A stretch of 64,000 nucleotides of DNA, taken from assembly GCF_001194135.2 (NCBI RefSeq), contig NC_068982.1, positions 93,426,885 through 93,490,884 on the forward strand. The letters run 5' to 3'. Source of the stretch: Octopus bimaculoides. Its lineage: Eukaryota. The translations under genes and the position numbers were made by a program. A model generated the notes under the pieces. That model ran no database searches. It was given only the letters and a program-made list of their open reading frames with translations, and was not told the origin of the DNA. Position 1 is the first letter of the stretch. The number at the start of each line of letters is the position of its first letter. Of this stretch, positions 1 to 64,000 are shown in pieces.

Positions 1-141
1 AGCATTTTATAGCCTACTATAACGTACAATAAAATAAAGTATAATAGAATTAATTAAAAATTATTTAAACATTTTTAAATATATATATATACCTTACCTG
101 TTATTAGTCTGTGAGGAAAGAAGATAGTATTATCTTCTTTC

Positions 142-144
<3 letters not shown>

Positions 145-174
<30 letters not shown>
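145..174. repeat. (AT)n microsatellite
   Basis: Direct dinucleotide run. Confidence 0.95.
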
Positions 175-176
<2 letters not shown>

Positions 177-372
177 TCTCTTTACTCTTTTATTTGTTTC
201 AGTCATTTGACTGTGGCCATGCTGGAACACTGCCTTTAGTCAAGCAAATGAACCCCAGGACTTATTCTTTCTAAGCTTAGTACTTATTCTATCGGTCTCT
301 TTTGCCGAACCACTAAGTTTATGGGGACGTAAACACATCAGCATCGGTTGTCAAGCGATGTTGGGGTACAAA
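175..372 (-). mobile_element. SINE 3' portion (octopus-type, (CTCTTT)-like tail)
   Basis: ACTCTTTTATTTGTTTCAGTCATTTGACTGTGGCCATGCTGG...GGGGACGTAAACACATCAGCATCGGTTGTCAAGCG. A related tail fragment occurs at ~60720-60770. Confidence 0.7.
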
Positions 373-374
373 TA

Positions 375-640
375 ATGCCCTTCCTAACGCCAACCACTCC
401 AAGAGTGTAACGAATGCTTTTTTACGTGCCACTGGCACAGAGGCCAGAGGGGGGCTGGCATTGACCATGATCGGATGGTGCTTTTTACATGCCACCGGTA
501 CGGAAGCCAGACAAGATGGCGCTGGCATTGGCCACGTTCAGGTGGTGTTTTTTACGTGTCACCACCACGGGGATTACAACTACAATTTCCATTTGACTGT
601 GATTTGATTTGATTTTGATGTACTTGACTCAATATGTCTC
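375..640 (-). repeat. RTE-tail-associated repeat with ~65-bp imperfect tandem units
   Basis: CCTTCCTAACGCCAACCACTCC followed by three TGCTTTTTACGTGCCAC... units; same motif at ~61280-61340 next to an RTE 3' end. Confidence 0.6.
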
Positions 641-949
641 CTCAAGCACGGCATGTCGCCCTACGTCCCAAGGAACTTTTGAGTGGGCTGGTTATGTGAC
701 ACCGGTGTGGGCTACAGCTGTGAACTCACTTTATTTGTTGAGTCTTCTCAGTCACAGTATGTATGTATATATACATTCATATTATTTTCAAATCATCAAT
801 GATATTTCTGGGGTCTCAGGGACTTTGGATCTTTCATGCATCTATATATTATATAGTATAAATGAATGTATGTTTGTGTGTATGTATATACATGTATGTA
901 CCATCATCGTTATAATCACTTTTACATCTGCTTTTACAGGTTTGCTTGA

Positions 950-1400
950 GTTGGACAGCTACTTTCCAATGCTGTAGTTTGCAATTTGTTGGGCTCTTTT
1001 ATCAGGCTCAACAACCTAAACTTTCAACACTTCTACTCTTTTGTTCTTTAGTTTTCTCCTTTTATAGTTTTCTTCCATTTGGATCTCCAGGTACTTGCTT
1101 ATTCACCTGTTGTCAGCCATACATATTGCATACTCATACCAATGCAATCTTCTCTCTTACATACCACAACTCTATTCCTCTTAAATCCAGTATATCTCTG
1201 AGCTCATCTGTACAACATCATTCATGGGTACCAACATTACACAATATGCAGAGTATGCTTCCTTTATTTTTCTCTGGCCTTCACACATCCTCTGCATTCA
1301 ATGTCCACTGGTCACCAACATGTAACATCATACTTTGTACATAAGCCATGTACAAAATGCCATTCTCTCAAAGACGTTGCCAACAGAGACAACAGCACCC
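950..1400 (-). mobile_element. Degraded RTE LINE 3' fragment
   Basis: Minus-strand translation LNAEDV..ILCILCNVG..ELRDILDLRGI resembles the RTE ORF C-terminus seen at 61773-61964. Confidence 0.55.
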
Positions 1401-1629
1401 AGTCCATTTTGCATAGTATTTGGTGACAGAGAGGGCATTCACTCTAAACATCAATGCCAAAAATAGTGTATAGAGTAAAAATGGGCTTAAAAAAAGGTTC
1501 CAGGAGCTTTTATTCCACCAACAACAAAGGTCTTCTTTTGTATTGTAAAAAACAGAATATATGAAGCGTCTGTACAAAGTATTATGTTACATGGTAGGAA
1601 GATATCAATCTTGCATGCAGCGGGTATGC

Positions 1630-1960
1630 AAAGACTATAAAGAAGTGAAGTGAGCATACTTCATTGGGCGTGCAATGTTAGTGTGCATAAGTGACGTGTA
1701 CAAATGAACTGAGAGAAAATTTGTGCCTTAGAAATATCAAATGCAGTGTCCAAAAGTGAAGACTGTTCTGAGTATGGATATGCAATGTATATGGATGATG
1801 ACAGTTGTGTTAAGAAGTGGATGGAACTCGTGGAAGGAGGAAGATTGAAGAAGACTTGGGATGCAGTGAAGAAGATTGATCTCAAGATGTTAAATAATCA
1901 CGACTATTGACAATACACAAAGTCTGGCAACCTGTGCAAGCACAGCAAAAAATTTAAAAA
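1630..1960 (+). mobile_element. Degraded RTE LINE 3' fragment
   Basis: Translation SILHWACNVSVH..ELRE..YGYAMYMDDDSCVKK..GRLKKTWDAVKKIDL is a typical RTE C-terminus. Confidence 0.7.
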
Positions 1961-4454
1961 AGGGGATAGTGATGTTGGCTGGGTTATATACTACATATCT
2001 GCACCAAGGTTTTTCATCTTCTTGGTGCTCTGAGATGAGAAATTGCCAGCTTAGTACCTTTTCATCTCGTATCCCACCTCCTATTCATTGTCATAATCTG
2101 AGTAATGAAGAAAAACATTAGATCCATCCATACTCTGTTTCCATACAACTATTTGTATATCCATAGTCCCCCTCTCCCTCCTATTACGATGTCTGAGATG
2201 TCCCAGTATGACTGCAGTCCAATGACTAGAAACCATGAAAGAATTGAAGTACGAGTCATCTGAGCTTTTATTACGATAAGTTTGTGATGAGGATTCGATT
2301 TTCGGTTATTTCCTTTGTATCTGCAATATTCAACTTGCTGTTCAAAAGCCTCCACATGGTCGTTTGTCGTGTTAGAGATTGCAGAAAAACTTCCATCAAA
2401 TCATACCCTGCCGTTTTTCTTTTAAAGAAACCCACTGATTTTCGGTGTTGTGTATCAAATGATAATGTATGTAGGAGAAAGTTCGGTTCTACTAAGATGA
2501 ATTGCCTACGTTTTACATCATGAAGACGAAGTAATTTATAAGGTGCCACTACAATCTTGAGAAAGCAAGTCATTATATCTGACTCTAGAGAGAAGACTGG
2601 TGGTGCAGCAAGAACGAGCATTGAGGACGGTAGAAACATTTGGCTCAGAGTCGCAACATTTAACTCGTGCTGTTGTATCAGAGTTTTGCCGTGTACATCA
2701 GTGGTTGTCCTCGAGCAGTTCTAATTATTTGGGGTAGGGGAAGAAACACCTGCAGAGCTGCTTCACCGCCTGAGACATCGAATCTTGCTTTCGGAGAAGG
2801 AGCACAGCAGCATTCTCATAACATATGTGTTAACTCCAAATATAAGGTGTCATTACAATTCAATCTAAAAGATTGTGCGGTTTCATCACTTATATATAAC
2901 TGAGGAAACTGATCAATTTAAAAAAACAAAATTGAACATTTTGCAATTTCGATGTTGCAAATTTGGTAAATCGAAACTATGGAAGTATCTTTGGATACAG
3001 TAATTAAAGGGAAGAAAAGAAAAGTAGACAAGAGGAGAAGAAAAGAGAAGCCGTAATGTAACTGCAACAGTTCCAATTCTGTTTATGAAATGTGACATTT
3101 TATGTAAAGAGAAGAGAAAAACGTTTACATTAAACATTTAAAGTTGATATTTTAACAGTTAATAAGCTTTAAAATAAAGTAAATAAGAAAGAAAAATAGG
3201 GGTTAAGATATGAATTATTGTGCATGTCAAATGAGATAAGTATATATATCCGCTTTAAATAAACGTTAGATTTTAACCATGTTTTTTAAATCAAAAATAA
3301 GTATTTTAATCCCTCCTCCAGTTTCCATCTCTTTAAATCTGCCACAATATTTTCTTTTTTTANNNNNNNNNNNNNNNNNNNNNNNNNNNNNNNNNNNNNN
3401 NNNNNNNNNNNNNNNNNNNNNNNNNNNNNNNNNNNNNNNNNNNNNNNNNNNNNNNNNNNNNNNNNNNNNNNNNNNNNNNNNNNNNNNNNNNNNNNNNNNN
3501 NNNNNNNNNNNNNNNNNNNNNNNNNNNNNNNNNNNNNNNNNNNNNNNNNNNNNNNNNNNNNNNNNNNNNNNNNNNNNNNNNNNNNNNNNNNNNNNNNNNN
3601 NNNNNNNNNNNNNNNNNNNNNNNNNNNNNNNNNNNNNNNNNNNNNNNNNNNNNNNNNNNNNNNNNNNNNNNNNNNNNNNNNNNNNNNNNNNNNNNNNNNN
3701 NNNNNNNNNNNNNNNNNNNNNNNNNNNNNNNNNNNNNNNNNNNNNNNNNNNNNNNNNNNNNNNNNNNNNNNNNNNNNNNNNNNNNNNNNNNNNNNNNNNN
3801 NNNNNNNNNNNNNNNNNNNNNNNNNNNNNNNNNNNNNNNNNNNNNNNNNNNNNNNNNNNNNNNNNNNNNNNNNNNNNAATGCATGCGAATTTGGGGGTTT
3901 AATTTTGGCATTTAGATTAAAAGGAAACTGGAAGAAAAAGAAAACAACAAACTGGTGGCCTTTATTAGAAAAGTGTAATCTCAGAATTTATTGTCGATAT
4001 CAAGGATATGTGCTTCGAAACATCACATTATTAATGACATTCTTCTTCTTTTTGCCACACATTCTTCTACATTAGAGATCGAGAATATTGAGTCGACGGT
4101 CAAAAGATCGATGTGTAAAAGTTTGATAGTTGTCATAGAGACTTTAGTCTCTCTCTTTCACCTTTCAACATAATTCTATATTAAGGAACAGTAGAACAAT
4201 TCAACAACATAATAAAAATAAGTTTTACTTTTGATGATGCTTGGTTCTACAATTCCTGTCATTCAGCTTAGCAGCCGCTGATTAAGTTATAATTTGGTAT
4301 TTGAAGGTTAAGAGCTTCCTTGATGCCTGTCAGAGAAGCAAGTAGCTATCACCATCGAAGGCATCGCGGTGAAGAGTGCTTCGTTGAGGAGTTGTCACGT
4401 AGGTCTGTCGCTCAACTGCCTAAGAATGTGGAACTCACTCTTTAATTACTAGTT

Positions 4455-4555
4455 TTACTACGCATGCGCACTCGAGGGGCTTCCGGTGGTGAAGTCCCTT
4501 GCGCACGCGCAGAATAGTACTTCCTCAATGGCGGCTATAATTTCGCGCCACTACA
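4455..4555. promoter_or_regulatory. Putative housekeeping-type Pol II promoter (NRF1, ETS, YY1 and E2F-like motifs)
   Basis: CGCATGCGCA 4461-4470, CTTCCGGT 4480-4487, TGCGCACGCGCA 4500-4511, AATGGCGGC 4527-4535 and TTTCGCGCC 4541-4549 clustered in a CpG-rich patch. Confidence 0.55.
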
Positions 4556-5527
4556 GATGCTTCATGTTCCGTTACAATCATGATACTGTCTCTATTATAA
4601 AGACACACATTACTCAACGATCCAGTTCACAAAGTTATAAATAGATATCATCCCATAATAGTTTGAAGTGTGTGTGTGTGTACACATATGGATGGCTGCT
4701 GGTTGCTCAGAGTTGGTAAGTAAAAACGTTTTAATATGAGAGACGAAAAACATGAAAATTTGGCTTAGGAAGGAATTGCACAAGCTTATTAGAAACTTTT
4801 TATATGCTCCTCTTGTAAGACATAGAAAGTAGTGGCGTACTATCAAATGTTGCGTGTAAATAAGGCCTACTGAAAGGAAACCTTTAAGACATCACTATTT
4901 TCAAAAGGCTTCATGAGGAGTGTCAAGAAAAATTGCCTACCTATATTTACTTTTTAACGAACACGTGCCAACGTAGAACCCACTACATAGTTGATCTGCA
5001 AGAAATGGCGGTCAAATCTTCCTCAAAACCATACCATCTCGTCGCAGTATAGATTGATAATATGGATTTGAGTTCTTTGCTCGTAGGGTAAAAAACGGGA
5101 GGATTACGGCTGGAATGTACGATCAAAAATAAATCTTGGGGTTAACAAAAAACAATATCTGTGAAACCTGAAGAAATTGACCAATAGATTTTCGTATCAA
5201 ATTAAGAGTCGTTAGGTTTTATGGATTGCCTGCGGTTCAGATGTATTTGCTTGTTTATTCAGGGTCAACGATTCAAATGCAGTGAGAAATGATAATTCAT
5301 AATCCACCTCTTTCCTTTATTTTTTTTTATCAAGCTGAAAAGATTAACTAAATTAAGTAATATATCAAGATTTAATTTCATAAATGAAGATTCACTCAGG
5401 AGTCTGTTCACGTTAACTGCAGGTTTGCTAGTGATTTACATGGGCAATACGAGTCGGGCAGACCCAACTGCTGTACCGGAAATTTTCTTTTGCGTTTGGT
5501 GCTTCTGTGTTACGGTTCTTTCTGAGG

Positions 5528-5776
5528 GAAGACGGACGAAATGTCGCTAAGCATTTTGCCCCGCGTGCTAATGATTCTGCCAGCTCGCCGCTTATAATAA
5601 TAATAATAGTAATCCGTTCTATTAAAGGCACAAGGCATGAAATTTTGGGAGAGGGGACAAGTCGACTACATCGACTCCAGTGTTTCACTGATACTTAATT
5701 TATCAGCCCTGAAAGAATGAAAGCAAAGTCGACCTCGATGGAATTTGAACTCAGAGCGTAAAGACGGACGAAATGC
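5528..5776 (-). mobile_element. Two tandem tRNA-derived SINE pieces (GGCGAGCTGGCAGAA-head family)
   Basis: Head 5528-5592, (TAA)n spacer, then body/tail 5593-5776 with the B box (GAGTTCAAATTCC on -) and GTCGACTTTGC..CTTTCATTCTTTC domain. Confidence 0.85.
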
Positions 5777-6913
5777 AGCTACTCCACCGTAGCCTTGAAA
5801 TCAGCGGAGTGGGCACTATTACCTACTTACTGTGGCAAACGTGCGGCCAGAGTAAGGATAGGAAGAGTGCCCCCCCGAAATTGACGAGGCATGGCTTGTG
5901 GCAACCATCCTTTACAATACAGAAGAAGACACGGAAGTCCTGAAAATGTCAAGGACTGCGGAGGTGAACTGATGGGGATATTGGCTAGAGGTAATGGTCC
6001 ATATCAGCTTACCAGACCTCCATAAGATTGTCGAAGAGCTCGTTTTACCAGACGAAACCAGACTGAGAATTATTGTGGAAGGTAGACCTCCAATGTGTTT
6101 TGCATGTGGAGTAAGGGTTCACATGAAAGCCAAGTGTCCCCAGAAATACGAACAGGAGGAGGCGGAGAAAGAGAGTCGGGCAGAAGAGACTGTAACGCCA
6201 GAGGAGGAAAAGGAGTATACAATGGTAGAAAGGAAGAGAAAAAACATCGAATTACCACCTAAAAAGAAAAGAAAGACGGAGGAAAATAAGAACGAAAAAA
6301 GAAAATATGAGGTATCAACGGGAGAACGAATGCAAAGACCAGAGCCTTCAGCAAGCAATGCGGAAGAAAGACGGAAAAAGAGACTAGAAACCGAGAAGGA
6401 GCAACAAATAGAGATGGAAACATTAGCAACATGGGTAGAGAGTGAAGTGATACAGCTGAGAGAGCCACCGAAGGGGAAATACGAAAGAGTGATGGTTCAG
6501 TACGGAGTGTGGAAACAGAGAAAAGAATTTCCAAGATGAAAGGCGTGATAAGGATGAAGCTGGCCGACAAGGAGCAGAACTGGAATCAGAAAGCAGTGTT
6601 GTTGGAAGATTGAGAGAAATATTCGGAGACAAGATAGAGATAACAGCATTCCGATTTCGATATGACGAATTACCATCAGTGATAGAATTTGAGAAGTCAG
6701 GCTTTATGATGTAAACGCGATACAAATAATTATTGACTTCAAAAACAGTAAAATGGAACTTCCTACTCTGTGGGGTAGGAAAGCCATTTCATTTTCATTA
6801 TTTTCGTAATTCATAATTCATTCGTTATATGTTTTTATGCACCCCACGTTTTGTGTTGTCTGTCCTTGTGGTGTCCCCTCTATATTAAGGCTTTATGCCT
6901 ATCATAAAGAAAA
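5777..6913 (+). mobile_element. ORF1/gag-only retroposon copy A (5'-truncated, decayed)
   Basis: LLPTYCGKRAARVRIGRVPPEID...VEGRPPMCFACGVRVHMKAKC (CX2CX4HX4C); T-rich 3' UTR ending TGTCTGTCCTTGT..GTCCCCTCT..ATAAAGAAAA; no RT. Confidence 0.8.
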
Positions 6914-7741
6914 ATACCGGTTCAGAGGAACATGGTTAGGCCATATAAGAATAGATAGTTCAAATTGTACTCTTATTCCCCACAATGTATGACCGAGATA
7001 AACTTCAACGTTGAGTGATTCTACCACCTCTTCTGAGTAATATTAATGAAGGAACTTCTGAGTATGTTGTTTGGTGATGGAAAAGAAAGGGTAAAAAAGT
7101 AATTGAGCAAGCACTTCCCTGAGTACTATGAAATTTCCAAAGGGTAAACCCGAATGACACAATGAAACGTCACATTTAAAGACTGAATATCACAAAAGCA
7201 ATGCATTTGAGTAATTTATCAACTCTTAATATGTAACAAATTATTCAATTAAAATTTTTTGCTTTCTTTCGTTTGCAAAATCATTTAGAACCACCACTAT
7301 TTATTTTAAATTATGTCATTTCGGGAAAATTACTTTCAACTATTTAAATGTAATTTAAATGGCAGGAGTCATGTCACAGATAAAAAAATTCTCTTTTACT
7401 TTTTTTTTTAATGCTTGTTTTTACCATTGAAATTAGCAACAGTAACCTGCTGCTCACAGCACTGCCCTCTTAATTCCTTAATTAAGTTGTCTGAGTGGTG
7501 TATAATACTGGCAAGGATAAACAGGAACATCTTAACACTTGAATGCTGGTACGTTAGGAGTGTGAAGCTGGCTGGCTTGTTGCCTGTAGCATTCGTCATA
7601 TTTTTGGAAGAATACTTCCACGTAAAGCGAAATTACGCCTTCTCGCAGTAAGTAAAACTCTGTTAGATTGTCAAATATTGTTGTTGACTTCTTTTTAAAA
7701 AATATATTTGTGTCTAATAATTGCTGAATATATAAACATGT

Positions 7742-8115
7742 AATCGTCGTAGCACTCTGTCGGCTACGACGTCGAGGGTTCCAGTTGATCCGATCAACGG
7801 AACAGCCTGCTCGTGAAATTAACGTGCAAGTGGCTGAGCACTCCACAGACACGGGTACCCTTAACGTAGTTCTCGGGGGGATTCAGCGTGACACTGTGTG
7901 ACAAGGCTGGCCCTTTGAAATGCAGGTACAATAGAAACAAAAAGAGTGAAAGTTGTGGAGAAAATAGTACAGCAAAGTTGCCCCCCCCCTGCCAAAGCCT
8001 CGTGGAGCTTTAGGTGTTTTCGTTCAATAAACACTCACAGCGCCCGGTCTGGGAATCGAAACCGCGATCGCGCGAGTCCGCTGCCCTAGTCACTGGGCCA
8101 TTGCGCCTCCACAAA
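7742..8115 (-). mobile_element. tRNA-derived SINE (second family)
   Basis: On -, head GTGGAGGCGCAATGGCCCAGTG..GGTTTCGATTCCC (A/B boxes); body matches the copy at 15340-15565. Confidence 0.8.
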
Positions 8116-8636
8116 CATGTAATAATAGCTGACAGAATCGTTGGAGCATCAAGCAAAATGCAAGCAGCATTTCTTCGAGGTCGGCTTTGCTTTACATCCT
8201 TTCGTGATCGATAAAATAANNNNNNNNNNNNNNNNNNNNNNNNNNNNNNNNNNNNNNNNNNNNNNNNNNNNNNNNNNNNNNNNNNNNNNNNNNNNNNNNN
8301 NNNNNNNNNNNNNNNNNNNNNNNNNNNNNNNNNNNNNNNNNNNNNNNNNNNNNNNNNNNNNNNNNNNNNNNNNNNNNNNNNNNNNNNNNNNNNNNNNNNN
8401 NNNNNNNNNNNNNNNNNNNNNNNNNNNNNNNNNNNNNNNNNNNNNNNNNNNNNNNNNNNNNNNNNNNNNNNNNNNNNNNNNNNNNNNNNNNNNNNNNNNN
8501 NNNNNNNNNNNNNNNNNNNNNNNNNNNNNNNNNNNNNNNNNNNNNNNNNNNNNNNNNNNNNNNNNNNNNNNNNNNNNNNNNNNNNNCGTTCATTGTATCC
8601 AAGTAAGAAACCAATGTTTCGACTTACAAAAGAGAT

Positions 8637-10881
8637 CAGTATTTCCCAACCATTTTTTTCTGGCGAGCCACTTTTTAATAACAAAAAATCTGGTACCCAT
8701 CAACATTTTTTTTTAATATAGAAACACGATTTTTAATTCAATTACCTGGCCGACAGATACCTCGACTCATTTAGTGAGAACCCTCTGCCTGGTGCATACG
8801 GCACAGATCCTTGATTTGAGGAGATAATTTTGTTAACTTCAGCCGTAGATCGCCGCATTTTCCAATTTCAAGCCAGTTTCTCTTGACCTCCAGCAAATTG
8901 TCAACTGCACTGAATTTACATTCGACCAAATAAGACGAAGGAAAATGAATCAATAGTTCTCTTGTTGATGTAGAGATATTAGGGTTTTTTTTTTTCAATT
9001 TAAACAAAGTCTTCACAGATTCATCATGTTGCGATTCTGATAACTCTCCTTGGTACTGAACTGCAGCATCAGAAACGTCAATCAGCAGTGGTTGAGTTAA
9101 CCAAGAGGGAAAATTCATTGCCTTCAGATCACAAAATCTGTCGTTGAAGTCCTTTATTAAGATATTCAAATGGTCAATAATTTTGATGGCAGCCTCATTC
9201 GTTATCTAACATTTACTCAACCAGTATAACTGACTGAAATTTCTTTTGGAAACATTTTTTTTTCTTTTTTGGCATATATCGAGGGCTGTAATAAATCCCA
9301 AAATCTTTGCTTTCACGTCAACAAGCGTCATGCTTGTACCTTGGAGTTGTTTATTCAAGTTTCCAAGTTTATCAAAGATGTCTGTCAAATAACTGACAAA
9401 CGCTTTTCCATCCGTTGTTGACAGTATTTTCACTTCACATTTATCACTGAGAAAGTTGTTAAGATTATCAAATAATTCGATGAACCTTAAGCTATTTCCA
9501 CTTGATAACCACCTTACTTCTGTACGAAGTAATTATCGAACATGCTTTGATTTATACAAAACTGCTTAAAAAGACGTTTGGCTTTGGGATTTGCTTTTAT
9601 GCTTTTGATACACTTGATCACAGCTCATAGAATTTTGTTAAGAACAGGAGACAGTTCCTTGGCAACCAAGTTTTCTCGGTGTAGAGGTAATGGGCAATCA
9701 GCATATTTGGATTTTCAACCTTCATCATTTTTAAGCATCCCGTTTTCTTGCCCATCATAGCAGGTGCACCGTCTGCCGCGCATGACAGTAAGTTTTCTTT
9801 CGGTATTTTGTTTGTATCCAAATAATGTTTAAGTTTGCTGTGGATATCCTTTGCAGTTGTGGTTGTTTCCAATGACTCACAAAATATCTCTTCCTAAAAA
9901 GTCTTGTGTTCAATATATCTCACGTAAGTCAATAACAGGGCCTCACTGTCCTGACATGTGGATTTATCCATTAGTAATGAGAATTTTCTTGATTTTTAAT
10001 ATCTCAATAAGCTGGTTTTCAACATCTTGCCCCATTTCACCAATTCTTTTGGAGACAGTGTTATTACTGAATAACATGGCCTTAACATCTCTATCATCTT
10101 TTTGTTGTACAGTTTTTAAGAATACTAGATAGCTGGTTTAATCAGTTGCTTTCCAACAGTGTGATTCTTTCCATGTTTTGCTATAAGCAGGGAGATTTCG
10201 TAGCTGGCTTCGAGGGTACGAGTGCGGGACGCATGTTGTGAAGTGAATTTTGTTCGGTTTTCAAATTTTTCTTTCAGTGATTTGAAGTACTCTAAATCTG
10301 AATTAGAATTGTTGGGATGTCTCATCCTCAAGTGCGCTTTTAGCCTGCCTGCCTTCATTGGCTCATTTTCTGATGACACAATAAGCAGAATGGTTTGCGC
10401 TCATTATGCTCATCGGGAATAAACCCAAACTTCAAAATCTCCACTGAATATTGACGAGTTTTCTTCTTGCTTTGTTTATTAATTTTAAAAAGGGCTGACA
10501 CAAATCCAAGCAAGCGATGAAGCAATGGAAATGACGATTTTTGCACTGCGTAGAAAGAAAGGGATTCGAAGGAATCAGCAATAGTGAGCGGGGTTGACTG
10601 CTGCTTTTATAAACGCTTGACACTGGACAATAGATATTGAAACAGAGAAACAAACGCCTAACAAAAGCAGATACCTCACTCTGTACGCTGATTGGTCGTA
10701 GCTACATCGAATCCCATGGTTTAAGTATAAATGTTGCATGGCGATGTTTTCTTTAGTTTCAGTGTCCAAAGATATGCTTAGGGTCGACAAGTGTGCGCTC
10801 AAGTCACTTGCAAAAAATTTCACAACCCACGCTGAGGCACGCCCCACCGGTGGGGCGTACGCCTCACGTTGAGAAACACTG
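8637..10881 (-). mobile_element. hAT DNA transposon, Buster/Charlie type
   Basis: TIRs CAGTATTTCCCAAC (8637) and GTTGAGAAACACTG (to 10881); right flank CTCTAGAT fits the NTCTAGAN target, left flank only partly matches. Confidence 0.85.
8771..10480 (-). pseudogene. Buster/ZBED8/FAM200-like hAT transposase, frameshifted
   Basis: RQYSVEILKFGFIP..KPFCLLC (BED-like), LLSCAADGAPAMMGK, FPSSYLVECKFSAV..GDLRLKLT; split across several frames. Confidence 0.85.
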
Positions 10882-13339
10882 CTCTAGATCCTCTACATTG
10901 GTCGTTCAACCTGCTAATAATATTCGGTAAATCTTGCTTAAATCATACTTTACAGTTTAAAAAAAATCAATTAATGTAACCCTGTTTCTGAACCAGAAAA
11001 ATGGGCTGGTCACAGCTGGAGCACCTCTGATCATAAATCCACACGACCAGAGCAATCAGCACAACATTTCGAAGGGTTGAGAGTTAACCAAGGTAGTAAA
11101 GCACGAGATTAAGTATTATTCGCTTGCTAGTATGTTGGCTCACTTCTCAGAAATCAACTCCACCAGGGTCACTTTTAGTTTTCATTCTTGTGGGGCCGAT
11201 AAAATAATTCTCAGTAATATTCCACTGGAAATCTAAACATACATGTTCTATGTTTAAATGAGTTGAGACACGCATACGATCTGTACGGCCCATTTACCTC
11301 TTCTTTGAATCTTTGTAATATACTCCGTATTTCGATCAGCTAACATCTTGTACCTAAAGATGCGGTTTATAGTCTGGAAAATCATAATCTTACACCTCTT
11401 AAACCCTTTATTCTATTTTATTTAAATGTATAGGGAAATAACTCATCTTTCAAATAATTTTTTTTTTTTTTTTTTTTTNNNNNNNNNNNNNNNNNNNNNN
11501 NNNNNNNNNNNNNNNNNNNNNNNNNNNNNNNNNNNAATTTTTACTTTGTAGAAATTTTTTTACTCCTCAAAGAACCCACTTTAATACGCATTGCCTTAAA
11601 CTTATAATTTTGATAGTTTATTGATAGCCAAAATGAAGCAGCCTTGATTTTAGCTGTTGTCGACAGAAAGCACCAAACTAGATTTTTGTAAATTAGTAAA
11701 AACAGCACCTTATTTATTATTAAATCAGTAAACAAACGTAAATAATGCTTCGAATTCTACTCTTGAGGAGCAAAACCATTTATATGGAAACCTTATTTTA
11801 ATAAAGTCAAATAACTAATAGTAAAATGTTTCAAATCAAATAAGTTCAGTATTTGAAATTCGATATATTAAGATTGGTCAGATATATTATGAAATTAGGT
11901 GCAGACAATCAATATCATTGTAATTGTTTCGCTCCAGTCTTACCCTGAAGGAGTGCGTCTATGATTAAAAGCATTCTAGTTGTGATCATCCTGTGTTTTT
12001 TTTTTTTTTTTTTTTTTTCGGGCAATGTGTATCTCAGACTGTGTTATTTCATGCATCCTTTTTTGTTACAGACTGTTTGATGTGACTTAATGGTTATTTC
12101 GCTATTTTTTGCATTTCGATCAACTTCGTTTATTCGATTTACTTTGAGTAATTAACACATGTTGAGCATAGATCAGATTTCTAGCTCATGTTCTTTTCAT
12201 CGAATGGCAGTTTTTACCCCCACCCCACCTAAGCTTATTACTAATAAACTAATTTTTCACAATGGTTAATTATCTATATTTTCTTGTTCTATTCCATCCA
12301 GTTTGCATCTCCTTTCAGATATCTGCGTACACTAGTGCTGTCTATGTCAAACATTTTATGGAAATGTCAAAAGATGACGAAAACTTAAAAATTGTTTCTA
12401 ATTTAGGCACGAAACCATCAATTGCTGAGGGCAGGAGGTTACATCGAGTTCAGTAATTGACTAGTACTTTATTTTATCGACTCTGAAAAGATGAAAATGT
12501 AAAGTTGACAACACCCAGCACCCACCATGCTAGCGCCTCCTTGATATTTAAAGCCGGTTTTTAAACTCACAACGGCCTCAAGGAGGCATTACCATCAGGT
12601 TTCAGAACCACTGGCCAAAGTGGATTGGAGAAAATAGTGTTGTGAGAAGTCAAACTAGGAAAATTCATGTGATTGCAATATCTTTTATTGATCTAAAAAA
12701 ATGTAATTCAAACGCAATACCCATTAATTTTTTTGTATTCAAATACAAAATCACATTTCAAAAGTATTCACGTTTTAATTGCTAAAAGTTCAGCAAGAGA
12801 TTTCCTAAAAGGAGCGCTTTATTTAAATTTAATTTGGGTTTAAGTTTTGGGAGTAGAAATTTCAACTGAATCTCTTCTAAACTTGACAGACGCGAGAAAT
12901 TTCATATGGAACTCCCAATTTAAGGAAGTAATCTTTTTAAACAATCCCAGGTAGTTTATGGAGTTTTATTAATGTTGTTTATTTTCCATAACGTAATATT
13001 CGTTTAAAAATTTTGTCTGGAATAACATCTTAGTTTGAGCCCAAGATTCGGTAATGCAGACTCGATCAATAGTAATAACATTATTTAGATAGTCACTTAC
13101 AGATGTAAAATTAATTGGGAGATCTAGAATACATCTGTTCATAAACTTCTGTTCTGTACCTCATCCATCACATGGAGGAATGTTCTCTAATAAGTAAAGC
13201 AGAAATTTTGTTTCAGTCAAATCATGTTTTGGATTTATTTTGATTTTTTCAATGAACTTCAACTTGCCCCACTCTCCTTTTTTCACCAACTTTCAAATTA
13301 GTTTTTACCTGCTAATAGTAATTGTTAATGATCGTTGTA

Positions 13340-14595
13340 GTTTATTTTGAGTTCTAGAGAAGGCATATGACCGAGTGGATATGAATGCAACGTGGCAGGT
13401 GTTATAGTTGTATTGAGTAGATGGTAGATTATTGAGAGCTGTTCAGAGTTTTTATAGAGAAAGTAAGGCGTGCGTTAGGGTGGGTGCTGAAGTGAGTGGT
13501 TTGATGTGAAGGTGGGGTCAAGACAGGATAGATATATAGATGGTGTGGTGAGAGAGGTAAATGCTAGAACCCTTAATAGGGGAACTCAAATGGTGGGAGA
13601 AAATGGAGAGAAATGGCAGGTGAGTCAGTATTTGTTTGCTGATGATACAGCACTAGTGGCGGATTCAGAAGAGCATCTGAGGAGACTGGTGGTAGACTTT
13701 GGAAGAGTGTGTGAGAAGAGGAAACTGAAAGTGAATGTAGCTAAGAGTAAAATGATGAGATGTTCGAGAGATGGAATGGCTGATAGGATGGATGTGAGTA
13801 TAAATGGTAAGATGCTAGAGGAGGTGAGTGTTTTTAAGTATCTGGGGTCACAGCTGACGGCGGATGAGGGGTTGGCTGAGGATGTGGGATATAGAGTGAG
13901 GGAGGGGAGTGAGATACTTGGAGTTGTGAAAGGTATGCTGAGAGATAAAAAGTTGAGTATGAAAGCGAAAAGAGGTGTGTATGATTGTACCGACAATGTT
14001 ATATGGTGCAGAGATGTGGGGACTGAGAGAGGTGGAAAGGAGGCAACTAGATATGTTTGAAATGAGATGTTTAAAGGCTATGGTTGGTGTGACACAGATG
14101 GACAGGATGGGGAATGAGGAGGTGCGAAGGCAAGCAGGAATGAAAGAATAACAATCAGGTAGACGAATGTTCAGGTGGTTTGGCCACATGGAGAGGATCG
14201 ATGAGGAGCAGATGGTAAGGGGGGGGGGTGAAGGCTGAAGTGGTAGGCAGCAAACCCAGAGGCAGACCTCGGTTTGTGTGGATAGATGGAGCGAGGAAAG
14301 CTTTGGTGGTTAAAGGTGTTGGAGCGAGAGAGGCAAGAGAGTTTATAAATAGTAGGAAAGCTTGGAGAGTGTTTGTGGACGGATGAGTGAATTGATGTTG
14401 CTCAAAGGGGTACAGAACCGGCATGATGTAGCGGGGGTAAACCAACATATGCTGACGGGCCCTGCTGCTGATATCGGGGGTTGCGTTCTATGCCTTGACC
14501 CGAGCAGAGAACGCGGCTCGCCCCTTTCAGCTGCTGAATGAACGGAATGCCTGATGTGTCTTGTTGTGGCAAGTGAGTTTCCTTAAAAAAAAAAA
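13340..14595 (+). mobile_element. RTE-clade LINE, 5'-truncated, with 3' UTR and poly(A)
   Basis: LEKAYDRVD, QYLFADDTALVADSEE, LKVNVAKSKMM, FKYLGS, RWFGH..RI; frameshifts; A-run near 14585. Confidence 0.9.
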
Positions 14596-15339
14596 TGGGG
14601 AATAGGCCTGAGTTTATTTTTATTAGTAGAGAACAGTATCTCTCTTTTTTCAATTTCCACATTTTTTGACGTAGAAGAGGAGTGAGGAATCAGCAAATAT
14701 CAGGTTATATATTATTGTTTCCCATGTTACTTCAGGAAAGTATAACTATTCAAAATGTCCTAAATTAAGCGCTTATTATCAGAATCATCATCATTATTTA
14801 GATTGTCACTTATAGATGTAAAATTAATTGGACCGATGTAGAATACATCTGTTAATAAACTTCTGTTCTGTTCTCATGACTTACCCCACTTCCAACTTTC
14901 CCTTGGAGTCTGGCTATTGCTGTTGCCTTCATCCGTTAATGACCTCATGCATTTGTGGAAGCAAAACTATGATAACTAAATCAAGATAACTAGGTATTTT
15001 GCTACAATTGTCTCTACTATTGCTATCAGCAAAACGGATAATTTTTATTTTATTTATTTATTTATTTATTTGGTAAATGGTGGTGCAGCTGAATGATTTA
15101 TATAGTTCAGAAAATTACCTGGAGCAAGAACTGGACATATCATTTTATATCATTCTTATAGCAATCTAAAACTTAGAACTATTTATAACTATGGGTTATA
15201 AGGTGAAATGAGTAAGTGGCGTAAAACAAGTAATTTCTCATTATTTTCTCCTTACCTATTCCAAATCATTACATTGCAAGTATTGCATTATCATTTTATA
15301 CTACCGTATCATCTGTGGGAGTAAAAATTAGTTAGTGTG

Positions 15340-15565
15340 TTGGCACTCCATCGCTTACGACATCGAGGGTTCCAGTTGACCCGATCAACGGAACAGCCTG
15401 CTCGTGAAATTAACGTGCAAGTGGCTGAGAACTCAACAGACACGTGTGCCCTTAACGTAATTCTCGGGGATATTCAGCGTGACACAGTGTGACAAGGCTG
15501 ACCCTTTGAATTACAGGCACAACAGAAAAGTTGTAGTGAAAGAGTACAGCAGGGTTCGCCACCAT
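15340..15565 (-). mobile_element. SINE (same family as 7742-8115), head lost in gap
   Basis: Near-identical body GAGGGTTCCAGTTGA..GAAATTAACGTGCAAGTGGCTGAG. Confidence 0.8.
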
Positions 15566-16709
15566 NNNNNNNNNNNNNNNNNNNNNNNNNNNNNNNNNNN
15601 NNNNNNNNNNNNNNNNNNNNNNNNNNNNNNNNNNNNNNNNNNNNNNNNNNNNNNNNNNNNNNNNNNNNNNNNNNNNNNNNNNNNNNNNNNNNNNNNNNNN
15701 NNNNNNNNNNNNNNNNNNNNNNNNNNNNNNNNNNNNNNNNNNNNNNNNNNNNNNNNNNNNNNNNNNNNNNNNNNNNNNNNNNNNNNNNNNNNNNNNNNNN
15801 NNNNNNNNNNNNNNNNNNNNNNNNNNNNNNNNNNNNNNNNNNNNNNNNNNNNNNNNNNNNNNNNNNNNNNNNNNAAAAAAAAAAAAAAAAAAAAAAAATT
15901 ATATCTAAAGTGGAACAAAATGAATATTGACTAATTTCAATAATTTCATGCCTTTAACTGTATGATGCGCAAATATATCGGGAAGAGAGCCACTTCAGCA
16001 GATTGTGAAGAAACTATAGAGAATATTTTATATTTTTAGATTTAGTTGAGTTTCATTAATTTCATATGTGCTATTTTTCCAAGATTCTCTTTCATTTGAT
16101 CTAGATATTTTGAATTTTTGTTGCATTTCTGATCTTTCTCGTGACTAACGAGTATGAGCCTTTTTTCAAAAATAATTCTAGAGATCTGAAGAGGTATATT
16201 TACCTTTGTCTTACTCATTCTGCCCTAACTAAATTTGTCTTGTATGCTAAAAGAGAACGGAGATAATTTTCTGAAATAATGTTCTGAATATGTTGCAATG
16301 TTTTTCATGCATTTAGAGTAGGTCAGTTGCTTAGCTAGTACAGTTTTTGGAAGGTAGTAAATATTTGTAAAAAAAAAAAAATTTTATCTAAGTCTTGTTG
16401 ATGTTTACATATTGAATAAGCTTTAGAAAAATGAGCTGGTTGCATATACCATAATATGGCTAGTTGTTTTAGGTACCTAAGGAATAAGTAACAGATTCAC
16501 GTGCTGAGACATGTAAGTTTATATAATTTCTTTTTTTACAAAACAAATTACGATGCATGTGCAATAACCATAATGGGCACAGACATGGCTGTAGGGTTAA
16601 GAAGTTCATTTTGTAGCCACGTGGTTTTAGATTCGATCCCATTGAGTACCTCTACGAAACATGCTACTAACAACAACCTGGCTGCAGTAGTATGGGGGAT
16701 GGCTTGTCC

Positions 16710-16960
16710 TGACTAACACGAAGATCGAGGAAAACCATCCAGACTGATCGAAGATGTCTCTACTCCGATATTCAACTCGACCCCTTCTGACCAAAAAACA
16801 TTATCCAGAAAGAGGCAGAGAAACTGTTCAAGTACAAGGATCTTGAAATGAACAGCAACTAGGGCATGAAAATGAAAGCAATAATTAGTTGAGTAATAGA
16901 TATGATAAAGAAAACCATACAGACTATAATAGGAGCCATTCTCGACATCCTCAGCTAACT
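16710..16960 (+). mobile_element. Remnant of a restriction-like-endonuclease non-LTR element (R4/Dong-like C-terminus)
   Basis: DVSTP..NIIQKEAEKLFKYKDLE..GMKMKAII resembles the PD..D..KEXEKXXKY RLE tail. Confidence 0.55.
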
Positions 16961-16998
16961 TTCAGCAAAGCTATTAGAGTTAGCAGCTCCCTCTTCAC

Positions 16999-17477
16999 CA
17001 GTAACGGACTGGCCAGGTTGCCAGCTTGCCCGATGGCAAGTGGGCCTCTGCGCCATTAGAATCCATATATGGGGGGGGGGGCCTATGTGAGTATCTAAGG
17101 GGCCTATCCCCTCAAGTTTGAGAATTTTTTATTCACTCCTGGAAGAACGCATTAATTATTTCAGCATGGCTGTGTTTGTTGATAGTTGAAAAGAATACTT
17201 TAAAAAAAAAAAAATTAAATGATAGCATTNNNNNNNNNNNNNNNNNNNNNNNNNNNNNNNNGGGGGCCTATGTGAGTATCTAAGGGGCCTATCCCCTCAG
17301 GTTTGAGAATTTTTTATTCACTCCTGGAAGAACGCATTAATTATTTCAGCATGGCTGTGTTTGTTGATAGTTGAAAAGAATACTTTAAAAAAAAAAAAAT
17401 TAAATGATAGCATTGTCGTTGCGGGTGGGCCCCCTTAGTCTCCTGGCAACCAATATTTTTAAACCAGTCCGCTACTG
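16999..17477. mobile_element. hAT MITE
   Basis: 14-bp TIR CAGTAACGGACTGG / CCAGTCCGCTACTG (1 mismatch); perfect 8-bp TSD CTCTTCAC at 16991-16998 and 17478-17485. Confidence 0.92.
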
Positions 17478-19029
17478 CTCTTCACCTACTTTTCCAAGTT
17501 GGACTTTAAGATGAGAAAAAGAACCTAATACACAAATGTTTCTCTTCAGTCAAACGAACAATTTCGTTTACCATAGTCACGAGACTTACCGTCAAAGAAA
17601 AGTAGTGAGATGACATCACGATCGGCTTGACTGATAGATAACAAACAACTGCTATTCGACATAATTCAACAAGTATATATGCTCGAGCGCTGACCGAATG
17701 CATGCAGAATAATCTCGATGCTCTGTAGACGTTTCAGACAGGCGAGGCCTTTGAGCTGCCAGGCCAAGGATTCTGAAAGTTGTCCATGGAATGCAAAAAT
17801 TAATGAACATGTCTGGTAGAGAACTTTGGTGTCTGATAATATTCTAAAAGCCTTGCATACATTCTTACTTTTTGTTGGAAGGATATATTTCATAATGTAG
17901 TTAGAGATAAACTATGTACGAAAAGTCAGGATGGTCACAGTTAGAATGCCTTTGTTCATACATCCATTTGGCCAAAGTTGATTGGGCTTAGCGGCGCTTC
18001 GTACGAATTTTTCGTTAGGAGCGATAATGAGGGAGTGAAGCGCAAATTTACTGATGAAAAGTTTATTTGTTATTGAGGATTTCGGATGAAAGGTTGTTCT
18101 GGTGAAAATAGGAAAGATAAGGGAAATTGAAGGAAAAGAAGGCTGAGATTTAGAAGATATCGTTAAAAGAAAACTTGTAGGTTTTGACTGTTTATTTCTT
18201 ACAAGAAAATATTGATTGCTGTCATTGTTTACTTCCAGCTCAGCTCCGATCCAGCAGACCTATGATCAATGGTATTCAACTACCACCCCGTCATTTGGAG
18301 TGGGGAGGGGTAGGTGGTGTAGAGGTGTTGTATACTGTGACAAACCTAAGACAATGTTTCGTTTCTTTTTTAAACGGAAAGATGTGACTTTAGGGAGATT
18401 TGACTCCAGTTTTAGTAGGCCAAGAGGCTAGGAAGAGGAATTCTCGTTGGTTCGAAAATATTGGCGGTAGAACCAATTTTTAAAGACATCAAGGGTCTGG
18501 TATATGCAATAAATGTACAATTTTTTCTTTAAGTAATAATTTCATCTCTATTTCAGTAAGTACAATGATGGTTATGCTTCGCTGATGAGGTCAGAACCTT
18601 TTCGAAACTATGTTCAGAGTTGACCTCCCATATTTACTGGTAAATGACAACAATATTAGTCATTGACCAATTTTGTACTTTTTTTCTCATCACATATCTA
18701 TTTAATTTTTCTATTGCTCCTTACAATATCTTTACACCGACAGACCAATTCTTTTTCATGTGGAAAATCTTTCTGAATTATATAAATCATAGCCATTAAT
18801 GGGGTGAGGCGTGGGGTGTAGAATTTTAGAACATTTATTGGTGAACTAGATATTGTTATATAATTTCCCGTCTGGTGTTCTACTGATAAGCAAGACTTCC
18901 GAGAGAAATTTTGCAAGGCGGAACAAGACAATAGCTTCCCGACCACCCAGGGAGGGGAGGTGTTCTCTTCATTTTCAAGGGTTCCTTCTTTTCTTATTCG
19001 TTTTAGAAGCTCATCAGATATTCACTAGC

Positions 19030-19460
19030 CCTCCCCTGGCTCTCCGGGCTCCGAATTAATATATTGACTGAACTCGACTCCTACCCCCACCCCAAACACC
19101 TTATAAAGCCCTGCTGACAAGACCACCTGCATATAGCATATATATATTGGTTTTTTTTTTAAAGTAAGTTTCGATGGGATGGTAATTTGTTCCAACCATT
19201 TAGTGCATCTTGAATTTAAATACAGGATTAGATTTGAAACTGATTTTCTTTCTGTCATCTGACACTTAACTATACAACACTTGCCTGCGATAGTGAGCCT
19301 AACATCCAACTCCGAGGCGAACTTACTCTTCCAGCTCGGACTTGTGAAAGTCAATATGATCGAACTTCTCACATCCTTTTACTGTTTATGCATAGAAAGT
19401 ATGAAAAGTGGTCGAATTTCTCCAGTGGCGTCTCCGAGATGGTAATGTTGAGGTCTGGAG
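19030..19460 (-). mobile_element. RTE LINE, 3' part (continuation of 21167-22480)
   Basis: TPDLN|ITISETPLEKFDHFSY continues in frame across the 15-bp TSD TGTTGAGGTCTGGAG. Confidence 0.8.
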
Positions 19461-19502
19461 AAGACGGCGAGCTGGCACGCCGGTCGAACTGCTTCGCGGT
19501 AT

Positions 19503-20999
19503 AACGGCTCTGTGAATTATTGTGAATACTGTTGTGTTACTTTGTGAAAACTGTCTCGGTAAATAATTGTGATTTTTGTGGAATTATTACGGTTACGTTT
19601 CACGTGAGCTGCTGCATTTTTTCCCAGCTATGGCAAGTGGTAGTGTCTCCAGTATGGAGAGCTACNNNNNNNNNNNNNNNNNNNNNNNNNNNNNNNNNNN
19701 NNNNNNNNNNNNNNNNNNNNNNNNNNNNNNNNNNNNNNNNNNNNNNNNNNNNNNNNNNNNNNNNNNNNNNNNNNNNNNNNNNNNNNNNNNNNNNNNNNNN
19801 NNNNNNNNNNNNNNNNNNNNNNNNNNNNNNNNNNNNNNNNNNNNNNNNNNNNNNNNNNNNNNNNNNNNNNNNNNNNNNNNNNNNNNNNNNNNNNNNNNNN
19901 NNNNNNNNNNNNNNNNNNNNNNNNNNNNNNNNNNNNNNNNNNNNNNNNNNNNNNNNNNNNNNNNNNNNNNNNNNNNNNNNNNNNNNNNNNNNNNNNNNNN
20001 NNNNNNNNNNNNNNNNNNNNNNNNNNNNNNNNNNNNNNNNNNNNNNNNNNNNNNNNNNNNNNNNNNNNNNNNNNNNNNNNNNNNNNNNNNNNNNNNNNNN
20101 NNNNNNNNNNNNNNNNNNNNNNNNNNNNNNNNNNNNNNNNNNNNNNNNNNNNNNNNNNNNNNNNNNNNNNNNNNNNNNNNNNNNNNNNNNNNNGAAGACC
20201 AAATGCCCCCTATATGAGTTCACACAGCCACAGCAAGAGAAAGCACAAGCAGAGGAGGAAAGAACTATAGACCACACTGAGGAAATAAAAGAGAGACAGA
20301 AGTGTGAAACAGAGAAAACAAAGGAGAAGAACGAAAATGGAGCTACTAACCCTAAAAAGCGAAAGAAAATAAGTCAAAGGAACGGTCAACAGAAAACAAA
20401 AAAAAAAAAAGAGATAAAAAAGCCAGAAACTAATAATGTACAAGAAGAGGAGGAGAGAACGGATAAAGATGTGAAATACAAGGGGGTTTTGATAAAGTAC
20501 GAGAATCGCGAGCAGATGGGGAGAAGAGTCGAGAGGTTGGGAGAAATAATAAGAGTGAAGATGCCAGAGAAATGTGCTGAAAAATGCATTTTGATATCTG
20601 AGGAAAGCTGCTGGGAGTGCATAAAAGAACTTGGTGAAAATATAATAACGAAACGGATATGGTTGGTGGAGACACCACCCCCTAGAACTGATTATTTGCA
20701 GTTGTTAAAGACGGACGTAACAATGATTAATGGAAGAAAGGTAACGCGAGCGTTTGAATTTTTTGAGCTACAAAACCGTTAAAATGTTTACATGACGTTG
20801 AACGTAAAAATGAAAAACTGGATAAATGTAACCACCCGACTTCGGGGATCGAGTGGACATTGCGCCTCATTTTTTTCATTCTTGCATATCATCATTTTAT
20901 TTTAATTATCCCGATTTTATGTTTGCGTTTTGTACTGTCTTTATGTTTTGTGATGTCTTAAAAATGTTTTGTATAGCCCTTTATGGGTAATAAAGAAAT
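19503..20999 (+). mobile_element. ORF1/gag-only retroposon copy B inserted in a SINE
   Basis: CGGTAT duplicated at 19497-19502 and 21000-21005; both ends match copies C and D; ends GCCCTTTATGGGTAATAAAGAAAT; N gap 19666-20193. Confidence 0.9.
19630..20782 (+). CDS. Gag/ORF1-like CCHC zinc-knuckle protein of element B (middle hidden by N gap)
   Basis: ATG at 19630 (MASGSVSSMESY); after the gap 195 open codons from KTKCP to ELQNR*; intactness across the gap cannot be tested. Confidence 0.5.
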
Positions 21000-21166
21000 C
21001 GGTATTTCGCCTGTCTTTACGTTCTGAGTTCAAATTCCGCCGAGGTCGACTTTGCCTGTCATCCTTTCGGGGTCGATAAAGTAAGTACCAGTTGCGTACT
21101 GGGGTCGATCTAATCGACTGGCCCTCTCCCAAAAAATTTCGAGCCTTGTGCCTAAAGTAGAAAAAC

Positions 21167-22480
21167 TGTTGAGGTCTGGAGTTTCCTGACTTAGAACGGG
21201 TTGTACCAGGAGTTTTGTCTTTTTGATGTTGACTTTTAGGCCTAACCGAGTGTAAGCATTGGTGAAGTTATTCACCGATTGTTGAAGCTGTTCACTGGAG
21301 TGGCAGGCTGCTGCGTTGTTATCAGCATACTGAAGTTCAGTGATCTTTTGCTTCCTGGTCAGTCTTCGTGACTTTAATCTGATATGGTTGAAACATCCCC
21401 CGTCATATCGGTACTAAATGTTGACTCCTAAATTGTCCGAAGGCAATTCATGAAATTTTGCTGCAAGGTACAGGGGAGAAGAACGTCGGAGCCAAAACGC
21501 ATCCTTGTTTTAATCCTCCAGTGATGGGGAAGTCTTCAGACAGTTAGTTTTGATGGAAGCTGGTTCCAGTCATACCGTTATGTAATCCCTGTACTAGGGA
21601 AATGAACTGATCGGGACAGCCGAAGCGTCAGAAGACCTTCCACGTTGCAGGCCTTGAGACGGTATCAAAGGCCTTTTCGAGGTCGTAGAAAACAAAATAG
21701 AGAGGTTTTTGTTGTTCTCATTTCTTGTATTTGTCGAGCACAAAAGATCATGTCAGTTGACCCTCTAATGGTCGAAATTGACATTGTGATTTGGGTAGGA
21801 CTTCCTCCGCGATGACTTGGAGACGATCCATAAGGAGTCTTGCAAAGATTTTCCCCGCGGTGGAGAGCAGTGGGATGCCACAATAGTTCCCACAGATCTT
21901 TCTGTCTCCTTTGAGTTCTTTGGAAACATGGCGGTTCTTCCACATTCAGAGAATCAATGAACAAACTGGTGTTTAATAGTACTCCACTGGAATGTTGCTT
22001 AGGCCAAGGGATTTCCACTACTTCATGCGGTTGAGGGCAATCTGGTACTCTTCGTAGGATGGTGGCGTGTTCATCCAGTGTTGAGTTGGATGCATGGCTA
22101 CGTTCTTCAAGAAGTCTTTCGCAGCGTTGAAGCCTTTGTTCAGAAGACTCGAGAAGTGCTCTCTCCAACAACTGCAGCCAGGAGCCTTAAGCCCTATTCA
22201 AACGGCTAAGCTGCTGGAGACTGGTCAATCTTTGGTTGGTGAGGGTTGCTGCTGAAAAGCCAAACGTGTAGCAGCAATCTTCGGCTCTTTGCCACCTCCG
22301 GAAAGATCCAGAAACGAGTGTCAGAATTTCTACGACTTCCACAACCTCAAAACCTAGCCTCCAAATTTCTCCGATTGTAAGCCCATAGATTAGAATATAT
22401 GGGGCGTGGTTGAGAAAAAAAAACAACCGCTTTGCCTGCAATGCCAAAGCTGAGCTGGTAGCCAAGATCAACGAGATGTT
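21167..22480 (-). mobile_element. RTE LINE RT region, decayed
   Basis: KGDRKICGNYCGIPLLSTAGKIFAR, STDMIFCARQIQE, ITELQYADN, LGLKVNIKKTK. Confidence 0.9.
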
Positions 22481-24795
22481 CGAAGATCTTCCCAGAGCTA
22501 TATTGAGGCCTAGTGGAAGCTGAGAGCGGCTTCTTTGAGTAAACTGTTATCTCCCAGCCATAAACTAGTTGGTATTTTTTGAATTTTAAAACACTTTTAT
22601 ATTTGAATGAGCTATTGTTTTCTTTTCCTTTTATGCAATATGTCCAATTTAATCCAAACACCCTGTATCTGTTCTTGGGTGGTAGACTTAAACAAGTCGT
22701 TCGATTCTCACCACCGCTACTAGGCAATTGGGATTATTCTGTTGCAACAATTTGGTTAAGGTCTTCTGTGTGAAGATTACAGCAACAATCCATAATTCGC
22801 TGTTCCTTCTCTATTATCAGCAACCTTGCAAAGAAAAAATAAATGAAAAAGATTGTAAGGGCCTCTCTTCCTCCATTGGCAAAACCAAAAATCAAAGTTT
22901 CGTACAACGAATTCAAATCAAATGGTTTTTTATGTGTTGTGACAGAATGTAAACTAATTACACCAATAGTATTTAGTAATGTAACTGAAATTAGTGGGTT
23001 TCAGGTGTGCTTCAGTCTCAAACTACGTTTTACCTGTACACTTAACCGTTTTAGTCAACTCACTTAAATCTTAAAAGAATTCTAGGAAATTAGTTGTTGC
23101 CAACACCAGCAAAAATGAATTCAATAAATCTAGTACGGCTTGACGAGTTAGATTTTCTTTGTACTACTTACAACGCAGTTGCATTTTTATTGTTCGGGTT
23201 TTTCTTTTTAATAGTAAATTTCTAGTTGAACAGTCGTGATAACAAAGAATCTGCTAGGCTTTGCTGAAGAAACTTCATTTTTCTGTTTTACTAAAATTAC
23301 ACCGACTTAAAAGTTCCTAAATCTGTGCAAATTCTCCGAAATGAGTGACGTTTTTAAAACGTCTCGCAAATCCGAACTCCAGCAGATAAACGATACAAGT
23401 CAAATTTTTAAGGAAGGTCATGCGAATAGATTTTAAAGAGGGGTTTTAATACTGTTTTCTCTATTAACTTTTGATTGATAGTTTAACTGAAAGTGTAGTA
23501 CCATTCAAAAGGCTGTTGGTGACTACATCCGGCCTAGCTAAGGAAAACGTAAAGGCTAGAAAAATTATATATTTACTCTGTGTTTCTCCTTAATAACTTT
23601 TGGCAAAATGTCTGACTTCAAAGCGGAAAATGATATGATTTCACCATGGCTATCAGTAAGCATAGCTGTAGACAAGGAGGGGCCAGGGGTGGCTTAGCCA
23701 CCCTTGAAAAGTGTGCATCCCCCTAGGATTTATATCTATAATGTATTGGATAATAAATATGTATATTAAAACAATTATAAAAAAAAAGTATGATCCCCCT
23801 CTATGATCTTATCTTGCCCTACCACGAGTATATCGTCTAGTAACCAATCTGAAAGACAGACAACACATTTTCCTTTTCTAATGATCCTTTTGTAATGATG
23901 CTAGTAGAAAACTAACTAATATTCATTTAACGCGTATTCAGCTTTCTCTCTTGTATTTACTATTTTCTTTTTAATGAATGTAAGCCATGTTGATGCTAAA
24001 GCCGTATCATTTATGTTTAAAATCTGTTTCCTCCAGATACACACACACACACACACACAAAAGAATAAGTGTTGGTTGGACAGAAAATACTATGAATGGA
24101 TATACAAAGAAAAACAGCCACCATTGAAGATAATACAAGAGATGAAAGGCGTCTACACTACTTTCATTCATAATAGAAACATTTCTCGGATGATAATCGC
24201 CGTGAAGTACCAGACTAGCCGTAAATTAAATTTTCTGAATTATACATCTTATAGAAATTCGTCTGAGTTAGGAATATTAGCAAATGTTAACAATAGATAT
24301 TAAAATACAGAAACTTTTCGTTAGATAAAGTATTGATTTCGAGACTAGGTTCAGAGAAAATTCCCTGTGTGTTATAGTAATGGACACTCTTCATCTCTTC
24401 TCTCGATGTCGCAATTCATCCAGTATCTTATAGTATCATTCCCTTCCTATGTACGGAAAAAAAAAAGCTAATGAATTTCGGAGTCTCTGGCTCACAACAA
24501 TCACTCTTCTCTCCATCTTTTTGCCATTCCCGGTGACATACTATTGAATTAGTTAGTTATACACAAATACTTATTTAGTCATTTATCATATTAGCTACGA
24601 ATGTTGGTTTCCGCTTTGCCTATAGAATAAATCTAGTATTCCTTATTCTTATATCACAGTTGGAATATTGCTCCCCTCTGTGACCACCCTGTACGAGAGA
24701 GAGAGAGATATTTAGAAATCGATCATAGACTATTGAGGAAAATAGGCAGCAATCCATGTCTCAATTACGGTGATGAAATCAATCAGTTTATCATT

Positions 24796-26109
24796 GTCAA
24801 CAAGAAATGTGTGACTGTTTCTCGTAATTTTCCAAGTTAATCTTCAAGTTGTTATAACGGTTAGTCACTTTGTTGATTCTGGTTTTTCTATTGTTATTAA
24901 CTGTTGTGTGTCTTAAGGTCCTTGTTTTGCTGCCCTACGGCAGTTATGTTGAGGCTCTCCCCTTTGTTTAAAGGGGGAAGCACAGTCGGGGAAAAATGGA
25001 ATATGACAATTTGATTTCTTTGGAATTCACAACGTCCGAGGAGGAATTGCTGAGAGCAATTTCTGTGGCGGACAAAAAAGAAGAAAAAGTTAATTTTGCG
25101 GCCTTGGCCAAAATTCACAAAGAAATAAAGGTCAATATGGAGGAATTTGGAAAATACAAGAATATGCTATGTAGGGAGGGGCAGGACGTGAAGGTCACTC
25201 CTCAAGGTTAGAGTGGAGGGCAGGATCCCTCACTGTTACAAATGTGGCCAAAAATTCCACATTAGAGCGGAATGTCCTCCACCACCCGTAAAAACACCAG
25301 AGATACCCGATAATGGAAAAGAAACTGCACCTCCACCGCCGGCGAGAACCAGTGGGGGAGAACTCAGCACCGAGGAAGAAGGTGAAAACAAAGAAAAAGA
25401 CCAAAGACGGATGGGAAACAGCAGGAAAGAGAAAAAAAGCACAATCTGTTAAGGATGACCCCTCTCATCCCACACCCACCCGACTCCCGCCTAGACCCAC
25501 TCTGCCCCACCCTTCCCCTGAAAACACCAACCCTCACCCTACTCCACCTGACATTGATAAACTAGACACAGACACACAAGAGCCCCAATTTTCCAACCTT
25601 CACCCCTTTAAAAAAAAAAAAGAATTGTGCTTCACAATGCGTCACATGCTAAGCTATGTAAGGAAGCAAACAGTTGGGACGAACTGATAAAGGTAAACAT
25701 TATAGAATGTAGGAAGGTATCCTTGCACTTTGTGTAATAGCGGACCCTAAAAGCACATCAAGACTAAAAGAATACAGGAACAATGTTTTTTTACTGGGAA
25801 AAGAAAAATGACACCAGGGGAATACCAATAACAGTAAATTTCCACGAACTTCTTAGAGATCTTAATAGACATTTTATGTACTGAATAGATGTTAAAAGTT
25901 TTTTTAAATAAGTAATTTATCGTTTTAACAAGTATAAATAAAATCGCTCGGATGTGGAGTCAAATGGCTTCATTTCATTTTTCCTTTTCATTATTCAATT
26001 CATCCTTTTTGATTCGTTTTTTTTATTTTTTATCCCCACCTTTGTGTTTTTGTCTGTCCTTGTACTGTCCCCTCTGTGTTTGGCCCTTTGTGGGCAATAA
26101 AGAAATAGA
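24796..26109 (+). mobile_element. ORF1/gag-only retroposon copy E (internally deleted)
   Basis: VEGRIPHCYKCGQKFHIRAEC knuckle; tail TGTCTGTCCTTGTACTGTCCCCTCTGTGTTTGGCCCTTTGTGGGCAATAAAGAAAT; possible TSD AATCAGTTT(A)TCATT at 24781 and 26110. Confidence 0.75.
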
Positions 26110-27220
26110 AATCAGTTTTCATTTCTATAAAACTGTCGCGAACGTTTCATTCATTCCAGTAAAATAAAGTAAATATAGACATATAACACATCTAACATTA
26201 TTCTCTGACTTAATCAAAGAGCAGCGGCCATGACCTTTTTCGGGACTTCCGAGACTTGTGGGTGTTTGAGTAGTTTATCCTCAAACTGGAAGCTTGAGCC
26301 GTTATTTGCAACAGAGTAGACTGACAACTATGAATGACTAAAGGGATTTTTACGCCCCTTTACAATTGCACCAAGGGGGAACACCTGTTTATGGTTTCTG
26401 CTTTATAAAGTAGATCGGGTTTAACATAGAATTTTGTCATGGTTTAGCACTTTCAACTGTAATATCACATCAATCGACTCTTTCCGACAAAAAAAAAAAA
26501 AATTACTGACCTTATGGAAAGCATCCTTTTATTTATAAAGCTACAAACCTATGCTAAATTGTATTCAACATTTATTATTGTGAACCTGATAGATTCTATA
26601 CAAAAGTAAATTTATCAAAGTATGTTTGTGGTCCAGATGCTTATTGCTAGTTTCATGAATTATCTTCCCAAAATCAACAAATGCATTTCAATTACATGAT
26701 CTTACGTCGCGGATGTGTAGTAGACAACTATATGAACTAACAGTAGATAAGATACAAATTTTATAGAAGAAATATCAGCCAGAGCTAATAGTATATTTCC
26801 GTTAATGAGGGTAATAGCTAATCATTCAGGCCCTCTTTTCTATACATTTAATTTGTGGCATTCTGCTTTCACTCTATTTAAGACAGGATTTGAAATTCAG
26901 AGTGCATGAGTAGGTTAAAAAAAAAGTCGAAATATTGAATGGCCTCAATTAAAAAAAAAGTAAAATTTGTTTTGCATGCAGAAAGTGTTCTCTAATGCAA
27001 TCTGAAATTACTATTCTTCTCATTAATTAAGAGAGTTTGTGCTATGTGAGTTAGATTGTCTGCGATACGAATTACACCGGTTCATAAAATTTTGTCATCA
27101 AATGGACATTCTGTATTTGATGTCACATAAGCCGTCAGACGCTTCAGATTCGTTGGGTCCCAGTACTGTAGCGATCAGTTGCATGCACTATAGCCATTGG
27201 AATGAAGTTATAAAAATCCT

Positions 27221-28942
27221 CCTTATTTAATTTATCAATTAGGATTGCTGTTAAGTACTTGTTTGTTTGTTTTACTATTGTAGGTTTTCCCTTTTGGGAT
27301 TACCTTTGGTGACTCAACTGTTTTTGTGTCGTTTTTTTGACACATTGCCTGCTTCGACAGGTTTGTTTTTATATTTGTTTCCCCCCGTTCAGGGGCGAGC
27401 AGTTTTGTGTGAAAAGTTTTGTTTGACACAATATGGAAGTGACGGACTTCCCTTATGTGTGTCCGACTACTTAAGAGTTGGACGAACTGTGTAAACCCTT
27501 TAGTGAGGATGAAGCTGAAGTACAGTGTCAGCGTATCAGAAAGCATACAAGAAGACAGGGAGACAACCAGTAACGCGGCTGAAGCCTTTGGTGAGACGCA
27601 TAACATCAGCTCAGACAGAGTCAGAAAGTTTGAGTCAATTCTACAGACAGAGGGATTAAATATGAAGCTGACTCCACTTTGAGAAGTGATGGAAGACGAA
27701 AAAAAGAAAACCATCATTTATAGGACACTGTCTATGAAAACGAAGAGGACAGAGATGGCATCCAGGGATGCCATCGAAGAATGCCTAAAACCAATATGGA
27801 GTAGAATTGAGTACATTAACAAAGGGAGGAGGTTTGGCACGGTAGCGATACGAATCACCTCAGAGTAGGAAGCGAAAGAACACTCAGTAATAACCTTACA
27901 GTCGGCAGAGCTAATGCTGCTGCCGTCTTATCTCGGGAAAAGAACGGCTAAAACCGCCATCGAAGGAATTCCACCAGAAATTCAGACGGAGTTGCTGATA
28001 CCAGCCGTATTTGTTAATATAAAGGAGGATGTAACCATCCTCGAAGCTTTCGAAAAGGGTAAACAGAACCGGTGCGGTAAAAGTCTAAGCCTAATAATTC
28101 AGGCCACTACAAACGATCTGGAAGAAATGCCAGAATTTGTTGTATTACTATACGGCACTAAATTAAAGATAATGGTTCAAGGAAGAAGACTAAGGTGCTT
28201 CAGGTGCAGTCTAAAAGGGACACATTAAGGTAACGTACCCCTGGACCTGCAACCTGAAGTACACCCAGCTACAAACAACCTAGCACAGCCAGAAGGAGGA
28301 AAAGGAAACCCGCACATCGTAGACAAACAATATGAAGAGAGGACACGGACCTCTGTGTCTAACTCTATAACAGAAAAACAAGAAGACCACATTAGGGGAG
28401 CCGTTGGAAAAAAAAAAGTACTCAGAAAGAGACACCAAAAAATTTACCATCAACCTCAAATGAGGTGAGTAACGAAGATTGTACTATGGTTAGGAGGAAA
28501 AAGAAAACGAAAGATACCCTCCCTCAAACAAATACTTCAAACATACAAAAACCAGCATCCACAACATTCACACACTCATCCTACTCGAAGCAAAACTCCG
28601 CACTCACACAATTTACACACGAGACACAAAAATCGTACTCCTTTTTTTTTTTTTTTTCCCAACAGAACTAATTACAATCCACTCACTCAGGACATCACAC
28701 TACCTGCTTCACCCAGAAAACTACTTTGGCCACATACAGAAATTCATATATCAACCCTTCCACAGCTGAACACATAACGTGTTCAAAATTATTGCATGAT
28801 TCTTACATTAATTGTTACCCCTTTTCGAACTGTGATTGATATACTTTTGAAAATTACTTGTTATTCCAAGTAATTCAATTGGAACTCTTTGTCATCCCAT
28901 GTTGATGGAAGCGAGTTTATATTTGGGAGAAGAAAAAAAAAA
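27221..28942 (+). mobile_element. ORF1/gag-only retroposon copy F (full length, decayed)
   Basis: YINKGRRFGTV..LLPSYLGKRTAK..IPPEI..VQGRRLRCFRC; A-rich tail; TSD TTATAAAAATCCT at 27208-27220 and 28943-28955. Confidence 0.8.
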
Positions 28943-29359
28943 TTATAAAAATCCTTCCCTTCAGCTCCACTTCCATTTTGTTCTATGGAGTCATTACAGT
29001 TCTCAGTTTCTTTTTTTTTTTTTTTTCATAGTTTGATTACATTTCTCAGCTTGTCTTTTTTTGATCCCCAATTTCTCTCCATATTTTCAATAACGCCTAA
29101 CTCCCGTTCGGTTGCACAGTTTATATTTTGATTGGCATATTCAATTACTTTCAACTTGTTTTACATCATATGAACTTCATTTTCCTTTCTGCTTAAAGAA
29201 TATAACAGGAAATTGTTATAGTCGTTTGTTAGTATAATACTACTGTGTGACGGTTTTCCTGAATCTGTAATTCTTGTAGAAGCTAATAATTCTTTCTTGA
29301 AATTTATGGTCCACAGACAAGAAAGAACAATATCACAATATACATATTGATTTCAAATT

Positions 29360-29565
29360 TTCGCACAAGGTCAACAATCCTAGGGGAGTGGGTAAGTCGA
29401 TTAAATCGACCCCAGTGTTCAACTGATACTTATTTTATCGATCCCGAAAGGATGAAAGGTAAAGTCAACTTCAGTGGAATTTTAATTTAGAACGTAGTGA
29501 CGGACGAAATGCCGCTAAGCATTTTGCCCGGCGTGGTAACGATTCTGCGTGCCCGCCGCCTTAAT
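29360..29565 (-). mobile_element. tRNA-derived SINE (GGCGAG-head family), full length
   Basis: Head, hairpin region, B box and body all recognisable. Confidence 0.85.
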
Positions 29566-31559
29566 CACAATACACATATCAATTTCCATTTATTCATTTG
29601 AGGTAGTTTTTAAGGTAGTGTGTCAGATATGTGTGTCGGTGGGTTGGTGTTAGTCAAATGCACGTGCTATACGATCAATAAGCGATAAAATAAAATAAAA
29701 AATACACTGCTCGAAATACAACAGTACTTCCGCCAGCAATTTGTAATGATAATAATGGATAATATAAAAAAAAAAAATGACATTGTTAACTGCAAGTATG
29801 TCACCAGTACTCGCTGTTGCTAGGTAGATCTGCTTAGTTAATATAGTGTGGATCAATGCTTTTGCTAGCTTATGATCGGTTCTTGGTGACGTCGATAGTT
29901 GGGAAGTGATTTGGTGCAACAATTGGTCATAGAATTTATTAGATACTAGTCTGGTGAGCAGGCTGATTATCATGCCATTTCCACCGGCTCTCTTCTGTTT
30001 GAATCTAATATACCTGCGAATTGAGTTTCTTTGTAATTATGCCATAAATTTATTTCGTTTACTTCGATAATCCTTAACAAATATTACTCGTCCAATATAT
30101 TTATCGGAACTTTTGGTGTGTTTGTCCTTCTTTGAATAAGTTTTTTCGTCAAATATGACAATCTTTCGTGGTTGTCGGTCATGCCGTATTTCTGCCGATG
30201 ATTTTCCATCGCATCGTACGATGAGAGAGAAAAAAAAAAAACAACAACAACAATATTAGAATAAATGCTTACCTGTCCAACATATGAACGATTTTCATGG
30301 CAACCTTTTCGGATGCATTATTTGAAAGCTTGGAACATGCGACATCAAATACCGTATGTCCATTTGATTACCTAATTTAGATTAAGTACAATTATTTCTG
30401 CCATGCGTGATACAGTGAGAATTATCGGAGTATTAGGTCAATATATATATATATATATAATCTGATACTTAAACGAGAGTAAAATGTCGTGCCCAGTATG
30501 TTAATATGTTGCTAATGTACCTGATAGAAATATTACTGAATGATCCAAAATAATCTGGACTATATCAAATACACCATACCATTTTACGACAAAATGTGGA
30601 TTATTGTCATTGGCTCGTTCTGGAAATTTCGATATTTATATATATANNNNNNNNNNNNNNNNNNNNNNNNNNNNNNNNNNNNNNNNNNNNNNNNNNNNNN
30701 NNNNNNNNNNNNNNNNNNNNNNNNNNNNNNNNNNNNNNNNNNNNNNNNNNNNNNNNNNNNNNNNNNNNNNNNNNNNNNNNNNNNNNNNNNNNNNNNNNNN
30801 NNNNNNNNNNNNNNNNNNNNNNNNNNNNNNNNNNNNNNNNNNNNNNNNNNNNNNNNNNNNNATATATATATTTCACTGGACCATGCCGCAATGACCTTCA
30901 TGCAGTTGAATTTACATTTTTCTTATTTTTTAAGAGCGGTTATCCAAGAAAATTTGAATACGAAATTAATAAATCCCATGATTATTTAGTGCATTACGTT
31001 TTTCCAACTCTTATATGCTCGTCTTCAGTATTTAGTTTTCCCGGCCAACCCTTACTAACTGATTGTTTAATGTCAGGAATAATACTGAAATGAACATTTG
31101 TTACTGATTTCTTGATATGATTTTTTTTTTTTTTAAGTTACAAATTCAACTTCAATTTCGTTTTTGATTCCCTTACAACATCCGTTCGAATGATTGTCAG
31201 ACCGACACAAATTTGGAATTATAATTTCCATTTGTTGCTATGTATGCATTCGCTATACGACCAAAATTCTCCACATCGATTACATTTTTTTTTCATCCTT
31301 CTATAAACAAACTTTCTTTTCGTGTTGAATATAACATTTAAGACAGCTTTTTCATACATTTTGTTATATTTTTGCTTGTATAACAAGTAATTTTAGATAT
31401 TTAAAAAAATCTAATTAGATAAAATTATTAAAAAATATCGTTAATGTCGTTTGTCACTGAGGTTGAACCATTAAGTAATAGCTCGGTTTCCTTAGCACGA
31501 ATTTAGTGACTTAATGTATTACTCACTGATGGCTTCTCGTCACGTCAATCAATCATATA

Positions 31560-31700
31560 GTGCTGAAGGCGTGTGGCCTTGAGATTAGTGTTACACTGAC
31601 GATTGCATGATCGTGGTTTCGATTCCCTGACAATGCGTTGTGTTCTTGAGCAAAGCACTTCATTTCACTTTGCTCTGGATCACTTAGCTGTAACTCCTAC
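31560..31700 (+). mobile_element. Degraded tRNA-derived SINE with CORE/V-like segment
   Basis: GGTTTCGATTCCC B box followed by GTTGTGTTCTTGAGCAAAGCACTT. Confidence 0.55.
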
Positions 31701-32394
31701 GACTGACTAGCATTGCGTTCACGGGATACGTGATCTCGATCAATTATACGCCATGGAAACCAGGTAACTGGCCCCTGTGAGTCCTAGGATTCGAGACCAT
31801 AATATCCAGGGGTCGATGATGATGACGATTGATTTGTACTCATTATACATTTGGTGAAATTTATTCAAGTCAGTCAAAATACGCTTGTGTGTGTGTGTGT
31901 GTGCGTGCGAGTGTTTATTCGGTCAGTTTTTCAGTAATTATTTTGTCTTACTTTTTGGGACCGACTACTTAATTTATTAAGATATCCGTTTCATAACTAA
32001 TCCCCAGCCATAAATACGAATTTCTGCTTGTCTCCAACGTTGTACGCTTTCAAATCTGCATTCAAACGTTGGAGATAAATTTTCCTTTTATCACGATTAC
32101 GGTCGAATTGCTGAAGAATGGAAACACAAGTGACTGATATATTTGTGTTAAGTTGATAATCTACAATTGTTTTCTGGAATATAGAAAACGTTTCTATTTT
32201 TTGTTGTTGCTGTATATCTGTTTGTGGTGACTGAATTTCTTTCGTTTGATGGTGTATTAACATTTGCGAGACAGTTGTCTCAATGAATAACTTTTTGCCT
32301 AGACTTTCGAAATAGCATTGTAAAAAAGTCCAAAAAATTATGACAAAGAAATAAAAATACTGGTAGCAAGTCGTGATGATAATAATAATAATAA

Positions 32395-32770
32395 CCTTTT
32401 CTATAATAGGCACAAGGCCTCAAGTTTTGAGGAAGAGGACTAGTCGATTATACTGGTACTTAATCTATCGACCCCGAAGGGATGAAAGGCGTAGTCGACC
32501 TTAGCGGAATTTGAACTCAAAACGTGAAGACGGAGGAAATACTATCAAGCATTTTGCTTGGCGTGCTAACGATTTTGCCAGCTCACCGCTTTAATAATAA
32601 TAATCCTTTCTATTATAGGCACAAGGCCTGAAATTGGCGGTGCGGGGACTAGACGAGTACATCGACCCCAGTGTTTCACTTGTACTTATTTTATCGACCC
32701 CGAAAGGGTGAAAAGCAAAGTCGACCTCGGCGGAATTTGATCTCAGAAGTTAACTGTAGACGAAATACTT
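32395..32770 (-). mobile_element. Two tandem SINEs; the right one is the 3' half of the SINE interrupted by elements C and D
   Basis: Full copy ~32395-32592, (TAA)n, then 32600-32770 breaking at AAGTAT|TTCGTC. Confidence 0.85.
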
Positions 32771-34434
32771 ATTTCTTTATTACCCCAAAAAGGCTATACA
32801 AAGAATTTTTAAGATATCACAAAACATAAAGACGGTACAAAACGCAACAAACATAAATCGGGGAACTAAAAATTACAAAATCGAATGATAATAGAAGAAA
32901 AATTAAAATAAAATGATAATATGCAAGAATGAATAAATGAGGCACAATGTCCACTCAACCCCCGAAGTCGGGTGGTTACATTTATCTAGTTTTTCACTTT
33001 CACGTTCAACATCATGTAGACATTTTAGCGGTTTTGCAACTCAAAAAATTGAAATACTCGCGTTACCTTTCTCCCATTAACCACTGTTACTTCCGTCCTT
33101 ATCAATTGCAAATAATCAGTTCTAGTGGGTGGTGTCTCCACCAACCATATCCGTTTCGTTTTATATTTTCACTAAGTTCTTTTATGTACTCTCAGTAGTT
33201 TTCCTCGTTTATCAAAATGCATTCCCCAGCACGTTTCTCCGGCGTCTTCACTCTTACTATTTCCTCCGACTTCGCGAATTTTCTCTCCATCTGCACGCTC
33301 TTCTCGTACTTTATAAAACAAAACCCTTGTATTTTACATCTTTATCCGTTCTATCCTCCTCTTCTTGTGCATTATTAGTTTCTGGCTTTTCTATCTCTTT
33401 TTTGTTTTCTGTTGACCGTTCCTTTGACTTATTTTCTTTCGCTTTTTAGGGTTAGTAGCTCCATTTTCGTTCTTCTCCTTTGTTTTCTCTGTTTCACACT
33501 TCTGTCTCTCTTTCGTTTCCTCAGTGTGGTCTACAATGTTTTCCTCCTCTGCATGTGCTTTCTCTTGCTGTGGCTGTGTGAACTCATATAGGGGTCATTT
33601 GGTCTTCATATGATCTCTTTCTCCGCATATGTATCAATTTGGTTTCCTTCTCTCGACTACAACATTTAACGTTCTCTCATTCTCCACTTCTATCTGGTAT
33701 GGAATTCTTTCTATGTCCTCGAATGTGACAAAAAGCCACATTTCGAGTCCAAATCCCCACCATTTGCGCACTTTCAATTCCGCCACTGGTCCCAATTCCG
33801 GCTCCTCCTTGGTTGCACTCAGTACTGTTGCAACCAACCATTCCGGTTTAATCTCTGGTGGCACTCTGGGAATACGTATTTTCACACTTCTTCTTCCTCT
33901 ATAACTTGGTAGTAATGCTATTTTTGTATTTCTTAAAATGTTGGACGCATGCTTGGTTGCCTCTTCTATAGTGGCGAAACTCACCTCAACCGTACCGAAC
34001 TTTCTTCCTCTGCTGATGTACGTGGCTTCATTCACAATTTCACCCAGGCACTCCTAGATTTCCTATTCCGTCACCATTTGAATTTTAGAGGTTTCGACAG
34101 CCTGTGTACGATACACAACTGTCCTCAGAATTTTTTTTTCTTTAGTCTCTTTTGGGGGACACAATTTGTATGAGTCTCCCTCAACTTCCTGCTTCTGGTC
34201 ACCTCCTCCATATCCAACTTGATTAACTTGGTTTTCAGTGTCCCTGGTGTAGCTCTCCATACTGGAGACCCTTATCACTCGCCACAGCTGGAGGAAAGAA
34301 AACAAAAAAAAACAGCGGTTCGCGTGAAACGTAACAACAATAATTTCACAATTATTCACAGAGACAACTTACAGTAATTCACACAGTTTTCACAGAGTAA
34401 CGCAGCAGTTTTCACAATAATTCACAGAGACGTT
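32771..34434 (-). mobile_element. ORF1/gag-only retroposon copy C (full length, no gap, stops in ORF)
   Basis: 1664 bp from AACGTCTCTGTGAA to GGGGTAATAAAGAAAT; YISRGRKFGTVEV..LLPSYRGRR..VPPEI..RKPN; no RT. Confidence 0.9.
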
Positions 34435-34440
34435 ATACCG

Positions 34441-36022
34441 ATTTCTTTATTACCCATAAAGGGCTATACAAAGAATTTATTAAGACATCACAAAACATAA
34501 AGACAGTACAAAACGCAAACATAAAATCGGGGTCATTAAAATAAAATGATAATATGCAAGAATGAAAAAAAAATGAGGCGCAATGTCCACTCGATCCCCG
34601 AAGTCGGGTGGTTACAGTTATCCAGTTTTTCACTTTTACGTTCAACGTCATGTAAACATTTTAACGGTTTTGTAACTCACAAAATTNNNNNNNNNNGAAG
34701 TCGGGTGGTTACAGTTATCCAGTTTTTCACTTTTACGTTCAACGTCATGTAAACATTTTAACGGTTTTGTAACTCACAAAATTCAAACACTCGCGTTACC
34801 TTTCTTCCATTAATCATTGTTACTTCCGTCCTTAACAACTGCAAATAATCAGTTCTAGGGGGTGGTGTCTCCACCAACCATACCCGTTTCGTTTTATATT
34901 TTCACCAAGTTCTTTTATGTACTCCCAGGAGTTTCTCTCTTGTATTAAAATGCATTTCTCAGCACATTTCTCTGGTATTTTCACTGTTAATGTTCCCTCC
35001 AACTTCTCGACTTTTCTCTCCATCTGCTCGCAATTCTCATACTTTATCAAAAACCCCTTGTATTTCACATCTTTATCCGTTCTCTCCTCCTCTTCTTGTA
35101 CATTATTAGTTTCTGACTTTTCTATCTCTTTTATGTTTTCTGTTGACCGTTCCTTTGACTTATTTTTCTTTCGTTTTTTAGGGTTAGTAGCTCCATTTTC
35201 GATCTTCTCCTTTGTTTTCTCTGTTTCACACTTCTGTCTCTTTCATTTCCTCAGTGTGGTCTACAATGTTTTCCTCCTCTTCTTGTGCTTTCTCTTGCTG
35301 TGGCTGTGTGAACTCATATAGGGGTCATTTGGTCTTCATATGATCTCTTTCTCCGCATATGTAGCAATTTGGTTTCCTTCCCTCGACTACAACATTTAAC
35401 GTTTTCTCGTCCTCCACTTNNNNNNNNNNNNNNNNNNNNNNNNNNNNNNNNNNNNNNNNNNNNNNNNNNNNNNNNNNNNNNNNNNNNNNNNNNNNNNNNN
35501 NNNNNNNNNNNNNNNNNNNNNNNNNNNNNNNNNNNNNNNNNNNNNNNNNNNNNNNNNNNNNNNNNNNNNNNNNNNNNNNNNNNNNNNNNNNNNNNNNNNN
35601 NNNNNNNNNNNNNNNNNNNNNNNNNNNNNNNNNNNNNNNNNNNNNNNNNNNNNNNNNNNNNNNNNNNNNNNNNNNNNNNNNNNNNNNNNNNNNNNNNNNN
35701 NNNNNNNNTTTTTTCTTCTTTAGTCTCTTTTGGGGGACACAATTTGTATGAGTCTCCCTCAACTTCTATCAAATTCCTGCTTCTGGTCACCTTCTCCGTA
35801 TCCAACTTGATTAACTTGGTTTCTAGCGGCACTGGCTTCCTCACCGCAGTGGCCTTGGTGTAGCTCTCCATACTGGAGACACTACCACTTGCCATAGCTG
35901 GGGAAAAAATGCAGCAGCTCTGTGAAACGTAACCGTAATAATTCCACAAAAATCACAATTATTTACCGAGACAGTTTTCACAAAGTAACACAACCGTATT
36001 CACAATAATTCACAGAGACGTT
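34441..36022 (-). mobile_element. ORF1/gag-only retroposon copy D (tandem with C)
   Basis: Separated from C by CGGTAT (34435-34440); VEGRKPNCYICGERDHMKTK; N gap 35420-35708. Confidence 0.9.
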
Positions 36023-36075
36023 ATACCGCTAAGCGGTTCGACTGGCGTGCTAACGATTCTGCCAGCTCGCCACTT
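36023..36075 (-). mobile_element. SINE head preceding element D
   Basis: On -, GTGGCGAGCTGGCAGAATCGTTAGCACGCCAGTCGAACCGCTTAGCGGTAT. Confidence 0.9.
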
Positions 36076-36149
36076 TAATTTATCCGTCTACCTATCTATG
36101 CTATAATGGAGATAGCTGCTTATTAATTAGGTATTATATGTTCTAAAAA

Positions 36150-37700
36150 ATTTCTTTCTTTATTGCCCACAAGGGGCCAATGAAGAGGGGACAATACAAG
36201 ACATGTGGGACATATAACATATGAAGGTGAATGATATGGCTTTGTACAAATAAAGATGAGACGGTCACTCCGGCCCCACTCCGGGATAGTTACGTTTTTA
36301 CAATTAATTCAAAATGTTTCTATAATTTTTCGTTTTTTTCTTTTTCTTTTAAAGCGTTCATTGTTCATTCAGTTTTTCCTAAAAGTTAATTCTCAATAAT
36401 TTTTTTTACTTACTACTTGATGTCTTTCTTTATCTAGTCATATTCTACCACTGGGGTGCGGGGTTCATTTCTCACCCTCGACCCCAGTGGATTCACATTT
36501 GATGGAAATGCTTCTTTTAGTGTTTTATATTTTTCTTCATTTATCAAAATACACCTCGTGTCTTTATCATAACCTTCTGGTGAGTTTATTTTTGTAATAC
36601 GTTTCATTTTTGTAATCTTTCTTTCAATTTTTTGGTTTGTGCAATGTGTTACTAATTATATCCTGTTTCTCTATGTGTTCTCACCCTGTTGTGCATTTTG
36701 TGTGTGTCTACGTCTCTGTGTTTACTTGGTGATTCCGTGCTGCTAGTGATGTTTTTCCTTTTTTTTTTTTTTCGGTGAACCTATGGGCTGCTTGTTTTAA
36801 TGGGTATGTTTCTTCCTGTGATTTATGTTTCATTTGCTGTAGTTCCTACTTGGGTGGTGTATTTCTCCTCTCTCTCTATTTCTTGTTCCTACGTTTGTAA
36901 ACTATGTGTCCTGTTCTTCGTCTCGGGATTTTTGCTCTAATTCCATTGCGCATTCTTGTGCTTCGATCTCTGGAACCTCCTTCACTTGTTGGGGACACCT
37001 TTTTTTATGTGTCCCCTCTCCCCGCAAGAAAAGCAGGTACGGAGCCTTCCATCCAATATTACTTCCAATTTTACCTCATTTAGTAGTTCTAGTATCTCCG
37101 GTATTCCAACATATTCTGTTTGATTGACTCGAAAAAACATCTCCAGCCCGTAACCCCACGAATTTATTTCTTGGGTCCGGGTTATCTGGAGGATGCTAAT
37201 GCTTTCATTTCCTTCTTCGTCTCCCACGTCAAAGATTGCCGCTATCAGCCACTCGGGTTCTATTTCAGGCGGAATTCTGCCTACCCTAACTCTTGTCCAG
37301 GTATGTAGGCAGGAGGGTTCACTCGTCCGAATGTAACGGCACAGCGGAGTACTTTTTGGAGGCGAAAGTGACCACCACCGTGCCGTACCTTCTACTTCTT
37401 GTGTAAAAGGTAATAACGTCTTTAATCTCCTCTAGGCATTTTCCTACCTCTTCCTGTGCTGCCATATCCACTTTTCTCTTGCTTCTCGAGAACGTTCTGT
37501 ATATAATCTCTTTTTTTTTCCCCCCCCATTTCTTTCAATTCTTCTTCTGTTGGGGTCAAGTTTATGTTAGACCCTTCTTTCTGTATCCTTTCTTGGTATT
37601 TTTGTATGAGCACGTCTTTGAAATCTACTTCATATTACTTCAGCAAAGTTGGGTCATGTTTGAACTTGTAGTGAAACCTCTATCGGGCATTCAATCATAA
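36150..37700 (-). mobile_element. ORF1/gag-only retroposon copy G (decayed)
   Basis: WGYGLEM..ILDGRLRTCFSCGERGHIKK; tail GTCCCCTCTTCATTGGCCCCTTGTGGGCAATAAGAAAGAAA. Confidence 0.8.
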
Positions 37701-37789
37701 ATGATAACGAAGCTGCTAACATCTAGCCTTCGGCTGCCTTGGTCCCTTCTGTCCACTATCCTGATTAGTTCTTATTTGCGCGGCAATTG

Positions 37790-38580
37790 TCCCCATGTTC
37801 TGCTTGCTAAGGGGGCATTACGTCCAATCGTAGCTTCAGCTAAAGTCACGTGATAGAGTTTTACTGGGTTTCCGGCGAGCCCTTTTTCGCCTATAAATAA
37901 GCCCGATCCAACGACGGCAATCGTCTTCGATTTCAGATCTTCCACAGGTCTGGTCGTTGACCACAAATATACAGAACACAGCTACAGCCAGTTCCAGCGC
38001 CGACGTCTTCACCACCAATGTACTGTCTACCTTTGTCGTCGCCAGCAACACCAACCTCAACAAGCGCGGTTTTATCTCGACGCTGTATGCGTGGAGTTTC
38101 CACTCGCGAACAACAATCAGAACTAACCAGCCAGAATAAACTATACCAGGTAACACAGGTCACAGCTCTGCTACTTGGCCACAACTTCCTGCGTATGAAC
38201 ATTCTATCTCCTTGTGTAACTCTTATACGAACTGGTTTTCTCTATTCTCAGTGTTTTAAGACTTTTTACAGTCTGTTACAGACACTCTTTCTATGTTCTG
38301 TGTTTCCTCTCATTCTCACGCACACTTGTACTCTCACATATTGTACACTCACTATTGTTTATACGACTGTCCGTCACTTCACATTGTTGTATACATTCTC
38401 TTGAACACAAAGGCCCGACTTATCTACTGCGTTAATTTTATATGTCGCATGCACGCGCACACAGACACAAACAGTTTCACTTTGTTAATAAATTTATTCT
38501 CATTATATATCTAACGGTTGAGTTCATCCTAAGTTCTTTTACTGGCACCATGGCTCGTATCTCTTACGACCGTGCGACAT
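37790..38580 (+). mobile_element. LTR-like segment
   Basis: TATAAATA near 37872, AATAAA near 38487, ends ..GTGCGACA, and truncates element H; no TSD found. Confidence 0.35.
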
Positions 38581-40025
38581 GGTAAAAAGGAGCCTTTACC
38601 GTCTACATCTCCTTTGGTTCGTACGGTCGAATTATTACAAACTCACTTCGGAGTAAATTGATATTGTTCATATCAATTTTAAAAATTTCAGTGCCTTTTG
38701 GTGCGTCAAATTCTTTTATCATTCTTGCTGTTGGGATATTTTAAATTTTCGTAATTAAACATTCATTTTTCGCATTTATCACTATTAGTTGTGCCGAATG
38801 GTTAAAAATAATTTCCATTTGGGGGGGGGGGGTTCTGAATTTTCTATATTATTTTGTTTTTCTGTGCTTTTCTCAACATCGGGCTTGATGGTACAAGTTG
38901 ACAATAGTTTCTCTTTTGCCTTTTTTCCTTCCGTTGTTGTTGCCACCCCACGTCTTCTGTATTTTCTGTCATTTCTTCTGTTGGTCTTGGTGATAATTCT
39001 GTGATGATGGCGATGTTGTTTTAAAGGTGGGGGATTTGGTGCTTCCTTGCGGGGAGGTTTGCATTTGGATATGATGTGACCTAGCTGACCACATCTAAAA
39101 CACCGAGGCTTCCTCCCTTCTACCATTACCTGAAGCTTGTTATCCCCCACCTCGACAAACTCTATTATATTTTCAACGTCAACAGGGAAAGCTTGAACAC
39201 TCATGTTGATCTCCTTCCCTTGCCAATTTTGGCATTCCGTCACCCTGGCTTGTAAAATTGCCATTTTATCCTCCATGCCATAACATATTTCTGTCACAAG
39301 ATAGCCTGCATTCACTTCCGGAGGAATTTCACCCGCTTTAACCCTAGATGTTCGTCTTCCCAGGTAAGTGAGTAAAAGTACCACCTCCGCTGTCCTTGGT
39401 ATTTCGGTAGAGTTTAGTTTTACCAGTTCCTCGGATTTGTAGTATTACGTATTTTTTTCCTCTTGCTAGGAAGGTGATGTCATTTCATTTCTGCTTCAAA
39501 GCTAGTTCCACAGCTTCTTTGGAAGTTATATCCAATATTTTGTCTTTTACAATCCAACTTTTGTAAATTACAGTTCTCTTTTTAACACTTTCCATTGTCT
39601 CATCGGTAGCGGCAATTTTTAATTCCTGCCCTTCCCTTTGAAACTTCTCGTTATACTTTCTCAACTCTTTTGGTTCGGAGTTTATTTTAGTTTTTGCCAC
39701 ACTGGCTGCTGCAGTGAAATTTTAAACTCCTTTTTTGCTTGTTGGTTCCATCGTGTATTTTGTAGCTTGGGGTTCTATGACTGGAGTCATGTTGTTAGGT
39801 ATACTGCCCCAGCGAATAACAACTCCCCCTTGAAACAAGGGGGACACGTCAACGAATACTTTCACAAACAATAGCAGTGTTCAACAAATGTAACAACATA
39901 AAAGCTCAACAGATTAACAACAGTATATGTAACTCACAATAAAACCTCCAGCACAGCAATAGAACAAAATCTTATTCAGTACCACTAAGCCAAATAAACA
40001 AGCAAGTTGCGCGAATGACTGCAAC
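38581..40025 (-). mobile_element. ORF1/gag-only retroposon copy H (3' end lost)
   Basis: KRTVIYK..LLLTYLGRRTSRVKAGEIPPEV..VEGRKPRCFRCGQLGHIISKC; 5' end abuts a (CA)n tract. Confidence 0.8.
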
Positions 40026-40484
40026 AGTGACGCACACACACACACTCATGCCCACACATAGATACACATACACACAAATGAAAGGCAATGAATGTGTGTG
40101 TGTGTGTAGTATGCTATTCACTGACAAAACTTCGTGCTGCATCACTTTTGTGAAGTTTTGTCAGTGAAGAAGCCACAGTTTGAAAGCGACGAAAATATCT
40201 TAACACAAATGGAATTTTTATGTTGAAGTGAAACTAACGGTTTTTGTGTGTTCTTGAATGGCTTACTAACATTTTCCACACTGCAATTGTTTTTGTTTCA
40301 GCAAACAATCTCAGATCAAGTCACTTACTATGCAAGTACATCTCCGTAATTTTTTCAAAATCACTGTGGATCAAAGCCAGCAATGACCTTCTCAGGCTCT
40401 CCAATATTTTAATTTCTAAACAGAAACAATTGGGAGTGGGGTTGGACAAAATTCATAATTTCTCAAATTTTCTTTTTTATAGCA

Positions 40485-41791
40485 TACTAGCAGTATAGCC
40501 CGGCGCTGCACGGGATTAAGCTAGGATTATTAAGTGACCAAGTGGTTTATTTCAAACCAAAATAAGTAACATGGACATCAGATTTGAGCGAAATCCGTTG
40601 AAATTGGTTTGGCTGAAAATGGTTTGCTGGCAATTTAATTGGGAAATCCCATAAGGAATCAGTTTATTGGTTATTTCCACTCATTGACTGTTTTTTTTAA
40701 AGTTGCATCAGAGATCTGCATAGGAAAAGGTTGATCTGAAGGTTTGCATTGGGGATGTGAATTGGAGTAACTTAGGAAAACTTACCAATAGCCTTAACCG
40801 AAAAATAAGGGGCTTGTCCCTTCTAGGTTAACTCTAACCCTAACCCTGACCCTAAAACTGTAACCCTAACACCAACCCTAATCCTAACCGTAAAACTCTA
40901 ACCCTAACCGTAACACCCTAGTGGAAATCGTGCGGTTGTTAATCTGAAACATTACAAAACCCATTTTGTGGTCCGAAAAACGGGTTGGGGGCGGTGACTG
41001 ACAAATTGTTACATACGTTTTTGTTTCATAGTTGTGAAATATAAGCAAAACTCTTTCGCTCCCAAAGTAGTATATGTGCGTGTGTGAGAGTGAGAGGGGG
41101 GAGAAAGATGAACGATTTAAAACAAATAAATGATTTAAAATAAATATATTTGAATTGTTGTGTGAGAAAATATATATAATCTCATTATAGAATATAGTGT
41201 CTTTCAAAAACATCGTATATTTTAAACTATATCTCATGTTTAAGAAAAAAAAATGTTTTTACATTTTACACTTACTCTGTCTTAACTACATTTTCATTCC
41301 TAATACGCTTTCTGTCTCCCTTTTCCACTTTTTCGTTCTTTTGTTTGTTTGTTTGTTTTTTGTTTTTGTTTTTTGTTAGACGCTAGCAAAGTAAACTGTC
41401 TTGCTTAGAAAAATTTGCTTTGATTTCTGTCTGCCTTAACCACTTTTTTCATTTTTTTTTTTTGGACGCTAGCAAACACTATCTCTCTCCTGTCACAAAC
41501 ACACTATTTCTTTCTTTCTTTCTGTCTCTGTCTCTCTCTCTCTCTCCTTCACGCGCGTACGCACAGATTTGACTTCGCCATGTCAACAAACTTCAAAATT
41601 GATAAAAGTTTATCGACTTTTACAGCTATACGCGGGTGCCTCTGAGAGAAATATTTGGCGAAAATGCACATAATGTCATGACACATCACCTCCTAAAATT
41701 GGAGCGACATGCGTGCTAATTTGTGGACTTGCATAAACTACATTCACGTACACACACACACAAACATCCTCTCTTTTATATATATACAGAT
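40485..41791. mobile_element. Helentron/DINE-like non-autonomous element
   Basis: Starts TACTAGCAGTATAGCCCGGCGCTGCACGGG, has internal microsatellites, ends (CA)n..CTTTTATATATATACAGAT. Confidence 0.55.
40829..40920 (+). repeat. Degenerate telomere-like (TAACCC)n array
   Basis: TAACTCTAACCCTAACCCTGACCC..TAACCCTAACCGTAACACCC. Confidence 0.85.
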
Positions 41792-42539
41792 AAATGTATT
41801 TATGGAGGGGGGTATTTTACCGAAAATATTCTTCCTCTGGTTTTGAAGTGCAAAAAAAAAAATTATTCAAAATAGGTCTGGAGGGGGTATATAAAAAAAG
41901 AGTTTTCAAAACTTTTTTCATACAAAGATTCCACACACCAAACCCATCATTTCGAAGGCTGTGGCTTAAAAACAATGGGGAAAAACCCTGAAAAACTTTT
42001 CCCCACAAATTTCTTTATAATCGTAATCTATGCTGTTTAAAAGGGATTTGTATAAATTTTCATTAAAAAATACCCATCTTCCTAAAAGTTATGAGGGAAA
42101 AAAGTCAGATGATGTGAATTTACCGAAACTCCTCTCTCTATCCCCTCGGAAAAATTCTTTCTCATAAATCTCTATATACTCTGAAGCCAAAACATCTAAG
42201 CGGTATTTGTAGAAAATTTTGTTAAAAAGCATCCATTTTTCTGAACGTTATGAGGCAACAAAGTCGGAGGCGTATACATTTGTAATAATGCCCTTTTGCT
42301 TATACGATTTTTTCCTTTCATGTTTATTTCATTCATTGTTACAATGTTCTCCCCACCCTATCTCAAACACACACTGCAAAGCTTGCAGACGGGCCTGCTG
42401 AATTGAAATCTCTTTGTTGCTTTGTGGGGAAGGTAAAACTTGATAAACTGCTTCTCCCTCTCTTGTTGGACTACTGTGGTGTTTAAAAAAGGGAGATTAT
42501 GACTGTGATAAAATAATGAAAGCAATATTTACTCAGCAA

Positions 42540-42755
42540 AAGGTGGTGAGCTGGCAGAAGGGTTAGCACGCTGGGTGAAATGCTTAACGGTATTTCGTCT
42601 GTCTTTACGCTCTGAGTTCAAATTCCGCTGAGGTCGACTTTGCCTTTCATCCTTTCAGAGTCGATAAATTAAGTACCAGTTGTGTACTGGGGTCGATCTA
42701 ATTGACTAGACCCTGCCCCAAAACTTCAGGCTTTGTGTCTAAAGTAGAAAAGAAT
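42540..42755 (+). mobile_element. tRNA-derived SINE (GGCGAG-head family), uninterrupted
   Basis: Full head, TTAACGGTATTTCGTC target site, B box and tail; shows the empty-site sequence. Confidence 0.9.
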
Positions 42756-43069
42756 ATTTACTAAGCAACTGAGCACTATTATACAAAGAAATAATTTGAC
42801 TTAAAATATCTAAATTATTTTGTTGTCTGGGAAGAGTCATTCTCTTTTAGTGCCTTGCAATTTAACACACTCACCGGTAAAGTTTCCACTCATTTACTTA
42901 TTTATTTTTTAAAATTTTCGTTGCATCTTGCAACCTTTACAATAGAATCTTGCAAACCAAATCCAAAAACGAAATAAAAATTATTAGAATTAGGAATCAA
43001 ATGTGAAAATATTATCAAGGGGCCAGCAGAAAATCGCCCGAAGGGTGGGATTTCTGCTAGTAACAAGAA

Positions 43070-43400
43070 TAATCTTTTCTATTATGGGCACAAGACCTGA
43101 AATGTGGTGGAGGGGACTAGTTGATTACATTGACCCCAGTGTTTCACTGGTATTTAATTTATCCACCCCGAAATGATGAAAGGTAAAGTCGACCTCAGCA
43201 CAATTTGAACTCAGAGTGCAAAGTGGATGAAATGTCGCTATGCATTTTGTCCAAACGTACTAACAATTTGGCCAGCTCACCACCTTAATATAGGCACGAG
43301 ACTTGAAATTTTAGGTAATAGGGTTAGTTGATTATAATGACCACAGTGCTCAACTGGTAATTACTTTATTAACCCCGAAAGGAAGTTAGTTAACCACGGC
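43070..43400 (-). mobile_element. Tandem SINE copies
   Basis: Full copy ~43070-43290 plus a 3' fragment ~43290-43400; another fragment at ~44250-44420. Confidence 0.75.
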
Positions 43401-43499
43401 AAGATTTTTACCTTTGAATGCCTCAAAACCTTTTTTCGATGCTGTAATGATTCCACCATTCAACCACTCAAAAGAAAATAATGAGTATATAAACAATAA

Positions 43500-44230
43500 T
43501 TCTTTCTTTATTAACCACAAGGGCTCAAAGAAAAAAGACAATAGAAAATGGCAAAAATACAAACAAAGTGGGATGTTTGTGGTAGGTATTAAAAATCAAT
43601 AACAAATAGTAAATTTCCAGAACAGGAGGGATAGCTGTTTAGGGACCAATCAAGAAAACTCCACAAAACTTTGATAACCCTACTCAGAGAAGACCCGTTT
43701 ACTCGGACCATCCTTGCTACTTTCATCCACTTTTCAACGCATTTGCTGAGAAGTAGTAATTCCGTCTCCAAATGAAACTTGAAAAAGGTGATGGAAGCTT
43801 GACCAGAGAAGATTTGTCTTCAGTTCTTTGAGTTTCGTAAACTACACAGCCTTTTTTGCCACAATCACCAGATAAAGGAAAATTGCCCAGCCTTCTCAGG
43901 CAAAGAAAAGCAGCAAGGCGATCTTTATGATGGGTCCAGGTGATAGGCAATGAATCTGCAACAACACCTGTTTGACAAAGCTCCAGTCACACTGTCGCAC
44001 CATGCACACTGCAGATAGATACAACCGACGGCACTTCTGTGCTTGTAGAATTTGTCTTGAACATCACTGCTTCCCCAGGCAATGGATTTTTAGCAAAGTT
44101 TCAACAACCACAATTACCATTGACACCTATACATAAACTCTTCAAATTAACCGAAAACTCTTACAGAATCCTAAAAATTAAATCTCCAGGTGATGCTGGA
44201 AGTTTCTGTAATAAGTTACACAAGACTCTT
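43500..44230 (-). mobile_element. 3' end of a Tx1/L1-like LINE (ORF2 C-terminus plus 3' UTR), decayed
   Basis: KSIAW..VQDKFYKHRSAV, FLYLVIVAKKAV*FTKLK, FKFHLE..KWMKVARMVR resemble Tx1 ORF2 C-termini (recalled, not searched); terminus GCCCTTGTGGTTAATAAAGAAAGAA. Confidence 0.65.
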
Positions 44231-45386
44231 TGAAGGATTCCATTTATGTTATTTGAGAGGGGTGGAATTAATAATAGTTTCAAATTTTGGCACAAGGCCA
44301 GAAATTTCAGGGGAGGGACTAAATCGATTGTAATGATCCTTGTGCTCAACTGGTATTATTTTTATCAACCTTGAAAGAATGAAAGGTAAAGTCAATCTCG
44401 GTAGAATTTGAAATGTTTCGTTAGTTTTTTTTTTTTTTTTCCCCCATCTTTAAATGTTTTGTAAAGCTTTTATCATTAATTTCTCAAAAATAACAAATTG
44501 TGATCTTTTGTATGCGCATATGAAAAACAAAAAGAAAGTGAAAAAAAGTCACCCTTCCTTACATCACAACCGTATTGTGGAGAATGAATAGATTTGATTG
44601 ACTCCAATTATCCAAAATTTTAACTTTTAATGATTTGTTATTAATTTCTACAAAGAGAGACAGGGAGAGAGAAAATGTATGCGATTTTCTTAACATGCAA
44701 AATTACGTATTTGTGGAAAATTTTGTAAAATTGGGCTCTGTAAACCAAACAGAAAAGACCTGTCTTTTTCTTTAAATGTATATTATGGTTGTATCATAAA
44801 TAGATCCTTGTTTTGTTGAAACATTCAGTTTATTTCCATACGCTTTATGTGGCATATTAAGCTCAATGAACTTCGTAGTTTTTGATCATTTCAATATATA
44901 ACACGTTAAATATTGCTTTCTCTTTTTCTCAGTTTAGAGTTTTTATAAGACAAATTATCTCTAACCACTTTTAAGGTCACTGTTTACTCAAGTGTTTGTT
45001 AATGTTTGAAAAAATAGCTGCATTCTTTCATTTTCAGAAAATTATGTTATGAATTTCACATACAAAAGAGGTCGAACTGCTTGAATGATGTGACAATGAG
45101 TACCAGTTTTAAGGCCAAGTACTTAAGACTTAAATTTCTCACTCAGCGGGATCATTTACACCACTCCAGTTGTAAAATGTTTTACTATTTTACACTCAGG
45201 TTTTCTATAGAAAAATCAACCTTTGAATGTTTGTTGTACAATGTGTCATTGTATAATGCATTACTAACAATAAGAATTTTGTTATGCCACCGTTGGTATT
45301 GCCTGAGGGAGACAGCAGTTTCTTACCTGGTGGAAATGTTTCAGCTTTTAGATTTTTATTTCAGTCTTTTTAGTTAGTCTATTGTG

Positions 45387-45388
45387 CA

Positions 45389-45448
<60 letters not shown>

Positions 45449-45510
45449 TTCTTTCTCTCTCTCTTTCTCTCTTTCTCTCTCTCACATATATATTGTGTGT
45501 GTGTGTGTGT
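45387..45510. repeat. (CT)n/(GT)n compound microsatellite
   Basis: Direct. Confidence 0.95.
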
Positions 45511-46865
45511 AAAATCCATTGTTTCTGTTTTTGCTAATTTACTTCTTCAGAAACTTAATTATATTTCAAAAATGTGTGTGTGTGTTTACATTTATAATGT
45601 TTTTATACTTATATTTTATGCTTGCATGATTGTGTAGACATATATTGTCTTACATTCAACCATATTAGACAACTCTCATAAATCACTATATCATAATCTG
45701 CACTCAATACGAGCATGATTTGTTTATGGACCAACCTTACATTTATTTATTTGGAAGCCGTCTGTAGGGGTGTGTGCATAATAACTTGTAATTGTAAAAT
45801 ACTTAAATCAATTGACATCTCAGACATTATAAACCTCTTACAGTCTAGTATGTAAGAAATGTATATTTCTCATCAAATCTGTCTCAAGCATTTACCTTTT
45901 AAATTGTCAGGTATGAATGCAATGTAAAAACGTCGGCTTTCAATCAGTTCTTTTATTTCGCTTTCTATACACTGCCGTTATTTTTTATTTCTTCTTCACT
46001 ATTATTCGTTATTTTGTCTTCATCTTCCCTTCCTTCTAAAGCAACACTGTATGTGATACATCTGACCCTTATGGGTCACTAAGCTTGATTCGCATTTAGA
46101 GAAAAGACGAGCATTGTCAAAAACCTGGTCGTTGATGCCACCCTTACTGCTTCAGACAAGTTTTCGACTGAAGTGTATACATGCTACAATGTATAGTTTC
46201 TAATTACAAAAAGTAAATATAGATACTTTTATGATTGTCAACTTATATCCGTTTGTAATTTAATTTGCTAAAGTTTATCGACTTTCTTTACTATAAAAAG
46301 CAGGAGGGTGAAAATTTAGTAAAATAATAATAGTAATAATAATAATAATAATAATAATGAAGACCAAGTTGTTGAATAATCTAGATACTCTTCTAGTGAG
46401 AGCAAGCACATCTGAAGATCCACCTGTTGACCACAGAGATACGTCATCAATTCATCTTTGTCACTAGACATCTGCTTTCTTTGTACAGGCGTAAACGTAA
46501 TTATAAAATTAGGCCATACACAACTGACTATAGAACAAATACTCTGGGTATCATATATAAAAACACTCCCTGATACATTTTATGGAGTCGTGTTAATTTC
46601 TTTTATTTATATATTTATTTTTAACTCTCAATCTTTTAAGCTTTTGAATCTTTACTTTTGAGGCAGGGATAACTTGAAATTGCAATTAATTCCCTGTATT
46701 AAGCCTATTGAAGATATAACAAAAGGAATACAACTTCTAAAAGACACTGTCAACTGATGAAGTTGTCGACGCTTAATGTAATCAAAAATATGTATGCTTA
46801 ACTAGTGTTACTGAACTAACAGTCTGACACACAAAACAACTATGGTCGAAGATATTTGATTTTTG

Positions 46866-46896
46866 ATCTCTCTCTCTCTCTCTTTCTTTCTCTCTT

Positions 46897-46975
<79 letters not shown>
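46866..46975. repeat. (CT)n microsatellite
   Basis: Direct. Confidence 0.95.
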
Positions 46976-46976
<1 letters not shown>

Positions 46977-48984
46977 TTTTTGGGGTTTGGGAAGAGGTAA
47001 GCATAAGCATTTCACAATGATTTTTACATACAAATAAACTCAGCTAGACACTGATTATGCATTCAAACATGTATGCATTCAGATGCTCGCGCTTATAAGT
47101 GTGTGTGCCTGCCATGTGTGTGCACGCACATATGTGAGTCTACACTGAACTTCCCGGCATATAAAACGTACTCTTGCATAGGATACTCCCCTATTTTACG
47201 AGGAGATTTTGTGAAAGGGGGTGGACAAATTTAGTATGTTCCATCATACACTTGTTGAGAGATATTTTAAAGTGGTTTTGGTGGGAGAAATGTGTGATTC
47301 TGTGTAAGTGATTAGTGTATTGTGACAGTATACTGGAATAACTATACATATATCATATACTACATTAGGGGAGAGTACCATAAATCAACGCTACTGTCTC
47401 TCAGATCAACTGTATCTTGATAATATTTTGGTCAAGAGAACTGCCATACAGGATTTGTCTGTGATGTTTTGTGTTTCTACAAATGATCTTCAAGATAACA
47501 CACCACTGCTATGATTTTGTTGTCATCTATTTATTCCAAATAACTGACAGATGGATGAAAGTTTCTGTATGTCATTCTCTATAACCTCCAGCCCATCATA
47601 TCTTATGAGTGGAATAGGATTTGTAGAAAATCCTGTTAGGTGAATTGTACCAGCATATTTCGGAAGTTATGGCCTTGTCAGACTATGTCACTCTGAGAAT
47701 TATGCGAAGGGCATATATGTATGTAGAAAGTTCAGCCAATCACACATTAATTCGAGAGCAAGTAATTCAGGTTATCAAACAACTGAATCATCATTGTTGA
47801 ACAATGAAGATCCACCATCACCTATTTACCTACTCTTTGAGTCATACTTTCATCTACTTGTCCTCTCATTTGAGCAAATGAAGAGGCATGAGAACTCTTT
47901 AGTTTTCCGGATGCAAGGCACCCTTGCTAATGATGATGCCTCAATAAAATTACACCAAGTACACTGTAAAATTATTGGCAAACAAGTAGAGATAATGTAG
48001 GCTCAAAAGAACTCTTTAGTCATGTTCAATACATGTCAACTTCTCAGGTACGGATACCATGATAAAACGTATCTAGTTCAAGGTTAGTGGTTAGTCATCA
48101 CAAGGGCATCCAGCCATAGAAACCAAGCTCAAAATTGAAATTACAAGCAGGACATGGTCTTCTAAACCATCTCAAAGGACAGTAACTCCAAATAAGAACT
48201 GACTTGAATTGTGGTGAAGTGTCCAACCCATGCTGGCATGGAAAGCAAATCTAATTATTATAATGGTGATGATCTGAATGGGAGTTACAGAACTCTTTTA
48301 GTTTCTGGAGTGAACTGCAAGTGCATAAGAACCAGCATGGGGCACATCTGAGATAAGAAAATTTATGAATCATTATTATTGACTTTCACAGTAATGCAAT
48401 TTACATTAAATTACTGTTTTGGTCTTAAGGCTTAAACCACTTCTTTTCATATGGCTTTTTAGAGATTTCTCAGTGAATGGTTTCAAATTTGAATGCAGAT
48501 GAAATTTGTGGATGAGGGATTCTCCAACTCTGATCTAAGGGAAATTGTAGTATTGGCACAGCGATAAAACATAATGAAGCAATACCAAATTAAGGTATGT
48601 AGTGATAATATCCAGTTCTGTGGTTGATTGGTTTGTGTACAAATAGCTTTAACTTTTTCTTCTAAAATATTTTATATTTAGTTTAAAGCTAACTGCAGTT
48701 TCAGTCTCCAATACCAATCTCAATTTTTAATTCCTGTTACTTCCATTGGTTATGTTTCCAGAATTAGCAAACCATAATCTCATACAGGCATATATTTCAA
48801 GCAGATTTCCTAATAATTTGATATTTTTGTTGTTTTCATATTATGGTGACTTATTTATCTAGATAAATAGCAATCCATTGATCATAGTTTCAAACCTGGC
48901 AAAAGTGTTTGCTCAATTTACAAGTAATGTTTCAGCACAAATAGCTAAAGGAAAAAATTTAAAAACAAGAAAACTGCAAGTTAA

Positions 48985-51416
48985 CCTTCTGTCTACCAAT
49001 GGGTCCAATAGACCCATTTCAGTTTTTCCAGTTTCTTTTTCCTATTGTTTATATTATTTGATTCTGCTGATTTCTTATGACTTATTTTTTCTTGACTCTT
49101 TTAGTTCTCAAATGGGAAATTTTCCATATTTTTGTAAAAGCTAGAAAATTTCACTTTATACATTAATTACCATTTGGGTTCATTGGACCCTCAAATTAAA
49201 TTCAGACAATGCACTTGTCATTCTAAACAGAATGAAAGCAGTATCAAATATTATTTTCTTAGATATTCATCAGATATAAAACGGATAAAATTGTGTTCAA
49301 TTTATTTGCTTAATTTTAGATAAAATATGAAAAATTATGAAAATATTCCTGTAAATTTGTGTGGTATTGCATCACCTTCAATCTGCTAGGTTATAGGGTG
49401 AGGCAATATTTCTGTTTGAGGACACAATTCTTACAATATATTGCCTCATCTTTCAGGAGAGAATAAATATGTGAGAGAGCAATATCTGCCTTTAGTCTGC
49501 TATCAAGTTTCATATAGTTCAGTTGTGTTTCCCAATATGCCTAGACGTGAAAACTAAATAACGAAAAGCTTATTGGAATTAGATAAAGAATGGGAAGAAG
49601 ATAGTAGTGATTCCTTCTATTGCTCTGAAGATGATGGTGAAAGTGATTGTGTGCTGGACAGTTTAGGTTCTGTGTCATCAGATGATGAAGATGCTCAAAA
49701 ACAATTATCTGCAAGCCACCCATTTATGAATGAGCAACATGTTTCTAGATACAGACAAGAAGTTTGGCATTCTAATGCTCTTACTCAAGCAGCAGTAAGA
49801 ACTTCATCTTGCGATATTGTGCACCTAGAATGTGAACAATCTTGTTTTGCTAAAAGGTCTTGCGATAGCATTGAAACATGTTTTACTATCTTTATGCGCC
49901 TGAATCTTCTTGAAGTAATTCGTAAATGGACAAATGTTGAAGGTCAGGTTGTTTACAAAGATAAATGGAAGGAAATTGATCACTCTGAAATAAAGAAATT
50001 TATTGGACTGATTATTCTTAAAGGTGTTTATAAATCTAAACATGAAAATGTCATACAGTTATGGAGTCAAGAAGATGGCCACCCAATATTCAACAAAATT
50101 ATGAGCCAGGGAAGATTTCAACAGAGGTTACAAGTATTGCATTTTGATGATGCTAGAGCAAGAAGAAAAAAAGAGAACTGATGATAAATTGGAACCCGTA
50201 AGAGAAATATTTGAAATGTGGATTCAGAATTTGCAAGATGGATATGTTCCAAGCTCATGCATGACAGTTGATGAACAATTAATTTCATTCGGAGGGCACT
50301 ACCCATTCTGAGTATATATTCCTTCAAAACCAGGCAAATATGGAATTAAAATTTGGGTAATATGTGAAACATCTTATGTCTGGAAAATGCAAATCTACAC
50401 TGGAAAAATCTCAGAATAAGGGAGATTGACAAATCAAGGTCCAAGATTTATTGAAGACCTAGTAAAAGAACTTGAAAATACTGGTCACAATATAACTTGT
50501 GATAATTTTTTAACAAGTCTAGGATTGGTTCGAAAGCTGCTTAGCAAGAAAACTACTTTAGCTGGAACAATTAGAAAGAACAAAGTTGAACTTTCAAGTG
50601 CTTTCACAAATGGAAAAGAAAGAGAAATCAACAGCACAATATTTGGATTTCAAAAGGATTCTATGATCATATCTTATTGTCCCAAGGAAAATTATGGAGT
50701 CACACTTGTGAGTACAATGCACTCTCAGCCTTCAATTGATTCAAAAAGTGCTGAAAAGAAACCTGAAGTTATTACATGTTACAACAAAGCATAAGCTGGT
50801 AAGGACATACACTTGATAAAGAATGACTCAAAGATAGCCTATGGTGATATTCTACAACATGATTGATATAAGTGCAGTGAATGCTTTCATTGTTGCTAAA
50901 CAGCTTCACTTGCACAGTTTCAAGGATAAAAGAAAACAGTGCCTGATTCAGTTAGGAAAGGAACTTGCTGGAGTCAATGCTAAACAATCTTCTAGTTCTG
51001 CTAACATCTCTCAACCAAACAAGAAAAGAAGACGATCTTCAACTTCATTTGAGATTCCTCAGCCAAAGGAAAAGGAAGATGTTCTTTGCGTGGCCCAAAA
51101 GAAAGATAGGAAAACTCGTACAACATATAAGAATTTTACTATCCATGTTGCCAAGAACATTCCAATGTTGTCTGCATTCACTGCCATAAAGAGCTGTAAT
51201 TCTGTAGTTTTGTAATTTTTAAAATTTATAAAATATTCTGTAAGCTGTAATTTGTTATTAAAATTTGTGAGAAACAGTAATTCTTCATTCACCTGATAGC
51301 ATACATATTGTAGCTAAGAAATAGTGATAGTTTGAATAAAATTTAATTAAATGAAAAATATTGGGTCCATTGAACTCAGTAATTAGTGACATGCATTTTC
51401 TCTGGTAGACCAAAAG
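48985..51416 (+). mobile_element. piggyBac transposon, decayed
   Basis: TTAA at 48981-48984 and 51417-51420; degenerate TIR CCTTCTGTCTACC / GGTAGACCAAAAG; subterminal GGGTCCA(A/T)T repeats. Confidence 0.85.
49573..51200 (+). pseudogene. piggyBac (PGBD4-like) transposase pseudogene
   Basis: TVDEQL, YIPSKPGKYGIKIW, NITCDNFLTS, LAGTIRKNK; stops and frameshifts. Confidence 0.9.
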
Positions 51417-52309
51417 TTAATACAGTTAAGTGGTTGAGTTTGCTGAAGATTTATATCTGGTTTTGAAGACACATGTATTGTAAGTTATCACAGAAAAAAA
51501 ATTATATTCAGAGAAATGTTGCACAACAGATAATCTCTCCACAGGTGTTCCCTTCTCTTGTTAAACTCTTCCTTAGACAACATCACAATGTCACCTTGTG
51601 TTTAGTCGCATGCTAGGAAGAAATATGAACAGTTCAAAGACCTAGATTTTTATTCCCAACAGAAAGGTGTATACTTTATATTCTTTTATTAACCCTTTTG
51701 ATACCAACCCATCTAAGATCAACTTGGGTTCTGGGATACAAAGCTCATATTTTTAAGTAATCAAGACTAAAATCTTCCATTCAAATTTCATGTTAATTTA
51801 TATTTTCTACATCAACTTACTAATGACAAGGTTATTTTACTAATGTCTTTATAATTTTTGAAATTTAATTCAACAAAGGCAATATATTTTAATGTGTGTA
51901 TGTAATTTATTTCCTGTCTTATATGAAAATATATCAGGCCAAGGGGAAATATTACCTTACTTGGAAACTGATGAGGATTAATAACAGGTAGGGTATTCAG
52001 CCATAGGAAATCTACCTCAACAAATTCCACCTAACTCAGATCAATATAGAAACACGGATGTTAAAATGATGATGATGATGTTGGTAATATATATATGATA
52101 ACTTGTGGTGTATGATATTTTGCGGCACATTTATCCATAGTGTTGTTGTTGTTGTTAGTGTTATTATTATCATCATCATTATTATGTATATGTGATATTT
52201 TTGGATATAAGATATTGTATGTGCATATTTCAAAATATTAAGAATTTTTGTATGTGTATAATATATTATCATATGTATAAGATATGTTTTGAAATGTGTA
52301 TGAAATCAT

Positions 52310-52575
52310 CATCATCGTCATCATTTTAAAATAAATTTTTCCATGCTTGCATGAGTCAAACAGAATTGACTGTAGCAGATGTCCTTTCCATCATCAACTA
52401 TCACCTGTTTGCAACCAAGGCAGTGTTTTCCCCCCGGCTGGACGTTTTCACGGAAGATTGGAAATGAAAAGCACACACATACACAACAGGCTTTGATCAT
52501 CTTGGGACTATAACAGAATATACTTGCCCAGGGTACCACGCAGTGAGACTGAACCCCAAGATTAAGTAGTTGGGA
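52310..52575 (-). mobile_element. CORE-like tRNA SINE with RTE-type (GAT)n tail, degraded
   Basis: On -, GGTTCAGTCTCACTGCGTGGTACCCTGGGCAAG; tail CATGGAAAA..ATGATGACGATG. Confidence 0.55.
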
Positions 52576-53546
52576 ATGGAATCTACTTTTATGGAATATA
52601 TATGTTTCATATGTATATGATATTTCATGTTATGTATACATTATGTGTATATATTTTGCAGGCATACTTTGACCAGAAGGCTCTAGAGTGAAAATCTTTT
52701 GTACCAAAAACTAAAACAAGTGCTGCTTGTTATACAATACTAGGATAATGTACCAATATTTGTATAATTCCCAGCACTTTAATTTCATCAACGAATGGGC
52801 TTCAGAGCTTCAACTTTCTGATCACACATCCTCTACTAATAGGATTTTAATTGGGAGAGCTTGTGGACTTGTGACCAGCTTAATGTGAGGTGAGTAGCAC
52901 AAATGAAAATACTTGTAATTGTTTATGTATCTTGAATAATAAAATAATGTAATAGGCACTATTGCATGGTATACATACGTAGGTATCAATACTTTGCTGA
53001 GGGGGTCCGATAATATTGAAACATTTGAAGTTGTCCACCCTTGATATCAAAGAACAGAGACTCACTTTCTTCTCTTACATATCTCAATTTAATTGTTCTT
53101 GGATTGAAATTTTCAGAGGTTTCTCCCTTGCTCCTTCTGAAAACAATTTTTATTCATACTAATGACTTTTCTTTTCATAAGAGTTATAATTTCAATTAAT
53201 TAAAAATCACTTTGCAGCTTGCCACATAATGAATAATTGTCTGCCCTTAACTGTATGCTTCTTATGCAGAAAGCAACATTAGGAAAGTTTCCAATATCAT
53301 GTGTTTATAAACACTATTGGTAAATGTGATATACAACTGAATATTATATAAAGTAGTAAGGAAACAGTAGCATATGATTGTATGATACTTGTATTCTAAC
53401 AGTCATATTTTTCTTTTTCTTTTCCTGTCACTTCATTGTTCATGGCTCTGTGCCACTATTTTCACACTCAACACCATGTGGTAGTGGTACTGAGTGCTAA
53501 AAAAAAAAACAATCACAAGGATATTAACAGCTTAGCTCATTGACTC

Positions 53547-53584
<38 letters not shown>

Positions 53585-56500
53585 TTATAAATATTAATAA
53601 ATTATAGTAATTTTTTAAAACTGATTTATCAAATAGATTTTTCTCACTTTGTATAAAACCACAAGTGAGAAGGTTTATTTTTGGGGCAATTGTTTTTACA
53701 GTTGATAAAACAATGATGATGATTCCTTTCCTGTAAAGTACCAGTGGGGAGAGAGAGAGTGTGTGTGTGTGTGTATGTGTGTGTGTGTGTGTGTGAGGAA
53801 TGTCATGGCTACATCAGAAACTAAACTTACAACTCACTTCAATAGCACATCAAGGCATGTAATTTATTTATCAAAATACATAATTTTATCAAAACTTTAT
53901 TTCTCTGGACATATTGTACTGATATAGTGCATTTTAAAAAATATACGGCTGTAACTATAATGTTATTTTGAAGTGAAAAGTGCAAACTAATGTTTAAATC
54001 ATGTAGTGATTGACTTGTCCAAGTTGAAGCACTATCTGGTAGCTTGTTTATTATATTTAAGGATTACAAAGTTTCTTGAGCACCTCATTTATGAGGCTCA
54101 TTCACTTGAAGTCGGCATGGGTTCAAAAGACTCAACTGAGGACAACAATATTGTCAGTGTATGCATTTAACAGCTATACATCATGATGGACTATATAGAG
54201 GTAATGGCTTACTCCTCCTCATAAGCCTTAACCCACAACAAACTGGTAGATTTAAGAAAATCCTTCATAAGTTCTTTAAAGACTTGGAGTTTTCTTACTG
54301 TAAAATAACTTAAAGCTCTGAACATTTTAGAAACCTTTCAAGAAAAACAGAAAAAAGTTCAGATGCATACATAAATCCACTGATAACCCAGAAAGCATAT
54401 TCATTTAGGTTCTTGAACCTTTCATCTAATAAGGTAGTACCTGAAATTTCAACATTTTATAATACTGTGAAATTTCAACATTTTATAATATTGCACTAAA
54501 GAATAGAAACTGCAAAGACAGAATGAATTAAAATACACAAACCAAACTATTTGACACAAAAAATTACCATCTGGTTTAATCCACCAATCAACCCACAATG
54601 GTTCACCATCATAGCTTTTCTTTTCTTTAAATTTCTATTAAAACACTCCCCTCCAAATCATAGATATCACAAGTTAATCGACAAGCACAAATAAAAATAT
54701 CATTCTCTATGACTTAAAAAAAAAAACAGTAAGGAGTCTAGTTCTAGCAATTTTAATCTGATACCTTGTTCTACTAATTGCAGTTGCATGAATCCTTCAG
54801 CCTATCCTTTAAACAGAAACTGTTTTCTATCAAAGAACCTAGTATATGACTACAGTAGTCACTATTGCAACACACACATCCAACTTCATGTACTACAAAT
54901 TCTCCCATACATCTAATAACCAGTTCTTTGTGTAGCTATTTATGGTCTTTGAAATCAAGCAACATCCCCAGTTTTATCAATTGGAAAACACACATTTCCA
55001 GCCTTTCTAAGCCTATAATAGACTGTTATATACTTCTGAACCCTTTCAAATTCCCTACTCTAAAACAAACCACCTTACCTGTAACACTGAGTTGGTCTCC
55101 CTTCATACAAACACAAAATCTTCAAATAAATTGCATCTCTTCTAATTCAGCTAGACCTACAGCCTATAATCCTAATTTCTTCATGTTAAGTCTTCCCACA
55201 TTCCACCAACCTTGTGTCTTACCTTCCACTCATCCTTGATATATGCATGTTGATTACATGATTTTATGGCAAAGGTTGCATGTATGTCTATTCTCTCATT
55301 TGTATGCCTACAACTAAATGCTTATATGTGTAAATATAGGTGTGTGCACTTGTATAAGTGAAGGCATACATTTCTACATGAACTAATATTTGCAGTGGTT
55401 TGGGATAAGCAAATGAATATGTATCTGTGTCTGTAAATACATGTTTGCACTTACATGTATGTGTGTGCATATATGTATGTGTACATATGCACATGCAATA
55501 AAGACATGACTATGTTCAAGTTTGATCTTTTTATTAAAGATTTCTTTTTGTATTTTCTTTTTTAGCTCTTTATATTCAGTTTCAAACAAATGTGTTCCGA
55601 AATCCATTAGTTTTCTCAGACCTTCCCTGTTTCATTCTCAAAGCAAAATGATGGCAATAATGCTGTGTTGTTTGTAGTAGGTTGGAAAGGATGGCAGAAA
55701 TACTTTTATAACTGATAAAATCACCAACGCTGGGTTTAAAAATCATTTAATGGTCAATCCTGGTAGAATTCATGATGTATTTTACATATGTTTTATCTGT
55801 GTGTTTAAAACCTAATAACTTTCCATGGTCCATAATCTCCAAGAAAGACTTGCCAACACTATAAAGTACAAACTGGATAGGTACAGTATACAGTCATCTG
55901 ATAAGTTCTTTGAAATTCTACTGGAAACTGAGAAAGTTGGAAAAATTTCCCTCATGAACATCAAAAGTTTATCAATGTCCACTTATGGAAATTATAAACA
56001 TAATTATGGATGACATATACATACACTATACAATAAAACCACCTGTTATTGCATGAAACATAAGTTTCTATTGGCCTGCATATGAAGTTCTCTTCAGCTA
56101 TCTTCAAGGTAATCTATACATCTAGAAGGATAGAGTGGTATTGGATTTTAAATTCATATCTGCATTCAAGGCATTCTACATGGCTAGCACAGAAAACAAA
56201 GTTGTTCCCATTAAGTACATTAGTGATATATTTATTATAACAGGTACAGACAAACAGATTGATAGGCTTAAATATGAACTTCAAAAAGCTCTATCCTTAA
56301 ATTTTTGATCCAGCATAGCTCCAACATATATTCAGACTCTATCACTGCTTCATTCTTATATAAAGTGACAAAGAAATAAAGAACAATATATAAAGCACTT
56401 CAGTTTATATAAAATACATGAAAAAATGCTTATGTAAACATGGTAACAGTGAATGCCCCCATAAATATAAAATCTGTTGACAAATCTCTTTTAAGTTAAG

Positions 56501-56852
56501 TTTTTAAATTTACATACACAAAAGAAACCTTTAGCATAAAACAAACACTAGCTAATAATGGGTAATAATGAATAATTAATGACCCAAGCCATAAAATAAT
56601 AACAAATCTCCCCACACTGTTACAACAGATGCAACATCTATTAAAAATACACAAACCACATCCTATACTGCTAAAAATTAATTCAATCTGGTTATAAAAT
56701 GGATAAATATGTCATTAGAAAACTATTATACCTCTACATACATGTGTATTTTATTTGTACATATAATATATTATATAGCTCAACAAATTCTGTCTAATCA
56801 TTGAAGCATAGGAAAGTTAAAGTTAAAACAATAGCATTGATGACAATATGTT

Positions 56853-56902
<50 letters not shown>

Positions 56903-57039
56903 TATACAAGAGATGTAGTGGAATCACAAACAGGCTAACAGAGAAAGCATGCTTTGTATATAGCATATGCAATGGGAGCAATAACCACCAAGAACACTGA
57001 TTTACTTAAATACTAGGTTGGCTCACAAGTAGTGGATAG

Positions 57040-58870
57040 TTTTAAATACCTAAGTGACATAATTAGCAGTGGAGGTGGTTGCTCCAAAAGTACAAAAGCT
57101 GGGGTAGAACTGGTTGGAAAATTTCTTGGATCTACTACTTTTGCTGGCAACAGAGTCCTTCCTCCTTGAAAGTGAAGAGGAATATGTAATATTTGTGTTC
57201 AAAATGCAATGCTGCATGAAATACAAAGATGTTCTGTCAACCATTTTGGCATCACTTATTTGGCGTTGTTGATTCAATGCTCACTTATTTGACATCAACC
57301 ATTTTAATATGTATATATTTCTGTGCATGCGTGCATGCATTTGCCTCCAGTACCAAAAAGTACTATCACTAAAACAGGCTGAATGTCTAGTCAGCTGCCA
57401 AGTTATCTGCCTCAAATCAGCTACACTAAGTCATCTCAAGTGGTGGTGGTGNNNNNNNNNNNNGGGGGGGGGGGTTGTAGATACAGCACACATAGAGCAT
57501 GAGGAAATTGAGAGATGTATAGTGGTTGAGGAGCAGAGATAATTTAGTGGCTCAATGGATGTGTGTGATCAATGTTAAGAGTGGACAGAGAGAACAGTAT
57601 TAATGAATGGAGTATAATTAATAAATAAAAAGGTTTTGAGGAGTAAAATAAGTGGAAGAGCTTAGTTAGGGAGATGATGAGTGCTGGGAATGCTTTGAAG
57701 AGGAAATTAAGCAAAAGGCCCACTTGTGCACGTATATACATACATCGCACTTCCCGGACTTTGTTTTACCAAGGTAGGTGAGTCTTCTTGAGAACAACAT
57801 TTCACCAGTCATCCCCATCCTTTGTCATTTCTGAGTTTCAAGGTCCTGAGATCAACCTTCATCACTCTGTCCCATGTCTTCTTGGCTCTTCTTGAACTTT
57901 CTCGAACCTAGTCTTGCTTTTACTACTATACTTTCAGAGCAAATACCTGCATTGCTAATTACATATCCTTGGTAACAAAAGCAATCAGTTACTTCTAGTG
58001 GGCCACCCAAGCATTTAAAAAAAAAAATCTATTTCTAGTGTACTTAGTGTATGTTTTGCTCCAGACATGACAAGAAAATCTGGAATCAAAGGGCCTCAAA
58101 GTTTAGGATCCTGCAACTGTCAGGGAAATAGCCTTGCTTCATATGCAGAAAAGGAGGGGATAGAAATTCAATATGGTGTACCCAATGCACATTATAGATG
58201 CAGATGATGTGCAGTGGAATCAAAGGTATGTTAAAAGAGAGGGCAGACTACCTGTGGCACATGCACAGAAGCAATAAACTTTTAAGAGCACAAGGAAAGC
58301 AAATGCCCCCAAATTTTCAGGAGGAACATTTGAGGTGGTAAATAACTTTTATTTAGGTAACTTAATGAGCAGTGGTGGAGGATGGTCAGAATAATATAGT
58401 AGCCAGAGTAAGAACAGGTGGAAGAAAGTTCGGGGAGGTATTACTTTTGTTGGTAGCAAAAGGTTTATTCCTCAGACTGAAAATCTGAATTATGCTTGCA
58501 TACAAACTGCAATACTATATTGTAATGAGATATGTGTTCTGAATGCACAGGGTCTGCAAAGGCTAGAAAGAAAAGAATTAAGCATGCTCTATTGAATGTT
58601 CAATGCCAGTGTGCATGATTGGAGTACAAATGTGTTTAGAGAAAAACTAAGTATAAAAGGAATAAGATGTAGTGTACAAGACAGATGTTAGGCATATTGG
58701 TGAGGATAACTATATAAAGAAGTGCCAATGGGGTTCACAGAAAGAGGAAGACACAGAAAGATATGGTGTGAGATGGAGAAGGTAGATCTCAGGATTTTCA
58801 GTCTCACTGAAGAGATGACAAAGGACCAGAATGACTAGCAATGCTTGAGAAGACCCATCCAACCATGTTA
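57040..58870 (+). mobile_element. Old RTE LINE fragments
   Basis: LSDIISSGGGCS.. at ~57050 and EVVNNF..SSGGG..LQRLERKE..REKLSIKGIRCSVQ at ~58330-58700. Confidence 0.65.
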
Positions 58871-61144
58871 GAAGGTTGTGTCCAGGGCTCTCAAAGTGTA
58901 ATGTACATGCATACTATGCACACAACTGTGTCCCCTTCATTCCACCCAGACCTGAGCCACTTCCTATTGACATTCATTCCTCGTTCTTACCATTGACACC
59001 CGTTACCCACCTTTGTTAGTATCCATCTTTTACACTTGCCCCTTCACAATATCTAACATCACCCTTCATTACCCTATCAATCTCCTCTTCATCACTCTCT
59101 TATCTACTGTATTATTCTGCTGGTGTAAGAAATGAAAGCAAAATCTGCTACTCTACCATGTCACCTTCTCTGCACTGCTAGTCACTACTCAATCTCTTCT
59201 GTGCTTCACCCAACCAGCATCCAACACTCCTTTTTATTGTACTCCACCCTTGTTCACCATTCACCATGTACATCCCTTATTTACATCTGACTGCCTCCAC
59301 ATCTTGTTTTATATTCACTTCACTCTACTCCCACATTCTTACTTCCTTGCTTACCAACCTTTCTGATTTTTCAGTATGCATGTTCTTGTCTTTTTATCTC
59401 TTGGTCATGTTACATGTAGGTACATTCTGGTACCTCATCATTCAATATTTACCTTTGTTTGGGTTCCATTCCAGCCTCAATGATCCACCTACGTAAAATG
59501 CAGGGTAGACGTGAATCTTCTCAACACCTTGCTTAATGTGACCTCTCTGTCTCCTATCCACCATCTGTTTAGTTTTTCAAATTACAAGGTGACCTCATAA
59601 GTGCTGGTGTCACAAAAAATGCACTCAATACATTTCATTAAGTAGCTTGCCTTATGAAGGGCTGTAGAAGTCATACAAAAACTGGAACACTGGAAAAGTA
59701 CATAGTTTTCTGACTTGCTGGATTCCACCAAAACCTCCAAGCCTTGCCAGCATGGAAAGTGGACATAAAATGATAATCCTGATATATTTTACATGTGTGT
59801 GTGTGTGTGTGTGTGTCATTTGTGTATTTTTCATGCTGGCATGCATTAGATGATGAGCCAGAGGACTGTACCAAGCTACACTGTCTGCTTTGGTTGGATG
59901 CCCTTTCTAACACCAACCATTGTACAATGGGTACTGGGTGCTTTTTCATGTGACACCAGCAGCAGCAAGGTAACCAAATAACTTGAAACATAAGACCCCT
60001 CATTCAAGGGGGATAGCATTGAAGAAGGTGGCTTTGTGTCAGATGAGGGATTAGAGTATGAGAGATGAATAGAAACAGATGTCTTTAAGTAGAGGAGATA
60101 CATGGCTATGAAAAAGGAGAAGAGAAAGAGAGAGATGGTGAAGATCTATTGGGGCACACCCTCAAGTGAAAAGAAGGGATATATAAGTGAAGTGGTACAA
60201 AGGACTGGATCAAGTAAGAGGGCTGGAAAATTTACAAAAGGAGAGTGAGAGATAACGGAGAGGAGAATGCAGTAAATGAACACAGGTGAAGGGAATAAGT
60301 GTTAAGAACATCACTCCCTTTGTTGTCGGGAAGCGAAACAAGCTGTGTGCAGGTAAGTTTACTAAAGTGGGTGAGTGGGAGATAGGGTAGGGGAATGCAG
60401 TGAGTGGTGAACATGGGTGAAGCAGGGAATACTAGAAAGATGAATTGTAGTGGAGAGAGACACAGATGTGAATGGCATGCCTTTAGGGCCACATGTTTTC
60501 TTAAAGGTACAGGTCTTCCAAAGCACAGCAAATAACCAATCCTTTCTTCTGTCAGACTCAATGTCAAAGGGTCATTTTTCATTACTTTATCCTATGTCTT
60601 CCACAGTCTTTTTGTGTTTGTGTACACATATGTCTATATATATGTATATAGAGAAAAATATATCAGAAATATATCTGTACATACAGAAATATATCTGTAC
60701 ATACAGAAATATATCTGTATTCTTTTACTGATTTCAGCCAGTGACTGTGGCCATGCTGGGGCACAACCATTAGTGTTAACGATTACTTGTTTCAAACTCA
60801 TTTCCCAGCTGTCTTTCCAGAATTGGTTCCAGTGAAGCAGTGAGTTGGACAAAACTGCCCTTCTTTGAGCTTCTTGCTTGTTGGTACGTCTAGATTCTCA
60901 AATAAAATTTTGTCTAAATGTTCTGTGAGCACATCCACAATTATACTTTATAGATTTCTGAGGCTTTTTGGAAACATCGGAAAGCTGTGAGCTATTGAAC
61001 CTTAAGCCATTACATTATTGGGCTCTTACTTTAGCTGGAGAGGGCAGGATCTTTAGTACTATGCAATGGCACCCAGTTTGGTGGCTGGTATAGTTTTCTA
61101 TCCCCACACTGGATATTAAGCCATCTAGGATTATCCATATATAT

Positions 61145-61981
61145 ATCATCATTATCATCATCGTTTGACGTCTGTTTTCCATGCTGGCGTAGGTTGGATG
61201 GTTTGACTGAGGACTGGCAAGCCAGTAGGCTGCATCAGGCTCCTATCTGATCTGGTAAGGGTTCTACAGCTGGATGTCCTTCCTAACACCAACCACTCCA
61301 AGAGTGTAGTGGGTGCTTTTTACATGCCATTGGCATGGGAGCTAGTCACGTGGCACTAGCATTGGCCACGACTACAATTTTACTTGACTCAACAGGTTTT
61401 CTTTAGCACAGCACATCAAGGGTACTTGTAAATGGGCTGGTTATGCAACACTGGTATTCAAGGGTACTTTTAAATGGGCTGGTTATGCAACACTGGTATT
61501 CAAGGGTACTTTTAAGTGGGCTGGTTATGCAGCACTGGTATTGGCCACAGTAGCAATCTCACTTTAATTGCTGGTTCTTCTCAGTCACAACATATCTCCA
61601 AAGGTCTCTGTCTCCTGTCTTTACCTCTGTGAGGCCCAACGTTCAAAGGTCATGCTTTATCACTTCATCCCAGGTCTTCCCAGGTCTACCTCTTCCACAG
61701 ATTCCTTCCACTGTTAGGGTATTACACTTCTTCACACAGCTGTCTTCATCCATACACAGCACATGGCCGCAGTCATCTCTCTTGCACACCACATCTGATG
61801 CTTCTTATATCCAACTTTTCTCTCAGAGCACTTACACTCTGTCGTGTGTGCACACTGACATTACACATCCAGCAGATCATACTAGCTTCATTTCTTTCAA
61901 GCCTATGCATGTCCTCAGCAGTCATGGCCCATGTTTCACTGCCATGTAGTATGGTTGCTTGCACACAAGCATCATACAGTC
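61145..61981 (-). mobile_element. RTE LINE 3' end (downstream of the mariner insertion)
   Basis: LYDACVQATILHGSETWAMTAEDMHRLERNEASM; 3' tail CATGGAAAACAGACGTCAAACGATGATG. Confidence 0.9.
61417..61542. repeat. 42-bp tandem repeat x3
   Basis: CAAGGGTACTTTTAAATGGGCTGGTTATGCAACACTGGTATT units start at 61417, 61459 and 61501. Confidence 0.9.
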
Positions 61982-61983
61982 TA

Positions 61984-63256
61984 TCGGGTCATCCCATAAG
62001 TTCTGTCCAATTTTACCTCTTTTAAAATTGAATGAAATTTAATAGTATTTTATAATGTCTAATGGAATTAATTATTTTTATGAATTTGTGTACATTTAAA
62101 CTAATCAAAATATTATTTTACAGAATAATAGAATTAAAATTTCTTTGATTAAAACCCTTTCTAACATGGAAGTATCCAAAGAACATTTAAGGCACATAAT
62201 GCTTTATGAGTACAAGAAAGGAAACTCTGCAGCTGAAGCAACTCGAAACATACACTCAGTTTATGGGAAAGGATGCTTGAATGAAAGAACTTGCAGAAGA
62301 TGGTTTGCAAAATTCAGAAGTGGATATTTCAGCCTTGAAGATGAAGATCGAACAGNNNNNNNNNNNNNNNNNNNNNNNNNNNNNNNNNNNNNNNNNNNNN
62401 NNNNNNNNNNNNNNNNNNNNNNNNNNNNNNNNNNNNNNNNNNNNNNNNNNNNNNNNNNNNNNNNNNNNNNNNNNNNNNNNNNNNNNNNNNNNNNNNNNNN
62501 NNNNNNNNNNNNNNNNNNNNNNNNNNNNNNNNNNNNNNNNNNNNNNNNNNNNNNNNNNNNNNNNNNNNNNNNNNNNNNNNNNNNNNNNNNNNNNNNNNNN
62601 NNNNNNNNNNNNNNNNNNNNNNNNNNNNNNNNNNNNNNNNNNNNNNNNNNNNNNNNNNNNNNNNNNNNNNNNNNNNNNNNNNNNNNNNNNNNNNNNNNNN
62701 NNNNNNNNNNNNNNNNNNNNNNNNNNNNNNNNNNNNNNNNNNNNNNNNNNNNNNNNNNNNNNNNNNNNNNNNNNNNNNNNNNNNNNNNNNNNNNNNNNNN
62801 NNNNNNNNNNNNNNNNNNNNNNNNNNNNNNNNNNNNNNNNNNNNNNNNNNNNNNNNNNNNNNNNNNNNNNNNNNNNGTTTCATCAGGACAATGAGCGACC
62901 CCACACTGCAAAGATCATATCACAGAAGATCAAAGAGCTTGGTTGGGAAAAAATTCCTCATCTACCTTATTCTCCCGACTTCACTCCTTCAGACTACCAT
63001 TTGTTTCGTAGTTTACAGAATCATTTGGGGGACATAACTTTTGCAAGCCAGGAGGAGGTTGAAACTGACATTTCAGAGTTCTTTGCTTTGAAACCAAAAG
63101 AGTTTTACATTGATGGGATTAAAAAGCTTGTAAATAGATGGATGGAAGTCAGATAATCAGGGAAATTACATTGATGATTAAATTTCAATTAAATATAACA
63201 TTTGATCACTTGTTTTCTTTATTTAAAATTCGGACAGAACTTATCGGATGACCTGA
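61984..63256 (+). mobile_element. Mariner transposon, full length (1273 bp)
   Basis: TIR TCGGGTCATCCCATAAGTTCTGTCC / GGACAGAACTTATCGGATGACCTGA; TA TSD at 61982-83 and 63257-58; removing it restores the RTE reading KGRLYD. Confidence 0.95.
62166..63181 (+). pseudogene. Mariner transposase (middle in N gap, frameshift near C-terminus)
   Basis: MEVSKEHLRHIMLYEYKKG..CRRWFAKFRSG; FHQDNERPH, YSPDFTPSDYHLFRSL. Confidence 0.85.
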
Positions 63257-63258
63257 TA

Positions 63259-63880
63259 CCTTTCACTCTGAGTGAGAGGCCCTTAGTTACCAGCAGCGGT
63301 AGGAGCTTTGTAAACTTTGCCCAGGCTATTCTTATTCTAGTGGTTACACTCTCCAAGCATCCACCCCCACTACAGACTTGGTCACCTAGGTAGCTGAAGC
63401 TATCAACTACTTCTAGTTTCTTCCCCTGGCATGTGATGGAATCTGTTTTCTGTATATTTTCGGTGTTTACTGCCCCTATGTATCTGCCACACACAAAAAC
63501 TATCTTCCTGGTTAACCTTCCTTTGATTATTGCTGCACCTCTTATGTGTCCATACATATGCCTTCTCTAAAGATTGAGGAGGGCCATGTACCTGAAGGGG
63601 TTTGTGATTTGTCTGCCTTCCTACTTACTAGGACTTTGGTTTTTGCTAGATTGACTCTAAGGCCCTTCAATTCTAGACCTTACTTTCACACCTGAAACTT
63701 CATAGCTAGTTCTGGTAGTGACTCAGCTATTAGAGCAAGGTCATCAGCATAGAAGAGCTCCCAGGGGCAGCCTGTCTTAATTTCCTTTGTTATTGCCTGG
63801 AGGACTATGATGAATAAGAGGGGGCTGAGGACTTCTACCCAGAATTCCTCTCTATATTCATTGCCAACTCTCACCTAACT
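63259..63880 (-). mobile_element. RTE LINE RT region (upstream of the mariner insertion)
   Basis: SPLLFIIVLQ..ELFYADDLALIAES; LEVVDSFSYLGDQ..WAKFTKLLPLL. Confidence 0.9.
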
Positions 63881-63888
63881 GACAGCAT

Positions 63889-63927
<39 letters not shown>

Positions 63928-64000
63928 CACAGCATATCTTTTATGTCATCACCCTAGATAACTGAGTCTCTGTTCTTTTAGCATCGCGTAGTAATTCATC

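What the first reader, a model, noticed from the sequence alone, without database searches (positions are those of the whole stretch)
19461..36075. Site-specific retroposon that inserts at one nucleotide inside a tRNA-derived SINE
Seen: copies B (19503-20999, +), C (32771-34434, -) and D (34441-36022, -) all begin right after ..GCTT(A/C)GCGGTAT of the SINE head. B and C resume at (C/A)(G/A)GTAT-TTCG of the SINE body, so a 6-bp CGGTAT is duplicated. Uninterrupted SINEs (e.g. 42540-42755) show the empty site. The site lies on the 3' side of an 8-bp hairpin (CGAAATGC-TTAGCG-GTATTTCG) between the Pol III A box (TGGCAGAATCG) and B box (GTTCAAATTCC). The SINE bodies after B and after C differ (AGTTGCGTACTGGGG vs AGTGAAACACTGGGG), which favours independent events. 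Known: Tx1-clade LINEs are often sequence-specific (Xenopus Tx1L targets a DNA transposon; Keno targets U2 snRNA; Dewa targets tRNA arrays). Inference: a parasite of a SINE that uses an abundant safe-harbour target and separates the SINE's A and B boxes by ~1.5 kb. I do not know of a description of this system, but I cannot search.
Basis: partly seen in the sequence, partly recalled or inferred. Interest (0 to 1): 0.9.

Follow-up and report, generated by a model that had tools for sequence, protein, structure and literature searches.

The report
Octopus retroposon that targets a SINE
A 1.6-kb octopus mobile element that carries only an RNA-binding gene and no copying enzyme was found five times, always at the same nucleotide of a common short repeat (SINE), so it is a site-specific "parasite of a parasite": a new case of a known phenomenon.

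Summary
The window (Octopus bimaculoides-like DNA) has three copies of a ~1.66-kb element. All lie in the head of an abundant SINE, after ...GCGGTAT, and are followed by CGGTAT-TTCG.

C does not follow a SINE head. D and C are a head-to-tail tandem in one SINE, with a single CGGTAT between them.

Two more copies, on two O. bimaculoides chromosomes, have the same junctions. That makes 5 of 5 copies in 4 unrelated loci, in SINEs of different subfamilies. D is closer to copies at other loci than to its tandem partner C, which favours repeated insertion at one site.

The element is not a full LINE. It has one ORF (tandem RRM folds plus a CCHC knuckle), no endonuclease and no reverse transcriptase.

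Its ORF is homologous to ORF1 of an APE+RT+zf-RVT LINE in O. sinensis. Its last ~30 nt match the 3' tail of that LINE, of other octopus retroposons and of the SINEs.

Best reading: a non-autonomous, ORF1-only, target-specific non-LTR retroposon mobilised in trans. Membership of the Tx1 clade is untested, and the source of the specificity is unknown.

This is a new variant of a known kind; Tx1 elements that target other transposons are known.

The parts
19447..19460 (+). Outer 14-bp duplication GTTGAGGTCTGGAG of the host SINE at locus B; the second copy is at 21168-21181
   Evidence: Read directly. It flanks the whole SINE-plus-B unit.
19461..19502 (+). SINE head at locus B. It has lost about 12 nt including most of the A box, and ends in CGGTAT (19497-19502).
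19503..20999 (+). Element copy B. ORF 19630-20782. The assembly gap 19666-20193 replaces about 640 bp. The C-terminal 195 codons are open.
21000..21167 (+). Rest of the host SINE at locus B, starting with the second CGGTAT (21000-21005); contains the B box GTTCAAATTCC
36023..36080 (-). SINE head at locus C/D, with A box TGGCAGAATCG, ending in CGGTAT (36028-36023)
34441..36022 (-). Element copy D, the upstream member of the tandem. Gaps at 35420-35708 and 34687-34696. An 87-bp block is duplicated by the assembly.
34435..34440 (-). Single CGGTAT between D and C: a target-site duplication sandwiched in the tandem
   Evidence: read in gap-free sequence
32771..34434 (-). Element copy C, 1,664 bp, complete and gap-free. 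The 5' UTR has three ~33-nt repeats. The decayed ORF runs about 34287-33025. The 3' end is GGGGTAATAAAGAAAT.
32604..32770 (-). Rest of the host SINE at locus C/D, starting with AAGTAT (a decayed CGGTAT, 32770-32765). It belongs to a different SINE subfamily from locus B.
42540..42755 (+). Uninterrupted SINE showing the empty target GCTTAACGGTAT|TTCG
43503..43985 (-). K: a 5'-truncated LINE copy (C-terminus of ORF2, 43-45% aa identity to the O. sinensis LINE in L002) ending in the same tail module (GTGGTTAATAAAGAAAGAA). It is not at the SINE site.
25201..26106 (+). G: a divergent ORF1-like retroposon ending in GTGGGCAATAAAGAAAT. It shares the tail and is not at the SINE site.
36155..37507 (-). 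I: a divergent ORF1-like retroposon ending in GTGGGCAATAAAGAAAGAAA, about 75 bp upstream of the occupied SINE and not at the SINE site

Best explanation
The element is a non-autonomous, ORF1-only, non-LTR retroposon of about 1.66 kb. It inserts in one orientation at one nucleotide of the head of an abundant octopus SINE: ...GCTTAGCGGTAT^TTCG..., with CGGTAT duplicated.

Shown:
- The structure is a 5' UTR with short repeats, one ORF of about 430 aa, and a ~240-nt 3' UTR. The 3' UTR ends in AATAAAGAAAT with no poly(A).
- The ORF has two RRM folds, a CCHC knuckle, a K/E-rich linker and a family-specific C-terminal ~100 aa.
- There are no terminal inverted repeats, no RT and no endonuclease.
- The ORF is homologous to ORF1 of an APE+RT+zf-RVT LINE.
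- The terminal ~30 nt is the tail module shared with that LINE, with other ORF1-only retroposons and with the SINEs.

Inferred:
- The element is transcribed by Pol II from its own 5' UTR or by read-through.
- Its RNA is bound by its own ORF1-like protein and copied by target-primed reverse transcription. An ORF2 protein supplied in trans by a LINE of that lineage would recognise the shared tail.
- The bottom strand is nicked 5' of CGGTAT and the top strand 6 nt further on, giving a fixed 6-bp duplication.
- A second insertion into the half-site kept by an occupied SINE gives tandems with one CGGTAT in between.

The source of the specificity is open. Option (a) is a dedicated, still unseen autonomous relative with a sequence-specific endonuclease, as in Tx1-Mar and SINEU-3. 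Option (b) is pairing of SINE sequence carried on the ends of read-through transcripts with the target SINE, as proposed for R2 and R1. For (b), note that the AATAAA signal lies only 5 nt before the element's end, so cleavage would fall in the SINE flank.

The insertion separates the SINE's A and B boxes. It should therefore silence that SINE copy while landing in selectively neutral DNA.
For: Site specificity:
- 5 of 5 copies in about 126 kb of sequence lie at the same site and in the same orientation. They are B, C and D, E in L001 on CM046603.1 and the copy in L009 on CM046624.1. No copy or fragment lies anywhere else.
- L001 and L009 were retrieved through annotated proteins, without regard to their flanks.
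- As a rough estimate, a random insertion would hit one given SINE nucleotide and orientation about 1 time in 10,000 or less.

Independence of the events:
- The flanks of the B, C/D and E loci share no collinear similarity. The L009 locus lies on a different chromosome from E (its flanks were not compared).
- The host SINE bodies carry different subfamily markers, which are also seen in empty SINEs: GTTGCGTAC, GTGAAACAC, and GTTATGCAC with a different tail.
- JC distances are D-B 0.064, D-E 0.071 and D-C 0.095, so the tandem partners are not sisters.
- Tandem copies 'sandwiching a TSD' are described for target-specific SINEU-3 (PMC4494074).

Nature of the element:
- CCHC knuckle.
- AlphaFold model with pLDDT 90 whose best PDB matches are tandem-RRM proteins.
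- 484 relatives at E<=1e-3. All those with a named source are octopods.
- ORF1 homologues lie directly upstream of APE/RT ORF2 in L010 and L002.
- The RT of L002 is closest to human L1 ORF2p, E = 3e-18.
- The tail module is shared, including with a 5'-truncated LINE in the window.
- There are no terminal inverted repeats.

Recent activity:
- The ORFs of E and B are largely open.
- E is annotated as gene LOC128247323.
Against: - Only 5 copies at 4 loci could be examined, and no genome-wide census was possible.
- No autonomous partner with this target was found.
- The two RT-bearing relatives seen (L002 and K), and the tail-sharing elements G and I, are not at the SINE site. Trans-mobilisation by that lineage does not by itself explain the specificity.
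- No 5'-truncated copy was seen; all four readable 5' ends are full length. That is unusual for LINE-type elements, though normal for short ones.
- There is no microhomology between the element's 3' end and the priming strand unless the RNA carries flanking SINE sequence.
- B and D share two rare variants in the SINE head next to the junction (TCGAAC for GCGAAAT). B and E share one (GCTTCG for GCTTAG). None of about 12 empty SINEs has either. Some flank therefore travels with the element, which also fits gene conversion or a composite unit.
Confidence: 0.7

Rival explanations
1. Composite retroposon. One ancient insertion into a SINE created a unit of SINE head, cargo and SINE tail. That unit then retrotransposed as a whole to random sites using the SINE's own 3' tail. 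The constant position in the SINE would then be inherited rather than targeted.
For: - The whole SINE-plus-B unit is flanked by its own 14-bp duplication, as a composite would be.
- B/D and B/E share rare variants in the SINE head next to the junction that about 12 empty SINEs lack.
- The SINE tail is itself a LINE-type tail.
Against: - The SINE parts downstream of B, C, E and the L009 copy belong to different SINE subfamilies. Their multi-nucleotide markers are also found in empty SINEs, and E's SINE has a different tail type.
- The D-CGGTAT-C tandem, whose members differ by 9.5% while D is closer to B and E, needs a second insertion at the same site.
- The element keeps its own LINE-type tail, which a composite would not need.
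Confidence: 0.1
2. Ectopic gene conversion or homologous recombination. A single insertion was copied from one SINE copy to others using the SINE sequence on both sides as homology, without new retrotransposition.
For: - SINEs are very abundant and often clustered, which gives ample homology.
- All copies are full length with identical junctions.
- The shared head variants next to the junction look like short co-converted tracts.
Against: - Homology arms of about 50 bp (head) and about 165 bp (tail) at 75-88% identity are poor substrates for transferring a 1.6-kb heterology between chromosomes.
- The tail-side flanks show no shared variants.
- The tandem with one 6-bp repeat between diverged members is not a conversion product.
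- The ORF and the LINE-type tail are conserved as in an active retroposon.
Confidence: 0.1
3. Segmental duplication of one occupied SINE.
For: B, C and D lie within 17 kb of each other.
Against: - The 5-kb flanks of the B, C/D and E loci show no collinear similarity.
- The copies lie on at least two chromosomes.
- The host SINEs differ in subfamily.
Confidence: 0.01
4. A cut-and-paste DNA transposon that targets small-RNA-like sequence, as the Dada superfamily does (6-7-bp duplications in snRNA and tRNA genes).
For: A fixed 6-bp duplication at a defined site in a sequence with tRNA-type promoter boxes, with precise ends in every copy.
Against: - There are no terminal inverted repeats and no transposase.
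- The only ORF is a LINE ORF1 homologue.
- The 3' end carries AATAAA and a LINE/SINE tail module.
Confidence: 0.02

Closest known systems
Tx1-clade target-specific LINEs and their non-autonomous partners: Tx1L in the piggyBac element Tx1D; Tx1-Mar and SINEU-3 in Mariner-N4_AMi; other Tx1 families in LTR and Harbinger elements (Kojima 2015, PMC4494074)
   Same: - A non-LTR retroposon nested at one defined site of another transposon.
- A fixed target-site duplication.
- Tandem copies that sandwich one duplication.
- A non-autonomous element showing the specificity.
- The related LINE has an APE-type ORF2, and ORF1 carries a CCHC knuckle.
   Different: - The target here is a SINE, and the host is a cephalopod.
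- The element keeps an ORF1 but no ORF2.
- No autonomous partner with this target was found.
- The RT-bearing relatives that were seen insert elsewhere.
- Clade membership could not be tested.
HAL1 (half-L1) of mammals: non-autonomous LINE derivatives that encode only ORF1 (from my own knowledge)
   Same: ORF1-only architecture with a LINE-type 3' end. The missing ORF2 protein is presumed to be supplied in trans.
   Different: - HAL1 is not site-specific.
- Its ORF1 is the coiled-coil/RRM/CTD type, not tandem RRM plus CCHC.
- It ends in poly(A).
R2 and R1 elements of rDNA
   Same: - Strict site specificity in a multicopy target.
- No poly(A) tail is needed.
- Co-transcribed target sequence is proposed to help precise 3' and 5' joining (cited in PMC4494074). 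That mechanism could explain the shared head variants and the position of AATAAA here.
   Different: R2 and R1 are autonomous and encode their own sequence-specific endonuclease. Their target is an essential gene family, not a SINE.
Dada DNA transposons (from my own knowledge)
   Same: A 6-7-bp duplication at a fixed site in small-RNA genes.
   Different: Dada has terminal inverted repeats and a DDE transposase. This element has neither, and it has LINE ORF1 and tail features.

Membership tests
Target-specific non-LTR retroposon (general) | Independent copies at the same nucleotide and in the same orientation of a repeated target | tested here: met
   5 of 5 copies at 4 loci; the flanks of three loci were compared and are unrelated, and the L009 locus is on another chromosome; host SINEs are of different subfamilies
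Target-specific non-LTR retroposon (general) | Fixed target-site duplication, and tandem copies separated by one duplication | tested here: met
   CGGTAT (TGGTAT or AAGTAT where decayed) lies on both sides. D-CGGTAT-C is a tandem whose members are 9.5% apart.
Target-specific non-LTR retroposon (general) | Encodes its own reverse transcriptase and endonuclease (autonomous) | tested here: not met
   The complete 1,664-bp copy C has one ORF1-like ORF only. Pfam finds only zf-CCHC. The element is therefore non-autonomous.
Tx1 clade of LINEs | The RT groups with Tx1 in a phylogeny | not testable with these tools
   The element has no RT. The RT of the related O. sinensis LINE matches human L1 ORF2p best among solved structures. 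No Tx1 reference was on hand, and the database names were uninformative.
Tx1 clade of LINEs | APE-type endonuclease in ORF2, and ORF1 with RRM and CCHC (type I ORF1p, from my own knowledge) | tested here: inconclusive
   The ORF1 type is met. APE, RT and zf-RVT are present in the relatives L002 and L010 but not in the element. These features are shared with L1-clade elements.
ORF1-only non-autonomous LINE derivative (HAL1-like) | Keeps a LINE ORF1 and a LINE 3' end and lacks ORF2 | tested here: met
   33% aa identity over 215 residues to ORF1 of the L002 LINE. The ~30-nt tail module is shared with L002 and K. There is no ORF2.
Classical SINE | Short (under about 600 bp), non-coding, with an internal Pol III promoter | tested here: not met
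   The element is 1.66 kb, coding, has T-runs early in the 5' UTR and has no A or B box of its own.
Dada-type DNA transposon | Terminal inverted repeats and a DDE transposase | tested here: not met
   No terminal inverted repeats and no transposase domain.
tRNA-derived SINE (the target) | Head recognisable as a tRNA | tested here: inconclusive
   A-box-like TGGCAGAATCG and B-box-like GTTCAAATTCC are present. ARAGORN and Rfam find no tRNA. Octopus tRNA-derived SINEs are on record (Ohshima and Okada 1994, cited in PMC4758252).

The most novel reading that the evidence does not exclude
The specificity is supplied by the non-autonomous element itself and not by an endonuclease. An ORF1-only retroposon would borrow a LINE ORF2 protein that inserts at other sites and redirect it to one nucleotide of a SINE. 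It could do this through SINE sequence carried on the ends of its read-through transcripts. Alternatively, it could use the family-specific C-terminal domain of its ORF1-like protein. That would be a hitch-hiker imposing its own address on borrowed integration machinery.
Probability: 0.15. Interest if true: 0.8.

Novelty: new variant of a known kind. Interest (0 to 1): 0.5.

Why it matters
Site-specific non-LTR elements are the natural models for programmable, RNA-templated gene insertion (R2, R1, Tx1).

This case adds three things:
- a SINE as the target, so that one dependant of a LINE lands inside another dependant of the same LINE lineage and splits its Pol III promoter;
- an element that has strict specificity yet encodes neither endonuclease nor RT;
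- a cephalopod host, in a genome where SINEs and LINEs are very abundant and much discussed.

If the specificity proves to come from the RNA or from the ORF1-like protein, the system would separate target choice from the enzyme. If a dedicated autonomous partner exists, this is one more target-specific lineage. It would also be a useful marker for SINE age and for annotating nested repeats in octopus genomes.

Tried and rejected
- **Metagenome scan** for the element's 24-nt 3' end: two hits, both unrelated sequence. That collection does not hold the element.
- **The look-up of encoding contigs** for P0001 and P0002: nothing on record. Only P0005 and P0162 gave O. bimaculoides loci.
- **Protein searches**: only 10 close relatives, all from O. 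bimaculoides, so no cross-species comparison of insertion sites was possible.
- **Logan contigs L003-L008**: a distant ORF1-like transcript of another species, with no DNA similarity.
- **Rfam** on the window and on the element: no tRNA, no ribozyme at the 5' end, nothing else.
- **ARAGORN**: no tRNA.
- **PDB sequence search** with the ORF profile: knuckle-only noise.
- **Pfam on 10 long window ORFs**, looking for an RT: only a piggyBac-like transposase fragment.
- **tblastn of the L002 ORF2** against 126 kb of O. bimaculoides DNA: only the 5'-truncated copy K, so no autonomous partner is at hand.
- **Names of RT homologues**: uninformative for clade assignment.
- **AlphaFold on the C-terminal domain**: pLDDT 58, not usable.

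Rejected: segmental duplication and a Dada-like DNA transposon. A tRNA intron or group-II-like insert was also rejected, because there is no RNA-family hit and the ORF is a LINE ORF1.


Full report
**1. What is in the sequence**

The window is AT-rich animal DNA with 11 assembly gaps. Every close protein relative of the element's ORF comes from Octopus bimaculoides, so the window is from that species or a very close relative.

BLAST of the gap-free copy C against the window finds exactly three copies and no other fragment:
- B, 19503-20999 (+)
- C, 34434-32771 (-)
- D, 36022-34441 (-)

The 216-bp SINE at 42540-42755 has about a dozen relatives in the window.

At locus B the order is as follows:
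- SINE head ending in GCTTCGCGGTAT (19461-19502)
- element B
- CGGTATTTCG..., running through the B box to the SINE tail (21000-21167)

At the second locus, read on the minus strand, the order is as follows:
- SINE head ending in GCTTAGCGGTAT (36080-36023)
- D
- one CGGTAT (34440-34435)
- C
- AAGTATTTCG... and the rest of the SINE (32770-32604)
- a second complete SINE (32587-32396)

One point is wrong: C does not follow a SINE head. D and C are a head-to-tail tandem in a single SINE with one 6-bp repeat between them.

**2. Assembly gaps**

- The 528-N gap in B replaces about 640 bp of the element. The 289-N gap in D replaces about 440 bp.
- The 10-N gap in D is flanked by an identical 87-bp block on both sides, which is an assembly artefact.
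- Continuity and reading frame across the gaps in B and D cannot be known.
- All junctions, and the whole of C, lie in gap-free sequence.

**3. Is it more than chance, and are the events independent?**

The 24-nt 5' end occurs 3 times against 0.00 expected. The 3' motif TGGGYAATAAAGAAA occurs 6 times against 0.05 expected.

Two further copies were retrieved through annotated proteins, without regard to their flanks:
- **E**, in L001 (chromosome record CM046603.1). Its junctions are GCTTCGTGGTAT|AACGGCTCTG... and ...AAAGAAAT|CGGTATTTCG.
- **A copy in L009** (CM046624.1). Its 3' junction is ...CAAAGAAAT|CGGTATTTCG. Its 5' end is lost in a gap.

That makes five of five copies in about 126 kb at the same nucleotide and in the same orientation.

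- The 5-kb flanks of the loci share only short dispersed repeats.
- The host SINEs carry different subfamily markers, which also occur in empty SINEs. The bodies read GTTGCGTAC, GTGAAACAC or GTTATGCAC, and E's SINE has a different tail.
- Perfect empty sites exist, for example GCTTAGCGGTATTTCG at about L001 36584-36370 (-).
- On the shared 3' 800 bp, JC distances are B-E 0.052, B-D 0.064, D-E 0.071, C-D 0.095 and C-B 0.103. The L009 copy is 0.16-0.19 from all the others.
- D is therefore closer to copies at other loci than to its tandem neighbour C. The tandem reflects two insertions into one SINE, not a local duplication.
- Tandem copies 'sandwiching a TSD' are described for the target-specific SINEU-3 (PMC4494074).

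**4. What the element is**

C is 1,664 bp.
- It has a ~170-nt 5' UTR with three ~33-nt direct repeats and no terminal inverted repeats.
- It has one ORF of about 430 codons. The ORF is decayed in C and largely open in B and E.
- It has a ~240-nt 3' UTR ending in AATAAAGAAAT with no poly(A).

Pfam sees only a CCHC knuckle.

A profile of the N-terminal 240 residues finds 484 relatives at E<=1e-3. All those with a named source are octopods: O. bimaculoides, O. sinensis, O. vulgaris and Argonauta hians. None of ten long hits carries an RT or endonuclease domain.

An AlphaFold model built on 40 of these sequences is confident (pLDDT 90.4). Its best PDB matches are tandem-RRM proteins: Hsh49, U2AF65 RRM1-2, IMP3 RRM1-2 and hnRNP A1 UP1. 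The protein is therefore RRM-RRM-CCHC, followed by a K/E-rich linker and about 100 residues found only in this family. A model of that last part was too poor to use (pLDDT 58).

**5. Link to LINEs**

- In a marine metagenome contig (L010), a homologous ORF is followed directly by an ORF2 with an APE endonuclease and the start of an RT.
- In O. sinensis (L002), an ORF1 with 33% identity over 215 residues to the element's ORF is followed by a frameshifted ORF2. That ORF2 has APE, a YADD RT and a zf-RVT domain.
- Its RT is closest to human L1 ORF2p among solved structures (3e-18, against 7.5e-13 for R2).
- This LINE ends in ...TGTCCCTTTATGTTTTCTAAT...CAGCCCTTGTGGCCAATAAAAAGAAT followed by (ATT)n.
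- The element ends in ...TGTCTTTATGTTTTGTGAT...TAGCCCTTTATGGGTAATAAAGAAAT (47 of 81 aligned positions identical, with the terminal ~30 nt clearly alike).

The same module ends several other sequences:
- three other sequences in the window: G at 26106, I at 36155 and K at 43503;
- a SINE variant (L001 11050-11110);
- the ordinary SINE tail, in looser form.

K is a 5'-truncated ORF2 C-terminus of this LINE lineage. The window also holds five very divergent ORF1-like copies, F to J.

The element is therefore one family among many ORF1-bearing, ORF2-less retroposons. They share a tail with an L1/Tx1-group LINE and with the SINEs.

**6. How it most likely works**

Shown: structure, homology, shared tail, precise junctions, the 6-bp duplication, and repeated use of one site.

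Inferred: the RNA is copied by target-primed reverse transcription by an ORF2 protein supplied in trans that recognises the shared tail. The bottom strand is nicked 5' of CGGTAT and the top strand 6 nt downstream.

The source of the specificity is not settled, because the tail-sharing relatives seen here (G, I, K and the L002 LINE) lie at other sites. There are two options.

- **(a) A dedicated autonomous relative** with a sequence-specific endonuclease exists but was not within reach. Precedents are Tx1-Mar with SINEU-3, and the rule that the endonuclease sets the target (PMC4494074).
- **(b) The element's transcripts carry SINE sequence at their ends, which pairs with the target.**
  - AATAAA lies 5 nt before the element's end, so cleavage would fall in the SINE flank.
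  - The priming strand ends in ...ACCG-3', which can pair only with a read-through CGGU.
  - B and D share two rare variants in the head next to the junction, and B and E share one. About 12 empty SINEs have none of them.
  - The numbers are small, and the same pattern would also fit gene conversion or a composite unit.

**7. Rivals**

- **Composite unit (SINE plus cargo moving as a whole).** It is favoured by the outer 14-bp duplication around SINE-plus-B and by the shared head variants. It is contradicted by the different SINE subfamilies downstream of each copy and by the tandem.
- **Ectopic gene conversion.** It fits the full-length copies but not the tandem, the conserved ORF and tail, or the short diverged homology arms.
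- **Segmental duplication.** Refuted.
- **Dada-like DNA transposon.** Refuted.

**8. Comparison and novelty**

Target-specific non-LTR elements that nest in other transposons are well known. So are non-autonomous partners that share the specificity, and tandem arrays. Examples are Tx1L in Tx1D, Tx1-Mar and SINEU-3 in a Mariner, and other Tx1 families in LTR and Harbinger elements (PMC4494074).

L1-Tx1 families are reported as recently active in O. vulgaris (PMC13282606).

I found no description of a retroposon that targets a SINE, or of this element. I checked the papers searched and the two recent octopus repeat papers. Repbase and Dfam could not be consulted.

Membership of the Tx1 clade is untested. 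What is new is the target (a SINE head), the ORF1-only non-autonomous architecture combined with strict specificity, and the host.

Verdict: a real feature and a new variant of a known kind, of moderate interest. It would be of higher interest if the specificity proves to be independent of the endonuclease.

Noticed in passing
window 5777-6374 (+), 25201-26106 (+), 27605-28441 (+), 37507-36155 (-), 39634-38983 (-): Five further, very divergent (30-37% aa) ORF1-like (RRM+CCHC) copies. At least G and I end about 0.9 kb after the knuckle in the shared tail. ORF2-less, ORF1-bearing retroposons therefore seem to be a diverse and abundant class in this genome.
   Followed up: partly
window 43503-43985 (-): A 5'-truncated LINE copy (ORF2 C-terminus, 43-45% aa to the O. 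sinensis LINE in L002) with the tail GTGGTTAATAAAGAAAGAA. This shows that an RT-bearing lineage with this tail exists in the same genome.
   Followed up: partly
L001 11050-11110; window SINE tails, e.g. 42725-42755: One SINE variant carries a faithful copy of the LINE tail (GTCCCCTCTATGTTTAGCCCATTGTGGGCAATAAAGAAAT). The ordinary SINE tail (GGCCTTGTGCCTAnAGTAGAAAAGAAT) looks like a looser relative. The SINEs and the ORF1-only elements probably depend on the same LINE lineage.
   Followed up: partly
window 19447-19460 and 21168-21181: The host SINE of copy B is flanked by a 14-bp duplication, GTTGAGGTCTGGAG. The SINE at 42540 has one of about 15 bp. These are much longer than the element's fixed 6 bp.
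   Followed up: no
window 19476-19502, 36049-36023; L001 9564-9590: The SINE heads next to copies B and D share TCGAAC (consensus GCGAAAT). Those next to B and E share GCTTCG (consensus GCTTAG). About 12 empty SINEs have neither. This is a possible co-transfer of 5' flank with the element.
   Followed up: partly
window 34600-34686 and 34697-34783: An identical 87-bp block lies on both sides of the 10-N gap inside copy D. This is an assembly artefact, not biology.
   Followed up: yes
window 49558-50178 (+): An ORF fragment with a piggyBac-type transposase domain (DDE_Tnp_1_7, E = 6.5e-15).
   Followed up: no
window ~17500-19400 and 21200-23000 (-): A run of open stretches on the minus strand on both sides of the SINE-plus-B unit. 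None of the four tested has a Pfam match. The SINE may sit inside another unclassified element.
   Followed up: partly
L002 3720-3775 and 9345-9375: The O. sinensis LINE (ORF1 + APE + RT + zf-RVT) is flanked by (ATT)n on both sides. It either targets that microsatellite or ends in it. Many SINE copies also end in ATTATTATT.
   Followed up: no
L001 35984-36786; window 32396-32770: SINEs often lie head to tail in clusters: four in a row in L001 and two in the window.
   Followed up: no
L010 3-995, 1886-4471, 4482-6158: A marine metagenome contig carries the end of one LINE ORF2 (zf-RVT) followed by ORF1 and ORF2 of the next. That is a head-to-tail LINE tandem in an unidentified eukaryote.
   Followed up: no
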